Positions 1 to 64,000 of a stretch of DNA of 64,000 nucleotides are shown one piece after another. The stretch is from Syntrophomonadaceae bacterium (lineage in GTDB: Bacteria; Bacillota; Syntrophomonadia; Syntrophomonadales; Syntrophomonadaceae). Below the pieces are notes generated by a model that ran no database searches, had not been told where the DNA came from, and worked only from the letters and a program-made list of their open reading frames with translations. The stretch covers positions 12,870-76,869 of the forward strand of contig DASRMR010000020.1 of NCBI GenBank assembly GCA_035647815.1. Direction: 5' to 3'. Every line of letters starts with the position of its first letter. Position 1 is the stretch's first letter. The translations under genes and the position numbers were made by a program.

Positions 1-159
1 ATGGCTGTAGTAACCCATGAAATGAATTTTGCTAAAGAGGTTGGAGATAGAGTTATTTTTATGGATGAGGGTCTTATCGTTGAAGAAGGTTTGCCTAGCC
101 ATATCTTTGATAATCCTAGCAACCAACGAACTCAATCGTTTTTAAGCAAAGTACTTTAA
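1..159 (+). CDS. Polar amino-acid ABC transporter ATP-binding protein, C-terminal fragment (runs off the window start)
   Basis: Frame 1 is open from base 1 to TAA at 157-159. The translation [27 protein letters not shown]...[15 protein letters not shown] is the typical GlnQ-type ATPase C-terminus. Confidence 0.75.
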
Positions 160-174
160 AATAGAGAAATATAT

Positions 175-202
175 GGGCTAAGAGCAATCTTGGCCCTTTT
201 TT
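175..202 (+). terminator. Intrinsic terminator after the ABC ATPase fragment
   Basis: GGGCTAAGA / TCTTGGCCC stem followed by TTTTTT. Confidence 0.7.
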
Positions 203-229
203 AATTAATTTTATTGTTGGAGGTTGCAG

Positions 230-868
230 ATGAATAAGCCGAGGGTTATTCAGGTATTAGATCGATTAAAAGAACAGTTTCCCAACCCAAAAACTATGCT
301 GGATTATAACTCCTTATCCGAGTTGCTAGTTGCTATAGTATTATCTGCCCAAAGTACTGATGAGCAAGTAAATAAGGTTACGAAAAAACTTTTTGCCGAA
401 TATTCTACCTTAGAAGATTTTGCCTATGCTGATATACATGAGCTGGAGGAATTAATAAAAGGTGTAGGTATATATCGTAATAAAGCTAAAAACATTAAGG
501 CATTATCCAATATGGTTTTAGAAGAATATAAAGGAGAAATACCTTCGACACTTGAGGAACTTACTACATTACCTGGGGTAGGTAGAAAAACAGCTAATGT
601 AATGTTAGCTGTTGGCTTTAATCTACCAGGCTTAGGAATTGACACTCATGTGAGAAGGGTAGCTAATCGAATCGGTTTAGTAGCACTTAAAGACCCTACA
701 AAAATAGAGCTAAGTCTTAAAGATCAAATCCCTCGCACTAGGTGGGCAGAAGCACACCATTTACTAATTCTTCATGGTCGCCAAGTATGTAAAGCTAGAA
801 AGCCTGATTGTAATCTTTGTACGATAGCTGATATTTGTGATCAGGTATTAGATGATAAAAGTCTTTAA
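230..868 (+). CDS. nth: Endonuclease III (DNA-(apurinic/apyrimidinic site) lyase)
   Basis: HhH-GPD motif [13 protein letters not shown] and C-terminal Fe-S cluster loop [22 protein letters not shown] at 219-223 favours ATG 230 over the TTG 224 given in the ORF track. Confidence 0.9.
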
Positions 869-2137
869 TATTTCTTTCACATCTTCTGATTGCCTATTAA
901 GAAGTTCAATCTGTTTAATCATTCCAGCTATGGCTTCCTCTTGATTATCAGCCAAACTGCAGATTTCTTGCGAATTATCCGCAGTTAATTTTGCAAAAGA
1001 GGCTAGATTTTGAACAGTTTCAACTACTTCATCTGTGGAGGCGGCCATCTGTTCAGTTGCTGCTGAAATTTCCTGAATATCAGTATCAATATTATTGACC
1101 GAAGTGACAATAGTATCGAAAATTGAACTAGTAGCGTTTATGGCTATAATTTGATCTCCATAAACATCTTTTGCGGTATCCATTTCTTTTACTACTTTAT
1201 TTGTATTAGTTTGCATTTGCTTAATTAATGATGTTATTTCAGCAGCTGACAAGGCTGATTGCTCTGCCAACTTTCCGACTTCATCAGCTACTACTGCAAA
1301 ACCTTTGCCATGCTCACCAGCACGTGCTGCTTCTATAGAGGCATTAAGTGCTAATAAATTTGTTTGATGTGCAATACTACTAATAACTTCTACAATCTGC
1401 CCGATTTGAGATGAATTATCATTGAGCATAGTAACTGCTAGGCTAACTTCTTGTAATGCAGCATGACTTTCATCAGCCTTTACATTTTGTGTCTGAACAG
1501 CTGCTAAGCCTTCTGCAATAGCTTTTTGAGTATTTACAGACATTTCCACACTTTGTTGGTTATTATTTGCTACTGATGTTATAGTTTGAGCTAAAGCAGT
1601 TATTAAGTTAGTAATATTATTAGTAGCTAATGCCTGATCAATAGATCCATGCGCAATATCATCAATAGATTTATTCACTTCAGAAGAAGCTGCTCCAGTT
1701 TCTTCTGATAAGGCTAACAAAACATTTGATGATTCAGCCATTACTATAGTAGCTTTATCTGTTTGAGTAATTAAATCTCGCAAACGATTAACCATATCAT
1801 TTAAAGCGTTAGCTACTATAGCCATATAACCTTGGTCAACATTTTCGATTTGTTTAGTAAGATTACCATTAGCAACTTCAGTAGCGAAATCAGCAATAAT
1901 TAAGGCTGGATCAACAAATTCCTTAAGATTTTTCCTCGAGGAAAAAAGCCCGATAAAAGCACCTCCTATTAATGCAAGAATAAAACCGATAATTATAGGA
2001 TTTAGATGAGGATATTTGATTACTATTGCTCCTACTGCAATACCAATAAAAGATGCCCCAACCGATGAACGTATACAAACCTTAATAATCATAGCTCTCT
2101 TATGATTTTGCGTTTTTCCAAGTGTTTGATGTCCCAT
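848..2137 (-). CDS. Methyl-accepting chemotaxis protein
   Basis: Conserved MCP signalling hairpin [40 protein letters not shown], with an N-terminal TM segment. The GGGGGG RBS favours ATG at 2137 (MGHQT...). Its 3' end overlaps the nth 3' end (convergent). Confidence 0.9.
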
Positions 2138-2246
2138 TATTTTACCCCCCCACAAAACATTATTAATTACATTCGTTAGAAACAGAGACAATTCCTTCCA
2201 CATTAATCAAAGACATACAATATACTTTAGATAAAATGTGCTATAG

Positions 2247-2275
2247 TTGTCTTGAAACTTAGTATATGCTAAAAT
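2247..2275 (+). promoter_or_regulatory. Putative sigma-A promoter of the ileS leader (TTGTCT -35, extended -10 TGcTAAAAT)
   Basis: TGCTAAAAT at 2267-2275 with TTGTCT 17 nt upstream. About 200 nt of leader lies before ileS. Confidence 0.4.
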
Positions 2276-2402
2276 TAAATACGATTTTTAGCTAGATTTG
2301 CTAAATATCTCTGATTTGCTGATTTTACGTAAAAGTAGCTCCAGATTAGATATAATGGGGAATCTACCCTATGGCGAATGCTTTAAGCTATACTGCGGAA
2401 AG

Positions 2403-2436
2403 TACCTTTCGTCCTCTGGATGAAAGGTATTTATTA
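2403..2436 (+). terminator. Leader terminator/attenuator upstream of ileS (possible degenerate T-box expression platform)
   Basis: TACCTTTC-N11-GAAAGGTA stem followed by TTTATT, 40 nt before the ileS start. The upstream stretch CTATACTGCGGAAAG only loosely resembles the T-box GGTGGTACCGCG core. Confidence 0.45.
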
Positions 2437-2476
2437 ATTAATGAGATAAAATATACTGATGAGGTGTTTATTTAAT

Positions 2477-5251
2477 ATGGCTAAAGGAAAATACGATGAA
2501 ACTTTAAATCTACCAAAAACTGATTTCCCCATGCGAGCAAATTTACCTAAGAGGGAACCGGATATCCAAAAGAAATGGGAGGAAATAGATATATATAGGC
2601 AGGTCCAAGAAAAGAATGTCGGGAAACCGAAATTCATCCTTCATGATGGTCCTCCATATGCTAATGGTGATATCCATTTAGGTCATACACTTAACAAGGT
2701 GTTAAAAGATATTATTGTTAAGTATCGTTCTATGGCTGGCTATGACTCTCCTTATGTCCCTGGTTGGGATACCCATGGCTTACCTATCGAACAACAAGCT
2801 ATTAAAAACTTGAAATTAAATAGAAAAGAAATCGATATCGTTGAATTTAGAGGGTATTGTAGGGATTATGCTTTAAAATTTGTCGATATACAAAGAGAGC
2901 AGTTTAAAAGATTAGGTATAAGAGGGGATTGGGATAACCCTTATATCACTTTATTACCTGAATTTGAAGCTGTGCAAATTAAGGTATTCGGGGAAATGGC
3001 TAACAAGGGTTATATTTACAAAGGGTTAAAACCGGTTTATTGGTGTTCGAGTTGTGAAACTGCATTAGCTGAGGCTGAAATCGAATATCATGATAAGACA
3101 TCATCTTCAATTTATGTCAAATTTCCCGTATTAGATGGCAAAGGTGTAATTCCAGAAGATGCTTATCTTGTTATCTGGACTACTACTCCTTGGACTATAC
3201 CTTCGAATGTAGCAATATCCGTTCATCCAGAGTTTGATTATGTATTAGTCGAAGTTGAAAATGAAAAATATGTCATAGCAAAAGAATTAATAGATGAGAT
3301 TAGTTCTAACATGGAATGGTCTACTTACAAAATCATTAAGGAGTTTAAAGGTAAATCTTTAGAAATGATTAAATGTAAGCATCCATTAATCGAACGAGAA
3401 TCTTTAGTGATATTAGGTGATCATGTAACACTTGAAGCCGGAACAGGTTGTGTACATACTGCACCTGGGCATGGTGAAGATGACTTTTTCGTGGCGAAGA
3501 AATATGATTTAGAAGTAATTTCTCCAGTAGATGATGGTGGTGTTTTTACTGCAGAAGCTGGTAAATATAAAGGGATTTTTGTTCAAGATGCTGATAAACT
3601 TATTGTTGAAGATCTTAAGGAGCAAAACTTTTTACTTAAATCTAGTTTTATTGAGCATCAATATCCGTTTTGTTGGAGATGTAAAAAACCTGTTATATAT
3701 AGAGCTACTGAACAATGGTTTGCCTCAATAGATGGCTTTCGTCAAAATGCATTAGAAGCTATTGATAATGTAAATTGGATCCCAGTTTGGGGAAGAGAAC
3801 GTATTTACAGTATGGTAAGGGATAGAGGCGATTGGTGTATTTCTCGCCAACGTACTTGGGGTGTTCCTATTCCTATTTTTTATTGTGATGATTGTGGAGA
3901 AACTATTATTAATAAAGAAACTATCGATAGAGTAAGTAGTCTTTTCGGTGAGCATGGCTCAGATATTTGGTTTATTAAAACTGCTAATGAGTTAGTACCT
4001 CCTGGTATGAAATGTGCTTGTGGTAGTACGAGCTTTTACAAGGAAACTGATACAATGGATGTTTGGTTTGATTCTGGTTCGAGCCATATGGCAGTACTAG
4101 AGACTCATCCCGATTTACATTGGCCAGCTGATCTTTACTTAGAAGGTAGTGACCAACATAGAGGGTGGTTTAATTCATCATTATCTACTGCAGTAGCTGT
4201 TAAGGGAAGTGCACCATATAAGAGTGTACTAACTCACGGTTTTGTAGTCGATGAAAAAGGTGGAAAGATGTCTAAGTCTTTAGGCAATGTAGTAGATCCG
4301 CTAAAATTAACTAAAGAATTAGGTGCTGATATTCTACGCTTATGGGTATCTTCAGCAGATTACACTACTGATGTGTCAGTTTCTAATAATATTATTAAAC
4401 AGACTGCTGAGGCATATAGAAAAATACGCAATACTTGTAGATTTATATTAGGTAATCTCGATGGTTTTAATCCTGAAACAGATATAGTTGAATATGAAAA
4501 ATTAACTGAACTTGATAAATGGGCATTAATCAAAATGGATAAGCTGATTGAAAGAGTAACCAATGCATACGAAAAATATGAATTTCATGTTGTTTTCCAT
4601 TCAGTCCATAATTTTTGTACAGTAGATTTAAGTAATATTTATTTTGATATATTAAAAGACAAACTTTATTGTTCAGTACCTGATGATCCGGAAAGAAAAG
4701 CTGCTCAGACTGTATTATATACGCTGATTAATACTATAGTCGGTTTACTAACTCCTATATTAGCTTTTACTAGTGAAGAAATGTGGGGTTATATACGTAA
4801 AGAAGGTGAACCTGAAAGTGTCCAATTAACAGATTGGCCTGAAGTTATAGGTCTTAAAGATGACGAACTAGAGGCAAGAGTAGAGAAGATGTTAGAAACA
4901 AGAGAAGTTGTTACTAAAGCTTTGGAAGAGGCTCGTAAAGAGAAGGTTATCGGCCATTCCTTAGGGGCGAGGGTAATTTTATATGGTGAAGAAGAATGGC
5001 TAAAAGTATGGAATAATACTCCTGAACTAGAAAAGGTGCTTATCGTCTCTAAGGCAGATGTTGGCAGTCTTGCAAACAAGCCGGCCGAGGCTGTTGCATT
5101 AGAGAACATTCCAGGTGTTTGGGTAGAAATCAAAGTAGCAGAAGGTGAAAAATGTGAACGTTGTTGGATAACTGAAGAGACAGTTGGTAATAACGAAGTG
5201 CACCCAACTCTTTGTAAGAGATGTAGTAATGTAATAGAACACCTAGGTTGA
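2477..5251 (+). CDS. ileS: Isoleucine--tRNA ligase
   Basis: HIGH motif (PPYANGDIHLGH), KMSKS motif (GGKMSKSLGN) and C-terminal Zn-binding CERCW...CKRC. Start taken at MAKGKYDETLNLPKT. Confidence 0.97.
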   Translation: MAKGKYDETLNLPKTDFPMRANLPKREPDIQKKWEEIDIYRQVQEKNVGKPKFILHDGPPYANGDIHLGHTLNKVLKDIIVKYRSMAGYDSPYVPGWDTHGLPIEQQAIKNLKLNRKEIDIVEFRGYCRDYALKFVDIQREQFKRLGIRGDWDNPYITLLPEFEAVQIKVFGEMANKGYIYKGLKPVYWCSSCETALAEAEIEYHDKTSSSIYVKFPVLDGKGVIPEDAYLVIWTTTPWTIPSNVAISVHPEFDYVLVEVENEKYVIAKELIDEISSNMEWSTYKIIKEFKGKSLEMIKCKHPLIERESLVILGDHVTLEAGTGCVHTAPGHGEDDFFVAKKYDLEVISPVDDGGVFTAEAGKYKGIFVQDADKLIVEDLKEQNFLLKSSFIEHQYPFCWRCKKPVIYRATEQWFASIDGFRQNALEAIDNVNWIPVWGRERIYSMVRDRGDWCISRQRTWGVPIPIFYCDDCGETIINKETIDRVSSLFGEHGSDIWFIKTANELVPPGMKCACGSTSFYKETDTMDVWFDSGSSHMAVLETHPDLHWPADLYLEGSDQHRGWFNSSLSTAVAVKGSAPYKSVLTHGFVVDEKGGKMSKSLGNVVDPLKLTKELGADILRLWVSSADYTTDVSVSNNIIKQTAEAYRKIRNTCRFILGNLDGFNPETDIVEYEKLTELDKWALIKMDKLIERVTNAYEKYEFHVVFHSVHNFCTVDLSNIYFDILKDKLYCSVPDDPERKAAQTVLYTLINTIVGLLTPILAFTSEEMWGYIRKEGEPESVQLTDWPEVIGLKDDELEARVEKMLETREVVTKALEEARKEKVIGHSLGARVILYGEEEWLKVWNNTPELEKVLIVSKADVGSLANKPAEAVALENIPGVWVEIKVAEGEKCERCWITEETVGNNEVHPTLCKRCSNVIEHLG

Positions 5252-5265
5252 TTGGAGTGAAGAAT

Positions 5266-5547
5266 ATGGAAGAAGGCAAAAAACTAATAATTACCGTACT
5301 AGGACATGATAAAGTCGGTATAATAGCAGGAATATCGAACATTTTAGCTGAAACCCATATAAATATATTAGATATTAGTCAAACTATATTACAAGGTTTT
5401 TTTACCATGATAATGGTAGTTGAAATTTCACAAAGTAATTTAGATATTGATACATTAAGGAAAAGACTAAGGGCTAAAGGTGAAGAATTGGAACTTGAAA
5501 TAACTGTCCAACATGAAGATATATTTAAGTTTATGCATCGAATATAA
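5266..5547 (+). CDS. ACT-domain protein (UPF0237-like)
   Basis: About 93 aa with VLGHDKVGIIAGISNILAETHINILDISQT, typical of stand-alone ACT proteins. GGAG precedes ATG 5266. Confidence 0.7.
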   Translation: MEEGKKLIITVLGHDKVGIIAGISNILAETHINILDISQTILQGFFTMIMVVEISQSNLDIDTLRKRLRAKGEELELEITVQHEDIFKFMHRI

Positions 5548-5665
5548 GTAATCTTAAACAGGGATATAATCTCTTGCCAGAGCTTTTCAGCTATATATCT
5601 TGAAATTAAATTATGAGTAACTTAATAAATCGTCGTATAACGAACAGTATATACGGTAGCGTGAG

Positions 5666-5696
5666 AGGAGCTGAATATAATAATTATTCAGCTCCT
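5666..5696 (+). terminator. Hairpin terminator downstream of the ACT gene
   Basis: AGGAGCTGAATA-loop-TATTCAGCTCCT, a 12-bp perfect stem. The T-tract is weak. Confidence 0.5.
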
Positions 5697-5758
5697 ATTA
5701 GATTATTTATAAGTTAAAATATGATTAGTTAGTAAATCATCTAGCGGTGGAGGCTATT

Positions 5759-7780
5759 ATGGATAAAGTTTTTAGAGAAATACAGTATGTAAAAGGAATA
5801 GGTCCTAAAAGGAGCCAAACCTTAGCCAGGCTAAATATTAATACAGTTTTTGATCTTCTTTGGCATATGCCGAGAGCTTATATAAACAGGGAAAACTTAC
5901 AAGGTATTGCTGAAGTCAAAACCGGGGAACAAGCTAATTTAAAAGGAAAAATATTAACAGTTGAAAAAAGCCGATCTAGAAATGGAATGCATATTTTTAA
6001 AGCTACTATAGAAGATAGGACAGGGTTAATCCGAGCAGTGTGGTTTAATCAACCCTACTTGGTGAGATATGTTAAACCAGGTCAAGAAATTTACGTTAGT
6101 GGCAAGGTGAAAAATTCCTATGGTGGATTAGAATTAACAGTATCAGAATATGAGTTGATAAGTACACATGAAGATAATAGGAAAGTTTTGCCTATTTATG
6201 CATTGACAGAAGGGTTAAACCAGAAATTCATGCGTTCTATTGTCTTGAATGTATTAAATGATTTTCTACCTTTATATCCTGAGATATTTTCGGATTCGAT
6301 TAGAGAAGAATATGGTTTAGGTGATATTAGGTCAGCATTTAAAAACATGCATTTTCCTGATAGTAGAAAAGCTTATGCGATTGCTAGAAGGAGATTAGCC
6401 TTAGAGGAATTATTTTTATTCCAGTTAAGTTTAATTAAAAAACCATCGATTTCACATGGATATACAATACATAAGGAAAAAACCGATTTAGTAGCTACTA
6501 TAAATGAAAGTATTCCCTTTGAATTGACTAATGCTCAAAAGCGTGTTTTACAAGAACTATATACAGATATGGAAAACCCCATATCTATGAATAGACTTAT
6601 ACAAGGTGATGTTGGCTCTGGAAAGACAGTTGTAGCCGCTTTAGCTATGGCGAAATGCGTAGCTAGTGGTTACCAAAGTGCTTTAATGGCTCCAACTGAA
6701 ATATTAGCTAAGCAACATTTTAAATCATTATCTAAATTCTTTAACCAATCGGAAGTAGTTATTGCTTGTCTGACTGGATCGACTGGGGCAGCTGAAAAAA
6801 GAATGATAGTAGAGGCAGTTGCGGCAGGCAATATTGACATACTAGTAGGAACTCACAGTCTGATTCAAGAGGGTATACATTTTAGAAATCTAGGCTTAGC
6901 AGTCATAGATGAACAACATAGATTTGGGGTTAAACAGAGGGCTACATTAGTTAATAAGGGTTTTTACCCAGATCTTATAGTGATGACTGCAACCCCGATT
7001 CCACGGACATTAGCCTTGACTGTTTATGGGGATTTAGATCTTTCCGTGATAGATGAGTTACCTCCGGGACGAAAACCGATTAAAACTTATTATATTAAAA
7101 GTTCTCATCGTAATAGGGTTTATGATTTTGTGCAAAAAGAGCTGGAAAAAGAGGCTCAAGTATATATAGTATGTCCTTTAGTTGAAGAATCGGAAAAACA
7201 GGATTTACAAGCTGCAGTTACATTGTATGAAGAGTTAAAAAACGGTGTTTTCAAAGTTTTTAATGTAGGTTTAATACATGGCCGTTTAAAGGCTGAAGAA
7301 AAAGATTATACTATGAATCGTTTGCAACGAGGTGAAATAGATGTATTAGTGTCTACTACTGTTATAGAAGTAGGGGTAGATGTTCCTAATGCTTCGATAA
7401 TTGTTATCGAGCAAGCAGAAAGATTTGGTTTATCTCAATTACATCAGTTGAGAGGTCGAGTAGGGCGAGGAAATATTGAGTCACATTGCTTTTTGATTGC
7501 AGAGCCTAAAACGGAAGAAGCTATACGCAGATTAAAAGCTATGGAAAAGACGAATGATGGATTTGTTTTGGCTACGGAAGATTTAGTTATTAGAGGTCCA
7601 GGTGATTTCTGGGGAGTTAGACAACATGGATTAGACCAATTAAAAGTGGCTAATTTAGTAAAAGATACTAAACTAATAGAGTTAAGTAAAAGAATTATTG
7701 ATATTCATGGTCCTTTTGAAAATTTACAATATTATGTTGACGAGAAATTTAAAACGAATTCTGAAATTGCTCCAAATTAG
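5759..7780 (+). CDS. recG: ATP-dependent DNA helicase RecG
   Basis: Wedge/OB N-terminus, Walker A GDVGSGKT, DEQH box, and motif VI QLHQLRGRVGRG. GGAGG at 5749-5753 favours ATG 5759. Confidence 0.95.
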   Translation: MDKVFREIQYVKGIGPKRSQTLARLNINTVFDLLWHMPRAYINRENLQGIAEVKTGEQANLKGKILTVEKSRSRNGMHIFKATIEDRTGLIRAVWFNQPYLVRYVKPGQEIYVSGKVKNSYGGLELTVSEYELISTHEDNRKVLPIYALTEGLNQKFMRSIVLNVLNDFLPLYPEIFSDSIREEYGLGDIRSAFKNMHFPDSRKAYAIARRRLALEELFLFQLSLIKKPSISHGYTIHKEKTDLVATINESIPFELTNAQKRVLQELYTDMENPISMNRLIQGDVGSGKTVVAALAMAKCVASGYQSALMAPTEILAKQHFKSLSKFFNQSEVVIACLTGSTGAAEKRMIVEAVAAGNIDILVGTHSLIQEGIHFRNLGLAVIDEQHRFGVKQRATLVNKGFYPDLIVMTATPIPRTLALTVYGDLDLSVIDELPPGRKPIKTYYIKSSHRNRVYDFVQKELEKEAQVYIVCPLVEESEKQDLQAAVTLYEELKNGVFKVFNVGLIHGRLKAEEKDYTMNRLQRGEIDVLVSTTVIEVGVDVPNASIIVIEQAERFGLSQLHQLRGRVGRGNIESHCFLIAEPKTEEAIRRLKAMEKTNDGFVLATEDLVIRGPGDFWGVRQHGLDQLKVANLVKDTKLIELSKRIIDIHGPFENLQYYVDEKFKTNSEIAPN

Positions 7781-7830
7781 AATGAACAAATTTTGGAGTA
7801 ATAAAAACACTTAAAAATATTTATCCTATA

Positions 7831-7862
7831 ACTGCGAGCTAATTCGCAGTTTTTCTTTTTTT
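7831..7862 (+). terminator. Intrinsic terminator after recG
   Basis: ACTGCGA-GCTAAT-TCGCAGT followed by TTTTTCTTTTTTT. Confidence 0.8.
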
Positions 7863-7899
7863 ATTATCACTTAATAATTAAAAAATGGAGGTTTGATTG

Positions 7900-8034
7900 A
7901 TGGCTAAGTCTACAAATTCGAGGAAAGGTATCAAAAAGGTTAAGTTTGAGGTAGCACAAGAAATAGGCATACATGAAGTAGATAAAAAAGAAATAGGCAA
8001 AGGAGAAAAGAGCAAAAACGAATCTAATAGGTAA
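7900..8034 (+). CDS. 44-aa truncated alpha/beta-type SASP-like micro-ORF
   Basis: Not in the ORF track because it is under 60 aa. GGAGG lies 8 nt upstream of ATG 7900. MAKSTNSRKGIKKVKFEVAQEIGIHEV... matches the first helix of alpha/beta SASPs (K-[FY]-E-[IV]-A-Q-E-x-G-[IV]) and then diverges. Confidence 0.45.
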   Translation: MAKSTNSRKGIKKVKFEVAQEIGIHEVDKKEIGKGEKSKNESNR

Positions 8035-8123
8035 AAATCTAAAATTGATGAAAATAATTCTAGCATATAACTTCTTGCTAAGGACACAATAAGATTACAC
8101 TCAATAAAGGAGGTGAAAATAAA

Positions 8124-8393
8124 ATGGCAAGTAATAGCAGCAAACAAATATTAGTTCCTCAGGCTAGAGCAGCAATGGATCAGTTTAAATTTGAAGCTGC
8201 CCAGGAAGTTGGAGTTAATTTAAAAGATGGTTATAATGGTGACTTAACTTCTCGTCAAGCTGGTAGTATTGGCGGACAGATGGTTAAGAAAATGGTTTAT
8301 GATTATCAGCAGAGACAAGCTGGTGGATCTGCCCAAGGTTTAAACATGACTCAAGATCTTAATACTATAAAGCAACAAAATAGTATGTCTTAA
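8124..8393 (+). CDS. Small acid-soluble spore protein, alpha/beta type (with C-terminal extension)
   Basis: QILVPQARAAMDQFKFEAAQEVGVNL...TSRQAGSIGGQMVKKMV is the canonical alpha/beta SASP signature. AGGAGGTG RBS. Confidence 0.9.
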   Translation: MASNSSKQILVPQARAAMDQFKFEAAQEVGVNLKDGYNGDLTSRQAGSIGGQMVKKMVYDYQQRQAGGSAQGLNMTQDLNTIKQQNSMS

Positions 8394-8424
8394 TTTAAAA
8401 CTTCATACTAACCATACTATAAGA

Positions 8425-8460
8425 ACAAGCGGATGTACCATATCCGCTTGTTTTCATTTT
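8425..8460. terminator. Terminator between the convergent SASP and gpr genes
   Basis: ACAAGCGGAT-loop-ATCCGCTTGT followed by TTTCATTTT. Confidence 0.7.
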
Positions 8461-8471
8461 AAAGTGAAACT

Positions 8472-9440
8472 TTAATTCGCATATAGCTCTAATTGTTCTT
8501 CACTAATACCCGGGAATAATGATTTACTAATTCCCATAGCAATTATTTTGGAAGCATTTTCTATTATATCATCTATTTCTTTTGGTGTAACCCCTAGACT
8601 ACCACCGAAAAAAGAAAGGATATCTTTGATAGAATCAATCGCTTTAGTATCATTATACATAGCACCACTATTAAGGCAGAATTTTTTAATAGCTTGGTGG
8701 GCAATTACGCTAGCATTAACAATTGTAGGACACCCTACTGCTATAACTGGTACTCCTAATCCTTCTTCGTTAAGTGCATGTCTAGCATTACCAACTCCAG
8801 CTCCAGGCTGAATACCTGTATTAGACATTTGAATAGTAGTACCGATTCTATCAACATTTTGAGCAGCTAATGCATCAACTGCAACGATTAAGGCAGGTTT
8901 AGTTTTTTCAACAATTCCTTTTATAACTTCAAAAGTTTCTAATCCTGTTATTCCTAATACACCAGGGGCAATTCCACAAGTAGGTCTCATCCCTTCCACT
9001 AATGCCTCAGGTGCATGTTCATGATAATGTCTTGTTATAGGACTATATTCTATAAATGTTGGCCCTAGTGCGTCTGCTGTAGCTCTCCAGTTGCCAAGAC
9101 CTACTAATAAAACGGTATCATTTGAGTTCAGTAAATCCCCCATTAGATTATGCATAGATTTCTCCATACTATCTATTATTTCTTCTTTTACATATGGATC
9201 ATTAATTTTAAGGGGTGGAGATTCAATAGTTACATATTTACCTATAGGGCGACCCATTTTTTCGGCTCCCATTTTATTTAAAATTGTTATAGTAGTTATT
9301 TTGATATGTTCAAGATTTTCCACATCTTCACGGACACCAGAGATTTCCACATCAGCAGTTCCACGTACTAAATCGCATGCTTCTACAGCTAAATCAACAT
9401 TAAGATTAAATTCTTTAATAATATTTTGCAAATTTATCAA
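8472..9440 (-). CDS. gpr: Spore germination protease GPR
   Basis: 322 aa with VLLVGLGNWRATADALGP and IVAVDALAA motifs typical of GPR endopeptidase. It lies next to its SASP substrates. Confidence 0.88.
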   Translation of the reverse strand: MINLQNIIKEFNLNVDLAVEACDLVRGTADVEISGVREDVENLEHIKITTITILNKMGAEKMGRPIGKYVTIESPPLKINDPYVKEEIIDSMEKSMHNLMGDLLNSNDTVLLVGLGNWRATADALGPTFIEYSPITRHYHEHAPEALVEGMRPTCGIAPGVLGITGLETFEVIKGIVEKTKPALIVAVDALAAQNVDRIGTTIQMSNTGIQPGAGVGNARHALNEEGLGVPVIAVGCPTIVNASVIAHQAIKKFCLNSGAMYNDTKAIDSIKDILSFFGGSLGVTPKEIDDIIENASKIIAMGISKSLFPGISEEQLELYAN

Positions 9441-9490
9441 CCTCCTTTGCTTATATTATCCGTTGGTAGAGGTAAATTTATGCAAATAAT

Positions 9491-9520
9491 AAAAATGGCG
9501 ACCTTTTGGTCGCCATTTTT
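9491..9520. terminator. Orphan bidirectional terminator-like hairpin in the gpr/rsmD divergent intergenic region
   Basis: AAAAATGGCGACC-TTTT-GGTCGCCATTTTT, a perfect 13-bp stem with A/T runs on both sides. No annotated gene ends here. Confidence 0.5.
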
Positions 9521-9696
9521 GGGGAGAGGAGAATTTTGTAAAGTTGTTGGGGAGGGTTTGTTTTACCAGATTTATTCTGGTACTTATATAATTGCCTGGA
9601 ATAAGAAATTATATACAAGAAATTAAAAATTATTTTGTGGTAGAATTATTGAAAAGGATAAAGGAACTAATTGGCGAAATTAAAAGGAGAACGATT

Positions 9697-10257
9697 GTGA
9701 GAGTAATTGCAGGATCAGCAAAAAATAGAAAACTAAAAGCACCATCGGGTCAAGACACTAGACCTATAACTAGTATGATTAAAGAGGCTCTATTTAATGT
9801 GTTAGGTTCTAAAGTAAATGAGAGTAGCTTTTTGGATTTGTTCGCAGGAAGCGGTAGTGTCGGTATCGAAGCTATAAGCAGAGGTGCTAGTCAGGTATTT
9901 TTTGTAGATAATAGTTATAAAGCTATTAAGGTAATAAAGCATAATTTAGACCATTGCGGTTTTTCTGATAGTGCTGAGGTTTATAAGAATGATGTCTTTA
10001 AGGTATTAGACATACTTAATAAAAAGGCAGTTGTATTCGATATTATTTATATTGATCCACCATTTAATAATTTAGAGATTTTTGATCAAGTTATGTCAGC
10101 GTTAGATAAGAAACCCCAACTACTTGCACCTGATGGGGTTATAATTATTAGAAGCCAACGCCAGCAGAGCTTGCCAGATCAATATATTAATTTAGTTAAA
10201 AGCAGATTAGGCAAATATGGTGAGTCGGTTTTACATTATTATATTTTTAAATTATAG
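9697..10257 (+). CDS. rsmD: 16S rRNA (guanine966-N2)-methyltransferase RsmD
   Basis: (M/V)RVIAGSAKNRKLKAP..., LDLFAGSGSVGIEAISRGA SAM motif and DPPF motif. AAGGAG precedes GTG 9697, and the ORF-track extension upstream is unlikely to be real. Confidence 0.88.
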   Translation: MRVIAGSAKNRKLKAPSGQDTRPITSMIKEALFNVLGSKVNESSFLDLFAGSGSVGIEAISRGASQVFFVDNSYKAIKVIKHNLDHCGFSDSAEVYKNDVFKVLDILNKKAVVFDIIYIDPPFNNLEIFDQVMSALDKKPQLLAPDGVIIIRSQRQQSLPDQYINLVKSRLGKYGESVLHYYIFKL

Positions 10258-10272
10258 GAGGTATTTCGGCTG

Positions 10273-10737
10273 ATGATGGAAATTTTTCGTATTCTCGATG
10301 AGTTAGAACTGATGATAAAAGATGGTAAAAAAGTTCCCTTATCTGGAAAGTCCTTATTAGATGGACATATTATCCTAGAGCGCGTAGATCGTATAAGAGC
10401 AATTTTACCGGAAGAGCTTCATAATGCTAGGCTAATTATTCATGAAAAAGATAGAATTGTAACGGAAGCATGTGCCGAAGCTGATGAGTTCATGGAAGAA
10501 TCAAAAGGGAAAATAGCTCGTCTAGTAGATGAAAGTGAAATTACCAAAAATGCTATGAAAGTTGCAGACGAAATTATATTTAAGTCAGAACATGTAGCTA
10601 AGGAGATTCGCCGGGATGCTAATGAATATGCGGAAGGTGTATTAGCTCACATGGAAATAGTTCTCACTAAGGGACTTGAAGCAGTCTCAGAGGGAAAAAT
10701 GGAATTACAATATGCTTTAAAAGATGAAGATTACTAA
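10273..10737 (+). CDS. Conserved coiled-coil protein of unknown function
   Basis: 154-aa acidic helical ORF with a GGAGG RBS. It sits where coaD lies in the Bacillus ylb region. No catalytic motif recognised. Confidence 0.6.
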   Translation: MMEIFRILDELELMIKDGKKVPLSGKSLLDGHIILERVDRIRAILPEELHNARLIIHEKDRIVTEACAEADEFMEESKGKIARLVDESEITKNAMKVADEIIFKSEHVAKEIRRDANEYAEGVLAHMEIVLTKGLEAVSEGKMELQYALKDEDY

Positions 10738-11897
10738 TCTCTTATTATGCATGATATTATTATTAATAATATCATGATACAAAACCCGATTACTAATGAC
10801 ATAATGGAAAAAGTCCAAGCATCGAAACCATATAATATTTTATAGTATGGTATTGAAAATGTTAGTATAGTTTCTTTGGGATAGAGGAAAATCGAGTAAC
10901 CAACATAAGTAATAATTGCTGATAGCCCCATTTGCAAAAACCTAGATTTTAGGTAAAAAGATAGCCTTACAGGGATAGTAGAGACAACACTCATTATTTG
11001 ACTAATGATGGATAATCCACTAAAACCGAGTAAAATGCTAACTATTAATAATTTAATGATTATTTCACTATTAGCAATTGCTACTGTATTAGCACCTATA
11101 GTTATTTCAAATATTCCCATTCCTAGCCCATATGCTACGGGATAGGGAATATTTAGAAATGGTGTGAAATTATTTAAAAACAATGCGAAAACATCAATGA
11201 CTCCCCATATAACAAACATCCGGGTTAAAACTGAAAAAAAGATTATAAAGCCTGCAATAGCTAGAATGTTGTTTAGGCTATTTTTTATGGCATCACCTAA
11301 TAGTTTTCCAATTCCACCAGTTGGGCTAGCTAATAATTCTAGGAAGGCTTCCTTAACAGTAGTTTTTCCAACAGTAGGTCTTATCGGGTCTGTCGCCGAA
11401 AATCTTCCTAAAAAACCTACTAACAGATTAGCTATGTAGTGAGAGGCAGCTAATAAATACCCACAGGCAGGCGATCCGAACATCCCTATTCCGACAGCAC
11501 CAATAATAAATAAAGGGCTAGAATTATTAGTAAAAGCGACTAGTCGTTCTGTTTCGTTAGCAGTCAGCATTTTTTCTTCATATAGTTTTTTGCTAAGGAT
11601 AGCCCCGACTGGAAAACCTGAAGTAAAGCCCATTACTACTACTAATGAACTAGAGCCAGGCAACCTAAATAAGGGCCTCATTATCGGCTCTAAAATTACC
11701 CCGATAAATCTAACTAATCCGATACTAACTATTAGTTCTGCAACAATAAAAAAAGGGACTAGGGAAGGTATTAAAATGGTATACCATAAATTAAAACCAC
11801 TTGCAGCAGCATTAACTGTTTCACTTGGGTTTATAATCATAAAAAAAGCTAATATTAATATTATAATTAGGAAAAAAAGGTTACTATATATTTTCAT
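10734..11897 (-). CDS. ylbJ: Sporulation integral membrane protein YlbJ (nucleoside-recognition-domain membrane protein)
   Basis: About 387-aa polytopic membrane protein in ylbJ synteny (between rsmD and the patatin/ylbK-like gene). Start taken at MKIYSNLFF after GGAGAG. Confidence 0.7.
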   Translation of the reverse strand: MKIYSNLFFLIIILILAFFMIINPSETVNAAASGFNLWYTILIPSLVPFFIVAELIVSIGLVRFIGVILEPIMRPLFRLPGSSSLVVVMGFTSGFPVGAILSKKLYEEKMLTANETERLVAFTNNSSPLFIIGAVGIGMFGSPACGYLLAASHYIANLLVGFLGRFSATDPIRPTVGKTTVKEAFLELLASPTGGIGKLLGDAIKNSLNNILAIAGFIIFFSVLTRMFVIWGVIDVFALFLNNFTPFLNIPYPVAYGLGMGIFEITIGANTVAIANSEIIIKLLIVSILLGFSGLSIISQIMSVVSTIPVRLSFYLKSRFLQMGLSAIITYVGYSIFLYPKETILTFSIPYYKILYGFDAWTFSIMSLVIGFCIMILLIIISCIIRD

Positions 11898-11986
11898 ATT
11901 TCTCTCCATTATTAATCATATAAATATTTATATGTAATTTAGGATGAGAGTTAGAAGTAATTGTACTATTTAGAGGAGGTGACAAA

Positions 11987-12775
11987 ATGGAGGTTAAACC
12001 TAAAATAGGTTTAGTGCTAGGAGCAGGAAGTGCACGCGGGTTAGCACATATAGGAGTTTTACAAGTTTTTGAAGAAAACAATATCCCTTTTGATTTTATT
12101 GTCGGTTGTAGTATGGGCGCAATGGTCGGTGGTATTTATGCTTGTGGGACTAATCTGCAGATTTTAGATAAAATGATTGAATCAATGAACCATAATCTTT
12201 TGTATGATGTTCAAGTACCTAGGTTAGGTTTTATTGCTGGGAAAAAGATTAGTGCTTTTTTAGAGTTGATGACTAAGAAAAAGGAATTTGACGATTTAAT
12301 AATACCTATGAGCATTATTGCTACTGATCTTATAAGAGGTGAAAAAGTAATTATAGAGGAGGGTTTACTAGCAGAAGCAATTAGGGCTAGTATCTCAATC
12401 CCGGGGGTTTTTCATCCGATTAAAAAAGATGATATGGTATTAGTTGATGGTGCAGTAATCGACCGTTTACCCATAGATGTAGCTCGAGAAAAAGGTGCAG
12501 ATATTATTATTGCGGTTGATGTTACTTTTGGGGAAGGGAAAAAGGTGGTTATTAATAACACACTAGATGTTATTATGACTTCCTTAGATATTATGCAAAA
12601 AGAACAATTTGATATAATAAGTTCTTCTGTGGATATCTTAATTCAACCTAAAGTGGGAGGTTTTTCTTCCCGAAGTTTCGATTGTTCACGTGATTTAATA
12701 GATTTGGGCAGAGAGGCTGCAGAAGATAAATTAGAAGAAATATTAGCCAAGATTTCGGGGTATCCTAATTTATAA
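11987..12775 (+). CDS. Patatin-like phospholipase (YlbK-like)
   Basis: GxGxxG oxyanion motif GAGSARG, GCSMG nucleophile elbow (GxSxG), and DGA/DGG catalytic Asp (VDGAVIDRLP). Confidence 0.88.
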   Translation: MEVKPKIGLVLGAGSARGLAHIGVLQVFEENNIPFDFIVGCSMGAMVGGIYACGTNLQILDKMIESMNHNLLYDVQVPRLGFIAGKKISAFLELMTKKKEFDDLIIPMSIIATDLIRGEKVIIEEGLLAEAIRASISIPGVFHPIKKDDMVLVDGAVIDRLPIDVAREKGADIIIAVDVTFGEGKKVVINNTLDVIMTSLDIMQKEQFDIISSSVDILIQPKVGGFSSRSFDCSRDLIDLGREAAEDKLEEILAKISGYPNL

Positions 12776-14017
12776 ATCTCTAATAGGTGATGTGGTGAAA
12801 TCTGCTCCACCTATTCTTTGCTTATAGTTAGGGTAAAATAAATTATAAAGATTAGTAGACATCACATCTAGTTTAATCATTTGTTTTGCAGGGGTGCCTT
12901 GCTGGTTGTAAATAGCTTTAACATCTTTCCCACGGTTTAGTACTGGGATTTTAGAATTTCGATTTATCTTTTCTAAAATTTTTATACCTCGTTTATTAAA
13001 TCCTAATACATGATGATACATAGGACCAAAACTATCTAATTGTTCAGTTTGATCTTTAGTTAAATTAAAAAGTGAATAAAGTAGGATGCGATTAATTCTA
13101 GTAAGACTATATCTTCTAGATTTAATAGCTAGTTTTAGTTCTTCGAGATTAGTACTAACTATTGATTTATCTATTATTCGAGATTCTAGACCTTCAGTGA
13201 CATCATGAAGTTTTTCGACTTCTTCTTTATCCATAGTACGCAATTTAGATAAAATTGCATTTTCGAAATTATCTAGACTAATAGGTGTTCGTCCTGTTTC
13301 AATTTCCTTTTTTAATATCTGGCTAGAGGATAATGGTAAGGCATATGATATTTCACTTAAGGGTTGCTTTTTATATAGTGCATTACGAATAGCACTAGCA
13401 CTAGCATATTTACTTAATTCCTTATTATGGTAATCAGCACCTTTACGTTTTATGGTGATAGGTAAAATTGACGAGTTCAATTCTGCTAATACTCTTAAAT
13501 ATTCGATAGCTAAAATATTATTAGATCCTTTGAGGAATACTTCAATAGAGGGGTTATCTAGATACTTTTGTAATGATTCAGAACGTGCTACTGGATAACT
13601 TAGACCTTTGTCTAATAAGTTTTTCAAAATAGATTTATATTGATCAGGCTCATTATTAAGGAGTGTAGCAACTTTATTTAAAGTCGTAATATTATTACTT
13701 TCACTAGCAAAAGCTAAGTGAGTAACTACGCCCGTATGTTCAAGTAATTGAATAGCACCTTTGGCGAAATTATAGGCACTACGGCTAGCAAAACAAAATG
13801 GTAACTCTATAATCAAGTCTACACCGCTTAGTAGTGCCATTTGGGCACGTGACCATTTATTACAAATAGCAGGTTCACCCCTTTGGGTAAAACTACCACT
13901 CATGACACAGATGACTGCTGCGAAATTGTGTTGTGATTGGACCTTTTCAATAAGCTTAAGATGTCCATTATGGAATGGATTAAATTCAGCTACTACGCCT
14001 AAAACTGCCATATTCAT
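12770..14017 (-). CDS. tmcAL: tRNA(Met) cytidine acetate ligase (UPF0348 / YlbM family nucleotidyltransferase)
   Basis: N-terminal VVAEFNPFHNGH (HxGH nucleotidyltransferase motif), about 415 aa, and ylbM synteny. Confidence 0.8.
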   Translation of the reverse strand: MNMAVLGVVAEFNPFHNGHLKLIEKVQSQHNFAAVICVMSGSFTQRGEPAICNKWSRAQMALLSGVDLIIELPFCFASRSAYNFAKGAIQLLEHTGVVTHLAFASESNNITTLNKVATLLNNEPDQYKSILKNLLDKGLSYPVARSESLQKYLDNPSIEVFLKGSNNILAIEYLRVLAELNSSILPITIKRKGADYHNKELSKYASASAIRNALYKKQPLSEISYALPLSSSQILKKEIETGRTPISLDNFENAILSKLRTMDKEEVEKLHDVTEGLESRIIDKSIVSTNLEELKLAIKSRRYSLTRINRILLYSLFNLTKDQTEQLDSFGPMYHHVLGFNKRGIKILEKINRNSKIPVLNRGKDVKAIYNQQGTPAKQMIKLDVMSTNLYNLFYPNYKQRIGGADFTTSPIRDL

Positions 14018-14134
14018 AGCCTCCTTACATTTGGAATACTAACATAAATTATACCACTATATTATATTTTTATGCTAGAATGGATAGGTACATCGTGAAA
14101 GATACGGAGTGTTTAAGAAAGAGGAGGTAGAGGG

Positions 14135-15127
14135 ATGAGTTTATTGTTAGAGATTCGGGAGAAGGCTGCCTTGAAAGGCAAGACTATAGTCTTACCCGAA
14201 GGATTAGAAGAAAGAACTTTAATGGCAGTGAAGGAAATGGTAAGTAACAAGATTGCTATTCCTATTTTACTTGGAGATGAAGTTGAGATTAGGGCATTAG
14301 CAAGTAAAATTGGGGCAGATATTTCTGGTGCTGAGATTGTTAACCCGGTTAAGGCAACTTATTTTGATGATTTTGTACAAGCTTTTTATGAAATGCGTAA
14401 GCATAAAGGTATTGATCTTGATAAGGCTAAGGATACCATGTTAAATCCTTTATATTTTGCGTCTATGATGGTTAAAATGGAAAAGGCTGATGGTGAAGTA
14501 GCAGGAGCTATCAATACTACAGGCAATGTTTTAAGACCTGCTTTACAAATTATCAAAACTGCACCTGGTATTTCTGCTGTGTCTGGTGCATTTATAATGA
14601 TTGTACCTAACTCTGATTTTGGTGATAAAGGAACATTTGTGTTTGCTGATTGTGCAGTAACTCCTGTACCGACTGCAGAACAGATGGCTGAATTTGCTAT
14701 GACTTCGGTTGGAACAGCAACTGACATATGTGGAATGACTGATCCTAAAGTTGGTATGCTTTCCTTTTCTACTAAAGGTAGTGCCAGTCATGATGTAGTA
14801 GATAAAGTAACTTCTGCAGTTACTATTGCTCAAGAAAGATTTCCTGAGTTAAAAGTTGATGGGGAATTCCAAGTTGATTCAGCTATAGTACCTAGTGTTG
14901 GTTCATCTAAAGCTCCAGGTAGTGCAGTTGCAGGTGAATGTAATGTTTTGGTGTTTCCTGATCTTCAGTCAGGCAATATTGGATATAAATTAGTACAACG
15001 GCTAGCTAAAGCTGAAGCAATAGGACCTATTTTGCAAGGTATGGATAAACCTGTTAATGATTTATCTAGAGGTTGTAGTGTAGAGGATATAATCAATGTA
15101 GTTGCTATGACTGCACTGAAAGCTTAG
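14135..15127 (+). CDS. pta: Phosphate acetyltransferase
   Basis: 330-aa PTA_PTB-type protein (IVLPEG...ER, ADCAV, SRGCS motifs) immediately upstream of ackA. Confidence 0.93.
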   Translation: MSLLLEIREKAALKGKTIVLPEGLEERTLMAVKEMVSNKIAIPILLGDEVEIRALASKIGADISGAEIVNPVKATYFDDFVQAFYEMRKHKGIDLDKAKDTMLNPLYFASMMVKMEKADGEVAGAINTTGNVLRPALQIIKTAPGISAVSGAFIMIVPNSDFGDKGTFVFADCAVTPVPTAEQMAEFAMTSVGTATDICGMTDPKVGMLSFSTKGSASHDVVDKVTSAVTIAQERFPELKVDGEFQVDSAIVPSVGSSKAPGSAVAGECNVLVFPDLQSGNIGYKLVQRLAKAEAIGPILQGMDKPVNDLSRGCSVEDIINVVAMTALKA

Positions 15128-15196
15128 ATTTTGTTCGGGGTGAAAGAAGACTATGGTCTTAAAAATAATATTTAGAAAAATGGGGAGGGCTTGAAT

Positions 15197-16390
15197 ATGA
15201 AGGTTTTAGTAGTAAATGCTGGGAGTTCATCAATTAAGTATCAAGTATTTAACATGGATGATGAATCGGTATTAGCTAAAGGTCTAGTTGATCGGGTAGG
15301 TATTCCTGGAACTACGTTAGAGCATAAACCTATGGATAAAGATGAAGTAGTAATTAAAAAGGATTTACCAGATCATACAGCAGGTATCGAATTAGTGTTA
15401 GGTGCACTAGTTCACGAAGAATATGGAGTAATGAAAAGCATGGACGAGATAGGTGCAGTAGGTCACCGTGTTGTTCATGGTGGGGAAGAATTTGCTAGCT
15501 CCGTATTAATAGATGATAATGTAATAAAAGTTATTAAAGATTGTTTTGATATTGCTCCTTTACATAATCCTCCTAATTTAATGGGGATTGAAGCATGTCA
15601 GAAACTTATGCCTAATGTACCACATGTAGCAGTTTTTGATACTGCTTTCCATCAAACTATGGAACCAGAAGATTATTTATATGCTCTACCATATGAAGCA
15701 TATGAAAAATATCATGTTAGAAGATATGGATTCCATGGAACATCTCATGCTTTTGTTTCCCAGCGTGCGGCTGAAATGTTAGGAAAACCTTATGAAGAAT
15801 GTAAAATAATAACTTTGCACCTAGGAAATGGTGCTAGTATGGCAGCAATTAAAGGTGGTAAAGTTATTGATACTTCTATGGGCTTTACCCCATTAGAAGG
15901 TTTAGTAATGGGAACGAGATCTGGTGATATTGACCCTGCCATTGTATTCTTTTTGATGGAAAAACTAGACATGAATGCACAGGAAGCTAACAATTATTTT
16001 AATAAAAAGTCTGGCATGTTAGGGTTATCAGGAGTTTCTAATGATTTAAGAGATATTTTAGAAGCAGCTAATTCTGGTAATGAAAGGGCTAAGTTATCCC
16101 TAGAAGTATATTATAATAGAGTTAGAGGTTACATTGGGAAATACATGGCTAAACTAAATGGTTGTGATTGCTTAGTATTTACTGCTGGTGTAGGTGAAAA
16201 TGGTTATGATGTACGGGAGAATATTTGCACTGGCTTAGATTTCTTCGGTATTGATATGGATACTGAAAAGAATAAGGTTAGGGGTAAAGAGGTAGATGTA
16301 GCTACAGATGATTCTCCAGTAAGAATTTTAGTTATTCCTACTAATGAAGAACTAGTTATTGCACGCGATACTCTTAATTTAAGCAAATAG
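15197..16390 (+). CDS. ackA: Acetate kinase
   Basis: MKVLVVNAGSSSIKYQ, GHRVVHGG, RRYGFHGTSH and VFTAGVGEN signatures. GGGGAGGG RBS lies 7 nt before ATG 15197. Confidence 0.96.
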   Translation: MKVLVVNAGSSSIKYQVFNMDDESVLAKGLVDRVGIPGTTLEHKPMDKDEVVIKKDLPDHTAGIELVLGALVHEEYGVMKSMDEIGAVGHRVVHGGEEFASSVLIDDNVIKVIKDCFDIAPLHNPPNLMGIEACQKLMPNVPHVAVFDTAFHQTMEPEDYLYALPYEAYEKYHVRRYGFHGTSHAFVSQRAAEMLGKPYEECKIITLHLGNGASMAAIKGGKVIDTSMGFTPLEGLVMGTRSGDIDPAIVFFLMEKLDMNAQEANNYFNKKSGMLGLSGVSNDLRDILEAANSGNERAKLSLEVYYNRVRGYIGKYMAKLNGCDCLVFTAGVGENGYDVRENICTGLDFFGIDMDTEKNKVRGKEVDVATDDSPVRILVIPTNEELVIARDTLNLSK

Positions 16391-16397
16391 AGACAAA

Positions 16398-16431
16398 CTA
16401 ATCTAGGCGAGAAAGTTCTCGCTTAGATTAG
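16398..16431 (+). terminator. Terminator after ackA
   Basis: CTAATCTAGGCGAGAA-AG-TTCTCGCTTAGATTAG long stem with one wobble pair. The T-tract is weak. Confidence 0.6.
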
Positions 16432-16455
16432 CTTTAAGTCTAAATTACTCATTAG

Positions 16456-16485
16456 TTGACAATAATATCTCTAGAGTACTATAAT
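16456..16485 (+). promoter_or_regulatory. Sigma-A promoter of the yceD-rpmF operon
   Basis: Consensus TTGACA (16456-16461), an 18-nt spacer, then consensus TATAAT (16480-16485). It lies inside the ORF-track extension of yceD, which argues for the downstream start. Confidence 0.7.
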
Positions 16486-16500
16486 AATTCAGGTGTTTTT

Positions 16501-17019
16501 ATGGGGTGTAACATGTTTATAGATTTAAAAGATTTGAAATCACAGTTGATAAAAATTGAACAATATAGTGTAGAAACGAATTTGTCAGATGAATTACTTG
16601 AAGATCTGGGAGGCCGTTTTCTGGAAAAATGTAAGGCAGGTCTAACTGTTGAAAGAACAGGTAGGTTATATCTAGGCAATGGTATTGCCGAAACTAAAGT
16701 ACAACTTCCCTGTTCGAGGTGTTTAAAAAACTCTCCTTATCTAATTAAGACAGAATTTACTTTTTCATTAGCAGAATCTATTTATGAATCTGAATTTACT
16801 GAAGAAGAGACGGATATTATGTTTTTCCATGATACTCGAGTTGACATTAAACCTATAGTTCAAGAAATGATTTTACTTCATCTTCCCATGCGTATGCTTT
16901 GTCGAAAAGATTGTCAAGGTTTATGTGTTATATGTGGTGTAGATAAAAATAATGAAAAATGCACCTGCAAGGTGGATGAAATTGATCCGCGGTGGGAGAA
17001 ACTTAAAGATTTACAATAA
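16501..17019 (+). CDS. yceD: DUF177 protein YceD (large-subunit rRNA accumulation protein)
   Basis: Cys clusters CSRC...CRKDCQGLCVICG and a position directly upstream of rpmF. Start is ATG 16501 (AGGTG RBS) or ATG 16513. Confidence 0.8.
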   Translation: MGCNMFIDLKDLKSQLIKIEQYSVETNLSDELLEDLGGRFLEKCKAGLTVERTGRLYLGNGIAETKVQLPCSRCLKNSPYLIKTEFTFSLAESIYESEFTEEETDIMFFHDTRVDIKPIVQEMILLHLPMRMLCRKDCQGLCVICGVDKNNEKCTCKVDEIDPRWEKLKDLQ

Positions 17020-17039
17020 GGTAAGGAGGTTTGAAAAAA

Positions 17040-17210
17040 ATGGCTGTTCCAAAGAAAAGACACTCACATTCTCGAACTAATAAAAGGCGTTCTCAATGGA
17101 GAAAAATTAACCAACCTGGTTTAGTTGAATGCCCACAATGCCGAGAGTTAAGTATGCCTCATCGTGCATGTTTAAATTGTGGATACTACAAAGGTCGCAA
17201 AGTAATGTAA
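17040..17210 (+). CDS. rpmF: 50S ribosomal protein L32
   Basis: Not in the ORF track (56 aa). MAVPKKRHSHSRTNKRRSQW...CPQC...CLNCGYYKGRKV with an AAGGAGG RBS. Confidence 0.95.
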   Translation: MAVPKKRHSHSRTNKRRSQWRKINQPGLVECPQCRELSMPHRACLNCGYYKGRKVM

Positions 17211-17293
17211 TTTTTAAATTATAGTAATAATCCAAAAAGTAAGTGAAGTCAATGCGACTATTAACTTACTTTTTGTTTTTAAGGAGGTTTATT

Positions 17294-18250
17294 GTGCGTA
17301 TAGCTATAGATACGATGGGTTCAGATCGAGGACCTCAGGAGATAATAGCTGGAGCTTTAAGATGGGTTGAGGGAAAAGAAAATAATATATTTTTAGTAGG
17401 TCCAATTCAAACCATACAGGAAGAATTAGAAAAATATGATTATGATTCTTCCCGAGTTAATATTGTTGAAGCTAATCAGGTTATTGAGATGAATGAATCG
17501 CCTGCTCTAGCCTTAAGAAGGAAAAAAGATGCCTCAATTGCAGTTGCAACCAAATTAGTGAAAGATGATATTGCTGATGCAGTTCTTTCCTGTGGTAGTA
17601 CAGGAGGACAGATGGCGGCTGCGATTTTCATCTTAGGTCGTATAAAAGGTATCCAAAGACCTCCTATTGTAGCAGATATTCCTAGAATTGATGATGGTTA
17701 TACTCTTTTAATGGATGTTGGTGCTAATGTTGACTGTAAAGCAGAACAACTATTGCAGTTTGCTTTATTAGGCAATGTATATAGTAAGAGTATATTAGGG
17801 GTAGATAATCCTCGTATTGCATTATTAAACAATGGCGAGGAAGAAAATAAAGGCAACAATCTAAGTTTAGAAACATATAATCTGTTACGAGAACAAAACG
17901 CTCTAAATTTCATAGGTAATATAGAAGGTCGAGATATACTAAACCCAATTGCTGATGTCATAATATGTGATGGCTTTGTAGGTAATGTAGTGCTTAAAAC
18001 TATCGAGGGTGTAGTTAGATTAATTGCAGAAGGGGTTAATAATGAAATAGGGAAAATACCTGACTTTTTCCATAAATTAGATTATTCTCAGGTAGGTGGA
18101 GCACCATTGCTAGGAGTGAGTGGAGTAAGTATCGTTTGCCATGGTAGTTCTAGTAGTGAAGCAGTTTATAACGGGTTGAATGTTGCCCAACAATGTCATG
18201 TTAATAAGTTGGTTTCTTTACAACAGGAGGAATTGCTTAAGTTAGTATAA
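17294..18250 (+). CDS. plsX: Phosphate acyltransferase PlsX
   Basis: (V)RIAIDTMGSDRGP N-terminus and GFVGNVVLKT motif. AAGGAGG precedes GTG 17294. Confidence 0.93.
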   Translation: MRIAIDTMGSDRGPQEIIAGALRWVEGKENNIFLVGPIQTIQEELEKYDYDSSRVNIVEANQVIEMNESPALALRRKKDASIAVATKLVKDDIADAVLSCGSTGGQMAAAIFILGRIKGIQRPPIVADIPRIDDGYTLLMDVGANVDCKAEQLLQFALLGNVYSKSILGVDNPRIALLNNGEEENKGNNLSLETYNLLREQNALNFIGNIEGRDILNPIADVIICDGFVGNVVLKTIEGVVRLIAEGVNNEIGKIPDFFHKLDYSQVGGAPLLGVSGVSIVCHGSSSSEAVYNGLNVAQQCHVNKLVSLQQEELLKLV

Positions 18251-18284
18251 ATGGTATTATAAAGGTAAAAAAGGAGGGATTTTA

Positions 18285-18533
18285 ATGAATGAATTTTTTA
18301 GTTTAGCTCAAAAATATTTAGCTGAACAGTTAAATATTGAAATTGAATTGATTACTATGGAGACTACATTTGAAGATATCAATGCGGATTCGATTGATGT
18401 AGTAGAAATGATCATGGCTTTGGAAGATACTTATGATGCTGAATTTCCCGAAGAAGACCTAGAAGGTTATCCTACCATGGGTGCTTTGATAACAGCTTTG
18501 TTTAATTATTTAGAACAGGTGAAAAATGAGTAA
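18285..18533 (+). CDS. acpP: Acyl carrier protein
   Basis: 82-aa acidic protein with the phosphopantetheine-site motif ADSIDVVEMIMALED and an AAGGAGG RBS. Confidence 0.85.
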   Translation: MNEFFSLAQKYLAEQLNIEIELITMETTFEDINADSIDVVEMIMALEDTYDAEFPEEDLEGYPTMGALITALFNYLEQVKNE

Positions 18534-19236
18534 CGATACTACCTTTGCCCGCAGTTTCTTAGAAGACAATAATTTACAATTTGTTGATGAGGAACTGATG
18601 CACATAGCACTTATGCATCCTTCCTATTCCCAAGAAAAACATGCAGTACATAGTAACCAGAGACTTGAATTTTTAGGTGATGCAGTCCTTAATTTTGTGG
18701 TGGCAGAATATTTATATACTAACTATACAGACCGAGCAGAAGGAGAACTAACTAAGATAAGGGCAAAGGTAGTTTGTGAAAAGGCTTTAGTAAATATTGC
18801 TCGCAATATAAATTTAGGTCGGTATTTACTCTTAGGTAAAGGCGAGGAAATGTCAGGGGGGCGTAAAAGAAAGTCAATTTTAGCTGACACTTTTGAGGCG
18901 GTAATAGGGGCTATTTACTTAGATCAGGGTTTTGAGGTTGTGAAGGCTTATATTATAAAACATATAGAAAAAAGTGTTAGAGAAGCTGCTAGTGGTAATT
19001 ATAATGATTATAAATCGCTCTTACAAGAATATGTGCAAGGTAAGCATGGTCAAAATGTGACTTATAACATTATAGAAGAAAGTGGACCAGCTCATGCCCG
19101 AAACTTTGTAGCAGGTGTATATTATGATAAAAAGTTAATTGCTACTGGATCTGGTAAAAGCAAAAAAGAAGCTGAGCAAGATGCTGCCGAACAAGTTCTA
19201 ACTAGAAATTTATTAGCTCATTTAGTAAAGGATTAG
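18526..19236 (+). CDS. rnc: Ribonuclease III
   Basis: RNase III signature NQRLEFLGDAVL, plus a C-terminal dsRBD (GPAHARNF...GSGKSKKEAEQDAA). Confidence 0.95.
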   Translation: MSNDTTFARSFLEDNNLQFVDEELMHIALMHPSYSQEKHAVHSNQRLEFLGDAVLNFVVAEYLYTNYTDRAEGELTKIRAKVVCEKALVNIARNINLGRYLLLGKGEEMSGGRKRKSILADTFEAVIGAIYLDQGFEVVKAYIIKHIEKSVREAASGNYNDYKSLLQEYVQGKHGQNVTYNIIEESGPAHARNFVAGVYYDKKLIATGSGKSKKEAEQDAAEQVLTRNLLAHLVKD

Positions 19237-19241
19237 GTGAA

Positions 19242-20333
19242 ATGAATAGACATATTAATATACCGATTTTTATTCCTCATTTAGGATGTCCATTTGATTG
19301 TATTTTTTGCAACCAGAAAAAAATTTCATCTACTATTAATCCACCTGAGCCATCTGATGTGGGGGAAATTATAGAAAGACATTTAAAAACTATTGCAGTA
19401 GATAGTGAAATAGAAGTAGCTTTTTTCGGAGGTAGTTTTACGGCAATTGATGAAGATTTACAAATCGCATATTTGGAGGCAGTAAAACCATATTTAAAAA
19501 GTGGAGATATAAGTTCGATTAGAATATCGACTAGACCAGATTTTATAGATAAATCGATATTAGAGCTTTTAAATCAATATGGAGTTAAGACTATTGAATT
19601 AGGAGTACAATCTTTAAGTGATGAGGTTTTAAAAAAATCATGCCGAGCTTATAAAAAAGATGATGTTTTTAAAGCTGTTCATCTAATAAAAGCGCATAAT
19701 TTTAATCTAGGTATACAACTTATGATAGGACTACCAGGTGATAATTATGAACTTGATATGTTGACAACTAAAGAGACTATAACATTATTACCCGATATGG
19801 TAAGGATTTATCCTACCCTAGTAATAAGAGATACTGACTTAGCTATGACATATGATAAAGGTTTATATGAGCCATTATCACTAGATGAAGCAGTAACTAT
19901 TACAAAACATATGTATCTACAATTTAGAGTATATGATATAAATGTGATTCGCATGGGGTTGTATCCTAGTGAAGATTTGCTAAGTGATGATACCCTGATA
20001 GCAGGTCCTTTTCATTCGGCATTTGGGGAATTAGTTATGCAGGAAATTTTTTATGACCAAGCCGAATGGCTAGTTGAATCGGTAAAAGATAAAGCTCATT
20101 TTACTAATAGATTGTATCTTTATGTTAATCCTCGAGATATATCTAAAATGATAGGCAATAAAAAACAGAATATAAGCAAACTAAAAAAGAGTTTGCAAAT
20201 AGAAGAGATAATCGTGAAAAGTTGGGATTCACTAGAACAAAATAGCATCGGCATAAGCGCCGATGCTATTTATCCTGAATTTATATTGACCAGGGAAGAG
20301 TATCTAGAAATATTGCCAGCTACTTTAGTTTAA
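19242..20333 (+). CDS. Radical SAM protein (ELP3-like family)
   Basis: CPFDCIFCNQ (CxxxCxxC) at the N-terminus and TIELGVQS. This gene is commonly found after rnc in Clostridia. Confidence 0.8.
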   Translation: MNRHINIPIFIPHLGCPFDCIFCNQKKISSTINPPEPSDVGEIIERHLKTIAVDSEIEVAFFGGSFTAIDEDLQIAYLEAVKPYLKSGDISSIRISTRPDFIDKSILELLNQYGVKTIELGVQSLSDEVLKKSCRAYKKDDVFKAVHLIKAHNFNLGIQLMIGLPGDNYELDMLTTKETITLLPDMVRIYPTLVIRDTDLAMTYDKGLYEPLSLDEAVTITKHMYLQFRVYDINVIRMGLYPSEDLLSDDTLIAGPFHSAFGELVMQEIFYDQAEWLVESVKDKAHFTNRLYLYVNPRDISKMIGNKKQNISKLKKSLQIEEIIVKSWDSLEQNSIGISADAIYPEFILTREEYLEILPATLV

Positions 20334-21376
20334 AATATTCTTAACCAGAATAAGGCAGGTTTTACCTTTTCAGGTGGTTCGATATTAACTGGCATATATT
20401 TACCAGACAGAGCCATAATCGCATAGGCGGTATCTATTACAGATGCCTTATTTTCTTCATTCATCCACCTAAAATAACCTGATGGATCTTGCAAACCTAT
20501 AAGATGAGTGCTTACATTTTTCTTTTTTATAGTCCAGTTAACTCCATCATGTTTTTCATCTGCAGCTATTAATGCCTGCCACACCCAGCTGTCAGTACTA
20601 GCATTAGAATTACTTCCAGCCCACCCAGAACTAAATCCACCATCATTTTGTTGAGAAGATTTTATATATTTTAAAGCTCTTTTTATAACAGTAGAGTTTT
20701 TAGGATCTTCACCTAGATTTATTAATACTTGTATAGCTACTGCAGTGTCATCGAGATCACTATCTAAACCTTGGTGCCAAGCAAAACCACCATCTTTATT
20801 TTGTTCTGCAATCAACCATTTTTTTGCTTTTTCGGAATTAGGAACTTCTTCTCTAACTGAGGTTAAGGCTAATATTGACCACATATGAGCATTAATAAAT
20901 CCTGCTTCATCAAACTTAATTTGGCTGAAATGTCCATTAGGTTTTTGCCAAGATTTTATTTTATTAGCTAATTGTTTTTTCTCTTCATCATAAGCATTAA
21001 CAGTGGACAATGCTAAAAGATGTCTAGCATAATCGTTAGTGCTTTCTAATTTATCCTTTTGTTTTACTAGATAATCTATGGGGTTTTGCCCGTTTTTCTT
21101 CCAACTGCTAGCCTGAACATCTTCTTCAGCAGCATTTAAAGCCATGACTACCCAAGCAGTTACAACATGATCACTTTCCTTATCTTCTTGATACCAAGGA
21201 AAACCACCATCATTATTTTGTATAGACTTTAAATAAGATACAGCTAGGTTGATATTTTGCTTATAAGGTTTCTCTGTAGCTAGAGCTTGAACAGGAACAA
21301 TCAAGTTCATTAGAAATACTAGTAAAAAAAACTGGGATAACCAGCGTTTTCTCTTCATTTTTTTCCTCCTAGTCAT
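20330..21376 (-). CDS. Secreted prenyltransferase/squalene-oxidase-repeat (alpha/alpha toroid) protein
   Basis: Signal peptide (LLVFLMNLIVPVQALA) and repeated Q-x2-DGGF motifs (QNNDGGFPW, QNKDGGFAW, QQNDGGFSS, QDPSGYF). Last gene of the riboswitch-controlled operon. Confidence 0.8.
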   Translation of the reverse strand: MTRRKKMKRKRWLSQFFLLVFLMNLIVPVQALATEKPYKQNINLAVSYLKSIQNNDGGFPWYQEDKESDHVVTAWVVMALNAAEEDVQASSWKKNGQNPIDYLVKQKDKLESTNDYARHLLALSTVNAYDEEKKQLANKIKSWQKPNGHFSQIKFDEAGFINAHMWSILALTSVREEVPNSEKAKKWLIAEQNKDGGFAWHQGLDSDLDDTAVAIQVLINLGEDPKNSTVIKRALKYIKSSQQNDGGFSSGWAGSNSNASTDSWVWQALIAADEKHDGVNWTIKKKNVSTHLIGLQDPSGYFRWMNEENKASVIDTAYAIMALSGKYMPVNIEPPEKVKPALFWLRIF

Positions 21377-21383
21377 TTATATA

Positions 21384-22457
21384 TTATTTCAAAGGTAATG
21401 GAGTAAGACCTTCAGCTAGTATAGCAATACTATATAAACCCCGAATATCACCAGGACTATTAATTAAAATATTAATAGCTTTGTTTAAAGCTAATTCATC
21501 AGTACCTATAATTAACCAAACAGGATTAGGATCACCTAAAGATTTGCCGTAAGCAGCGATCACTGCACTATTTGCCATTACTGTTCTGGCTACTTGTCCT
21601 TTATAGTTTAATAAGTCTAAACCTTGATCAGTAAAATGCACGCTAGTTCCGTTTTTTTGATAGCCATTATTTATATTGTTTACAGCACTGTTATTAGCTA
21701 ATTTTGGCCAAGTTCCAATAATGATCGTAGGTCCACTACTATCGATATTGTTACTTATTAAATTATTATCGACTCTAACTCCTCGGTTATTTAATGAAAC
21801 AGTCAGCTTTTGGGCTAAAGCTTGGCTATCTGTATCATATAAAATCTTTGTCGGGTTGATATTTCCTCTATAGCCATGCAGGAAAGGTTCAGGATAAGCT
21901 CCAATAATCGCATTATTAGTTGGGCCTGCACTCCACAAATGGTAATCCCAAAATATCTTATCACCAGCATTAAGCTTGTAATCTCGAAGTCCAGTATGGC
22001 TAGCTATTCCGTTGATATAAAAAAACCAATCAGATCGTTTCATACCTTGACGCATCTTAATTCCATTTATACTGCTAATGAAACTGTTACCATAACTAGT
22101 TTCTAAATCTAAATTATTTTGCATCAACTGTAAAAGAGTGTCATCAGAATTAAAATTGATGGCTTGATTAAAAACAGTTAGTTGTCCAAAATTCTGGCTT
22201 ATAGTTAAGTTTATCTGTTGATTGCTTTTCGGGGTTTTAGCAACAGGTTTTTCTAGTTCATTTTCATCTTCTATTGGAGTTTCGTCCTTAGTATCACTAT
22301 CAGTAGCTTCATCTTCAGATACTTCGGTAGATTCTTCTTGAGTTACTACTATTTGTTCTCCCTTATCTTCTACTAAAGAGGGAGGTGTTGATCCTGAGGC
22401 ACATCCCCCCAAGACCAACATACTGATAATTAAGACTATATTTATTAAACGCTTCAA
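21384..22457 (-). CDS. Lipoprotein with DUF4430 (transcobalamin-like C-terminal) domain
   Basis: Lipobox LVLGGC, an acidic linker, and a DUF4430-type core SSINGIKMRQG...DWFFYINGI...LNAGDKIFWDY. Confidence 0.7.
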   Translation of the reverse strand: MKRLINIVLIISMLVLGGCASGSTPPSLVEDKGEQIVVTQEESTEVSEDEATDSDTKDETPIEDENELEKPVAKTPKSNQQINLTISQNFGQLTVFNQAINFNSDDTLLQLMQNNLDLETSYGNSFISSINGIKMRQGMKRSDWFFYINGIASHTGLRDYKLNAGDKIFWDYHLWSAGPTNNAIIGAYPEPFLHGYRGNINPTKILYDTDSQALAQKLTVSLNNRGVRVDNNLISNNIDSSGPTIIIGTWPKLANNSAVNNINNGYQKNGTSVHFTDQGLDLLNYKGQVARTVMANSAVIAAYGKSLGDPNPVWLIIGTDELALNKAINILINSPGDIRGLYSIAILAEGLTPLPLK

Positions 22458-22488
22458 TCAATTGCCTCCCATTATTTTAGTATTAACT

Positions 22489-24261
22489 TTAAGCAGCAGC
22501 TTGGCTTTTGATCCAATTGAAAATTATTACTGCTGCCTCCGCACGAGTAATCGAATTAAGACCTTGGAAACTGCCATCCTCATAACCACTAATGATTTTT
22601 TCACTATAGGCCCAATTTACTGCAGATGTAGCCCACTCTGGTATATCTTTATAATCACTAATATCTACTACATTTGTAGTTATAGTAGGTTCTAGACTTA
22701 ACTTATATAAGATCATAGTTGCTTCATTACGGCTAAGTGGCTGTTCTGGTCTGAATGTACCATCTTCATAACCACTAATTAGTTCTGCTTGATAAAGGTT
22801 AGAAACTGCCGAATTAAACCAATCAGATGGGGATACATCACTAAACTTATCAAATTCTGCTGGGATACTGCCTGGCACTACTATCATCTGGTTTACTAAC
22901 TGGCTAAATTCAGCCCTTGTTACCGACCTAGCAGGTTCAAAGCCCTTATCACTACCACTTATCACACCTTGCCCTGCTAAAACCTCTACAGCCTCAGTAG
23001 CCCACTTATAAGAACTATCTATATCTGCAAAACTTTTCTTAGCAGGCTTTTCTATTACTGCAAACTTAGAAAAATGATCGGTTTCGAATAATACCCATCC
23101 AGTCTCTAAATCGATAATCCCAGGTATCTCTTCCCACTCATTGTTTTCTTCATCATAAAAAGCAGTAACAAGTTCTTCAGGATTGAAGTTTATACCTAGA
23201 TATAAAGGCATACTTATTTTTACCGGTTTATTAAAACTTAACCCCTTAGGACCCATTTCATAAACAGGGGATACCATTTTAAGTGGATATGAATTAGGTA
23301 AATCAACAGTTTGTCTTTCCGTAACGGTTAAGTTTGCTTCTTTATCTAAAGCTTCTTTAGGTATTAAGACTTTTACTTTTTCACCTTTATCAGTAATAAT
23401 ATTATCTTTAGTAATATCTATAAGTTGTTCTAACTTAAGTAAACTTTCCTTTAAACGCTCATCACGCTCTATGGCCTTATCTTTATCCATCTTTTTATCT
23501 AGGTTAAGGATAAGAACTTTTTCGTCTAAGTCCTTTAAGTTTTTGAAATCGTCTGTGTAATTATCAAAGATGTCTATAACTTCTTGAGCTTTTTCTTCTT
23601 TTTGATCCTTGATACTAATATCTACTCCGCCTTCTGATTTTCCACCATCTAATGTATAAATCCATTCTACAATATCCCCATCAGCCAAGCGATAACTAGC
23701 ACTAGATACGCCTAAAACAGAACCATTTACTTTATAAATCCATCCACTTAAAGGGTAGCCGGGTTTTTTCTCCTTAATACCGCCAATGCTTTCGATATAG
23801 CCAGCCCTATTAATGATTTCAATCTTATTTTCTCCGGTTAATCTTAAGGTAAGGTCTAAAACTGATTCACCTGCTATTATTTTATGTTTAGCTTTGTTTA
23901 ATATCGCGCCATCATCACCCTGAATAGAAAAGTACACATATCTTTCTTCTACACCGGTATCCCCACCTGGACTGCCAGGTTCACTAGGGTTTATCTCACT
24001 CAAGTTTATATCTATAGGTGCTTTATTACTTATACCTAGTCGTAAAAACTTAGCCTCGAGTGGAATGTTTTTAATAATATATTGGCCTTTAGAACTTGAT
24101 TTGATCTGCCCAATAGCTATTTTGTCATTTTCTGCACCTGTAAAAACATAGCCGATATTAGTATTCTTATCAGTTGTCCCAGTGAAATCAGCTGCTGATA
24201 CTAAGCCTGGGGCAATGCTAAGAATAAATAGCATTAGCAGGAATATTAATCTTTTTCTCAT
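22489..24261 (-). CDS. S-layer-homology (SLH) anchored protein with DUF4430-like domain
   Basis: Signal peptide and DUF4430-like core GWIYKVNGSVLGVSSASYRLADGDIVEWIY. Three C-terminal SLH repeats are present (FADID...WATEAV..., FSDVSPSDWF..., YKDIPEWATSAV...). Confidence 0.85.
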   Translation of the reverse strand: MRKRLIFLLMLFILSIAPGLVSAADFTGTTDKNTNIGYVFTGAENDKIAIGQIKSSSKGQYIIKNIPLEAKFLRLGISNKAPIDINLSEINPSEPGSPGGDTGVEERYVYFSIQGDDGAILNKAKHKIIAGESVLDLTLRLTGENKIEIINRAGYIESIGGIKEKKPGYPLSGWIYKVNGSVLGVSSASYRLADGDIVEWIYTLDGGKSEGGVDISIKDQKEEKAQEVIDIFDNYTDDFKNLKDLDEKVLILNLDKKMDKDKAIERDERLKESLLKLEQLIDITKDNIITDKGEKVKVLIPKEALDKEANLTVTERQTVDLPNSYPLKMVSPVYEMGPKGLSFNKPVKISMPLYLGINFNPEELVTAFYDEENNEWEEIPGIIDLETGWVLFETDHFSKFAVIEKPAKKSFADIDSSYKWATEAVEVLAGQGVISGSDKGFEPARSVTRAEFSQLVNQMIVVPGSIPAEFDKFSDVSPSDWFNSAVSNLYQAELISGYEDGTFRPEQPLSRNEATMILYKLSLEPTITTNVVDISDYKDIPEWATSAVNWAYSEKIISGYEDGSFQGLNSITRAEAAVIIFNWIKSQAAA

Positions 24262-24293
24262 TTACTTATCTACCCCTGTCAAATTTATATTTA

Positions 24294-25445
24294 CTAGAAC
24301 ATTATATTTAATTTATCACAGACTGGATTCATGCCATCTAGTGAGTCCCATAACATTATGTTTAGTTCGTCTACACCTGTTTTATTTAATCCGAATCTAA
24401 AGACAGAATCCTCATCAATATTTATATTTTGATAAAAATATCCGTGATTACTACCTTCCCAGCTGATTGCTAATAATTTAGTTTCACCAGCTATTAATTC
24501 TGCGGGAACTCCTATGTCGATATTTACTTCATCAACATTTATTTTTTTTGCACTTATTTTAAAACCTTCTTTTGTTGCTGTTATAGGATTTAGTTTATTA
24601 TGATATTTTCCACCATCATATTTCAAATCGGCTAGAGCCAAAAGAACAAAATAAGAAGTCATTTGATTAGATATACCATCATCCCAAACAGGATAAAATG
24701 AACCATCAGTTAATTGATATTGTTTCAAGGTTTCTACTGTTCCATCTATTAAATTAATATTATTAGCAATATAACCTTCAATAACTGCTGCAGTAGATTC
24801 TACAGAAGGTCCCCAGTTATCATATAATCCAGATGGATCATCCCTTTTGTTTTCGATATATGTTACTGCTTTTTCAATAGCATCTGTCATATCATCATCG
24901 CTAAACGATAAGGCAATCATTGCATGTGCAGTTGAATCGACATCTGCTCCCCATCCACTAATATCAAATCCGCCATCTGCATCTTGACTCCCCACTATAT
25001 AATCTATAGCGTCATCTTTTATATATATGGGGTCTTCTCCATTATTTCTAGCAAATTCCAAAGCTATTACAGACCAAATGGTGTTATTAAGTGAAGCATC
25101 GGCTTCATGTCTAAAAGCCCCATCCGTTTCCTGCATATTTACTAATGTAGTAATATTGTCATCTACACAAATACCTGCAGATATATCACCAATTATTCTT
25201 CTACTATAATCAGTTGGACTAGTTAAATTTCCACTTGGCACATACTTAAATGACAAATCTTGCCCTAGTGCTCTCGTACCGAAAACCTCCCATTCGTCTA
25301 GCTCTTTCTTATGGGCATAAAAGTTTTGCAGATCTGTTGTCATTGACTCTATTGTCTCTACTGAAGCATAAGCAGGAGTTCCTAGACTCATAATAGCGAA
25401 ACATATTAATATAAAAACCGATAATATTCTTTGGTTAAATTTCAT
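24294..25445 (-). CDS. Secreted prenyltransferase-like alpha/alpha toroid repeat protein with extra C-terminal beta domain
   Basis: Signal peptide (GTPAYA) and repeats QETDGAF, QDADGGFDISGWGADVDSTAHAMIAL and QLTDGSF. First gene after the cobalamin riboswitch. Confidence 0.75.
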   Translation of the reverse strand: MKFNQRILSVFILICFAIMSLGTPAYASVETIESMTTDLQNFYAHKKELDEWEVFGTRALGQDLSFKYVPSGNLTSPTDYSRRIIGDISAGICVDDNITTLVNMQETDGAFRHEADASLNNTIWSVIALEFARNNGEDPIYIKDDAIDYIVGSQDADGGFDISGWGADVDSTAHAMIALSFSDDDMTDAIEKAVTYIENKRDDPSGLYDNWGPSVESTAAVIEGYIANNINLIDGTVETLKQYQLTDGSFYPVWDDGISNQMTSYFVLLALADLKYDGGKYHNKLNPITATKEGFKISAKKINVDEVNIDIGVPAELIAGETKLLAISWEGSNHGYFYQNINIDEDSVFRFGLNKTGVDELNIMLWDSLDGMNPVCDKLNIMF

Positions 25446-25502
25446 TTATATACTTTCCTCCATCTAATTTTTCTTGTTATTTATTCCCACATCAAATTAC
25501 AC

Positions 25503-25542
25503 CTAAAAATAAAAACATGCCTAAACTAAGAAGTCTAGGCAT
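25503..25542 (-). terminator. Intrinsic terminator (expression platform of the cobalamin riboswitch)
   Basis: Minus-strand ATGCCTAGAC-TTCTTA-GTTTAGGCAT followed by GTTTTTATTTTT. It lies between the aptamer and the start of the 25445 gene. Confidence 0.8.
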
Positions 25543-25615
25543 AGGTCAGGCGCTCTACTCAACACCATTTATATTCCTCCTCCCTTCTTAATCCCCAGAA
25601 GTTAGTTTTATAAGT

Positions 25616-25788
25616 ATCTTACAGGCAGGTCTCCTGGCTTAAGTTCATCCTAGTCTCTGTACCTTCCCGGGCAAGCCCAGTGGTATAAAACAGATTTCGT
25701 CCCTATTACAGTAGGGGGTACTGCAGCGGATTTTACCGCTTTCCCTATTAAAGCAGGGCCTAATAATACGCCTTGCTACCAGTAAGAT
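25616..25788 (-). promoter_or_regulatory. Cobalamin (B12) riboswitch aptamer
   Basis: The minus strand reads ATCTTAC...TTAATAGGGAAAGCGGTAAAATCCGCTGCAGTACCCCCTACTGTAA...CCACTGGGCTTGCCCGGGAAGG...AGCCAGGAGACCTGCCTGTAAGAT. This gives the conserved core, the B12 box (AGCCAGGAGACCTGCC) and a closing P1 (ATCTTAC/GTAAGAT). Confidence 0.9.
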
Positions 25789-25979
25789 ATTTAATTATCC
25801 TAATAATACTAGGACAACTATTAAATGTCTATGTTTATAGGTGATTTGAGGATATTGCGGATAAAATTAAGATTAAACAGATTGGTGTAATTAAATAGCT
25901 TTTAATAGCTGACCGTGTTCCTTTATAAATGAAGGTATGGAAGAGGCTTTTGTATAATTAGTAAGAGTAGGTAAAAGGG

Positions 25980-26954
25980 GTGAACTTGGTGAGAAGAGAG
26001 ATATTAACTGAACTTTATAATCTAAAAGGTGAATTTATATCAGGTAATAGTTTAGCTGATTCATTAGGTGTTAGTAGAGTGGCAGTATGGAAACATATTG
26101 AAGCTTTAAAAAAAGAAGGATATGATATTACTGGAATATCTGGTAAGGGTTATAGTTTAAATGATTGGTTTAGTGTAATTAACCCGGATGAATTAGAATT
26201 ACAAAAGCAGACATCTAATTTGATTAAACAAGTTATGTTTTACCCAGAGGTCACTTCTACTAATGAAATAGGCAAGGAATTACTAGCTGATGGTAAGGCT
26301 AAAGAAGGGTTATTAATTATAGCAGCTAGGCAATTACAGGGTAGGGGTCGCTTAGGTCGTATTTGGGATTCTCCCCTAGGTGGTCTATGGTTTTCTTTAG
26401 TTATTAAACCGAATTTGCCCTTACATAAACTTCCTTTGCTATCTTTAGTTTTTGCCCTAGCTATAGCTAGGGCTTTAGATACATTTATAGATATTCCTAG
26501 TGAGATTAAATGGCCTAATGATGTATTTGTTGAAGGTAAAAAGATATCCGGAATCTTGTTAGAAGTTAGTGGACAGCTAGACAATATTGATTCAGTTGTA
26601 GTAGGTATGGGGATTAATATTAATATGTCAGCAGAAGATTTATCTATAGAAAACAGGGAAAGTGCTACATCTTTATGGCAGGTAATAGGTGAACAAATAC
26701 CTAGTAGTACAATTTTGCCTGTTGTTCTATCCTACATAGAAGAATATTATTATTTGTTTATTAATGAAGGTTTTGAACAAATTAGAGTTGAGTTTAAACA
26801 GAAATGTTTACATTTACATAAAGAAGTTAAGGTGCAAAGGGGAAGCCAAGTTGTTACTGGCATTAATACTGATATAGATAGCCAAGGCACCATGGTTTTA
26901 AAAACTGAAACTGGTATTGTTTCTATTACTACTGGTGATGTAGAAGTTATTTAA
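25980..26954 (+). CDS. birA: Bifunctional biotin--[acetyl-CoA-carboxylase] ligase / biotin operon repressor
   Basis: N-terminal wHTH (GNSLADSLGVSRVAVWKHIEALKKEGY) and the biotin-binding loop QGRGRLGRIWDSPLGGLWFS. Confidence 0.92.
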   Translation: MNLVRREILTELYNLKGEFISGNSLADSLGVSRVAVWKHIEALKKEGYDITGISGKGYSLNDWFSVINPDELELQKQTSNLIKQVMFYPEVTSTNEIGKELLADGKAKEGLLIIAARQLQGRGRLGRIWDSPLGGLWFSLVIKPNLPLHKLPLLSLVFALAIARALDTFIDIPSEIKWPNDVFVEGKKISGILLEVSGQLDNIDSVVVGMGININMSAEDLSIENRESATSLWQVIGEQIPSSTILPVVLSYIEEYYYLFINEGFEQIRVEFKQKCLHLHKEVKVQRGSQVVTGINTDIDSQGTMVLKTETGIVSITTGDVEVI

Positions 26955-26970
26955 TCTAGGGGGCTTAAGT

Positions 26971-29900
26971 GTGTATCTGAAAAAATTAGAATTAAAAGGT
27001 TTTAAGTCTTTTGCAGATAATACCGAGATATACCTCAACCAAGGTATAAATGTTATCGTAGGACCTAATGGATGTGGAAAAAGCAACTTAGTTGATGCTA
27101 TTAGGTGGGTTTTAGGAGAAGGCAATGTACGGCAATTACGAGGACAAAAAGGCGAAGATGTAATTTTTAATGGTACAGATAAAACTAGAGCCTTAAGTAT
27201 GGCTAGTGTTGAAATGACTATAGATAATACAGATAATGTCTTACCTGTAGACTACAGTGAGGTAAGTATAGCACGCAAGATTTTCCGGTCAGGAGGAAGC
27301 GAATTTATCTTAAATAAGTCCCAGGTAAGGATGAAGGACATTGGCAACTTATTTATGGGAACCGGTCTAGGCAAACAAGGTTATTCTATAATAAGTCAAG
27401 GTGAACTCGAACAAGTGCTTAATGGACAGCCTATCGATCGTCGTCTAATTTTAGAAGAAGCTTCTGGAGTTATTATACATAGGAAACAACGAGATGAAGT
27501 TAAAAAGAGGCTTTTAGAAACGGGTGATGATCTCTTACGATTAGCTGACATATTAACAGAGCTTAATCGACAACAAGATGATTTACATATTAAAGCCGTA
27601 AAGGCAGAGAAATATATGACATTATCTGAGGAGTCTTATGCAATTGAAAAGAAATTACTACATTTTGAAATGAGTAAATTATTAAAAGAATATACTGGCA
27701 AAACAAGAGAATTAGATATACGAAAAGATGAACTAATTACTATTAAGCGAGCTGAAGAAGAAAATCAATTTTTAGTTCAAGAAAGTGAAGGTTTTTTAGA
27801 GTTAACTAGAAGAGCAATAAGTGAACTAAAAGAAAAGATATACACCTTAAATATGAATAAAAATAACTTAGAAGGCGATATTAGGATTAGTGAAGAACGG
27901 ATTATTAATAATGAAGATAGAATGGCAGATTCCCAACATGATGCTGAGAAATATAGGGACATGTTAGCTAATATATCTAAAGAGGTGGAAGCTAGGCAAA
28001 ATGATTATGATACGGAAAGTTTGGCTTATCAGTCTAAAAAGGACGAAACTACTAATTATGCTAATGATTTGAATAGCTTAAAAGATATAATCGAGGACCT
28101 TAATAAAAAGTTTGAAGCTGAAAAGGAAAATATTTTCACCCATGTGGAAAATGAAGCCCAAATTAAAAACATTATTTTTGAAAAGGAAGAAGTTTTAAAA
28201 AGATTTAGGGAAAAAAGGGAACAATTAAACTTAAAAAAGGAAAATTTAGCTCAGAGCATTAATAATAATCGGATAAGTTCAACAGAACATAGTAATGAAA
28301 TTATAATTTTAGAAAAACAAATAAAAGAAGTGCGAAAAGAATTGGATGAATTATCTATAGAGCAGAACAATTATACTACAAGATTAAAAGAGATAGAAAA
28401 AACACGCAACCAATTAGAGAATGAAATTCGCATAGTTAATAACCGATTAGCAAATATAAGAGATAATGAAGAAAAACTAGTAGGTTATTCGTCTGCGGTG
28501 AAAAAAGTTTTTAGTTCGCTAGACAAATTACCTGGTGTAATGGGAATCGTCGGGGAGGTAATACGGGTACCGGACGGGTTAGAGTTAGCTATTGAAACTG
28601 CAGCAGGTAGAGGATTAGAAAACATTATTGTAGATAAACATACTAGTGCCCAAAATGTAATCGAATATTTGAAAAGTGTTCAAGGGGGCAGAGCTACTCT
28701 TTTACCTATAGATATGCTTAAAGTGCAAAAATTCCCCGAATCGATTTTAGATAAAATTAAAAACGAAGCTGGGGTTTTGGGTATTGCTTCTCGATTAGTT
28801 AATTTTGAGCCTAAATACGAGCGAGCTATTGAACATCTTTTAGGACGAGTTTTAATAGTAAAGGACATGGATACTGGTATAAGGTTATTTAGAAAAAACC
28901 GTTTGCCATTTAGAATAGTAACCTTAGAAGGTGACATTATTAATACTAGTGGGGCTATGACTGGTGGTAGTCGAAAGACACATAATACTTATAGTCCACT
29001 CCAGCGTAAAAGTGAAGAAAAAAAGTTGACTAAGTTGATGAATCAAGCTAATAAAGAACTTCAGGAATGTCAAAATAAGGTGGAAAAGCTTAGGACACAA
29101 TTAGCTAACCTAGGAAATGAACTTAGTAAGCTCAAAGATAGTATAAATGAAAAGGAATTCAGATTAGAGCTTTTAAATGGACAAAGGCGATGGCTTCAAA
29201 CCGAGTTAAATAACGCTGTTACAGAACAAGAAGTTGTTTTACTAAATATAGAAAACTTAAGTCGGGATATAATAGAATTAGATCGTGAAATAATCAGTTT
29301 ACAGGCTAATTTCGCTAAGATGCAGGAAAACAGTGAAATAATTTCTAATGAATTAGAAGTATTAAGAAATGAAATAGAAATAAAACGCCGGGATTATGAA
29401 GTAGGACAGGAAAGGTTATCATCTTATAATGATTATCTTACAGCTAAAGAAAAAGAGCTAGCAAGTATAAAAGATAGTGTAGATCAGTTTAAACAAGTTA
29501 AAAATTCTTATTATAAGTCGATGCAAGACGCGATAGAAGTAAAGACTAGATTAACTGAGGAGTTGAAAACAGAACAAGAAAGAATTGTTAGTTATAAAGG
29601 TGTTATTAATGAACAAAATCTAAAACTAGAAAATATAAGCTTAGATATTAATAATAAAGAGATGGTGGAAAAACAACAAACTAATCGTATTAAGGAATTA
29701 AAGCTGGTTTTAACACCATTACGAGATAAGATTAACCATCTAGAAAAATTTATTCATAGTAATGAAGTTAGTATAGCTCGTTTAGAAACCGAAATAGCTA
29801 CTCAAAAGCAGAAATGGCAGGATGTTTTCCAATGTGAATTGCCAGTAGATAATGAAATAGATTATACAACTAGTCAACTTAAAGCTCTTCGGATAAATCT

Positions 29901-30543
29901 AAACAAGCTGCAGCAAGAAATATCTGATATTGGGTTAGTAGATCCAGAATCTATAAAAGAATATGAAGAAATATCTGAACGAACAACTTTCTTAACTGCC
30001 CAATTTGATGATTTAACTAAAGGTAAGGAATCACTAGAAAAATTATTAGGAGAGACTGAAAATATAATGGCTCAAGAATTTATGCAGTTTTTCACTTTAG
30101 CAAACGAAAGTTTTAGTCAGACTTTTCGGGACATTTTTAGTGGTGGAGAAGCATTTTTAAGTTTAGATAGTGGTGAAGATCACTTGGAAAGAGGAGTTAA
30201 TATAGAGGTTAAAATGCCTGGCAAGAAGACCCAACAATTAAGTCTATTATCAGGTGGGGAGCGGGCCTTAACTTGTATAGCTTTTATATTTGCTATATTA
30301 AAACTTAAACCGGCTCCATTCTGTTTACTCGATGAAATAGATGCGGCCTTGGATGAAACTAACCTAGTAAGGTTTTCCGCTTTCCTAAAGAAGATGGCTG
30401 ATGATATGCAATTTATTATCATAACTCATCGTCAAACAACTATAGAATGTGGACAAAATATATTCGGTGTAACCATGCCTCAAGAAGGTATTTCAACAAT
30501 ATTAACGCTTGATTTGTCTGAAGCAGAAAGTATAGCAGGTTAG
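26971..30543 (+). CDS. smc: Chromosome partition protein Smc
   Basis: 1190 aa with LKGFKSF...GPNGCGKSN Walker A, long coiled coils, a hinge, the LSGGE signature and Walker B CLLDEIDAALD. Confidence 0.97.
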   Translation: MYLKKLELKGFKSFADNTEIYLNQGINVIVGPNGCGKSNLVDAIRWVLGEGNVRQLRGQKGEDVIFNGTDKTRALSMASVEMTIDNTDNVLPVDYSEVSIARKIFRSGGSEFILNKSQVRMKDIGNLFMGTGLGKQGYSIISQGELEQVLNGQPIDRRLILEEASGVIIHRKQRDEVKKRLLETGDDLLRLADILTELNRQQDDLHIKAVKAEKYMTLSEESYAIEKKLLHFEMSKLLKEYTGKTRELDIRKDELITIKRAEEENQFLVQESEGFLELTRRAISELKEKIYTLNMNKNNLEGDIRISEERIINNEDRMADSQHDAEKYRDMLANISKEVEARQNDYDTESLAYQSKKDETTNYANDLNSLKDIIEDLNKKFEAEKENIFTHVENEAQIKNIIFEKEEVLKRFREKREQLNLKKENLAQSINNNRISSTEHSNEIIILEKQIKEVRKELDELSIEQNNYTTRLKEIEKTRNQLENEIRIVNNRLANIRDNEEKLVGYSSAVKKVFSSLDKLPGVMGIVGEVIRVPDGLELAIETAAGRGLENIIVDKHTSAQNVIEYLKSVQGGRATLLPIDMLKVQKFPESILDKIKNEAGVLGIASRLVNFEPKYERAIEHLLGRVLIVKDMDTGIRLFRKNRLPFRIVTLEGDIINTSGAMTGGSRKTHNTYSPLQRKSEEKKLTKLMNQANKELQECQNKVEKLRTQLANLGNELSKLKDSINEKEFRLELLNGQRRWLQTELNNAVTEQEVVLLNIENLSRDIIELDREIISLQANFAKMQENSEIISNELEVLRNEIEIKRRDYEVGQERLSSYNDYLTAKEKELASIKDSVDQFKQVKNSYYKSMQDAIEVKTRLTEELKTEQERIVSYKGVINEQNLKLENISLDINNKEMVEKQQTNRIKELKLVLTPLRDKINHLEKFIHSNEVSIARLETEIATQKQKWQDVFQCELPVDNEIDYTTSQLKALRINLNKLQQEISDIGLVDPESIKEYEEISERTTFLTAQFDDLTKGKESLEKLLGETENIMAQEFMQFFTLANESFSQTFRDIFSGGEAFLSLDSGEDHLERGVNIEVKMPGKKTQQLSLLSGGERALTCIAFIFAILKLKPAPFCLLDEIDAALDETNLVRFSAFLKKMADDMQFIIITHRQTTIECGQNIFGVTMPQEGISTILTLDLSEAESIAG

Positions 30544-30565
30544 TTTATAGGAGGGTGATATAGTA

Positions 30566-31648
30566 ATGTCAATATTTGATAGATTTAAAGGCAAGAAAAA
30601 AGAAAAAGAGCTTAGCAAAGATGAACCTATTATAGAAGAGAGTAAGGAAATCGAGGAAGTAGAGGAAATTGTAGAAGTTGTAGAAGTTAGTAATGAAGAA
30701 AATGAATTATTAGAGGCAGAAAAGGATTCCAAGAAAGGTTTTTTTGAAAAGTTTAAAAAAGGCCTTAGTAAAACGAAAGCTAATATTAGTGATAAAATCG
30801 TAACTTTAGTTAAGAGTAATAAAAAGCTAGATGATGAGTTCTGGGAAGAGCTAGAAGAAATTCTAATCCAAGCAGATGTTGGCGTAGATACTTCACTAGA
30901 ATTAGTAGGAAATCTCAAGAAAACAGCTAAAAAGCGTAAGATAGATGATTCGCAATTAGTGATGGGCTTAATTAAAGACGAAGTTACAGATCTTCTAGTG
31001 AACTATGATACTAATATCAATACTGACTCTAAACCGACGGTTATTCTTGTAGTAGGTGTAAATGGGGCTGGTAAAACTACTTCGATTGCTAAAATGGCTT
31101 ATAGATATAAAAAAGAGAACAAAAAGGTAATGCTCGCAGCGGGTGATACTTTTAGAGCTGCTGCTATAGACCAACTACAGATTTGGGCTGACCGAGTAGG
31201 GGTAGAGTTAATTAAACATCAGGAAGGTGCTGATCCTGGGGCAGTTGTTTTTGATGCTCTTAGTGCCGCTAAGGCTCGTAATACAGATATCTTGATTATT
31301 GATACTGCTGGTAGGCTACAAAACAAGACTAATTTGATGAAGGAGATAGGAAAAGTAAAGAATATTATCGAACGTGAAATACCTGATGGACCACATGAAG
31401 TTTTGTTAGTCGTAGATGCAACAACGGGACAAAATGCAATAAGCCAGGCTAAGATATTTGGAGAAGCCACATCAGTTTCAGGAATTATTTTAACTAAATT
31501 AGATGGTACTGCTAAAGGTGGAATAATCTTAGCTATAGCTAAGGAATTAGAAATACCTGTAAAATTAGTAGGAATTGGTGAAGCTATGGAAGATTTACGA
31601 GATTTCTCGGCAGAAGATTTCACCGAAGCTTTATTTGGATTAGAATAA
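30566..31648 (+). CDS. ftsY: Signal recognition particle receptor FtsY
   Basis: Acidic N-terminus and an NG domain with GVNGAGKTTSIAK, DTAGR and TKLDGTAKGG. Confidence 0.96.
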   Translation: MSIFDRFKGKKKEKELSKDEPIIEESKEIEEVEEIVEVVEVSNEENELLEAEKDSKKGFFEKFKKGLSKTKANISDKIVTLVKSNKKLDDEFWEELEEILIQADVGVDTSLELVGNLKKTAKKRKIDDSQLVMGLIKDEVTDLLVNYDTNINTDSKPTVILVVGVNGAGKTTSIAKMAYRYKKENKKVMLAAGDTFRAAAIDQLQIWADRVGVELIKHQEGADPGAVVFDALSAAKARNTDILIIDTAGRLQNKTNLMKEIGKVKNIIEREIPDGPHEVLLVVDATTGQNAISQAKIFGEATSVSGIILTKLDGTAKGGIILAIAKELEIPVKLVGIGEAMEDLRDFSAEDFTEALFGLE

Positions 31649-31674
31649 TCAAAATATTTAAGGGGGATTTATTA

Positions 31675-32469
31675 ATGGTTAAAATAGCAATTATAGGTGG
31701 TACGGGAGTATATGATCCCGACCTTTTAGATGATATAAGGGAAGTTGTTCAGGAAACTAAATATGGTTCTGTAAATGTTACTATAGGCAATTTTGAAGGG
31801 CAAGAAGTTGTTTTTATTCCTAGGCACGGTTCGAATCATAGTGTGCCACCACACTTAATAAATTATAGAGCTAATATTATGGCTTTGAAGGAGTTAGGAG
31901 TAGAAAATATTATTGCTACAGCAGCGGTAGGTTCAATTAATTTAGATTTAAAACCGGGTGATTTTGTATTAGCAGATCAATTTTTAGATTTTACTAAGGT
32001 AAGAAATCACACCTTTTTTGCAGGTGGAGATGCAGGGGTTACCCATTGTGATATGACTATTCCTTATTGTCCTCGGGTTAGGAAAGCTATAGAAGAGGCA
32101 GGAAAAGTGGAAAGCAAAAAAATACATAATGGAGGGGTCTATGTATGTACTGAAGGACCTCGTTTCGAGACGGCTGCTGAAATAGACATGTTTAAGATTT
32201 TAGGTGGAGATCTGATCGGTATGACTAGTGTTCCTGAAGTTACTTTAGCCAGGGAATTAGGCATCTGTTATGGTAATATTTCTATTGTAACTAATTTTGC
32301 AGCCGGCATTTCTTCGACTATATTGACTCATAGTGAGGTAGTTGAAAAGATGCAAACTACTATTGCTGATGTGCGCGTTCTGATAATGAATGCTATAAAA
32401 CACTTAGATAATGAAACTAGTTGTGATTGTGCGAAGATTTTAGACGAAACAGAGATGAAAAATGATTAG
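31675..32469 (+). CDS. mtnP: S-methyl-5'-thioadenosine phosphorylase
   Basis: KIAIIGGTG..., RHG..H..PP..INYRANI and MTxxPE motifs of the PNP/MTAP family. Confidence 0.85.
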   Translation: MVKIAIIGGTGVYDPDLLDDIREVVQETKYGSVNVTIGNFEGQEVVFIPRHGSNHSVPPHLINYRANIMALKELGVENIIATAAVGSINLDLKPGDFVLADQFLDFTKVRNHTFFAGGDAGVTHCDMTIPYCPRVRKAIEEAGKVESKKIHNGGVYVCTEGPRFETAAEIDMFKILGGDLIGMTSVPEVTLARELGICYGNISIVTNFAAGISSTILTHSEVVEKMQTTIADVRVLIMNAIKHLDNETSCDCAKILDETEMKND

Positions 32470-33496
32470 AAATATATATTTTGCAGATGATAGTCTATTT
32501 ATATTAGATCAAAGCAGATTACCTGAAGGAATATTCTATGTGCAGTTAGATGAAGCTCAGCAGGTTGCAGATGCGATTATAAAACTGCAAGTTAGAGGGG
32601 CTCCTTTGATAGGAGTTACAGCTGCATTTGGCTTAGCATTAGCTATCAGTAAATACGAGGGATCAAAAGAAGATTTAGCCGATTATTTTAAAGAAGTTAA
32701 AGGATTATTAGCTAATACTAGACCTACAGCTGTTAACCTTTTTTGGGCATTACAAAGGATGCAAAGAGTTTTTGATGAAAATTATAAGCGAGATTTTACT
32801 ACTATAGCTAAAGTTTTAAAAACTGAAGCAGAAATTATGTTTGCAGAAGATGTAGCAACTAATAAAGCTATGGGTGAATATGGACAAGCAATCGTTTCTA
32901 AACCAGCACAAATAATGACTATTTGTAATGCTGGTCATTTGGCTACTTGTGGTTATGGTACTGCTTTAGGGGTAATTCGTGCTGCTGCCGAGAGAAACAA
33001 TATTAAAAAGGTATGGGCATGTGAAACCAGGCCAGTATTGCAAGGTTCACGGTTAACCGTATGGGAGCTAATTCAAGACAATATTCCCGTAACATTGATA
33101 ACTGATAGTATGGCTGGTTATGTAATGGCTAAAGGTGACGTTGATGCTATAGTTGTCGGTGCTGATCGGATTGCTAGCAATGGTGATACAGCTAACAAAA
33201 TTGGGACTTATTCTTTAGCAGTACTAGCTGATTACCATCAGATTCCGTTTTATATTGCCGCACCTATTTCTACTATTGATTTTGATATAGCAACAGGAGC
33301 AGAGATTCCGATTGAACAAAGAAATGCTGATGAAGTTCGGCAAGTTATGGGTTCTATGCTGACAGTTCCAGATGTAGAAGTATTTAATCCCGCATTTGAT
33401 GTCACCCCTCACCAATTGATCAAAGGGATTATTACTGAAAAGGGCATAGTTAAGCCTCCATTTGATCTAAAAGAATTAAAGCTAAAGGATAGGTAA
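32462..33496 (+). CDS. mtnA: Methylthioribose-1-phosphate isomerase
   Basis: eIF-2B alpha/beta/delta-like fold with VRGAP.IGVTAA, TRPTAVNL, CNAG.LAT, ETRP.LQG and GADRIA.NGD.ANKIGTY. Confidence 0.9.
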   Translation: MIRNIYFADDSLFILDQSRLPEGIFYVQLDEAQQVADAIIKLQVRGAPLIGVTAAFGLALAISKYEGSKEDLADYFKEVKGLLANTRPTAVNLFWALQRMQRVFDENYKRDFTTIAKVLKTEAEIMFAEDVATNKAMGEYGQAIVSKPAQIMTICNAGHLATCGYGTALGVIRAAAERNNIKKVWACETRPVLQGSRLTVWELIQDNIPVTLITDSMAGYVMAKGDVDAIVVGADRIASNGDTANKIGTYSLAVLADYHQIPFYIAAPISTIDFDIATGAEIPIEQRNADEVRQVMGSMLTVPDVEVFNPAFDVTPHQLIKGIITEKGIVKPPFDLKELKLKDR

Positions 33497-33500
33497 TGAT

Positions 33501-34148
33501 ATGAATTATTATGAATACAAAAGGAAAGTTTATGAAACAGCCATAGAAATATATTCTAGTAATCTCGTTACAGGTACCTGGGGTAATGTAAGTCACCGTA
33601 TCAATAGTGATTTATTTATAATTACTCCTAGTGGTATGGATTACAATAGTTTAGAATCAGAGGATATGTTAGTAGTAGATAAAGATGGTCAAGTAATAGA
33701 GGGAAAATATAAACCTTCGATTGAAACTCCGATGCATATTAGCATTTATCAAGCTAGGCCTGATGTTAATGCTATCGTTCATGTACATAGTCCATATGCT
33801 ACAGCTTTTGCAGTAGCTAATAAAGCTATTCCAGTAATACTAGAAGAAACTGCTCAAGTAATAGGACATCCCGTAGAAGTAGCAGCTTATGCCATATGTG
33901 GTAGTGAAGAACTAGCTGATGAAGTTACACAATGTGTGTCTAATAAAGAAAAAGCTGTGCTTTTAGCTAACCACGGTTTAGTTGCTTTAGAAGAGAATAT
34001 GGAGGCTGCACTTAAGGTGTGTTTTATAGCAGAAAAAACTGCGATGATAGCTATGTATGCTAGCCAAATTGGGCAAATAAATGTTTTATCTAAAGAAGAT
34101 ATTTTAATTTTAAATGAAGATTTTAAATCTTATGGTCAAAGTAAATAA
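33501..34148 (+). CDS. Class II aldolase/adducin-family protein (likely 5-methylthioribulose-1-P / 5-deoxyribulose-1-P aldolase of the DHAP shunt)
   Basis: GNVS...PSG...E..MH...HVHSPYAT...LLANHG motifs of the FucA/AraD class II aldolase fold. Its position after mtnP-mtnA matches the known DHAP-shunt gene order. Confidence 0.7.
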   Translation: MNYYEYKRKVYETAIEIYSSNLVTGTWGNVSHRINSDLFIITPSGMDYNSLESEDMLVVDKDGQVIEGKYKPSIETPMHISIYQARPDVNAIVHVHSPYATAFAVANKAIPVILEETAQVIGHPVEVAAYAICGSEELADEVTQCVSNKEKAVLLANHGLVALEENMEAALKVCFIAEKTAMIAMYASQIGQINVLSKEDILILNEDFKSYGQSK

Positions 34149-34174
34149 AACATAAAAGATCTAGGAGGGTAATT

Positions 34175-35470
34175 GTGAATTTATTAATAGAAAATATTAG
34201 TGTAATACCTGTTGCTGATGAACCGATCACGATTGAAAAAGGCTATGTAGTTATCGAAGACAATATAATCAAAGCAGTTGGTGAAGGTATAGCACCAAGA
34301 GGTGATTACGATAAAATCATAGATGGAACTGACCGGGTAGTTTTGCCTGGTTTCATTAATACTCATACCCATGCTGCGATGACTTTATTAAGAGGTTATG
34401 CTGATGATTTACCACTAATGGAGTGGTTAGAACAAAAGATATGGCCTTTAGAAGCCAAGCTTACACCTGAAGATATATATTGGGGTACGATGTTAGCTAT
34501 TGTGGAGATGATAAAATCGGGTACTACTTCTTTTACGGATATGTATTTTTTCATGGATGAAGTCGCCCAAGCTGTTGAATCTAGTGGAATACGGGGTTTC
34601 TTAGCTAGGGGTATGGTAGGTGTTGGGCCTGAAAGAGATCAGGCGATTACTGATAGTATTGCACTACATAAGAAATGGCAAGGTGGGGCTAATGGTAGGA
34701 TTACTTTTATGCTAGGACCTCATGCACCCTATACTTGTCCACCTGAATATTTAACTAAAGTAATCGATTTAGCTAAAGACCTTGATTCTTATATTCACAT
34801 TCATGTTAGTGAAACTTTAACCGAGTTTAATGATACAAAAAATGACTATGGTAAAACCCCAGTTAAACATTTGCAAGATTTAGGTTTATTTGAGCAAAAA
34901 GTTATTGCCGCTCATTGTGTTCATCTGACTGATGAAGATATGAAGATTTTATATGATAATAGGGTAGGCGTAGCCCATAATCCAGAAAGTAATATGAAAC
35001 TGGCGAGTGGAATAGCACCAGTTGTAGAACTACTTAATATGGGGATTCCGGTTAGTTTAGGTACAGATGGAGCCTCTAGTAATAATAACCTAGACATGTT
35101 GCAGGAAATGCGTTCATCCTCATTACTACAAAAAGTTAATAATATGGATCCTACTGTACTACCAGCTTATCAAGCCTTAGAAATGGCTACTCGTAACGGT
35201 GCTTGGGGTTTAGGGGTGGAAGAAGAATTAGGCCAAATTAAAGCAGGTATGAAAGCGGATATGATTTTAATAAGTTTAGAAGAGGCTAATATGATTCCTA
35301 ATTATGATTTAATGGCTAATATAGTTTATGCAGCTCAAGCTAGTGATGTAGATACAGTTATAATAGATGGCCAGATAATTATGGAGAACCGAATTATCAA
35401 AACTCTTAATGAACAAGAAGTATTAAGTAGAGCACGGCAGATAGGGCAAAGATTAGTAGGGGGATTATAA
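34175..35470 (+). CDS. mtaD: 5-methylthioadenosine/S-adenosylhomocysteine deaminase (amidohydrolase family)
   Basis: PGFINTHTHAAMTLLRG metal-binding HxH, HVSET, AHCVH and GTDGASSNN motifs. Confidence 0.85.
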   Translation: MNLLIENISVIPVADEPITIEKGYVVIEDNIIKAVGEGIAPRGDYDKIIDGTDRVVLPGFINTHTHAAMTLLRGYADDLPLMEWLEQKIWPLEAKLTPEDIYWGTMLAIVEMIKSGTTSFTDMYFFMDEVAQAVESSGIRGFLARGMVGVGPERDQAITDSIALHKKWQGGANGRITFMLGPHAPYTCPPEYLTKVIDLAKDLDSYIHIHVSETLTEFNDTKNDYGKTPVKHLQDLGLFEQKVIAAHCVHLTDEDMKILYDNRVGVAHNPESNMKLASGIAPVVELLNMGIPVSLGTDGASSNNNLDMLQEMRSSSLLQKVNNMDPTVLPAYQALEMATRNGAWGLGVEEELGQIKAGMKADMILISLEEANMIPNYDLMANIVYAAQASDVDTVIIDGQIIMENRIIKTLNEQEVLSRARQIGQRLVGGL

Positions 35471-35964
35471 TGGTACCGATTATAGCATTTGCAGGTAGAC
35501 ATGACGCAGGAAAAACTACTTTATTAACTAAAATAATAGCAGAATTAAATAAGCAAGGAATAGGTGTAGGGGTAATAAAAAATGCCCATCACAAACTTGA
35601 AATTCCAAATGCGAAAGATAGTGAGAGATTATTTAATGCCGGTGCACTAATGGCTCATACTTTTGGTGAAGATATGCAAATTACTTATACTAGATTAAAA
35701 AACAAATCTTTAAATGATGTGATAAAGGAAATGCAAGCAAATGTAGATATAATAATCTTAGAAGGTCATAAAGAATCGGAATACCCGAAGGTTGAAGTAA
35801 TGAGGCGTGAAATAGATGAGAAGCTATTACCTATTACTAATGTTATAGCTCGTGTATTAGATTTTGACCTTGAGGTTGAACCTAAGATTGAGCTTTTCGG
35901 TTTTGAGGAAATCGACAAAATCACGAATTTTATAATTAAGTTCATAGAGGATTACGAAAAGTAG
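35470..35964 (+). CDS. mobB: Molybdopterin-guanine dinucleotide biosynthesis adaptor protein MobB
   Basis: 164 aa with P-loop GRHDAGKTTL and the EG(H/F)K motif ILEGHKES. Confidence 0.8.
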   Translation: MVPIIAFAGRHDAGKTTLLTKIIAELNKQGIGVGVIKNAHHKLEIPNAKDSERLFNAGALMAHTFGEDMQITYTRLKNKSLNDVIKEMQANVDIIILEGHKESEYPKVEVMRREIDEKLLPITNVIARVLDFDLEVEPKIELFGFEEIDKITNFIIKFIEDYEK

Positions 35965-35992
35965 TTTTATGATTTCCCCTCATAATGTTTTA

Positions 35993-36026
35993 GACATAAC
36001 TACTATCCTGGTTATGTCATTTCTTT
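35993..36026 (+). terminator. Terminator after mobB
   Basis: GACATAAC-N10-GTTATGTC followed by ATTTCTTT. Confidence 0.5.
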
Positions 36027-36118
36027 ATGTTTGCAGATAAATACTAAATACTAGAAGCATTTTAATATTAAGAAGAATTGTAGTAAAATAGATTTTTAAA
36101 ATAAGAAGGTGTAAAGTG

Positions 36119-37303
36119 ATGCAGCCAAGCTTAGAAACAGTAATAGATATCTTATTAGCTATGGTAAATGCAGAAGATCTGGACTGGATAGATATAGAAA
36201 AATCAGCAAACCATATTTGTTCCCGAACTATAAGAGCACCTATAAATGTGCCCCCATTTAAAAGATCAAAAGTGGATGGTTATGCTATAAGTGCAGAAGA
36301 TTTAGATAAGAATGTGCCATTAACTTTGCCAAAAACTAAAATTATACCAGCAGGTGAAACTAAAAATTATGCCATCAAAGCTGGAACTACTATAAAATTA
36401 ATGACTGGTGCACTAGTTCCTTCTGGTACTGGAGCCATAATTAAACAAGAAGAAGTCGAAGAACACATTGATGAAATAAAAACAAAAACTATACCAGATT
36501 ATAATGCTAACATTGAATTTATCGGCAGTTCTATCAAAAAAGAACAAATCATACTTAATAAAGGTGAAAAATACAACCCTCTGCTTATTGAACGAATAGC
36601 TAATACAGGTATTAATGAATTGCCGATATATAGTAAACCTATAGTTTCTATAATGAATACTGGTAGTGAATTACAATTACCAGGTAGTTCAATAGCTTAT
36701 GGGGAAATATTTAATAGTAATCGTAGTATGTTTTTAAATTTGCTAGAATTAGCAGCTTGTGAAGGAAGAGCTAATAATCGAAAAATACCGGATGAAATAG
36801 GCATAATATGTACCGAAATAAAAACTATGCTTCAAAAAAGCGATCTACTTATTATAACCGGGGGGAACTCGGAAGGTGACTTTGACCTTATCGATTTAGC
36901 ATTAGATAAAATAGGAGCTGAAAAGATAGTAACAGGTATTGAGATGAGACCAGGACATAAGACGCTAGTAGCTAGTTATAATAATAAATTAATCTTTAAT
37001 GTTTCGGGTAATCCACGTGCAGGTTATATATTATTTAATGTTTTAATTAAACCTATTTTAAACAAAATGAAAGGGGCAAGTAACCCCTTAAACAATTGGT
37101 TTGATATTGAATTATTGAATGACATTGATAAAAGTGTTAGTATAAGAACTTTTTCTCCAGGATATTTAATACAGGAAAACGAAAAGCTAGGTGCTATAGT
37201 TCAGCGAAAAAGTGGAGCTAATTATGGGTTAGCCGGGATGATACTCGATATAGCACCTAACAAGGGAAACAAAGGTGACTTAGTTAAAGCTTTATTGGTG
37301 TAA
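36119..37303 (+). CDS. moeA: Molybdopterin molybdenumtransferase MoeA-like protein
   Basis: KVDGYAI, GTGAIIK and ITGGNSEGDFDL (MoCF-biosynthesis domain) motifs. The sequence is divergent. ATG 36119 is preferred over GTG 36116 on RBS spacing. Confidence 0.75.
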   Translation: MQPSLETVIDILLAMVNAEDLDWIDIEKSANHICSRTIRAPINVPPFKRSKVDGYAISAEDLDKNVPLTLPKTKIIPAGETKNYAIKAGTTIKLMTGALVPSGTGAIIKQEEVEEHIDEIKTKTIPDYNANIEFIGSSIKKEQIILNKGEKYNPLLIERIANTGINELPIYSKPIVSIMNTGSELQLPGSSIAYGEIFNSNRSMFLNLLELAACEGRANNRKIPDEIGIICTEIKTMLQKSDLLIITGGNSEGDFDLIDLALDKIGAEKIVTGIEMRPGHKTLVASYNNKLIFNVSGNPRAGYILFNVLIKPILNKMKGASNPLNNWFDIELLNDIDKSVSIRTFSPGYLIQENEKLGAIVQRKSGANYGLAGMILDIAPNKGNKGDLVKALLV

Positions 37304-37324
37304 AGAGATTATTTGACCTCATAA

Positions 37325-38425
37325 TTATATGCGTAGATTTTGAGCAATTTCTTCGAGTAATTCATGATAAAACACTTCCACAGCTTCAAAATCCATAGCT
37401 GGTACATAATAATCTTCTAATTTATCATGTAAATCTTTAGCTTTAGCAATAACAGTTATGGCTTCTTTTAAACCAAATTCGATACGATTTTGGGCTGAAT
37501 CTATGTTTTTGACATATAGGTCGAGAATTGACTCATCAATAAATTGGTCAAAATCTAGTTGGCGCTTATATCTAGTACTAGTAATTTCACCACTATAATC
37601 CAAAAATGTATCAGATAAATCTATTAAAACTGCTCTAGTTTCTGGAAGCAAAATTAAATCTATTTCATCTGGGTTAAAGGGATTATGAAAAATTTCTGCC
37701 TCAATTGCATTAGCTTCGACTATATATGCTACATAAGTTAGTAAATCTTTAACTCCGCTACCTGGACTGCCTTTAACTGTATATAAAGACATATCTTTAT
37801 CGATTATACTTCCTAGTTTAGTGACTATTCCTTCTGGTGTTATTGCTCCTGAAAACAGATGACGTACTTTGCCAGTTGCTTTTGTGCAAGCTTCTAAAAA
37901 ATCTTCACTTAGAGCGATAATATTACGTTTTACTGCTGATGAATCGCTTGCTTCCTCATAATAAGTTTTTAACTCACTGTAGGCACAATTAACTTCTTGT
38001 AACCGTAGATAAGCTCGTTGAAAACATTTTGAAACTCCGTTAGTTAGATTAATAATATTAGTTCGATTATCGGTGATTAAATCCTTATTCCAAAATTGTC
38101 CTAGATTAATAATCTCATCGACAGCCCCAGGAAATTTAGGTTCTACTATATGGGGGGTGGTACCATCAATTAAACAAATCTGCTTATTTCCTAATACAAT
38201 ACCATCTAAAGAATTATTATCTGAAGAACACCAGTAATACTCCACATCATATCCACGAGCTGCAAATTCTGTAGCGATTTTTTTCATCAAAAATGACTTT
38301 CCTACACCAGGACCACCTTTGAAAATATATTTTTTCAATACATTTTCAGATACAATAAAATCGTAGAAAGAATAAAAACCGTAACAGGTGTTCCCACCTA
38401 AAAAGAGATCTCTTGCTTTGCTCAT
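37325..38425 (-). CDS. Uncharacterised ATPase with two P-loop-like motifs
   Basis: GGPGVGKS near the N-terminus and a second KGSPGSGVK mid-protein. GGAGGT RBS precedes MSKARDLF. It looks like a conserved hypothetical of spore-forming Firmicutes. Confidence 0.65.
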   Translation of the reverse strand: MSKARDLFLGGNTCYGFYSFYDFIVSENVLKKYIFKGGPGVGKSFLMKKIATEFAARGYDVEYYWCSSDNNSLDGIVLGNKQICLIDGTTPHIVEPKFPGAVDEIINLGQFWNKDLITDNRTNIINLTNGVSKCFQRAYLRLQEVNCAYSELKTYYEEASDSSAVKRNIIALSEDFLEACTKATGKVRHLFSGAITPEGIVTKLGSIIDKDMSLYTVKGSPGSGVKDLLTYVAYIVEANAIEAEIFHNPFNPDEIDLILLPETRAVLIDLSDTFLDYSGEITSTRYKRQLDFDQFIDESILDLYVKNIDSAQNRIEFGLKEAITVIAKAKDLHDKLEDYYVPAMDFEAVEVFYHELLEEIAQNLRI

Positions 38426-38538
38426 TTTTTTACCTCCTATAATGCTTTTCACTATTAAGTATGTATATGTTTGAAAAAGTTAATTCTTCCAAGGTTTATT
38501 ATGGTAAATTATATAATAGACTTAAGGAGGAGATAAAT

Positions 38539-38958
38539 TTGTTCGAAACATTCAATGAAATATTAAAAGGTACTTATCAGGAGTTAAATGGCATTCGAAT
38601 TACCCATGTGGAAAAAGGTGAGGCAATTGGGGTTATCGATATTGAGTCACATCATTTAAATCCTAATGGTACTTTACATGGAGCAGTATTAGTAACTTTA
38701 GCAGATAGTGTAGCCATGACCGGAGTAGTGTATTCGTATGATATAGCACCAGCTGCTACTACTAGTTTATCTATCAGTTTTATTAAAACAGTAAAAACTG
38801 GTCAGGTAAGAGCAGAGGCGAAAATGTTGTCCCAAGGGCGAAATGTATCTGCTTGGCAAGTAGATTGTTATGATGAAAAAAATAACTTATTAGCTACAGT
38901 TCAGAGCAATTTTTCTATGTTAAAAAAAGGTAGTACTGAGTGGGAAGAAAAGATGTAG
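38539..38958 (+). CDS. PaaI-family hotdog-fold thioesterase
   Basis: NPNGTLHGAVLVTLADSVAM motif. A strong AAGGAGG RBS lies 8 nt before TTG 38539, giving a typical 139-aa size; the ORF-track start 38461 lacks an RBS. Confidence 0.75.
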   Translation: MFETFNEILKGTYQELNGIRITHVEKGEAIGVIDIESHHLNPNGTLHGAVLVTLADSVAMTGVVYSYDIAPAATTSLSISFIKTVKTGQVRAEAKMLSQGRNVSAWQVDCYDEKNNLLATVQSNFSMLKKGSTEWEEKM

Positions 38959-39012
38959 TTAGAGGGGGCAGGATTAAACATTTAATCTTTATAATACACC
39001 AGGAATCTAATA

Positions 39013-39057
39013 GGCAGATAAAATAACGGAGAGAGGTGTTTTATCTGCCTTTCGTTT
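39013..39057 (+). terminator. Terminator after the thioesterase gene
   Basis: GGCAGATAAAA-N15-TTTTATCTGCC followed by TTTCGTTT. Confidence 0.7.
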
Positions 39058-39265
39058 CCGCTTTAATAATATTTTTCATTTTAGAATTAAGTTATTTCGC
39101 GATTGTTGGTTTATTTTATTCTAGCGTTTATAATAGATGATGGATTAAGCAAGCTGGCCTTGTCATAGACATTTTGCAACCGCTTCAAACGCTTTTTCTA
39201 GTCAATTCTCAGGCGCTGTGCATATCTATTCGGGTCGGTCTAATTTTGAGAAAGGCGGAATTAAT

Positions 39266-40297
39266 GTGTCGGATTTATGGTCTTCAATTAGTTTGAAAGG
39301 TTTATATTTAAAGAATAGATTGGTTATGCCGCCCATGGCTCTGGATATTGCCAGTGAATCGGGCGAAGTAACGGAAAAAATCATTGAACATTATAGGTCG
39401 AGAGCGAAGATGGGGGATGCAAAACAAAGTCCTGGGCTTATCATCGTTGAACATACTTATGTAAGTCCAGAGGGGATTGCACACCCAAATCAATTGGGCA
39501 TTTATGATGATTTTCTAATTCCTGGATTGCAACGGCTGGTGGAAGCAATTCATGAGACAGGGGTGCCAGTTGGTATTCAACTGAGCCATGCAGGGGCACG
39601 AGGATTAAAGCAATCCCAGGGGCCTTCAAGTATTCCGCTTCCATTTCTGAAGCGGTTTAATCGCGGGGGTGATTCCGAAAATGCGCAGAAGATAAATATC
39701 CCAACGCAATTAGAAAATGAAGATATTTCGAAAATCGTCAAAGATTTTGCGCAAGGGGCAGAACGGGCACAAAAGGCTGGTTTTGACATGATAGATATCC
39801 ACGGTGCTCATGGATATCTGCTAAATCAGTTCTTTTCTCCCCTTACCAATCATCGCAGCGACGGTTATGGAGGGCATTTATACAATCGAATGCGATTTCC
39901 ATTAGAAGTATTTGCAGCAATCCGTACGACAGTTGGAGCGGATTATCCCATATTTTATCGGCTAGGTGCGGATGACCGAATCTCAGGTGGGAATACTATA
40001 GAAGACGGTATAAAAGCGGCGGTCATACTTGAAAAATCAGGTGTTGACTGCTTGGATTTATCGGGAGGGGTAGGTGGTTACATAAAAAATGGTCCGGAGG
40101 GTTTCTTTTCATACATGGCTGAGGCGGTGAAAGAACATACATCTCTCCCAGTGCTTCTAACTGGTGGGATTAAAACAGGACATTTTGCCAACCAGCTGGT
40201 AAGTAAAGGGCATGCTGATCTGGTTGGCGTAGGCCGTGCGATTCTTGCAGACCCGACCTGGGTCAATCGAGCATGGCTAGAAACAGGCAACTTTTAA
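39266..40297 (+). CDS. NADH:flavin oxidoreductase (Old Yellow Enzyme family TIM barrel)
   Basis: LKNRLVMPPM, QLSHAGA, GFD.IDIHGAHGYLLNQFFSP..N.R.D.YGG and GR....DP motifs. GTG 39266 is likely, with ATG 39218 as an alternative. Confidence 0.85.
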   Translation: MSDLWSSISLKGLYLKNRLVMPPMALDIASESGEVTEKIIEHYRSRAKMGDAKQSPGLIIVEHTYVSPEGIAHPNQLGIYDDFLIPGLQRLVEAIHETGVPVGIQLSHAGARGLKQSQGPSSIPLPFLKRFNRGGDSENAQKINIPTQLENEDISKIVKDFAQGAERAQKAGFDMIDIHGAHGYLLNQFFSPLTNHRSDGYGGHLYNRMRFPLEVFAAIRTTVGADYPIFYRLGADDRISGGNTIEDGIKAAVILEKSGVDCLDLSGGVGGYIKNGPEGFFSYMAEAVKEHTSLPVLLTGGIKTGHFANQLVSKGHADLVGVGRAILADPTWVNRAWLETGNF

Positions 40298-40352
40298 AAG
40301 ATTTGGAATTCGACAAATAAAATTGCATTTTGCGAAACTCATATTTCACAAC

Positions 40353-40379
40353 ATTTTGATTGACTATGTCAATCAAAAT
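40353..40379. repeat. Perfect 12-bp-arm inverted repeat ATTTTGATTGAC-TAT-GTCAATCAAAAT
   Basis: Read directly from the sequence, 56 nt after the OYE stop codon. No T-tract follows, so an operator-like role is at least as likely as a terminator. Confidence 0.6.
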
Positions 40380-40465
40380 ATCCGCGCGGGGCAATTGAAA
40401 CAACGAATTTATGTTCTGCGTGTGCAGGCGTTTTTTTCTTTTCGTTTAACTTAATGCTTTTCCTT

Positions 40466-40512
40466 AAAGAAATGTTGGTAAGGCTTTCAAGCCCGCTAAC
40501 ATTTCTTTTTTT
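40466..40512 (+). terminator. Intrinsic terminator in the OYE/RHH intergenic region
   Basis: AAAGAAATGTT-N21-AACATTTCTTT followed by TTTT. Confidence 0.65.
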
Positions 40513-40545
40513 AATAGCAAGCAGAAAGATAAACATTAGTTCTAC

Positions 40546-40573
40546 AATGAGAATAATATTTCAAAATGAGAAT
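40546..40573 (+). promoter_or_regulatory. Direct repeat AATGAGAAT x2 (candidate enhancer/UAS for the 40649 sigma-54 promoter)
   Basis: AATGAGAAT at 40546-40554 and 40565-40573, 19 bp apart and 76-103 bp upstream of the -24 element. It shares the TGAGA core with the TCTCAA/TTGAGA palindromes at 56522 and 62058. Confidence 0.35.
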
Positions 40574-40648
40574 CAATAGTAGTTGGCGATAAGTGGAAAA
40601 GGGCATAAAGGCCAGTGCGAATGAGGGATTGGTCAAAACAATAATTGT

Positions 40649-40664
40649 TGGCATATTATTTGCA
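40649..40664 (+). promoter_or_regulatory. Sigma-54 -24/-12 promoter (TGGCATATTATTTGCA)
   Basis: GG and GC are spaced as in the consensus TGGCAC-N5-TTGCA. It lies 104 nt upstream of the RHH/ABC operon start. Confidence 0.7.
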
Positions 40665-40680
40665 TGACTAGTAATAAGGA

Positions 40681-40748
40681 GGTAAGACAAATCTGGTTTG
40701 TTCTGTCTCAAAATCTCAACAATACTTAAGTTCAGTGGTAAGACAAAT
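40681..40748 (+). repeat. 12-nt direct repeat GGTAAGACAAAT x2 in the 5' leader of the RHH/ABC operon
   Basis: Identical copies at 40681-40692 and 40737-40748, between the sigma-54 promoter and the ATG at 40768. Confidence 0.6.
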
Positions 40749-40767
40749 AGGATAGGGGGTTGTAATA

Positions 40768-41073
40768 ATGCTCAGATCAGTAACGGTGAAATTGCATCAG
40801 GATTTGTTTAGGCAAATCAGGGTGATTGCAGAAAAAAAAGGAGAAACGATTTCTGATACGATTAGATATTTGTTGAAACGAGGGCTTGAGGAAAGGATCT
40901 ATGAAGAAAACACAGAATTGATTGCTAGTTTCATCCGGCGGGAGATGGATCATGCAATTCGATCCTATGCTATTTATCCCAGCCTCGATAATGTTGAACA
41001 CCCGAATAATAGCGCATTTACAGAAAGGTTGATCTTAGTTAGGTCTAATAAAGATGAAAATCTACCGAGCTAG
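40768..41073 (+). CDS. Ribbon-helix-helix (CopG/Arc-like) protein
   Basis: N-terminal RSVTVKLHQDLFRQIRVIAEKKGETISDTIRYLLKRGL fits the beta-strand/helix/helix RHH pattern. 101 aa. Confidence 0.55.
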   Translation: MLRSVTVKLHQDLFRQIRVIAEKKGETISDTIRYLLKRGLEERIYEENTELIASFIRREMDHAIRSYAIYPSLDNVEHPNNSAFTERLILVRSNKDENLPS

Positions 41074-41129
41074 TTCATCTATTTATAGAAATATGATTGT
41101 AAAAAATATTCTTTAAGGAGGTTTATCCG

Positions 41130-42356
41130 GTGCATTATAAAACAAGGAAAATGATTTTAATACTTTTTCTGATTATTAGTTTAATAGCCTTGACAGGCTG
41201 CCAAAAGTCGATTGATTTTGATGAAAAGGCCGATTTTAACACCATGGTAGAAGAGGCTGAGGGAACACTAGTTACCTTTTATGGTTGGGGGGGAGACGAT
41301 CAGCAGAATAAATGGATCGATACCGTGGTTACTCCTACAGTTAAAGAAAAATATGATATCACGCTAAAAAGAGTCCCTATAGATATTGATCAGGTTCTAA
41401 GTAAACTTTCTGGGGAAAAGCAGGCCAACAAGACAAAAGGCAGTATCGATATTATTTGGATCAATGGTGAAAACTTCTATTCCGCCAAAGAGAATGGATT
41501 CCTGCATGGGCCTTTTACCCATAAATTACCTAATTACGAAAAATATATGAACCCTAATGATGAAGAAGTTACCAAGGATTTTGGATTTCCTATTGAAGGC
41601 TATGAAGCACCGTTCAGTAAAGCTCAGTTGGTTTTAATTAAAGATGCTGCAACTACCCCTGAAACACCAAAAAATACGGCAGAATTACTCGCCTATGCTA
41701 AGAAATATAAGGGGAAAGTCACTTATCCTGCACCGCCCGACTTTACTGGCAGTGCCTTTGTTAGAAATATCATTTATGACATTGTAGGTTTTGAAGAGCT
41801 GAATACCATAAAAGCAGATAAAGCTAAAATTAAACAAACTATCATGCCTGCGATTGAATATATGAGGGAGCTGAATCAGTATCTTTGGAACGAAGGCAAG
41901 ACTTTTCCTGCAACTGTTGCACAACTAGATAATATGTTTGCTGATGGGGAAGTCGTTATGAATATAAGTTACGCTCCCTATTCTGTTGCTAATTTTATTG
42001 CTAACGGGACATACAGGGAGACAGTTCAAGCATTTCAGTTCGATAAAGGGACTATCGGTAATACTAATTACCTTGCCATTGCTCAGAATGCTCCTAACAA
42101 ACAAGGTGCACTCGTGGTTATTAATGAGATTCTTTCAGCGGAAATGCAGGCTTCTAAATTAAGGCATCTTAAGGCTTTGCCAGTAGTTGACTATAACAAA
42201 TTAAGTTTAGCAGAAAAACAGCTCTTTGATGAAGTGGAAATGGGGGAAGGTTGCATCTCGCAGGATGAGCTACTTTCTAAGAGAATACCAGAAATTCCTG
42301 CTAATCTTGTTCCGATTATCGAAGAAATATGGCAGGAAGAAGTCGTGAAAAAATAG
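41130..42356 (+). CDS. ABC transporter substrate-binding lipoprotein (YnjB/COG4134-like, tentative)
   Basis: Lipobox LTGC, about 408 aa, and FYGWGGDDQQNKWID near the N-terminus as in YnjB-type binding proteins. GGAGG RBS precedes GTG 41130. Confidence 0.75.
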   Translation: MHYKTRKMILILFLIISLIALTGCQKSIDFDEKADFNTMVEEAEGTLVTFYGWGGDDQQNKWIDTVVTPTVKEKYDITLKRVPIDIDQVLSKLSGEKQANKTKGSIDIIWINGENFYSAKENGFLHGPFTHKLPNYEKYMNPNDEEVTKDFGFPIEGYEAPFSKAQLVLIKDAATTPETPKNTAELLAYAKKYKGKVTYPAPPDFTGSAFVRNIIYDIVGFEELNTIKADKAKIKQTIMPAIEYMRELNQYLWNEGKTFPATVAQLDNMFADGEVVMNISYAPYSVANFIANGTYRETVQAFQFDKGTIGNTNYLAIAQNAPNKQGALVVINEILSAEMQASKLRHLKALPVVDYNKLSLAEKQLFDEVEMGEGCISQDELLSKRIPEIPANLVPIIEEIWQEEVVKK

Positions 42357-42374
42357 TCGTCAAGAGGTGGTTAG

Positions 42375-43253
42375 ATGAACAAATCCAGAGTCGCACCTTA
42401 TTTATTGCTCCTTCCTGTATATTTGTTAAGCCTGTTGTTTATTATTGGTATCGGCAATGGGATTTTACAAAGTTTCGGGGTGATTCCATCGCTGGGGCTA
42501 AATACGCCAACACTTGATTATTATGTTGAAATTTTTAAGCGTAAGGAATTACTATCTGCGATTGGGCTTAGCTTTTACGTTGCATTGGCTTCTTCTTTAC
42601 TTGCTACAGTGATTGGTGTGTTGCTTTGTGCAGCGTTGGTAATGGGGGGGTTAGCAAAGGGAAAAGCTGGGCAAGTTTTAAAAATACCTATCATGATCCC
42701 CCATACTGTTGTGGCATTATTTATCATCAGTTTGTTTTCTCAAAGTGGACTTTTAGCGCGTTTATTTTATGCCATGGGAATAATCGGTTCTCAGGAGAGT
42801 TTTCCTTCGATACTCTATACGAGTAATGGGATAGGCATTATTTTGGCCTATTTATGGAAGGAAATCCCCTTTGTTGTTTTCTTTGTAATCTCTATCATGT
42901 CAAATATTAGCTCGACACTAGGGGAGGCAGCGGAGAATCTAGGGGCATCAAAGTGGAGAGCTTTTAGGAGTGTTACCCTTCCGCTTTGTATGCCGGCTAT
43001 TAAAAATGCTTTTTTAATAATTTTTGTGTATTCATTAGGTGCATATGAATTGCCCTATTTATTGGGGGCAACCGTACCCAAGATGTTGCCCATACAAGCT
43101 TTTATAGAATACACTCATCCTGATTTATTGCATCGCCCGTATGCAATGGCTATGAATGGTATTGTATTCTTTATTTCTTTCTTAGTTGCTTTACTGTATT
43201 ACCGTTTTTTACAGCATGATAAGAACCATAAGATAGGGAGGACTAATTTATGA
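42375..43253 (+). CDS. ABC transporter permease
   Basis: Six predicted TM segments and an EAA-loop-like sequence EAAENLGASKWRAFRSVTLP. Confidence 0.85.
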   Translation: MNKSRVAPYLLLLPVYLLSLLFIIGIGNGILQSFGVIPSLGLNTPTLDYYVEIFKRKELLSAIGLSFYVALASSLLATVIGVLLCAALVMGGLAKGKAGQVLKIPIMIPHTVVALFIISLFSQSGLLARLFYAMGIIGSQESFPSILYTSNGIGIILAYLWKEIPFVVFFVISIMSNISSTLGEAAENLGASKWRAFRSVTLPLCMPAIKNAFLIIFVYSLGAYELPYLLGATVPKMLPIQAFIEYTHPDLLHRPYAMAMNGIVFFISFLVALLYYRFLQHDKNHKIGRTNL

Positions 43254-44062
43254 ATAGAGGCAAAAAAATCGTTCTAAAAATGTTTGTCTATTTCAGTGTT
43301 TTGTCAGTACTGATCCCTATTATGGTGATTGCGATTTGGAGTGTATCGGGAAGATGGGCTTGGCCCCAGCTGTTTCCAGATAGTTTTTCTTTGCGGGGGA
43401 TAAACGAATTATTCGGTGGTTATTCTGGTGCTGTGCAAGTTTTAGGATCAAGTATTGCCATCTCATTAATTGTCGCGCTTTTAGCCGTTATTATTGGTGT
43501 GATGACTGCCAGAGCCTTAGTTTTCTATGATTTTAGAGGCAAAAGTTTAGTAAGCTTCGGAGTTATTTTACCGATTATTATTCCTAGTACGGTTTTCGCG
43601 ATGGGCATACATGTCCTATTCATTAAAATGGGTCTATCCGATACTGTTTTGGGTGTCATAATCGTGCACTTAATTTGCTCTTTACCGTATGCTATTAAGA
43701 TCATAACCGACATGACTGCAGTAATTGGAAAAAAGTTGGAAGAGCAGGCCAGTGTTCTCGGAGCTACTCCGGGCCAAATCCTTAAGGATATTACTATTCC
43801 TTGTCTTTTGCCAGGTTTGATATCTTCGGCTAGCTTGGCTTATATTATATCTTTCGGTCAATATTTTATTACATTGATTATTGGCGGAGGAAGTGTAAAA
43901 ACCTTTTCCATGTTGATGGTACCTTATTTGCAAAGCGGTGATAGGACAGTTGCTTCCGCCTATAGTATGGTGTTTATTTGTTCAACATTAATAATTTTTA
44001 TCGTTCTTGAAAAAACAGCTAACAAATTTAACAAAAATGGAAATGGGGGTTTTTTCGCATGA
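43250..44062 (+). CDS. ABC transporter permease
   Basis: Polytopic, with an EAA-like loop EEQASVLGATPGQILKDITIP. Translationally coupled to its neighbours (ATGA overlaps). Confidence 0.85.
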   Translation: MNRGKKIVLKMFVYFSVLSVLIPIMVIAIWSVSGRWAWPQLFPDSFSLRGINELFGGYSGAVQVLGSSIAISLIVALLAVIIGVMTARALVFYDFRGKSLVSFGVILPIIIPSTVFAMGIHVLFIKMGLSDTVLGVIIVHLICSLPYAIKIITDMTAVIGKKLEEQASVLGATPGQILKDITIPCLLPGLISSASLAYIISFGQYFITLIIGGGSVKTFSMLMVPYLQSGDRTVASAYSMVFICSTLIIFIVLEKTANKFNKNGNGGFFA

Positions 44063-45084
44063 AATTTAAGAGAGGAAGCTCCTCGGAGCTTGTATTGAAA
44101 AATATATTTGTTTCTCTGGGAGATCAATTAATTTTGGATGATGTTAATCTAGTAGTGAAAAAAGGAGAGTTAGTCTCTCTCTTAGGGCCATCAGGTTGTG
44201 GCAAAACCACCATGCTTAAAACTATATCCGGATTGTTGCAACCAGATAGAGGAGACATTTTCATGGATGATGTCAATGTTACCCAGGAAACCTCCTGCAA
44301 GCGAGGTGCGGTAATTGTGTTTCAAGATTTACGGCTATTTCCAAATATGACCGTCGAGGAAAATGTGGCTTATCCACTTAAACTACAAGGTATTGATGGG
44401 AAGAAGCGTCGTGATAAGGTGCAAAAGTTGCTTGAAAATGTACAACTAGATGGATATGAAAAACGTAGTATTTATGAGATATCGGGTGGTCAAGTTCAAC
44501 GAGTGGCATTGGCCAGGGCGGTTGCTGCGAATCCAAATATATTGCTTTTAGATGAGCCATTTTCAAGTTTAGACGGAAACCTTCGAGAGGATATGCGCGA
44601 GTTATTGCTTAATTTACACAGGACTTTTGACATTACTACAGTTTTGGTTACTCATGATCAGCAGGAAGCTTTAATGATGTCTGATCGAATTGCGGTGATG
44701 GGCAATGGCCAAATTATTCAATATGATTCGCCCGCAGTTATTTATAATCAGCCTGCCAATAAAGAAGTAGCGGACTATTTTGGGGGTGGTAATTATATTA
44801 CTGGAAGAGTGAAACAAGGTGTTTTTAGGAGTGAACAACTTACGTTTCCCGTAGCAAAGGCAGATGGATTATATCAGGCTCTTTTTCGCCCTTCAGCACT
44901 AAAGCCGATATCTGGAGCAAATTATTCAGTACAATATGTTCGGTATTTAGGTGAGAGCTGGCAAATCGAGGTGGAAAGGCTAGGTAGTCGGCTTCTCCTT
45001 TCACTGCCATCAGATTATTACTTGAAACCTGGTGATCTGTTAGACATTGAGTTCGACCTTGAAAAGGTCGTGATGATTGCTTAA
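44059..45084 (+). CDS. ABC transporter ATP-binding protein (PotA/CysA-like with C-terminal regulatory domain)
   Basis: Walker A GPSGCGKTT, Q-loop, signature SGGQVQRVALARA, Walker B LLLDEPFS and H-loop VTHDQ. Confidence 0.92.
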   Translation: MKFKRGSSSELVLKNIFVSLGDQLILDDVNLVVKKGELVSLLGPSGCGKTTMLKTISGLLQPDRGDIFMDDVNVTQETSCKRGAVIVFQDLRLFPNMTVEENVAYPLKLQGIDGKKRRDKVQKLLENVQLDGYEKRSIYEISGGQVQRVALARAVAANPNILLLDEPFSSLDGNLREDMRELLLNLHRTFDITTVLVTHDQQEALMMSDRIAVMGNGQIIQYDSPAVIYNQPANKEVADYFGGGNYITGRVKQGVFRSEQLTFPVAKADGLYQALFRPSALKPISGANYSVQYVRYLGESWQIEVERLGSRLLLSLPSDYYLKPGDLLDIEFDLEKVVMIA

Positions 45085-45125
45085 ATAAAACAAGGTTAAG
45101 GCGATAAATGTGGAGGTGTAGATGA

Positions 45126-46013
45126 ATGAAAAAAATCTTATTTGATTGTGACAACACTATGGGGGTTGAAGGCTGCGATGTGGATGATGGGCTGGCTTTA
45201 TTATATCTGTTAGGTATAGATTTTATAGAAATTTGTGGAATAACTACTACCTACGGAAATAGTGATATAAACACGGTATATACGAACACCAAAAGAATGT
45301 TGCAAGAGATTGATCAGTCCGATATTCCGCTTTTAAAAGGCTGTCCGAATAAAGATGTTTTAAATAGTGATGCAGTTGATTTTATTCTGGAAACGGTGAA
45401 TAAAAACAAGGGAAACATTTCGATTCTCGCTACAGGGTCACTAACGAATCTATATGCGGCTTTTCTTAAAGATTCTACCCTGTTTGAAAAAACTTCTGAG
45501 TTGGTCATTATGGGTGGAATTACAGAAGATCTAATCATTAATGGTCAAGTTCTTGACGAATTAAATTTTTCTTGTGATCCTACGGCGACTGAATGTGTTT
45601 TAAGAAATGGTAAAAATGTCTCTGTGATAACTGGCAATAACTGCCTGGATGCGTTTTTTACTGAAAAAGAATTCAATGACAGGCTTTTATCAAGTCTTCA
45701 ACCAAGAGCTGAATATATTAGCCGTAAATGCAAGTATTGGTTTAGGGATATGATGGCGGCTTTCAATATAAACGGTTTTCATAATTGGGATGTTGTTGCA
45801 GCCGCTTTTATTACCAATCCATCACTCTTTACCAATCATTTTATAGAGATAAGCCCTACGCTTGAAGACCTGCGCAAAGGTTTGTTGAACAATGAAATTA
45901 GAAAAGACGAATTAGAATATACGATTAACTTTCCGACCATCAATAATATAGATGTCTTTACAGAAGATGTTTATAATGCGTGGTTAGGTTTAGATAGAAA
46001 TTATTTTTTTTAA
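45126..46013 (+). CDS. Nucleoside hydrolase (IUNH family)
   Basis: N-terminal aspartate cluster ILFDCDNTMGVEGCDVDDGLAL (DxDxxxDD fingerprint) and ATGSLTN. Confidence 0.8.
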   Translation: MKKILFDCDNTMGVEGCDVDDGLALLYLLGIDFIEICGITTTYGNSDINTVYTNTKRMLQEIDQSDIPLLKGCPNKDVLNSDAVDFILETVNKNKGNISILATGSLTNLYAAFLKDSTLFEKTSELVIMGGITEDLIINGQVLDELNFSCDPTATECVLRNGKNVSVITGNNCLDAFFTEKEFNDRLLSSLQPRAEYISRKCKYWFRDMMAAFNINGFHNWDVVAAAFITNPSLFTNHFIEISPTLEDLRKGLLNNEIRKDELEYTINFPTINNIDVFTEDVYNAWLGLDRNYFF

Positions 46014-46026
46014 AAAGGAGTTATAC

Positions 46027-47034
46027 ATGCTTAATCAAGAACTATTCCAGACTGTGAAAACTTATGTGAATGAAAAGGAATTTAAATCCTGCCTAGGTTT
46101 AAGCGGAGAGGTAGAAGTGCAGTTCCTAGCACAGGGTGAATATAATCTGAATTATGTGTTGAAAAATCGGCAAAAGCGCTTTGTGTTCAGGGTCAACACA
46201 GCTAGCCAGATGCAGCTTGAAAATCAGATTGCTTACGAATATAAGGCTTTGCAGTTGCTAAAACGATCTGGCGTAACTCCTCGTCCTTATTACCTAGATG
46301 ATCAGTTGCAAAAGATTCCTTACGGTGTTTTGGTGATGGAATACCTTCCTGGTGAGCCACTTGATTACCGTTGTGATCTTATTTCGGCTGCTAGTACTTT
46401 AGCTAACATTCATGGTTTGGCATCTGATCCCGCTGAAACACAGTTTCTTATAAGGGAACCAGGGCCTTTTACAGGGATATATAATGAAGCAAGCCGAATG
46501 CTTGTTTCCTATTTTAAAGACCCTGAGGCTGACATAGAGGTGCGAGATCTGCTAGAAAAGGCACTCATAAAAGCAGATGATAGGCGAAAAGGCGAAAAAT
46601 ATTTACTGCAGGAACCCTGTCTGGCCGTTATTAATACAGAAGTGAATTCACATAATTTTATCGTTAATCGACAAGCAAACACTTGCCACCTCATTGACTG
46701 GGAAAAACCTATTTATGGTGAACCTGCTCAGGACTTAAGCATGTTTTTAATCGCCACGAGTACATTGTGGAAACAAAATTACCGTCTTAGTTTTGACGAA
46801 GAACAGGGGTTTTTAAATGCCTACCTTAAAAACTCATCTTGGTGTCCTTATCAAGACACTTTGTTTGATCGGGTCGAGATGTTTAAATACTTCAACTATC
46901 TACGAGCTATATCCTGGTGTGCGATGGCTTGGACTGAATATCGTAAACCTGGGCGACTCATCGTTAATCAGGATACTTATCAAAAGATAGAGTCATACCT
47001 ACAACCTGATTTTATTAGATCTAGCATTCAATAA
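46027..47034 (+). CDS. APH/choline-kinase-family phosphotransferase (small-molecule kinase)
   Basis: Nucleotide-loop-like AQGEYNLNYVL, Brenner-type catalytic segment SHNFIVNRQANTCHLIDWEKPIYGEPAQDLS (H.N....N...IDWE). Confidence 0.75.
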   Translation: MLNQELFQTVKTYVNEKEFKSCLGLSGEVEVQFLAQGEYNLNYVLKNRQKRFVFRVNTASQMQLENQIAYEYKALQLLKRSGVTPRPYYLDDQLQKIPYGVLVMEYLPGEPLDYRCDLISAASTLANIHGLASDPAETQFLIREPGPFTGIYNEASRMLVSYFKDPEADIEVRDLLEKALIKADDRRKGEKYLLQEPCLAVINTEVNSHNFIVNRQANTCHLIDWEKPIYGEPAQDLSMFLIATSTLWKQNYRLSFDEEQGFLNAYLKNSSWCPYQDTLFDRVEMFKYFNYLRAISWCAMAWTEYRKPGRLIVNQDTYQKIESYLQPDFIRSSIQ

Positions 47035-47071
47035 AAATAGGCGTTCGTAGAATAATATTTTAATTAAAAAA

Positions 47072-47087
47072 TGGTATGTTTTTTGCA
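47072..47087 (+). promoter_or_regulatory. Sigma-54 -24/-12 promoter (TGGTATGTTTTTTGCA)
   Basis: GG-N10-GC spacing is correct with a TTGCA -12 box. It lies 38 nt after the kinase stop and 166 nt before the CCG-protein ATG. Confidence 0.65.
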
Positions 47088-47253
47088 TAAAGTATATTTA
47101 TAACTCAAATATATTTGTTGTTCTTTTGCTTGTGTAACTTCTTAATCAGCCATCGAGATACACTGTAGAGGCTTTGTGTATCCCAATTGTTAAACACACA
47201 AATAAAAATCGGGATACAGTTTATTAGGAATAGATGAAGGGAGTGTTTTAATT

Positions 47254-48387
47254 ATGCGTGACAACGAAGAAAAAAATCCAATTAATGAGCTTATTGAACA
47301 ATGTTCGGATTGCGGCGCATGCAGTGATATTTGTTCTTTACTTGAAGAAATAGGGGAGAGTCCTGCAACAATTGCTGCCAGGGGGGCTACCGTAGAGGAA
47401 GCCTTTTCCTGCTCCCTATGTGAACTGTGTGAATCGGTGTGTCCTCTGGACTTGAGTCCCGTCCAGATGTTTCAGGCGAAAAGGAATGAGGCGGTAGCAA
47501 ATGATGAGATTGATATCGATGATTACCGTTATTTATTTCCGGATCGTCCAATGAATGTAATGAGTCTATTTCGGCAGGTATATGGTGTCGATTATCAAGA
47601 TTTAAACCAAACCAAAGTAACTAAGACTGCCTTTTTTCCGGGGTGTACGATGATGACATATTCCCCTGACTTAACGCGCAAGGTTTTTGCGACTTTATCA
47701 AAAAGCTATTCAGACATCGTTTTCCTTGAGGATTGTTGTGGCAAGCCTCTCTACCAAATAGGCGTAACTAAACGGGGTGATAAAAACAGAGAACATTTGC
47801 GTGATAAAATAAAAAGTTTAGGAATTAAACGCTTGGTGGTAGCCTGTCCGAATTGTTATTACGAATTGAGAAAAGTCTTTAGCGAATTTGACATTGAGTT
47901 GCTCACTGTTTATGAAGTGTTCAAGGAACAAGGACACAAGACAACATCAAATAATATGAGGAAATGCACCGTGCACGATTCCTGTCCAGATCGTTTTGAT
48001 GGGATTTTTGGCCAGCAGGTCAGACAAGCTTTACGTGAGGCTAATTTCCCAATTCTTGAAATGGAGCATAGCCAGGAAACAACTATTTGTTGTGGCAGTG
48101 GGGGACAGTTGAGTCACTTCCGGCCTGATTTTGCTGAAGAACTAGTTGAACTCAGACTCGAAGAGGCTAAAAAAACAGGAGCGGAAATCCTTATTGCTTA
48201 TTGTCACAGTTGTGTTTTAAATTTTGCGAGAGACCCTTCTGGAATCAAAGTTATGCATGTGCTCAATCTTTTGCTTGATTTTGAAGAAGATTATGACGGA
48301 GTGAAAAACAAAGCGGGTGAAATGTTTGAAGGACCTGCTGGAGTAGAAAACTGGGAGAAAATTATGAAGAAATCTGAGGAGGAGTAG
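47254..48387 (+). CDS. Fe-S oxidoreductase with two 4Fe-4S motifs and two CCG (HdrB/GlpC-like) domains
   Basis: CSDCGACSDIC and CSLCELCESVCP are followed by FFPGCTMMTY...EDCCGKP and VHDSCPDR...TICCGSGG. Confidence 0.85.
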   Translation: MRDNEEKNPINELIEQCSDCGACSDICSLLEEIGESPATIAARGATVEEAFSCSLCELCESVCPLDLSPVQMFQAKRNEAVANDEIDIDDYRYLFPDRPMNVMSLFRQVYGVDYQDLNQTKVTKTAFFPGCTMMTYSPDLTRKVFATLSKSYSDIVFLEDCCGKPLYQIGVTKRGDKNREHLRDKIKSLGIKRLVVACPNCYYELRKVFSEFDIELLTVYEVFKEQGHKTTSNNMRKCTVHDSCPDRFDGIFGQQVRQALREANFPILEMEHSQETTICCGSGGQLSHFRPDFAEELVELRLEEAKKTGAEILIAYCHSCVLNFARDPSGIKVMHVLNLLLDFEEDYDGVKNKAGEMFEGPAGVENWEKIMKKSEEE

Positions 48388-48392
48388 AACAT

Positions 48393-49343
48393 ATGAACAA
48401 CGCTGAACTTTCTGAAATATATAAACAAACGCTGACTTTAAGATGGTCGCCTGTAGCTGTACGTCTCATGCGCCCGGGCGAAGAAATTCCCGATGGGGTG
48501 ATGGAGCCACCCATGCCTTTGCGCTTTTGCCAATCCATCATTGTAGCTCGGCGAGGGAATAGCCTTTATATGCCGGCACGTAAACATGCCTGTCCTGATG
48601 GATCGGGGATTTTGGGTATAACGCAAATGTCTGAAAAATTAAAATCAGGTGATTTGTATCTTCTTTTCAAGAAATTGCCGAATATAGAAATTTGCCAAAA
48701 GATGATTGCCAGCCGTCCAGAATTTGAACCTGGTACACATGTAGCAACATTAGTTGCGCCCCTAGAAATGGCTAACTTTGAACCAGATGTCGTTATTTTT
48801 ACCATGTGGCCAGAACAAGCTATGTGGATGTGTTGTGCGAAAACTTATGCAACTGGCGAAAGACAGACATTTCATACATCTGGCTATAATTCAACTTGTA
48901 CTGACCTTACTGTACAGGTGATGAAAAGTGGCGAGATGAATGTGTCCTTTGGTTGTTATGGTGGTAGAGCTTCTACTGAAATCGATGATTTTGAACAGTA
49001 TGTATCGATACCATACCAACAGTTACCAATACTAGCGGAATCCTTAAAGAAGTTAGCGGTAAAAAGCATACCAGAGGAAAGAAGAAAAATTTACCTTCCG
49101 CCTGTCATGGATAATGTAACCCTCCCGGGGCAGGAAAAAGAAGGCCAAATCGAAGTGATACTGAATGAAAGCTTATGTAATGGTTGCGGTCTTTGTGAAG
49201 CTTTCTGTCCCGCCAGCGTATTTGAGATGAAAGATGTAAATGGAAAACAAAAGGCGATAGTTGTTAATCCGAAAAAATGTAGTGCCTGTTATACTTGTGT
49301 AGGCCAATGTTCTCAGAGAGCCATACAGCTAAAGTTGGTCTGA
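48393..49343 (+). CDS. DUF169-like protein fused to a C-terminal 2x[4Fe-4S] ferredoxin domain
   Basis: The N-terminal ~250 aa resemble DUF169 (PVAVRLMRPGEEIPDG...FCQ...). The C-terminus carries CNGCGLCEAFCP and CSACYTCVGQCS. Confidence 0.65.
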   Translation: MNNAELSEIYKQTLTLRWSPVAVRLMRPGEEIPDGVMEPPMPLRFCQSIIVARRGNSLYMPARKHACPDGSGILGITQMSEKLKSGDLYLLFKKLPNIEICQKMIASRPEFEPGTHVATLVAPLEMANFEPDVVIFTMWPEQAMWMCCAKTYATGERQTFHTSGYNSTCTDLTVQVMKSGEMNVSFGCYGGRASTEIDDFEQYVSIPYQQLPILAESLKKLAVKSIPEERRKIYLPPVMDNVTLPGQEKEGQIEVILNESLCNGCGLCEAFCPASVFEMKDVNGKQKAIVVNPKKCSACYTCVGQCSQRAIQLKLV

Positions 49344-49603
49344 TTATTCTACATTTATTGTTTGTGCCAATTTCATAATAAGAAATATTTTTCAAAATGA
49401 AAATATAAACGAAACTAGATAATATTCGAATTCCGCTATCTGGGGAACAAATCGTACCGATGATTTTGTATCTCAGATAGTTTTTCGAGTATCTGGGAAA
49501 TCCTAACATGATTCATAGTTCCCCTGATTGCTGGATTCCTAATTTTTAAACGAAAACAAATATGTTGGCTTGGGTGCTATTGATCCTGAAGTTTTCAATG
49601 GCA

Positions 49604-49813
49604 CTATATTTGTAGGCATAATCCTGCGGTATCTTTATTAGTCCTTGCACTATATCCTATTATTTCCTTATTATATAAATTAAACAATATGCATATATAA
49701 GCTCATTTTGTTTCTACTCCAACATAAGTGAGATCACTCACTACAACCTCCAGCTTTTCCTCGTCATTAAACCCCCTAGCCACTATATTATTAGCTCCTG
49801 CTGAAACGATATC
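49604..49813 (-). pseudogene. IS3-family transposase (DDE integrase core) remnant
   Basis: The minus-strand frame reads DIVSAGANNIVARGFNDEEKLEVVVSDLTYVGVETK*AYICILFNLYNKEIIGYSARTNKDTAGLCLQI*. This resembles the IS3 OrfB segment ...NQxWVTDITYI...GWxYLxxVxDLxSRxIVGWS..., with an in-frame TGA where Trp is expected. No intact ORF and no inverted repeats were seen. Confidence 0.5.
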
Positions 49814-50087
49814 TAAAAAATGCGGCGGGTAAGGTAACTAGTGGATTTTTAGTAGGAATTGAAAAGACACTAGCAATATTGCAGATGCAATTGCTTGGCT
49901 AAATATCGCTGAATCTTGTTAAACTTTTATCAAACAGTTATAATGATGTTAATATGTTTAAATATATGATAATCGAAAACATTTAACATTTCATCCCCTT
50001 CTTCTCTTTGTTTTTGAGTAAGATTAAACAGAAACATTGCATTTAACTTATTTTTTGTAATCCATCCGCTAATTGGGAGGAATTTAT

Positions 50088-52121
50088 TTGAATACTAGTA
50101 ACATGATTCATACGCCCTTAAGTTTGGAATTTAATAACGAAATTAAAAAACTAAAAAAGACCTATTATTACAACAACAAGGATTTTTCATCCTTAAATTC
50201 GTTACCTAGCCAAATAACCGCTTCGTGGAACAATTCTCGAAAGAACGGTATTGATCCTTTTTCTAATTTTACGGATATAGCTTATGAAAAAGTAGAAATG
50301 GATAAGATATCCGATGAAAGTAAAATCCTGTTAAAGGCAGCTACACCACTTATCGAAAAAATTGTTAGTCACTTATTTCCTATAAATGGTTTATGCTTGG
50401 CAGACAAAAATGGACTTGTTCTATTAGTTAAAGAGGCAGCGCGAAGTCCAATAAAGAAAAATGCATTTTCAGAAGGTATTGTTCTAAGTGAAGAAAATAT
50501 TGGCACTATCTCACAGAACTTGTGCATTAAATATCAAAAACCGGTGCAATTATTTGGTGCCGCTAATTATCATTCCTTTTTGGAAGATGATCTTAGTATG
50601 TCTACTCCAATTTTCAATACAAACAATGAATTAATAGGAGCATTGACATTAAATATAGTCACAAAAGAAGAAATCGAAGATGCGTATCTTGAAAGAACAT
50701 ATACTTATTTAATGGGATGGGCTAAATCTCTTGCTCATGCAATTCAATCCCAAGTAATGTTAATAAACAAAAATCAATCATTTACCATTACTAATGAAGC
50801 CTTTGAAACGGTTATATCGGCTGTTGATAAAGGAATTTTAGCTATTGATTGCAATGGAAATATAAAACATGTAAATAAAGAAAGCGAAAGGATTCTAGGA
50901 GATAGTAAAGAATCTATAATAAAAAATAATATTTCCGAATATATAGATAATACTCGCATTTTAGATAGGATAATTAACCAAAAAAAGACTATAGAAAGCA
51001 TGGAGAATATAAAAGGGAAGAACAAACCGAAATTAAAATATTTTATAAAGATTTCGCCAATTCTTGATCAAAACCAAAATGTAGAAGGGGCCGTTTTGAC
51101 CATACCTTTGGTATCAGAAAACAGCACTACAATTAATAAGCAGACAGGGAATACAGCGATCTACGATTTTGAAAAAATAATTGGTAACAGTGATTCCTTA
51201 ACTAAGACTATAAACATTGCTAAAAAGTTTGCCTATACAAATAATAATGTATTGATTGTAGGTGAAAGTGGGACTGGCAAAGAACTTTTTGCACAGTCTA
51301 TACACAATCAAAGCAGGGCAAGAAGGCCCTTTATAGCAATAAATTGCGCTTCAGTTTCCCATAGCCTAATTGAAAGTGAACTATTTGGATATGAAGGTGG
51401 CACATTTACAGGTGCGGATAAAAAGGGAAGGAAGGGGAAAATTGAATTAGCTAATGGGGGCACCCTTTTCTTAGATGAAATTGGTGATATGCCATTGGAA
51501 ATACAGCCTATTTTACTACGAGTGCTTGAAGATAAAAAAATAATGCGCCTAGGAGGAAATAGATATATTCCTGTAGATTTTAGGCTTGTAACTGCGACTA
51601 ATAAAGACTTATTGCAAGCCGTTAGGGATAAAGAATTTCGAGAAGATTTATATTATCGAATAGCAACTTTTAAAGTCATAATCCCTCCTTTAAGAAAAAG
51701 AGAAGGAGATATCGAATTGTTAGCAAAGTATTTTATTGAAGAAGCATGTCAAGAAATGGAAAGATCAATACCTGTTTTAAGTAAAGAAACACTTGATTAT
51801 TTGAACAATCATTATTGGAGTGGCAATGTAAGGCAACTTCAAAATGTTATAATCTATGCAGTTAGTATGTTGAATCCAGCTGAAACATTAATAGGGATTA
51901 ACCATTTACCTAGTGATATGTTTCTTAATAATAATACCCCGCATGAAGATTTTAATAATATAAGTTCTGTAACAACTTTGCGGGATTTAGAAAAAGAAGC
52001 TATTGAAAACGCCTTGGCAATTTGTGATTTCAATGTTGAGGACGCAGCTATACAGCTTGGAATAAGTAGAGCTACATTGTATAGGCGAATAAAAGAATAC
52101 AATATTGTTTTAAAAAAATAA
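50088..52121 (+). CDS. Sigma-54-dependent transcriptional activator (sensory N-terminal domain + PAS + AAA+ + Fis-type HTH)
   Basis: Walker A GESGTGKE, ESELFGYEGGTFTGA (GAFTGA-type sigma-54 contact loop), GGTLFLDEIGDM, RLVTATN and C-terminal AAIQLGISRATLYRRIKEY. GGGAGG RBS lies 7 nt before TTG 50088, with ATG 50103 as an alternative. Confidence 0.93.
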   Translation: MNTSNMIHTPLSLEFNNEIKKLKKTYYYNNKDFSSLNSLPSQITASWNNSRKNGIDPFSNFTDIAYEKVEMDKISDESKILLKAATPLIEKIVSHLFPINGLCLADKNGLVLLVKEAARSPIKKNAFSEGIVLSEENIGTISQNLCIKYQKPVQLFGAANYHSFLEDDLSMSTPIFNTNNELIGALTLNIVTKEEIEDAYLERTYTYLMGWAKSLAHAIQSQVMLINKNQSFTITNEAFETVISAVDKGILAIDCNGNIKHVNKESERILGDSKESIIKNNISEYIDNTRILDRIINQKKTIESMENIKGKNKPKLKYFIKISPILDQNQNVEGAVLTIPLVSENSTTINKQTGNTAIYDFEKIIGNSDSLTKTINIAKKFAYTNNNVLIVGESGTGKELFAQSIHNQSRARRPFIAINCASVSHSLIESELFGYEGGTFTGADKKGRKGKIELANGGTLFLDEIGDMPLEIQPILLRVLEDKKIMRLGGNRYIPVDFRLVTATNKDLLQAVRDKEFREDLYYRIATFKVIIPPLRKREGDIELLAKYFIEEACQEMERSIPVLSKETLDYLNNHYWSGNVRQLQNVIIYAVSMLNPAETLIGINHLPSDMFLNNNTPHEDFNNISSVTTLRDLEKEAIENALAICDFNVEDAAIQLGISRATLYRRIKEYNIVLKK

Positions 52122-52140
52122 AAATATCTTTTATAAAATT

Positions 52141-52187
52141 ATTAAGCCGGGTTCGCTATGCGAGACCCGGCTTAATATATTTTTATT
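52141..52187. terminator. Bidirectional terminator between the activator gene and the DASS transporter
   Basis: ATTAAGCCGGGT-N12-ACCCGGCTTAAT, flanked by A- and T-rich runs. Confidence 0.8.
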
Positions 52188-52189
52188 CT

Positions 52190-53578
52190 TTACAAACCAA
52201 CAATAGGCATCATGAAAGAAACCCAGAATGTTAGTAGCAAAATAAACACAATTGTAGGTACTAAACCTGTTTTGAAAACATCCCCCATAGTGTAATGGCC
52301 AGGACTATAAGTTATCATTAAAACAGGGTTTAAAGGTAAGAGATAGCAAACACCAACACCCATAGAAACGATTAGAGTAATAGCGACAGGTGAAAATAGA
52401 CCAGTAGACATTCCAACTGCTGCTAATGGTGGTATTAGAAGTCCTACTAAAGCAGGTCCCATTGGGAATACTGCATGAAGAAGAACTACAAATGTTGTTA
52501 CAATTAATAGGACGACCAGACCAGATAAGCCAGATACACTAGCAACTAATCCCTCTGCCATCCAACTAGCTCCGCCAGTTGCTAAAACTCCGCCTGCAAC
52601 TGACATAATACATCCGATTACTAGAAGTACGCTCCATGGCACTCCTTTATTATAATCATCCCAAGTCATTAAATCTATACCGGGAACGAAAAACAGGATT
52701 AACCCTAGCAAAGCAACCATGGTGGAATTGATTTGCGGGAACCATGCCCCAGCAAACCATAAAACTAACAAAAGACCAATAATAGAAACTAATTTAATTT
52801 CTTGGACACTGAAGGGGCCTGCGGCCGCTACTTCTTTTTCTAAAACAGCAAGTGCCTCTTTATTAACTGGTTCTGGTTTAAAAACTTTGACAATAAAGAA
52901 CCACTCAACAAATACCATTACTAGTGCAATAGGATATGCAATTACAGTCCATTGAAGAAAGGAAATAGAAAGTCCAGCAACATCTGACAATACTTGCATG
53001 CCCATCACATTGATTGCTGTACCAATTGGTGTAGCAATACCACCTGTCATAACTGCAAGTGGAATACCTAACATAAGTGCTTTTACTAAATTAGATTCCC
53101 TTGGTTTTGCACCCATTGCTGCGACTAAGGTAAAAGCAATTCCTAAAAACAACATAGTTGTGGTAGTGTTTTGCATTATTGATGATACTAAACAACCAGC
53201 AAGCATGAAGCCGAGAACTAATTTTTCAGAGTTATCACCCGCCCAGTTTAAAAGAACACCTGTAATTCGGGCTCCTAAATTTGTATTCATCATAGCTATT
53301 GTTAAAGAGAAAGCGCCGAGGATAAAAAGCAAAACTGGTGACATAAATCCTGCAACTGCTTCGGGAAATGTTATTACATCCAATATAGGCATTAATAATA
53401 AAAGTATAAACCCAGTTATAGCAGTAGGAAAAGATTCAAATAACCAAAGGGAAACTCCACTAAATAATACTGCTAGTCCCATTTTCCCTGCAGTTGATAA
53501 TCCTTCGGGATCGGGAAGAAAATAAGCTGTTACTAATATTAAGGCTGCTATTACTATGCCGGTGATTCTTTTTGTCAT
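52190..53578 (-). CDS. DASS/SLC13-type anion (di/tricarboxylate-like) transporter, paralog 1
   Basis: 462-aa polytopic protein, alignable along its full length by eye with the 56666..58054 product (both 462 aa and both ending in a shared ...VGL / ...LGL C-terminus). Confidence 0.8.
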   Translation of the reverse strand: MTKRITGIVIAALILVTAYFLPDPEGLSTAGKMGLAVLFSGVSLWLFESFPTAITGFILLLLMPILDVITFPEAVAGFMSPVLLFILGAFSLTIAMMNTNLGARITGVLLNWAGDNSEKLVLGFMLAGCLVSSIMQNTTTTMLFLGIAFTLVAAMGAKPRESNLVKALMLGIPLAVMTGGIATPIGTAINVMGMQVLSDVAGLSISFLQWTVIAYPIALVMVFVEWFFIVKVFKPEPVNKEALAVLEKEVAAAGPFSVQEIKLVSIIGLLLVLWFAGAWFPQINSTMVALLGLILFFVPGIDLMTWDDYNKGVPWSVLLVIGCIMSVAGGVLATGGASWMAEGLVASVSGLSGLVVLLIVTTFVVLLHAVFPMGPALVGLLIPPLAAVGMSTGLFSPVAITLIVSMGVGVCYLLPLNPVLMITYSPGHYTMGDVFKTGLVPTIVFILLLTFWVSFMMPIVGL

Positions 53579-53736
53579 TAGCTGTCACTACCTTTCGTTT
53601 AATATAAAATAAGAATTATTTTTATAATCATTGCACTTAAATAACATTGTAATTTTAATTTAAGGTGAATATTTTTTGTGAGGCTGTCCAGAGTTTTTCC
53701 GAACAACCTCACATATTCATATGTTTTTTATAAATT

Positions 53737-54066
53737 TTAACGAAGAGTAAATAATAACATTTTATCATCAGTTAGTTTTTTCTTTAATTCTTCTATAGGG
53801 CCAATTTCTATAACTCCAGTTTGACAATGTTGGACGCAACTAGGCAACTTCCCCTTTTCCACTCGTTCAGTGCAACGAGTGCAATAGTCTGTAGGCGATA
53901 CAAAATAATCGAATTGCCATTTTTCGCCGACGGGGAAGGGCCCAATTTTTCTTACTTCTAGCCCGCATGTTTCAGGATCATAGTTGTTTTCTTGTTGGCA
54001 AGCTATTTCACAAGCATGGCAACCAGTACAGAATTTATAGTTTACAAATAAACCATATTGAGCCAC
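53737..54066 (-). CDS. Small 4Fe-4S ferredoxin-type subunit of the molybdopterin oxidoreductase
   Basis: 109 aa with CTGCHACEIAC and CTRC...CVQHC motifs. Starts 3 nt after the stop of the catalytic subunit gene. Confidence 0.75.
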   Translation of the reverse strand: MAQYGLFVNYKFCTGCHACEIACQQENNYDPETCGLEVRKIGPFPVGEKWQFDYFVSPTDYCTRCTERVEKGKLPSCVQHCQTGVIEIGPIEELKKKLTDDKMLLFTLR

Positions 54067-54068
54067 TA

Positions 54069-56279
54069 TTATTCTCCTCCTTCCACTTTATAAATTTTAC
54101 AAAGCGATGCTTTATACGAGTTACCAAAACCTGTGCTGCCTGGATTGTCACCTATGAGATTATTTATATTAGATTCAAAAACACCGTGAAAGCCATCTAA
54201 TGCATCTTTTTCTGGGAACCACCAACCATGGGCGGAGCTCACTACATCACGGCGGATGCCATTAGTTAATTTAGCTTTTTGTTTACATTTTCCTAAATGA
54301 TTTTCAATCCAAATCCAATCGCCATCTTTGATGCCATGCTCTTTGGCTACATCCGTGTGTATCTCGGTAATAGGATCAGAGTGAACTCTTCTAAGAGATG
54401 GAACGTTTCTATGTTCAGAGTGGAATAATCCAGGAACACGGGTGCCTGTAGTTAAAACTAGAGGATATTTTTCGTACAATTCTGGTGTACTTACTGGACT
54501 TTCTGGGGGTTCTTTATAAAACGGTAGTGGATCAACACCATACATTTCCAGTACACTAGTTGTAAATTCAAATAAACCTGAAGCAGTGTCAAATCCGGGT
54601 TCTCCATCTGGTCTTAGTAAGCCTTTTTCATGTCTGTTATATTCGAAATCTGTATACTTCCAATTTTGATTTTTAAGATCGTGGTAATCAATTCCTTGTT
54701 CAGCAGTTAGCGATTCGTACATTTCGACATCAGTTTCCCACGGATAAGCTTCTTTATTAAATCTGCGACCTAAATCTATGAGAATTTGTTGGTCGGATTT
54801 AGTATCTCCAACAGGATCAACTGCTTGAGTCAATGGCCCTAGGAAATAAGGTTGATGTCCAACTAGACCATGCCTTTCTCCAAAGGTGCTGGCTGGTAAT
54901 ACTATGTCACCTACTGCTACAGCAGTTGGACTCATGAAAAGATCAACTATGACATTTAGTTCTGTATTAGATAAGGCTTTGTATACTTTATCTGCGTCAG
55001 CACCCATACAGGCTATCGGATTATTAGTTTGCATGAAAACGCCTTTAATAGGATGAGGTTCACCGGTAAGCATAGCGTTAGTAATGGCTGTTGGTTCAGA
55101 CATGGCAGTGAGACCTAAGAATACAGGATTGCCTAAGCGTGTTGCTTTTTGCTCATCACTTAATAAATCAAATCCCCAACCAGATCTCCAAGTTTGTGTA
55201 ATTCCAAATGGATATTTACCAATGACTTGGGTTCCAGGTTTTTCAATATCACCCGTTAAACCAAATAAATTACGAACTGCAATAGATGCATGTAAACCCT
55301 CTTGGATTTGGTCAAATGGTAGTCCGGAATGAATACATGCTCTTTCAGCATTGGCATAAGCTCTGGCAACAGCTATGATGTCATCTGCATCAACGCCACA
55401 AATTTCAGCTACTTTTTCTACTGGGTATTCTTTACAACGCTCAGCATAATCTTCGAAACCGTAACCCCATTTGTCCACAAATTCTTTGTCATAAAGACCT
55501 TCTTGAATAATTATGTTTGCTAAACCTAGTGCTAGGGCAGCGTCTGTTCCAGGTCTAATTTGTAAAAAGTGCTCTGATCTTCCAGCCCACCATGTTACAC
55601 GTGGGTCAATAGTTATTACCTTTGTACCTCTTTTCATTACTTCTACAATCCAATATCCTAAGTTGCCATCAGGGTTGGAATTTTCCGGATTAGTACCCCA
55701 AATAATCATATATTCCGGAACTTTATAGTTTGGATTATCAAAACGATCTGGGAAAAACTGAGAACTATCTACAACGGTAGGATTACCAACTCCTAGAGCT
55801 AATGCTAATTGACGTGGAGCATAGCAAGCCATTCCAGATAAAAACCCGCAAGTATAGTTACCAGAACCTAAAGCAAATGGTAAACGGCAGGTATATCCGT
55901 TTACATCTCTACCAGTTCCTTGGAAGAAGGCTAATGCTTTTGGCCCATATTCATCCATAATTTTGCGCCATTTTTCTTCAATGAAATCATATGCTTCGTC
56001 CCAGCTAATTGGTTTCCACTTGTTTTCTCCCCGCTCTCCTACACGCAACATAGGCGATTTTAGACGTTCTGGGTTATATAAAACCTCTTTGTATGCGAGA
56101 CAGCGCGAACATAATCTTCCCTGGTTATAGGGATTGTCTGGGTCGCCTTCAATTTTTTCTAGTTTCCCGTCTTTTAGATACATCAAAACGCCACAATTAT
56201 TGTGGCAACCTGGCCCTGTCCGAGCATGGCTGCGGATTATTGTGTAGCCATCTTCTTCCCATGTCCATGGTTTTGCCAT
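54069..56279 (-). CDS. Cytoplasmic molybdopterin (bis-MGD) oxidoreductase catalytic subunit, DMSO-reductase superfamily
   Basis: 736 aa. N-terminal Cys-rich segment GPGCHNNCGVLMYLKDGKLEKIEGDPDNP...GRLCSRC, followed by typical MopB and C-terminal MGD-binding barrel segments (GDWIWIEN...). No twin-arginine signal. Confidence 0.85.
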   Translation of the reverse strand: MAKPWTWEEDGYTIIRSHARTGPGCHNNCGVLMYLKDGKLEKIEGDPDNPYNQGRLCSRCLAYKEVLYNPERLKSPMLRVGERGENKWKPISWDEAYDFIEEKWRKIMDEYGPKALAFFQGTGRDVNGYTCRLPFALGSGNYTCGFLSGMACYAPRQLALALGVGNPTVVDSSQFFPDRFDNPNYKVPEYMIIWGTNPENSNPDGNLGYWIVEVMKRGTKVITIDPRVTWWAGRSEHFLQIRPGTDAALALGLANIIIQEGLYDKEFVDKWGYGFEDYAERCKEYPVEKVAEICGVDADDIIAVARAYANAERACIHSGLPFDQIQEGLHASIAVRNLFGLTGDIEKPGTQVIGKYPFGITQTWRSGWGFDLLSDEQKATRLGNPVFLGLTAMSEPTAITNAMLTGEPHPIKGVFMQTNNPIACMGADADKVYKALSNTELNVIVDLFMSPTAVAVGDIVLPASTFGERHGLVGHQPYFLGPLTQAVDPVGDTKSDQQILIDLGRRFNKEAYPWETDVEMYESLTAEQGIDYHDLKNQNWKYTDFEYNRHEKGLLRPDGEPGFDTASGLFEFTTSVLEMYGVDPLPFYKEPPESPVSTPELYEKYPLVLTTGTRVPGLFHSEHRNVPSLRRVHSDPITEIHTDVAKEHGIKDGDWIWIENHLGKCKQKAKLTNGIRRDVVSSAHGWWFPEKDALDGFHGVFESNINNLIGDNPGSTGFGNSYKASLCKIYKVEGGE

Positions 56280-56453
56280 TAATGTTTCCTCCTTTAAATT
56301 TTAGTTGTTTAAAATAAGTGTTTCTTTGGATATGGTATAAAAACTACCCTTGTTTGAACTAAAATTCACTTACATTTAAATCACTAGCCCAATCCAGAGC
56401 AATTTTTTTGGAAAACACAACATACGAGGTCTGTGCTTCCATATATATAGTTA

Positions 56454-56469
56454 TGCATAATTCATGCCA
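56454..56469 (-). promoter_or_regulatory. Sigma-54 -24/-12 promoter (minus strand TGGCATGAATTATGCA)
   Basis: Correct GG-N10-GC spacing. It lies 175 nt upstream of the 56279 start codon. Confidence 0.7.
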
Positions 56470-56521
56470 ACGATAAAAGTCTTTAAAGCTGAGTTTTTCA
56501 CCTTTTTCCTATCCCTTTAGT

Positions 56522-56545
56522 TCTCAATTAGAGATTAACTTGAGA
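56522..56545. promoter_or_regulatory. Candidate enhancer (UAS) palindrome TCTCAA-N12-TTGAGA
   Basis: TCTCAATTAGAGATTAACTTGAGA lies 53 bp upstream of the 56454 sigma-54 promoter. A site with the same arms and spacing occurs at 62058..62081. Confidence 0.55.
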
Positions 56546-56594
56546 TTTGATAATATTTTTACGCTAGTTTGAATTTAATTACACTTATGCTAAA

Positions 56595-56637
56595 TAAAAA
56601 AGCCCGAATCTAGTAAACTTAGATTTGGGCTTTTTTG
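56595..56637 (-). terminator. Terminator after DASS transporter paralog 2 (bidirectional form)
   Basis: AAAAAAGCCCGAATCTA-loop-TAGATTTGGGCTTTTTT. Confidence 0.8.
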
Positions 56638-56665
56638 GTAACCTTTTGGATAATGGCTTATTTTG

Positions 56666-58054
56666 CTATAATCCTAGTACAGATACTATAAATGGGAGCC
56701 AGAAGACCATTAAAAGAATATAAGTAAAAGTAATAAATACCCCTGGTTTTATTACATCACTCATAGAATAATAGCCGTCGTTGTATGTTATTAGTATATT
56801 GGGATTAAGTGGTAGTAAATAACATGCCTCAAATGCTAAAGCTACCATGATAGCAGCCACTGCAGGTGAGAACATGCCTGTTTGCAAACCAATATCTGCC
56901 ATTGGTATTAAAAACAAACCTACTCCGGCAGGACCTATGGGGAAAACTGAATGTAACAAAACTAAAAATGTAGCTAAAACAGCTAACACCCCAAAAGTTC
57001 CTAATCCACCTGTAATAGACAAGACTGAATCGGTAAGAAATCTAGCTGCACCAGTTTCTAAAGCAACGGCAGCAAATGCCTGAATACTACCAATCATCAG
57101 TACTATATTCCAAGGAACTGCCGCAAAAAACTCATTGCCTTCTAAAAGATTTACTCCCGGTAAAAACATAATTATTAGGCCAACCATGGCAACTGTAGTT
57201 GTATTTAATACCGGAATCCAAGAACCGAGAACCCAACAAATTAACATGGCCGTAACGAGGGTTAGTACTTTTTTCTCTCTAAATGTTAATTTGCCTAAGT
57301 TGGCGATTTGTGTTTCTAATTCGACTAAAGCGTCACTAGCAATATCTTCAGGTTTTAGGATTTTAGTGACAAAAAACCAAGCAGTGAGAACCATTATAAT
57401 GGAAATAGGTATTCCTATTACCATCCAATCTAAAAAACTGATAGTCATACCATAGTGTTGACCTAAAAGGTCAATTGCCATCATGTTTAAAGCTGATCCA
57501 GCTGGTGTAGACGCGCCGCCTGCCATTGCACCTAAAGGAACACCCAACATTAAACATTTACCTAAATTTGACTCTCCAGGTTTTGCATTTAATGGTTTTA
57601 GTAAGGAATAAACAATTCCAAGAAATAGGAAAGTTGCAGCCATATCGGACATAACTGCGGATAAGAGCGCTGTTCCTCCCATAAATGCTAAAACGATTTT
57701 ATTAGAAACTCCACCTGCCCATTTTAATAATATTCCAGCAAGTCTAGTAGCTAGTTCCGTTTTCATTATAATTGCAGTAATTCCAAAAGTAGCAATAACA
57801 AAGAAAATAACAGGACTTATAAAAGATTGGAAAACGCTATTTAAATCTTTTATTCCAAAAAAACTAATCAATAGCATCAATAAGAAACCAGTAATTGATA
57901 CCGGGAATGTTTCGGAAACCCATAAAACAACAGCGGCTAGCAATAGCCCTAAAGACATTTTCCCAGCATATCCAAGAGCTTCAGGGGCAGGCATGAAATA
58001 AGTTGCTATAATAATCACAATCGCTAAAACAAAACCAATATTTTTTTTGTTCAT
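56666..58054 (-). CDS. DASS/SLC13-type anion transporter, paralog 2
   Basis: 462-aa polytopic protein, colinear with the 52190..53578 product. Confidence 0.8.
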   Translation of the reverse strand: MNKKNIGFVLAIVIIIATYFMPAPEALGYAGKMSLGLLLAAVVLWVSETFPVSITGFLLMLLISFFGIKDLNSVFQSFISPVIFFVIATFGITAIIMKTELATRLAGILLKWAGGVSNKIVLAFMGGTALLSAVMSDMAATFLFLGIVYSLLKPLNAKPGESNLGKCLMLGVPLGAMAGGASTPAGSALNMMAIDLLGQHYGMTISFLDWMVIGIPISIIMVLTAWFFVTKILKPEDIASDALVELETQIANLGKLTFREKKVLTLVTAMLICWVLGSWIPVLNTTTVAMVGLIIMFLPGVNLLEGNEFFAAVPWNIVLMIGSIQAFAAVALETGAARFLTDSVLSITGGLGTFGVLAVLATFLVLLHSVFPIGPAGVGLFLIPMADIGLQTGMFSPAVAAIMVALAFEACYLLPLNPNILITYNDGYYSMSDVIKPGVFITFTYILLMVFWLPFIVSVLGL

Positions 58055-58177
58055 TTATACGTTTCTCCCTTTTGCATTTTTATCAATATAAATTTGCAGG
58101 TGTCGGGAAATGTTCGAACAAATCCTGGCACTGTATAAACAATTTTTGTGTATGGGATAAATACTTCACCTAGTAAA

Positions 58178-58217
58178 TATTCCTTTTCCCGGTAGTTGTG
58201 ATTCGGGAAAAGGAATA
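58178..58217 (-). other. 14-bp perfect intercistronic hairpin between the Fe-S subunit and transporter genes
   Basis: TATTCCTTTTCCCG-N12-CGGGAAAAGGAATA. On the minus strand only a weak U-tract (TTTAC) follows. Confidence 0.6.
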
Positions 58218-58225
58218 AAGTTCCT

Positions 58226-59032
58226 TTAAATCTTCTCTAGAGGAACATCTTCTAATTTAATACTATCTTCTACTTTTATATTTTTCTCTTCATATGTTTT
58301 GTAGCCAGCTTTTTCTATTTTGATATTATAATTACCGGAAGGTAATTTTCTTAACCAAAAGTCACCGAAACAGTCGGTTCCCGTTTCCAATGTTTGATTG
58401 GTTTTGTTGCAAGTTAAAGAAACTAGTGCCTCCTCGATACACTCATCTTCTATAGGATCGAAGACTTCACCGGCGACAAAATTATGGAAACGATTGAGAT
58501 AATATACCCTCGGACTTAAGCCAAGTTCAGGTTGCATAACTTCTGCTTGGGCAATTAAATCTGCAAAGTCTTCTTCTTCGCCAAATTGTAATGCTCCAGT
58601 AGCACATGCATCAACACAGCGTGGAATACCACCTTCGTCTAACAAGTGAGCGCACCCGGTACATTTTTGGGGCAATTGTAAAAATTCGTTCCAATATATT
58701 TTGTTATATGGGCAAGTATCTACAATTTCTTTTTTGTTTTGAGCTTTTGTTGGGTCTATAATAACTAAACCGTCATCTCTTTTATAAACCGCTCCATCTT
58801 CAGTTATGCAAGGTGCATTATCGCAATGCATGCATGGAGTAGGGGTGTACTCAATTTTAACTTTCGGAGTCTGCCCATGGATTTTTTCATGAATTTTCAT
58901 CCAAAATTGTCCTGTATCTGGTTGGGGTTTGGCATAACTACCCCAGTCGTTATCAACATGCTCATCTTTACAGGCAATTTGACAATTATAGCAACCGTTA
59001 CATTTCGCAATGTCAACCACAAATACTTTCAT
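58226..59032 (-). CDS. Fe-S (multi-[4Fe-4S]) beta subunit with C-terminal carboxypeptidase-regulatory-like beta-sandwich domain (BthL-like)
   Basis: CNGCYNCQIAC, CMHCDNAPC and CTGCAHL...CVDAC motifs. The C-terminal ~70 aa (GDFWLRKLPSGNYNIKIEKAGYKTYEEKNIKV) look like a CarboxypepD_reg-type fold. Confidence 0.8.
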   Translation of the reverse strand: MKVFVVDIAKCNGCYNCQIACKDEHVDNDWGSYAKPQPDTGQFWMKIHEKIHGQTPKVKIEYTPTPCMHCDNAPCITEDGAVYKRDDGLVIIDPTKAQNKKEIVDTCPYNKIYWNEFLQLPQKCTGCAHLLDEGGIPRCVDACATGALQFGEEEDFADLIAQAEVMQPELGLSPRVYYLNRFHNFVAGEVFDPIEDECIEEALVSLTCNKTNQTLETGTDCFGDFWLRKLPSGNYNIKIEKAGYKTYEEKNIKVEDSIKLEDVPLEKI

Positions 59033-59035
59033 TGA

Positions 59036-61621
59036 TTAGACCTCCTTTTCTAGACAAGCTTCAAATGCTACACCTGAATCTTTGTCATATTGTTTTGCAA
59101 ATGCATCTGGATATTCTGTTCTAAGTTTTTTCATATCCGCTTTAGCAATGTTAACTAAAAACCCACTAGTTACTTCACCGGCACAATTTTGCGAGGTAGT
59201 ATTGCCGGGACAGATTAGGTTATTGGCCCCTCCACGATCTATTTTGCCTGCATCAATTGAATCTAACCTTGCACCATGATCTTGGTATACTACTCCAGGC
59301 TTGATTCGTTCAGTAACATAAGCACCGCCTAAAACGATACCCCTATCATTATAAACTTCTACTATATCACCTTGTTTAATATTTTCTTTTATAGCATCGA
59401 TGGGGTTGATCCATACAGGTTCGTATAAGTATCCATCTTTGCCCTCAACTTTACATGTTGGAATTTCTCTTAACCAAGAAATGTCGTCTAAGTTAGCATG
59501 AACACGCCATCTAGGATGGTTAGATACTATTAAATAAGGAAACTCTTCAGATCTGGAATGCAACATACTTTCCTGATGAGTTTTCCCGTAAGGAATAAAC
59601 TTAGGAACTGGCCCTCTTTCATCGTCATCCGGGAATTGTTCTTTTATATTAGTGGAGCTAAATTCTAGTTTACCTGTTGGTGTGCTAAGAGGAAATTGCT
59701 CTGGATCTTCATAAAAAGGAAAAAACCCTGGCGGATCATTTTCCCAATCTTCAGCAACTGGTATTACGATATATTCCTTATCACGAAATTCTTCATAGGA
59801 ATCAACATAATGAGCAACACCTGATTCTTCAAAACCGATTTTAATACAATCTTCAACAGTTTTTCCTTGGGTATATTCTTCGTAAAGGCCTAATTTTTTC
59901 GCAACTTCTGCAACAGCTTCCCAGTCGCTCTTGGATTCACCATATGGCTCAATGCATTGCCCTTCATGGTATAAAAGGTTATATTGTCCGCTCATGGTGT
60001 CGATTGCAATATCTTCGGTTTCAAACTTAGTATTGACTGGTAATATAATGTCTGCAAAATGACAATCATTTTCCATCCAAATGTGTTGCACGAGGAAAAA
60101 CTCAATGCTTTTATGGCGGATAGCTTCTATAAATCTATTTCCACCATTCCAGCAAGTAGTCCAACAAGGGGTGTCACTCCATATCATGCGAATAGGAGTT
60201 CCACCATCATCAATTGGGTATTTGTACTCAATAAATTGGTCTTCTGCAGGGTAGCCGGCCCTAGTATGTCCATACCAGGTAATTGGTTCTTCTGCGACAA
60301 TTGCGTCCGGAATTAGAGTTTTGGGGATAAACTGTCTTGTGTTTGGGGTAAACCCTAAAGTTCCGTTATAACATCCTTTAGTACTAGGGATTATCTCAGT
60401 ACGTGGCCCAGGGTTTTGGGAGTGTAAATTATATAGATTCCATTCGATCATCTTCATTTGGTTGCGCCCTGGTTTTCCTAACGCTTGCATGCCTAAAAGA
60501 CATATTTCTAGTCTGGCAGGTTCTGAGGCATAAGTTGAACGGATAAAAGAACCACCATTACCATGAGCTATAGTGACATCCTCTTTAGCCCATTTTCTTG
60601 CTAAAGCCTTGATAGTTCTAGATGGCACTCCACAAATAGGGGCAGCCCACTTAGGCGTTTTAGGGATTCCATCTTCTTCTCCCATAACATAGGCTTTAAA
60701 TTCTTCAAAGCCATGTGAATGGGTTTTAATATATTCTTTGTCATAAGTATCTTCAAGAATCCAAGTATAAGCAATCGCTAATTGTAGTGCTGAATCAGTA
60801 TTTGGGTATACAGGAATCCACTTATCGGCATGAACTGCTGCAGCATAGTTTAAGTCGGGGCAAATATAAATCATATCAATACCCAAATCTTTAAACCAAT
60901 AAGTTAAACGGCTAGCTTGCTGGCCACTCCATCCCCAGGGGGTAGTTTCTTGGTCACAACCCCAAAATAAAATGGTGTCAGTATTTTCGGAGACATCTTT
61001 CCATAGGTTTGTTTGCTCGCCTTGGCCAACAGGGTCTTGCCCCCAAATATGTTTCCCTCCCCAATACCATCCTTCCCAGCTATCGGCATTACGCGCTTGC
61101 ATAGTAGCAGATCCCAGTAGATCTAAAAGAGGAGCTTGGCATCCGTGCCCACCATGTACGGATTTTGTTTCTCCATGTCCGTCTGCTTGAGCCAAAATTG
61201 ATAAAGAGCTGTATTCTTCACAGACTCGATTGATTTCTTTTGCAATTAAATCAGTGGCTTCATCCCAAGATATACGAACATACTTACTAATTCCTCTGTT
61301 TTGGGGATTTCTTTCCCCTTCGGGATCCCAGTCTACCCTTTTTAGGGGATATGGGATTCTGTTAGGTGAAAACGCGCGTTTTTTATAAACAATACTAAAT
61401 GGTGGTGGAAACGATTTCATTCCGGGGTCAAATTCTTTACCCTTAGCTTTTAAAGTCCAAGGACGAAATCTTTCTGCTGGATAATTTTTGTCGTAGCGGA
61501 AAGGGCGCGTACGAATTATTTTGCCATCTTTCACATCAACTTCACAAGTATTGGAACCCATAGCAAAACCGCAAAAACCCAACCCTTTGATAACGGTTTT
61601 CTCCTTATTGTTGTTTGACAT
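59036..61621 (-). CDS. Molybdopterin oxidoreductase large subunit, pyrogallol-hydroxytransferase (AthL)-like architecture
   Basis: 861 aa with no N-terminal CxxCxxxC Fe-S motif and no Tat signal. Typical MopB core and C-terminal barrel (GDIVEVYNDRG). It is paired with a ~270-aa Fe-S beta subunit. Confidence 0.8.
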   Translation of the reverse strand: MSNNNKEKTVIKGLGFCGFAMGSNTCEVDVKDGKIIRTRPFRYDKNYPAERFRPWTLKAKGKEFDPGMKSFPPPFSIVYKKRAFSPNRIPYPLKRVDWDPEGERNPQNRGISKYVRISWDEATDLIAKEINRVCEEYSSLSILAQADGHGETKSVHGGHGCQAPLLDLLGSATMQARNADSWEGWYWGGKHIWGQDPVGQGEQTNLWKDVSENTDTILFWGCDQETTPWGWSGQQASRLTYWFKDLGIDMIYICPDLNYAAAVHADKWIPVYPNTDSALQLAIAYTWILEDTYDKEYIKTHSHGFEEFKAYVMGEEDGIPKTPKWAAPICGVPSRTIKALARKWAKEDVTIAHGNGGSFIRSTYASEPARLEICLLGMQALGKPGRNQMKMIEWNLYNLHSQNPGPRTEIIPSTKGCYNGTLGFTPNTRQFIPKTLIPDAIVAEEPITWYGHTRAGYPAEDQFIEYKYPIDDGGTPIRMIWSDTPCWTTCWNGGNRFIEAIRHKSIEFFLVQHIWMENDCHFADIILPVNTKFETEDIAIDTMSGQYNLLYHEGQCIEPYGESKSDWEAVAEVAKKLGLYEEYTQGKTVEDCIKIGFEESGVAHYVDSYEEFRDKEYIVIPVAEDWENDPPGFFPFYEDPEQFPLSTPTGKLEFSSTNIKEQFPDDDERGPVPKFIPYGKTHQESMLHSRSEEFPYLIVSNHPRWRVHANLDDISWLREIPTCKVEGKDGYLYEPVWINPIDAIKENIKQGDIVEVYNDRGIVLGGAYVTERIKPGVVYQDHGARLDSIDAGKIDRGGANNLICPGNTTSQNCAGEVTSGFLVNIAKADMKKLRTEYPDAFAKQYDKDSGVAFEACLEKEV

Positions 61622-61749
61622 TTAGAGACCTCCTTTATTTTAAAAAAAGACAACTTTTAAGTGCATGTAGATTTAATATAGTGCTTGTATTCACATACAC
61701 AAATTTTATTGAGAAGGGGCACAAAAATGCACCTCCTTAACAAAAAAAA

Positions 61750-61905
61750 CTAGTCTTTTTTTTCTTCCGGCGTTTCTTTTGGGGCTGCCCCCGGGGCTGA
61801 CAGGTCTGTTTTACAGTGAATGCAAACCTTATTTATAGCTGGATTAAACTTGTTACAATTAGGACATTTAATTGGTTTTTGTACACTAGGTGGTCTAAAG
61901 CACAT
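61750..61905 (-). CDS. 51-aa zinc-ribbon micro-protein (first ORF of the sigma-54 operon)
   Basis: Not in the ORF track. AAGGAGGG RBS lies 7 nt before ATG 61905. MCFRPPSVQKPIKCPNCNKFNPAINKVCIHCKTDLSAPGAAPKETPEEKKD has CPxC...CxxC. Confidence 0.55.
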   Translation of the reverse strand: MCFRPPSVQKPIKCPNCNKFNPAINKVCIHCKTDLSAPGAAPKETPEEKKD

Positions 61906-61957
61906 ATGCATACCCTCCTTAATTTTTTATTATTTTGTTGATACAGTATTTATATAA

Positions 61958-61973
61958 TGCATAAAACATGCCA
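61958..61973 (-). promoter_or_regulatory. Sigma-54 -24/-12 promoter (minus strand TGGCATGTTTTATGCA)
   Basis: Correct spacing. It lies 53 nt upstream of the zinc-ribbon ORF start and is divergent from the 62131 promoter. Confidence 0.7.
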
Positions 61974-62057
61974 ACCCTAATTTTAAAAAAGAAATACGGA
62001 CAAATCGCGATTACCAGACTTCAGTTAGAAAAAAGATACATGAAATAATTTATCAAA

Positions 62058-62081
62058 TCTCAAAAGAATCTCCATTTGAGA
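62058..62081. promoter_or_regulatory. Candidate shared enhancer (UAS) palindrome TCTCAA-N12-TTGAGA
   Basis: TCTCAAAAGAATCTCCATTTGAGA lies between two divergent sigma-54 promoters, 85 bp from one and 50 bp from the other. A site with identical arms and spacing occurs at 56522. Confidence 0.55.
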
Positions 62082-62130
62082 AAAAACGAAAATTGATTTT
62101 TGAATTTCCGGTTTGTCTATTAAAATTAAA

Positions 62131-62146
62131 TGGCACATTTTTTGCA
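62131..62146 (+). promoter_or_regulatory. Sigma-54 -24/-12 promoter (TGGCACATTTTTTGCA)
   Basis: Near-perfect consensus, 94 nt upstream of the GNAT ATG. Confidence 0.75.
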
Positions 62147-62239
62147 TAGTTAATACTGGCATAGGCTTTTTTAACTGATTAAAAAGAATTTAATCAATAA
62201 TAATTAAGGCCATATAAAAACGATGAAAAGGGGACAAGT

Positions 62240-62707
62240 ATGATTGAAGTTTGCTTTGCTGGAAAAAAAGATTTAGATACGCTTCAAGACATTTTATGGG
62301 AAAATGAAATGGGGCTAGCAGGCGATATCGAAGAACATGTTGTTCTTAAAAAAAATGAAAAAATAGTTGCCGGGGCAAAAATTGCTTATTTAGGCGATGA
62401 TTTCTTTCACTTAGAAGTGATAGGAGTAAAAAACGAATTACAGGGAAAGGGATATGGGAAGATCTTAATTGAAAAAATAATTCACAATCCCTGGTACTAT
62501 AGCCTTTACGAATCTCAAAAGGAAAATCATTTTAAGATAACTACTGTATCAAAGGGAACGAAAAAGGGTTTTTATCAACAACGCGGATTTATGCCTTGTG
62601 ATTTTACCGAACTTTTATATCCTTATAATGAACAATGTTGTGAATGTCCAGAAATGGCTGAATGTAATCCAGTTCCAATGATTCTTAAATGGGATTCGAA
62701 AGAATGA
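62240..62707 (+). CDS. GNAT-family N-acetyltransferase with Cys-rich C-terminal tail
   Basis: Acetyl-CoA loop ELQGKGYGKILIEKII (Q/R-x-x-G-x-G/A). The C-terminus carries CDF...EQCCECPEMAEC. Confidence 0.7.
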   Translation: MIEVCFAGKKDLDTLQDILWENEMGLAGDIEEHVVLKKNEKIVAGAKIAYLGDDFFHLEVIGVKNELQGKGYGKILIEKIIHNPWYYSLYESQKENHFKITTVSKGTKKGFYQQRGFMPCDFTELLYPYNEQCCECPEMAECNPVPMILKWDSKE

Positions 62708-62837
62708 AATGTTCAATAATTTGTTTTCATAAAAACACCGAACTCCTATAAGGAAAGTGAAAAACAAAACAAGGGATTCTTTATTTACCCCCCTAGCAAT
62801 TAACAATGTTTTTTTGCTCAACCGGATAGTTATGCCT

Positions 62838-62857
62838 CCCATGGTTTAAACCATGGG
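62838..62857. repeat. 20-bp perfect palindrome CCCATGGTTTAAACCATGGG
   Basis: Read directly from the sequence. It lies 130 nt after the GNAT stop and 190 nt before the 63047 promoter, with no T-tract. Confidence 0.6.
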
Positions 62858-63046
62858 ACAGAAAAAGGGGAAGTAACCAAAGCTATGCTCGAACATTTTA
62901 CCTTGACACACTTCTTTTAAGCACGCTTAGTATTATTTTCGCATTGGTAACATATCATCATCAACACTTTAAATTATTTTGCATAATTTTATTATAAATA
63001 ATTAATAAAAATATGCATTAATTGTTTAGAACTCATATTTAAAACT

Positions 63047-63062
63047 TGGCATGCTTTTTGCA
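63047..63062 (+). promoter_or_regulatory. Sigma-54 -24/-12 promoter (TGGCATGCTTTTTGCA)
   Basis: Near-perfect consensus, 56 nt upstream of TTG 63118. Confidence 0.75.
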
Positions 63063-63117
63063 TTTAATTTACTTGATGCTAGGTTTTTTGAAAAAGTTTA
63101 GAAAGGAGTTGACGAAA

Positions 63118-64000
63118 TTGCATTTACCAAAAGGGCTATTTTCCAAGACTTTGGAAGAAGCTTGTCAAGATATTACAACTAAATGTCTGGACTGTGAAAA
63201 GTGTTTAGTAAATTGCTTTCTAATTAATGAAATTAATGAACGGCCTAGAGAGATTGCTGAAAGAAAACCAACAGTTGACGAAGCATTTTCCTGCGCTCTT
63301 TGCGGATTATGTGCCACCATGTGTACAGCATCCTTAAATATAGGTGAGATGTTTAATTTAAAAAGGGTCGAAGCTATTAAAATAGGTCAAATAGATGCTG
63401 ACGACTATTGCTATATTTTCCCGGATAGACCGGAAACGGTTATGAGCACTTTTAGGGACTACTATAAAGTTGACTATTCGAAAATGAATAAAGATATTCC
63501 ATCAGAAACAGCGTTTCTGCCAGGTTGCACATTGATGACATATTCTCCTAATTTAACAAAAGAAATATACGAGACACTAGCCAAAGATAATAACAATCCC
63601 TTGTTTTTTGAAGATTGTTGTGGCTTGACTATGTATCATATAGGGCTTCCTGAAAGGGGAGATAAAATTAAAGAAAGCTTAAGGGAAAAGGCGCGGATAT
63701 TAGGAGTAAAAAAGATTATTACAGCTTGCCCTAATTGCTATTACCAACTAAAAGACGAAGCTGCATTCAAAGACATACAGATTTTGACTGTATATGAAGC
63801 ACTAAAAGACCATTTTGTTCAAGCAGATGGCCAAGAAACATATGCGGTTCATGATACTTGCCCGGACCGATTCGAAGGAATTTTTGGTAAACATGTTAGA
63901 GAAAACCTCGATCTTATGGGATATAAAAGAGTAGAATTGAAAAATTGCGGTAAAAATGCTGTTTGTTGTGGGAGTAGTGGACAATTAGGACATTTTAGAC
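63118..64000 (+). CDS. Fe-S / CCG-domain oxidoreductase, paralog of 47254..48387 (partial, runs off the window end)
   Basis: Not in the ORF track because there is no stop within the window. GAAAGGAG RBS precedes TTG 63118. The translation LDCEKCLVNC...FSCALCGLCATMC...FLPGCTLMTYSPNL...EDCCGLT...ACPNCYYQL...VHDTCPDRFEGIFG...VCCGSSGQLGHFR is colinear with the 47254 product. Confidence 0.85.
   Translation, partial: MHLPKGLFSKTLEEACQDITTKCLDCEKCLVNCFLINEINERPREIAERKPTVDEAFSCALCGLCATMCTASLNIGEMFNLKRVEAIKIGQIDADDYCYIFPDRPETVMSTFRDYYKVDYSKMNKDIPSETAFLPGCTLMTYSPNLTKEIYETLAKDNNNPLFFEDCCGLTMYHIGLPERGDKIKESLREKARILGVKKIITACPNCYYQLKDEAAFKDIQILTVYEALKDHFVQADGQETYAVHDTCPDRFEGIFGKHVRENLDLMGYKRVELKNCGKNAVCCGSSGQLGHFR

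What the first reader, a model, noticed from the sequence alone, without database searches (positions are those of the whole stretch)
56522..62081. Shared upstream palindrome TCTCAA-N12-TTGAGA at both molybdoenzyme operons
TCTCAATTAGAGATTAACTTGAGA (56522-56545) lies 53 bp upstream of the 56454 promoter. TCTCAAAAGAATCTCCATTTGAGA (62058-62081) lies between the divergent 61958 and 62131 promoters. The two sites have identical 6-bp arms and identical 12-bp spacing. That is the expected geometry for an EBP enhancer, and it links both molybdoenzyme modules and the GNAT gene to one activator.

I did not find the exact palindrome upstream of the 40649, 47072 or 63047 promoters. The 40649 promoter has direct AATGAGAAT repeats that share the TGAGA core, and a half-matching site (TCTCAAAAGGAAAATCATTTTAAGA) lies inside the GNAT gene near 62513. 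Either there is a second activator or the site is degenerate.
Basis: seen in the sequence. Interest (0 to 1): 0.7.

Follow-up and report, generated by a model that had tools for sequence, protein, structure and literature searches.

The report
Conserved sigma-54 enhancer site, two copies
The two matching palindromes are real and belong to a 33-base regulatory element, also found in two related uncultured bacteria, that is most likely the docking site of the neighbouring sigma-54 activator protein; this is an ordinary kind of gene switch, not described before for these molybdenum-enzyme operons.

Summary
TCTCAA-N12-TTGAGA occurs exactly twice in 64 kb (56522-56545 and 62058-62081); no shuffle produced a match.

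The palindrome is only part of a longer, oriented 33-bp element: TTMTCAAWTCTCAA-N3/4-ATCTCYANTTGAGAA. It holds three direct TCTCAA-like hexamers and one inverted. Copies lie at 56521-56553 and 62050-62082.

The same element lies between the divergent sigma-54 promoters of the orthologous operons in two related uncultured lineages (L083/L084 and L087). Their proteins are 53-75% identical to those of the window. Of the 33 positions, 26 are invariant, while the rest of the intergenic DNA does not align. In those relatives the arm spacing is 11, not 12.

In all four cases the element centre is about 91-98 bp upstream of the start site inferred for one sigma-54 promoter. The only regulator gene that keeps its position in all three lineages is the PAS/AAA+/HTH_8 activator (50073-52121). 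Its recognition helix, RATLYRRIK, is rare among its homologues.

Best reading: an upstream activator sequence for that activator, serving operon A, operon B and the GNAT gene. Binding is inferred, not shown.

The near-match at 62513 is at chance level. The AATGAGAAT repeats at the 40649 promoter share the TGAGAA core, but no link to this activator is established.

This is a new member of a known kind, of modest interest.

The parts
56521..56553 (-). Composite element, copy 1. Read on the - strand towards promoter A it is TTATCAAATCTCAAGTTAATCTCTAATTGAGAA. It contains the reported palindrome 56522-56545.
   Evidence: Its centre is 69.5 bp from the GG of the 56454 promoter, about -94 from the inferred start site.
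62050..62082 (+). Composite element, copy 2: TTATCAAATCTCAAAAGAATCTCCATTTGAGAA. It contains the reported palindrome 62058-62081.
   Evidence: Its centre is about -91 from the GNAT promoter start site and about -119 from the operon B promoter start site (both inferred).
56454..56469 (-). Sigma-54 promoter of operon A (TGGCATGAATTATGCA).
   Evidence: No sigma-70-like promoter in the region.
61958..61973 (-). Sigma-54 promoter of operon B (TGGCATGTTTTATGCA).
62131..62146 (+). Sigma-54 promoter of the GNAT gene (TGGCACATTTTTTGCA). In sequence it resembles the operon A promoter of the relatives (TGGCACATTATTTGCA).
50073..52121 (+). Enhancer-binding protein with PAS, a sigma-54 AAA+ domain and a Fis-type HTH_8 domain. 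It is the proposed binder. The public gene call gives 672 aa, that is a start about 30 bp downstream of the ORF start.
   Evidence: It is the only EBP in the 72.7 kb examined. Its recognition helix is SRATLYRRIK.
52190..56279 (-). Operon A: acetylene-hydratase-like Mo/W bis-MGD enzyme (54069-56279), small ferredoxin (53737-54066) and DASS transporter (52190-53578).
56666..61911 (-). Operon B: 53-aa zinc-ribbon ORF (61750-61911), pyrogallol-hydroxytransferase-like large subunit (59036-61621), small subunit (58226-59032) and DASS transporter (56666-58054).
62240..62707 (+). GNAT acetyltransferase gene behind the 62131 promoter. No homologue was found in the loci of the relatives.
40546..40573 (+). 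Possible related site, membership uncertain: two direct AATGAGAAT repeats 19 bp apart, 76-103 bp upstream of the 40649 sigma-54 promoter. They share the TGAGAA core.
   Evidence: The same 11-mer AAAATGAGAAT forms a perfect inverted repeat upstream of the operon A promoter in L088.

Best explanation
The two palindromes are the most symmetric part of a 33-bp upstream activator sequence: TTMTCAAWTCTCAA-N3/4-ATCTCYANTTGAGAA. It is made of four TCTCAA-like hexamers, three direct and one inverted.

Inferred mechanism. [quoted passage not shown] It binds this element through its C-terminal domain and assembles into the active oligomer when its still unknown signal is present. By DNA looping it contacts sigma-54 RNA polymerase held at the -24/-12 promoters and uses ATP to open them.

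Copy 1 would drive operon A (acetylene-hydratase-like molybdoenzyme, ferredoxin, DASS transporter). Copy 2 lies between two divergent promoters and would drive operon B (pyrogallol-transhydroxylase-like enzyme, DASS transporter) and the GNAT gene.

In the relatives a single copy serves divergent A and B promoters. In the window's lineage a rearrangement separated the operons, and each kept a copy.

Shown: the element, its conservation, its position relative to the promoters, and the conserved position of the activator gene. Inferred: who binds it, how many subunits bind, and which of the promoters around copy 2 it activates.
For: 1. Non-random. There are 2 exact copies and none in 100 shuffles.

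2. Conservation. The element is conserved in L083/L084 (19279-19310) and L087 (19158-19189). These are the only close relatives among 5.8 billion proteins (EBP 53%, MoA 73%, alpha subunit 75% identical). In alignment A1 the only conserved islands are the -24/-12 boxes and this element, with 26 of 33 columns invariant. All variation falls in the spacers or in the weaker hexamer positions.

3. Chance is low. Either module appears in a shuffled intergenic region at about 1e-4.

4. Position. The element centre is 66.5-73 bp from the GG of the nearest sigma-54 promoter in all four cases, and 94.5-165 bp from the second promoter. It sits upstream of or between the promoters and is not in the RNA started at any of them. 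This fits published EBP sites, although the nearest-promoter distance is at or below the 100-250 bp reported for most Clostridiales sites (PMC6615313).

5. The activator gene is the only regulator gene that keeps its position in all three lineages. In each it is convergent with the 3' end of the transporter genes.

6. The helix variant LYRRIK occurs in only 4 of the 120 best EBP hits. Those four are exactly the loci with TGAGAA-type inverted repeats upstream of the molybdoenzyme promoters. More distant EBP homologues next to MoA homologues (Sporomusa, Geopsychrobacteraceae; 36-38% identical) have other helices and lack the element.

7. No sigma-70-like promoter overlaps either site, and the scan calls no terminator-like hairpin in either region.
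Against: - There is no binding or expression data.
- Only two to three independent lineages exist (the L083 and L087 activators are 77% identical), so the motif model rests on four sites.
- The arm spacing differs (12 against 11).
- Three direct hexamers plus one inverted is not the classical two-fold symmetric EBP site. The common TGT-N10-12-ACA arms are absent.
- The orientation of the element relative to its nearest promoter is opposite in the window and in the relatives.
- Other sigma-54 promoters of the same island (47072, 63047) have no copy, so a single activator does not explain the whole island.
Confidence: 0.75

Rival explanations
1. The element is a conserved site for a different DNA-binding protein. 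This could be a repressor or anti-activator that occludes the enhancer region, a small ribbon-helix-helix-like protein such as the 101-aa product of 40768-41073, or a nucleoid protein. The activator would then bind elsewhere.
For: Binding was not tested. Direct hexamer repeats are typical of ribbon-helix-helix and some response-regulator sites. The island encodes two paralogous 100-aa proteins with weak, sub-threshold ribbon-helix-helix matches. L083 and L087 carry a second conserved motif (GTAAGAGCAAC, twice each), so more than one regulator acts at these promoters.
Against: No other regulator gene keeps its position with the operons across the three lineages. No homologue of the 101-aa protein is in any related locus fetched. 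No other conserved block that could serve as the activator's site exists in the intergenic alignment. The fixed position 66.5-73 bp upstream of a sigma-54 -24 box is an activator position, not an operator position.
Confidence: 0.13
2. Copy 2 activates only one of its two flanking promoters. That would be the GNAT promoter, which has the same register and orientation as copy 1 has to promoter A. In that case operon B is not linked to operon A through this site in the window's organism.
For: Copy 2 is 50 bp from the GNAT promoter in the same orientation as copy 1 to promoter A (53 bp). It is 85 bp from promoter B in the opposite orientation.
Against: In both relatives the element lies 52-55 bp from the operon B promoter in exactly that 'opposite' orientation, and 117-148 bp from promoter A. 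So both orientations and both distances are in natural use. From my own knowledge, enhancer-type activation tolerates such changes, and sites shared between divergent sigma-54 promoters are known (zraP-zraSR, hyc-hyp in E. coli).
Confidence: 0.08
3. The match is a leftover of a recent duplication or rearrangement, a scar or recombination site with no regulatory function.
For: The window's gene order differs from that of the relatives, and the element sits at both junctions.
Against: The flanks of the two copies are unrelated and the copies differ only at spacer positions. The element is kept in lineages whose proteins are 25-47% diverged and whose other intergenic DNA does not align. No recombinase or transposase gene lies nearby.
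Confidence: 0.03

Closest known systems
Upstream activator sequences of Fis-type (HTH_8) enhancer-binding proteins in Clostridiales (Nie, Dong and Yang 2019, BMC Genomics 20:565, PMC6615313)
   Same: A repeated or dyad site upstream of a -24/-12 promoter. The activator gene lies next to its targets. The site is conserved among orthologous loci. [quoted passage not shown] Many operons have more than one site.
   Different: None of the 39 described groups regulates molybdopterin enzymes of these types. 15 of those groups use TGT-N10-12-ACA, which is absent here. Most of their sites lie 100-250 bp from the promoter, whereas here the nearest promoter is 50-55 bp from the edge of the element.
NifA (TGT-N10-ACA) and FhlA upstream activator sequences
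   Same: Inverted arms separated by about one helical turn or more, acting on sigma-54 promoters by looping (cited in PMC6615313).
   Different: The arm sequence is different (TCTCAA/TTGAGA). Two extra direct hexamers are present. The arm spacing varies (11 or 12) between lineages.
Shared enhancer between divergent sigma-54 promoters, for example ZraR sites in the E. coli zraP-zraSR intergenic region and FhlA sites between hyc and hyp (from my own knowledge, not checked here)
   Same: One activator-binding region placed between two divergently transcribed sigma-54 promoters, as in L083, L087 and copy 2 of the window.
   Different: Unrelated activators and unrelated site sequences. Here the single ancestral site was also duplicated when the operons were rearranged.

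Membership tests
Sigma-54 enhancer (UAS) bound by a bacterial enhancer-binding protein | Lies upstream (tens to a few hundred bp) of a -24/-12 sigma-54 promoter | tested here: met
   Element centres are 66.5-73 bp from the GG of the nearest promoter and 94.5-165 bp from the second, in the window, L083 and L087.
Sigma-54 enhancer (UAS) bound by a bacterial enhancer-binding protein | Repeated or dyad-symmetric sequence compatible with an oligomeric HTH protein | tested here: met
   Four TCTCAA-like hexamers, with perfect 6-7 bp inverted arms. Which hexamers pair is not resolved.
Sigma-54 enhancer (UAS) bound by a bacterial enhancer-binding protein | A cognate activator with an AAA+ sigma-54 interaction domain and a DNA-binding domain is encoded in the genome, usually nearby | tested here: met
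   50073-52121 matches Sigma54_activat at 2e-65 and HTH_8 at 7e-14. Its orthologue is adjacent in L083-L087.
Sigma-54 enhancer (UAS) bound by a bacterial enhancer-binding protein | Conserved upstream of orthologous target operons when other intergenic sequence has diverged | tested here: met
   26 of 33 columns are invariant in alignment A1 and the flanks do not align. The chance of each module per shuffled intergenic region is about 1e-4.
Sigma-54 enhancer (UAS) bound by a bacterial enhancer-binding protein | Bound by the activator and required for activation | not testable with these tools
   Needs EMSA or footprinting and reporter or knockout experiments.
TGT-N10-12-ACA class of EBP sites (NifA/FhlA-like; 15 Clostridiales groups) | TGT and ACA arms separated by 10-12 bp | tested here: not met
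   Neither copy contains TGT...ACA arms. The arms are TCTCAA/TTGAGA.
Intrinsic terminator or transcribed RNA hairpin | G+C-rich stem followed by a T run, inside a transcript | tested here: not met
   The scan calls no terminator-like site in either region. The arms are A+T-rich with an 11-12 nt loop. Copy 2 and the copies in the relatives lie between divergent promoters and are not part of the RNA started at them. No Rfam match.
Operator of a sigma-70 promoter | Overlaps or adjoins -35/-10 hexamers | tested here: not met
   No sigma-70-like promoter overlaps either element. The one match in the second region is the sigma-54 box itself.

The most novel reading that the evidence does not exclude
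The single activator at 50073-52121 recognises TGAGAA half-sites in several architectures: the 33-bp composite at the two molybdoenzyme operons, direct AATGAGAAT repeats at the 40649 promoter, and TCTCAAT/AATGAGAAA/TTTGAGAC sites at a further promoter 8 kb beyond the window. It would then be the master switch of a sigma-54-only catabolic island of at least 32 kb with at least four molybdopterin enzymes, probably for hydroxylated aromatic acids. A second layer would consist of small ribbon-helix-helix-like proteins and GGTAAGAC leader boxes.
Probability: 0.2. Interest if true: 0.5.

Novelty: new member of a known kind. Interest (0 to 1): 0.3.

Why it matters
It gives a concrete, testable binding site for an uncharacterised sigma-54 activator. 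That activator appears to control an acetylene-hydratase-like enzyme and a pyrogallol-transhydroxylase-like enzyme, each paired with a DASS carboxylate transporter, in uncultured anaerobic Firmicutes.

The site, together with the activator's sensor domain, could be used to find the inducing compound, and so the substrates of these enzymes. It could also be used to build a reporter.

It is also a clean example of one enhancer shared by divergent sigma-54 promoters that was duplicated when the operons were rearranged. The principle itself (activator, upstream site, sigma-54 promoter) is textbook.

Tried and rejected
1. Scan of 185,579 reference genomes with the operon A enzyme. The best hit is 53% identical and no close genome is present. 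None of the 80 loci has the palindrome. It was useful only in showing that EBP homologues sit next to this enzyme in Sporomusa and Geopsychrobacteraceae.

2. Strict 22-base pattern in JGI metagenomes: 0 hits. A relaxed 20-base pattern gave 27 hits, about 14 distinct, none near a sigma-54 promoter or homologous genes. That is chance level.

3. More copies in the window with up to 2 mismatches: none above chance. This rejects the site near 62513.

4. Loci of more distant activators.
- P0004 is not next to molybdoenzymes and was uninformative.
- P0033/L095 has TCTTC/GAAGA-type repeats 190-220 bp upstream of its promoter. The relation to TGAGAA is ambiguous and was not used.
- Sporomusa L011 has TAGAGA-N4-TAGAGA about 100 bp upstream of its promoter, but L010 does not. 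This is a hint only.

5. Enrichment of WTGAGAA near the other sigma-54 promoters. If only TTGAGAA is counted, one independent site remains, and by my own rough estimate that is not convincing. The broader count was defined after seeing the data, so it is not claimed.

6. Rfam scan: only an unrelated cobalamin riboswitch.

7. Literature search for sigma-54 control of pyrogallol transhydroxylase or catechol dehydroxylases: nothing found.
Full report
**1. Observation**

TCTCAATTAGAGATTAACTTGAGA lies at 56522-56545 and TCTCAAAAGAATCTCCATTTGAGA at 62058-62081. These are the only two matches to TCTCAA-N12-TTGAGA in the window, and no match occurred in 100 dinucleotide-preserving shuffles.

With up to two mismatches only one more match appears, against 4.7 expected. 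So no degenerate family is visible at that level.

The window has five exact matches to the sigma-54 consensus TGGCAY-N5-WTGCW against 0.25 expected: 40649(+), 56454(-), 61958(-), 62131(+) and 63047(+). One-mismatch candidates lie at 47072 and 49599.

**2. Genes around the sites**

- Activator: 50073-52121(+) encodes the only enhancer-binding protein (EBP) in the window. It has PAS, Sigma54_activat (2e-65) and HTH_8 domains.
- Operon A, on the - strand behind the 56454 promoter:
  - a 736-aa bis-MGD enzyme whose closest solved relative is acetylene hydratase (2e7z, 5e-84);
  - a 109-aa ferredoxin;
  - a DASS transporter.
- Operon B, on the - strand behind the 61958 promoter:
  - a 53-aa zinc-ribbon ORF;
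  - an 861-aa homologue of the pyrogallol hydroxytransferase large subunit (4v4c, 8e-137);
  - its Fer4_11/CarboxypepD_reg small subunit;
  - a second DASS transporter.
- GNAT gene: 62240-62707(+), behind the 62131 promoter.

**3. The element is longer than the palindrome, and oriented**

Written in promoter orientation, the two sites are:

- copy 1 (- strand, 56553 to 56521): TTATCAAATCTCAA GTTA ATCTCTA A TTGAGAA
- copy 2 (+ strand, 62050-62082): TTATCAAATCTCAA AAGA ATCTCCA T TTGAGAA

Each has four TCTCAA-like hexamers, three direct and one inverted. The DNA beyond these 33 bp is unrelated.

Copy 1 is 53 bp from promoter A. Copy 2 is 50 bp from the GNAT promoter in the same orientation, and 85 bp from promoter B.

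**4. Conservation**

The window matches Logan assemblies of runs SRR5678805, SRR5678807, SRR5678811 and SRR5678812. No reference genome is close: the best hit for the operon A enzyme is 53% identical, and none of the 80 loci fetched has the palindrome.

A search with the EBP among 5.8 billion proteins found only two close clusters. These are P0002 (53% identical) and P0003 (52%), which are 77% identical to each other. All other hits are 44% identical or less.

Their contigs (L083-L086 and L087) have the EBP gene convergent with an operon B orthologue. An operon A orthologue is transcribed divergently from operon B. Identities to the window's proteins are 73% for MoA, 75% for the alpha subunit, 67-70% for the beta subunit and 70-74% for the transporters.

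Exactly one copy of the element lies in that divergent intergenic region:

- L083 19279-19310: TTCTCAAATCTCAAGCGATCTCTACTTGAGAA
- L087 19158-19189: TTCTCAATTCTCAAGCAATCTCTACTTGAGAA

In the four-way alignment A1 the only conserved islands are the -24/-12 boxes and this element, with 26 of 33 columns invariant. The variable columns are the spacers, the second base of the first hexamer and the fifth base of the third hexamer.

A one-base indel falls between module M1 (TTMTCAAWTCTCAA) and module M2 (ATCTCYANTTGAGAA).

Each module alone turns up in 11-24 of 200,000 shuffles of those intergenic regions.

**5. Position**

Distances from the element centre to the GG of each promoter:

| Case | Nearest promoter | Second promoter |
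|---|---|---|
| Copy 1 | 69.5 bp (A) | none |
| Copy 2 | 66.5 bp (GNAT) | 94.5 bp (B) |
| L083 | 72 bp (B) | 165 bp (A) |
| L087 | 73 bp (B) | 133 bp (A) |

In every case, then, one promoter has the element centred about 91-98 bp upstream of its inferred start site. The orientation relative to that nearest promoter differs between the window and the relatives, as expected for an enhancer-type site.

No sigma-70-like promoter overlaps either site, and the scan calls no terminator-like hairpin in either region. There is no Rfam match there. Copy 2 and the copies in the relatives lie between divergent promoters, so they are not part of the RNA started at those promoters.

**6. Link to the activator (inferred)**

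- The EBP gene is the only regulator gene that keeps its position in all three lineages.
- Its recognition helix, S(R/K)ATLYRRIK, is nearly invariant among P0001-P0003, although the proteins are only 53% identical overall.
- Among the 120 best hits, LYRRIK occurs only in these three and in P0027.
- The P0027 locus (L088) is a fourth lineage (MoA 64%, alpha subunit 73%, EBP 41% identical) with two EBP genes. Its operon A promoter (TGGTAAGCATTTTGCA) is preceded, about 100 bp upstream, by a perfect inverted repeat AAAATGAGAAT-N19-ATTCTCATTTT. This has the same TGAGAA core in a different layout.
- EBP homologues at 36-38% identity next to MoA homologues in Sporomusa and Geopsychrobacteraceae have other helices and lack the element.

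This small covariation supports the activator as the binder but is not proof.

**7. The other promoters**

The AATGAGAAT repeats at 40546 and 40565 are real. The 11-mer AAAATGAGAAT is identical to the arm of the L088 repeat.

An extension of the contig (L092; window coordinate = L092 position + 52239) shows what lies beyond 64000:

- a CCG-domain protein;
- two more molybdopterin enzymes, with a ferredoxin and an NrfD-type subunit;
- a radical SAM protein;
- another sigma-54 promoter at about 72055.

The upstream region and leader of that promoter are paralogous to those of the 40649 promoter.

No second EBP gene lies in these 72.7 kb. The promoters at 47072 and 63047 have no TGAGA-type site. 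Whether the local activator also serves 40649 and 72055 is open. I do not regard the enrichment statistics as sound, because the looser motif was chosen after seeing those sites.

**8. Comparison with what is known**

The comparative reconstruction of Clostridiales sigma-54 regulons (PMC6615313) reports the following:

- EBP genes usually lie next to their targets.
- Many operons have more than one UAS.
- Most UAS lie 100-250 bp from the promoter.
- UAS similarity tracks DNA-binding-domain similarity.
- 15 of 39 groups use TGT-N10-12-ACA.

None of the 39 groups covers these molybdoenzyme operons or this motif. The element fits the kind, with a new sequence, an unusual layout of three direct hexamers plus one inverted, and a short distance to the nearest promoter.

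**9. Verdict**

- the unit is a 33-bp composite rather than 6-N12-6;
- the ancestral state was a single site shared by divergent promoters;
- the near-match at 62513 is noise.

Binding by the activator has not been demonstrated. This is a new member of a known kind. Its interest is modest and lies mainly in opening a route to the inducer and substrates of an uncharacterised molybdoenzyme island.

Noticed in passing
window 40649-41073 and L092 19640-20230 (window-equivalent about 71880-72470): Two paralogous sigma-54-driven leaders each precede a ~100-aa protein. The two proteins are 50% identical and have weak, sub-threshold ribbon-helix-helix matches. Each 5' leader carries two GGTAAGAC boxes (window 40681-40688 and 40737-40744; L092 19841-19848 and 19898-19905). 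Both share TTTCAAAATGAGAA about 80-100 bp upstream of the promoter.
   Followed up: partly
L083 19078-19088 and 19489-19499; L087 18960-18970 and 19336-19346: An 11-mer GTTGCTCTTAC (GTAAGAGCAAC on the other strand) occurs twice per locus. One copy is just downstream of the operon A promoter and one is in the operon B leader, both on the same DNA strand. It is absent from the window's two operons and resembles the GGTAAGACAA boxes above. It may be the site of a second regulator. Its function is unknown.
   Followed up: partly
window 61750-61911(-); L083 18834-18974; L087 18726-18866; L088 about 15047-15196; Sporomusa acidovorans L010 about 9604-9744 and L011 about 9602-9752: A small zinc-ribbon ORF (M(H)MCFRPP...KCP.C....NP....C..C) is conserved as the first gene after the sigma-54 promoter of these molybdoenzyme operons across Firmicutes lineages. 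It precedes either the transhydroxylase-like or the acetylene-hydratase-like enzyme gene.
   Followed up: partly
window 63047-64000 and L092 10808-19550 (window-equivalent 63047 to about 71790): Beyond the window's right end, the 63047 sigma-54 promoter is followed by a CCG-domain protein, a 746-aa molybdopterin enzyme, a Fer4_11 protein, an NrfD membrane subunit, a radical SAM protein and a 741-aa molybdopterin enzyme. The island therefore holds at least four bis-MGD enzymes. No TGAGA-type site precedes this promoter.
   Followed up: partly
window 62131-62146 compared with L083 19458-19473 and L087 19305-19320: The GNAT promoter (TGGCACATTTTTTGCAT) resembles the operon A promoter of the relatives (TGGCACATTATTTGCAT) more than the window's own operon A promoter does (TGGCATGAATTATGCAT). 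This suggests that the GNAT gene took over the ancestral A promoter when the operons were rearranged. No GNAT homologue was found in the related loci.
   Followed up: partly
window 56598-56637: AAAAAGCCCGAATCTAGTAAACTTAGATTTGGGCTTTTTT is an 11-bp-stem hairpin flanked by A and T runs, between the operon B transporter gene and copy 1 of the element. It looks like a bidirectional terminator separating operons B and A, although the simple terminator scan did not call it.
   Followed up: no
window 25607-25798 (-): Cobalamin riboswitch (Rfam RF00174, 108.8 bits), unrelated to the finding.
   Followed up: no
L104 about 1300-1500: This metagenome contig was hit by chance with the relaxed pattern. It carries an array of TGGCAy-N5-wTGCw-like motifs every ~41 bp on both strands. 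It is probably a repeat, not a set of promoters.
   Followed up: no
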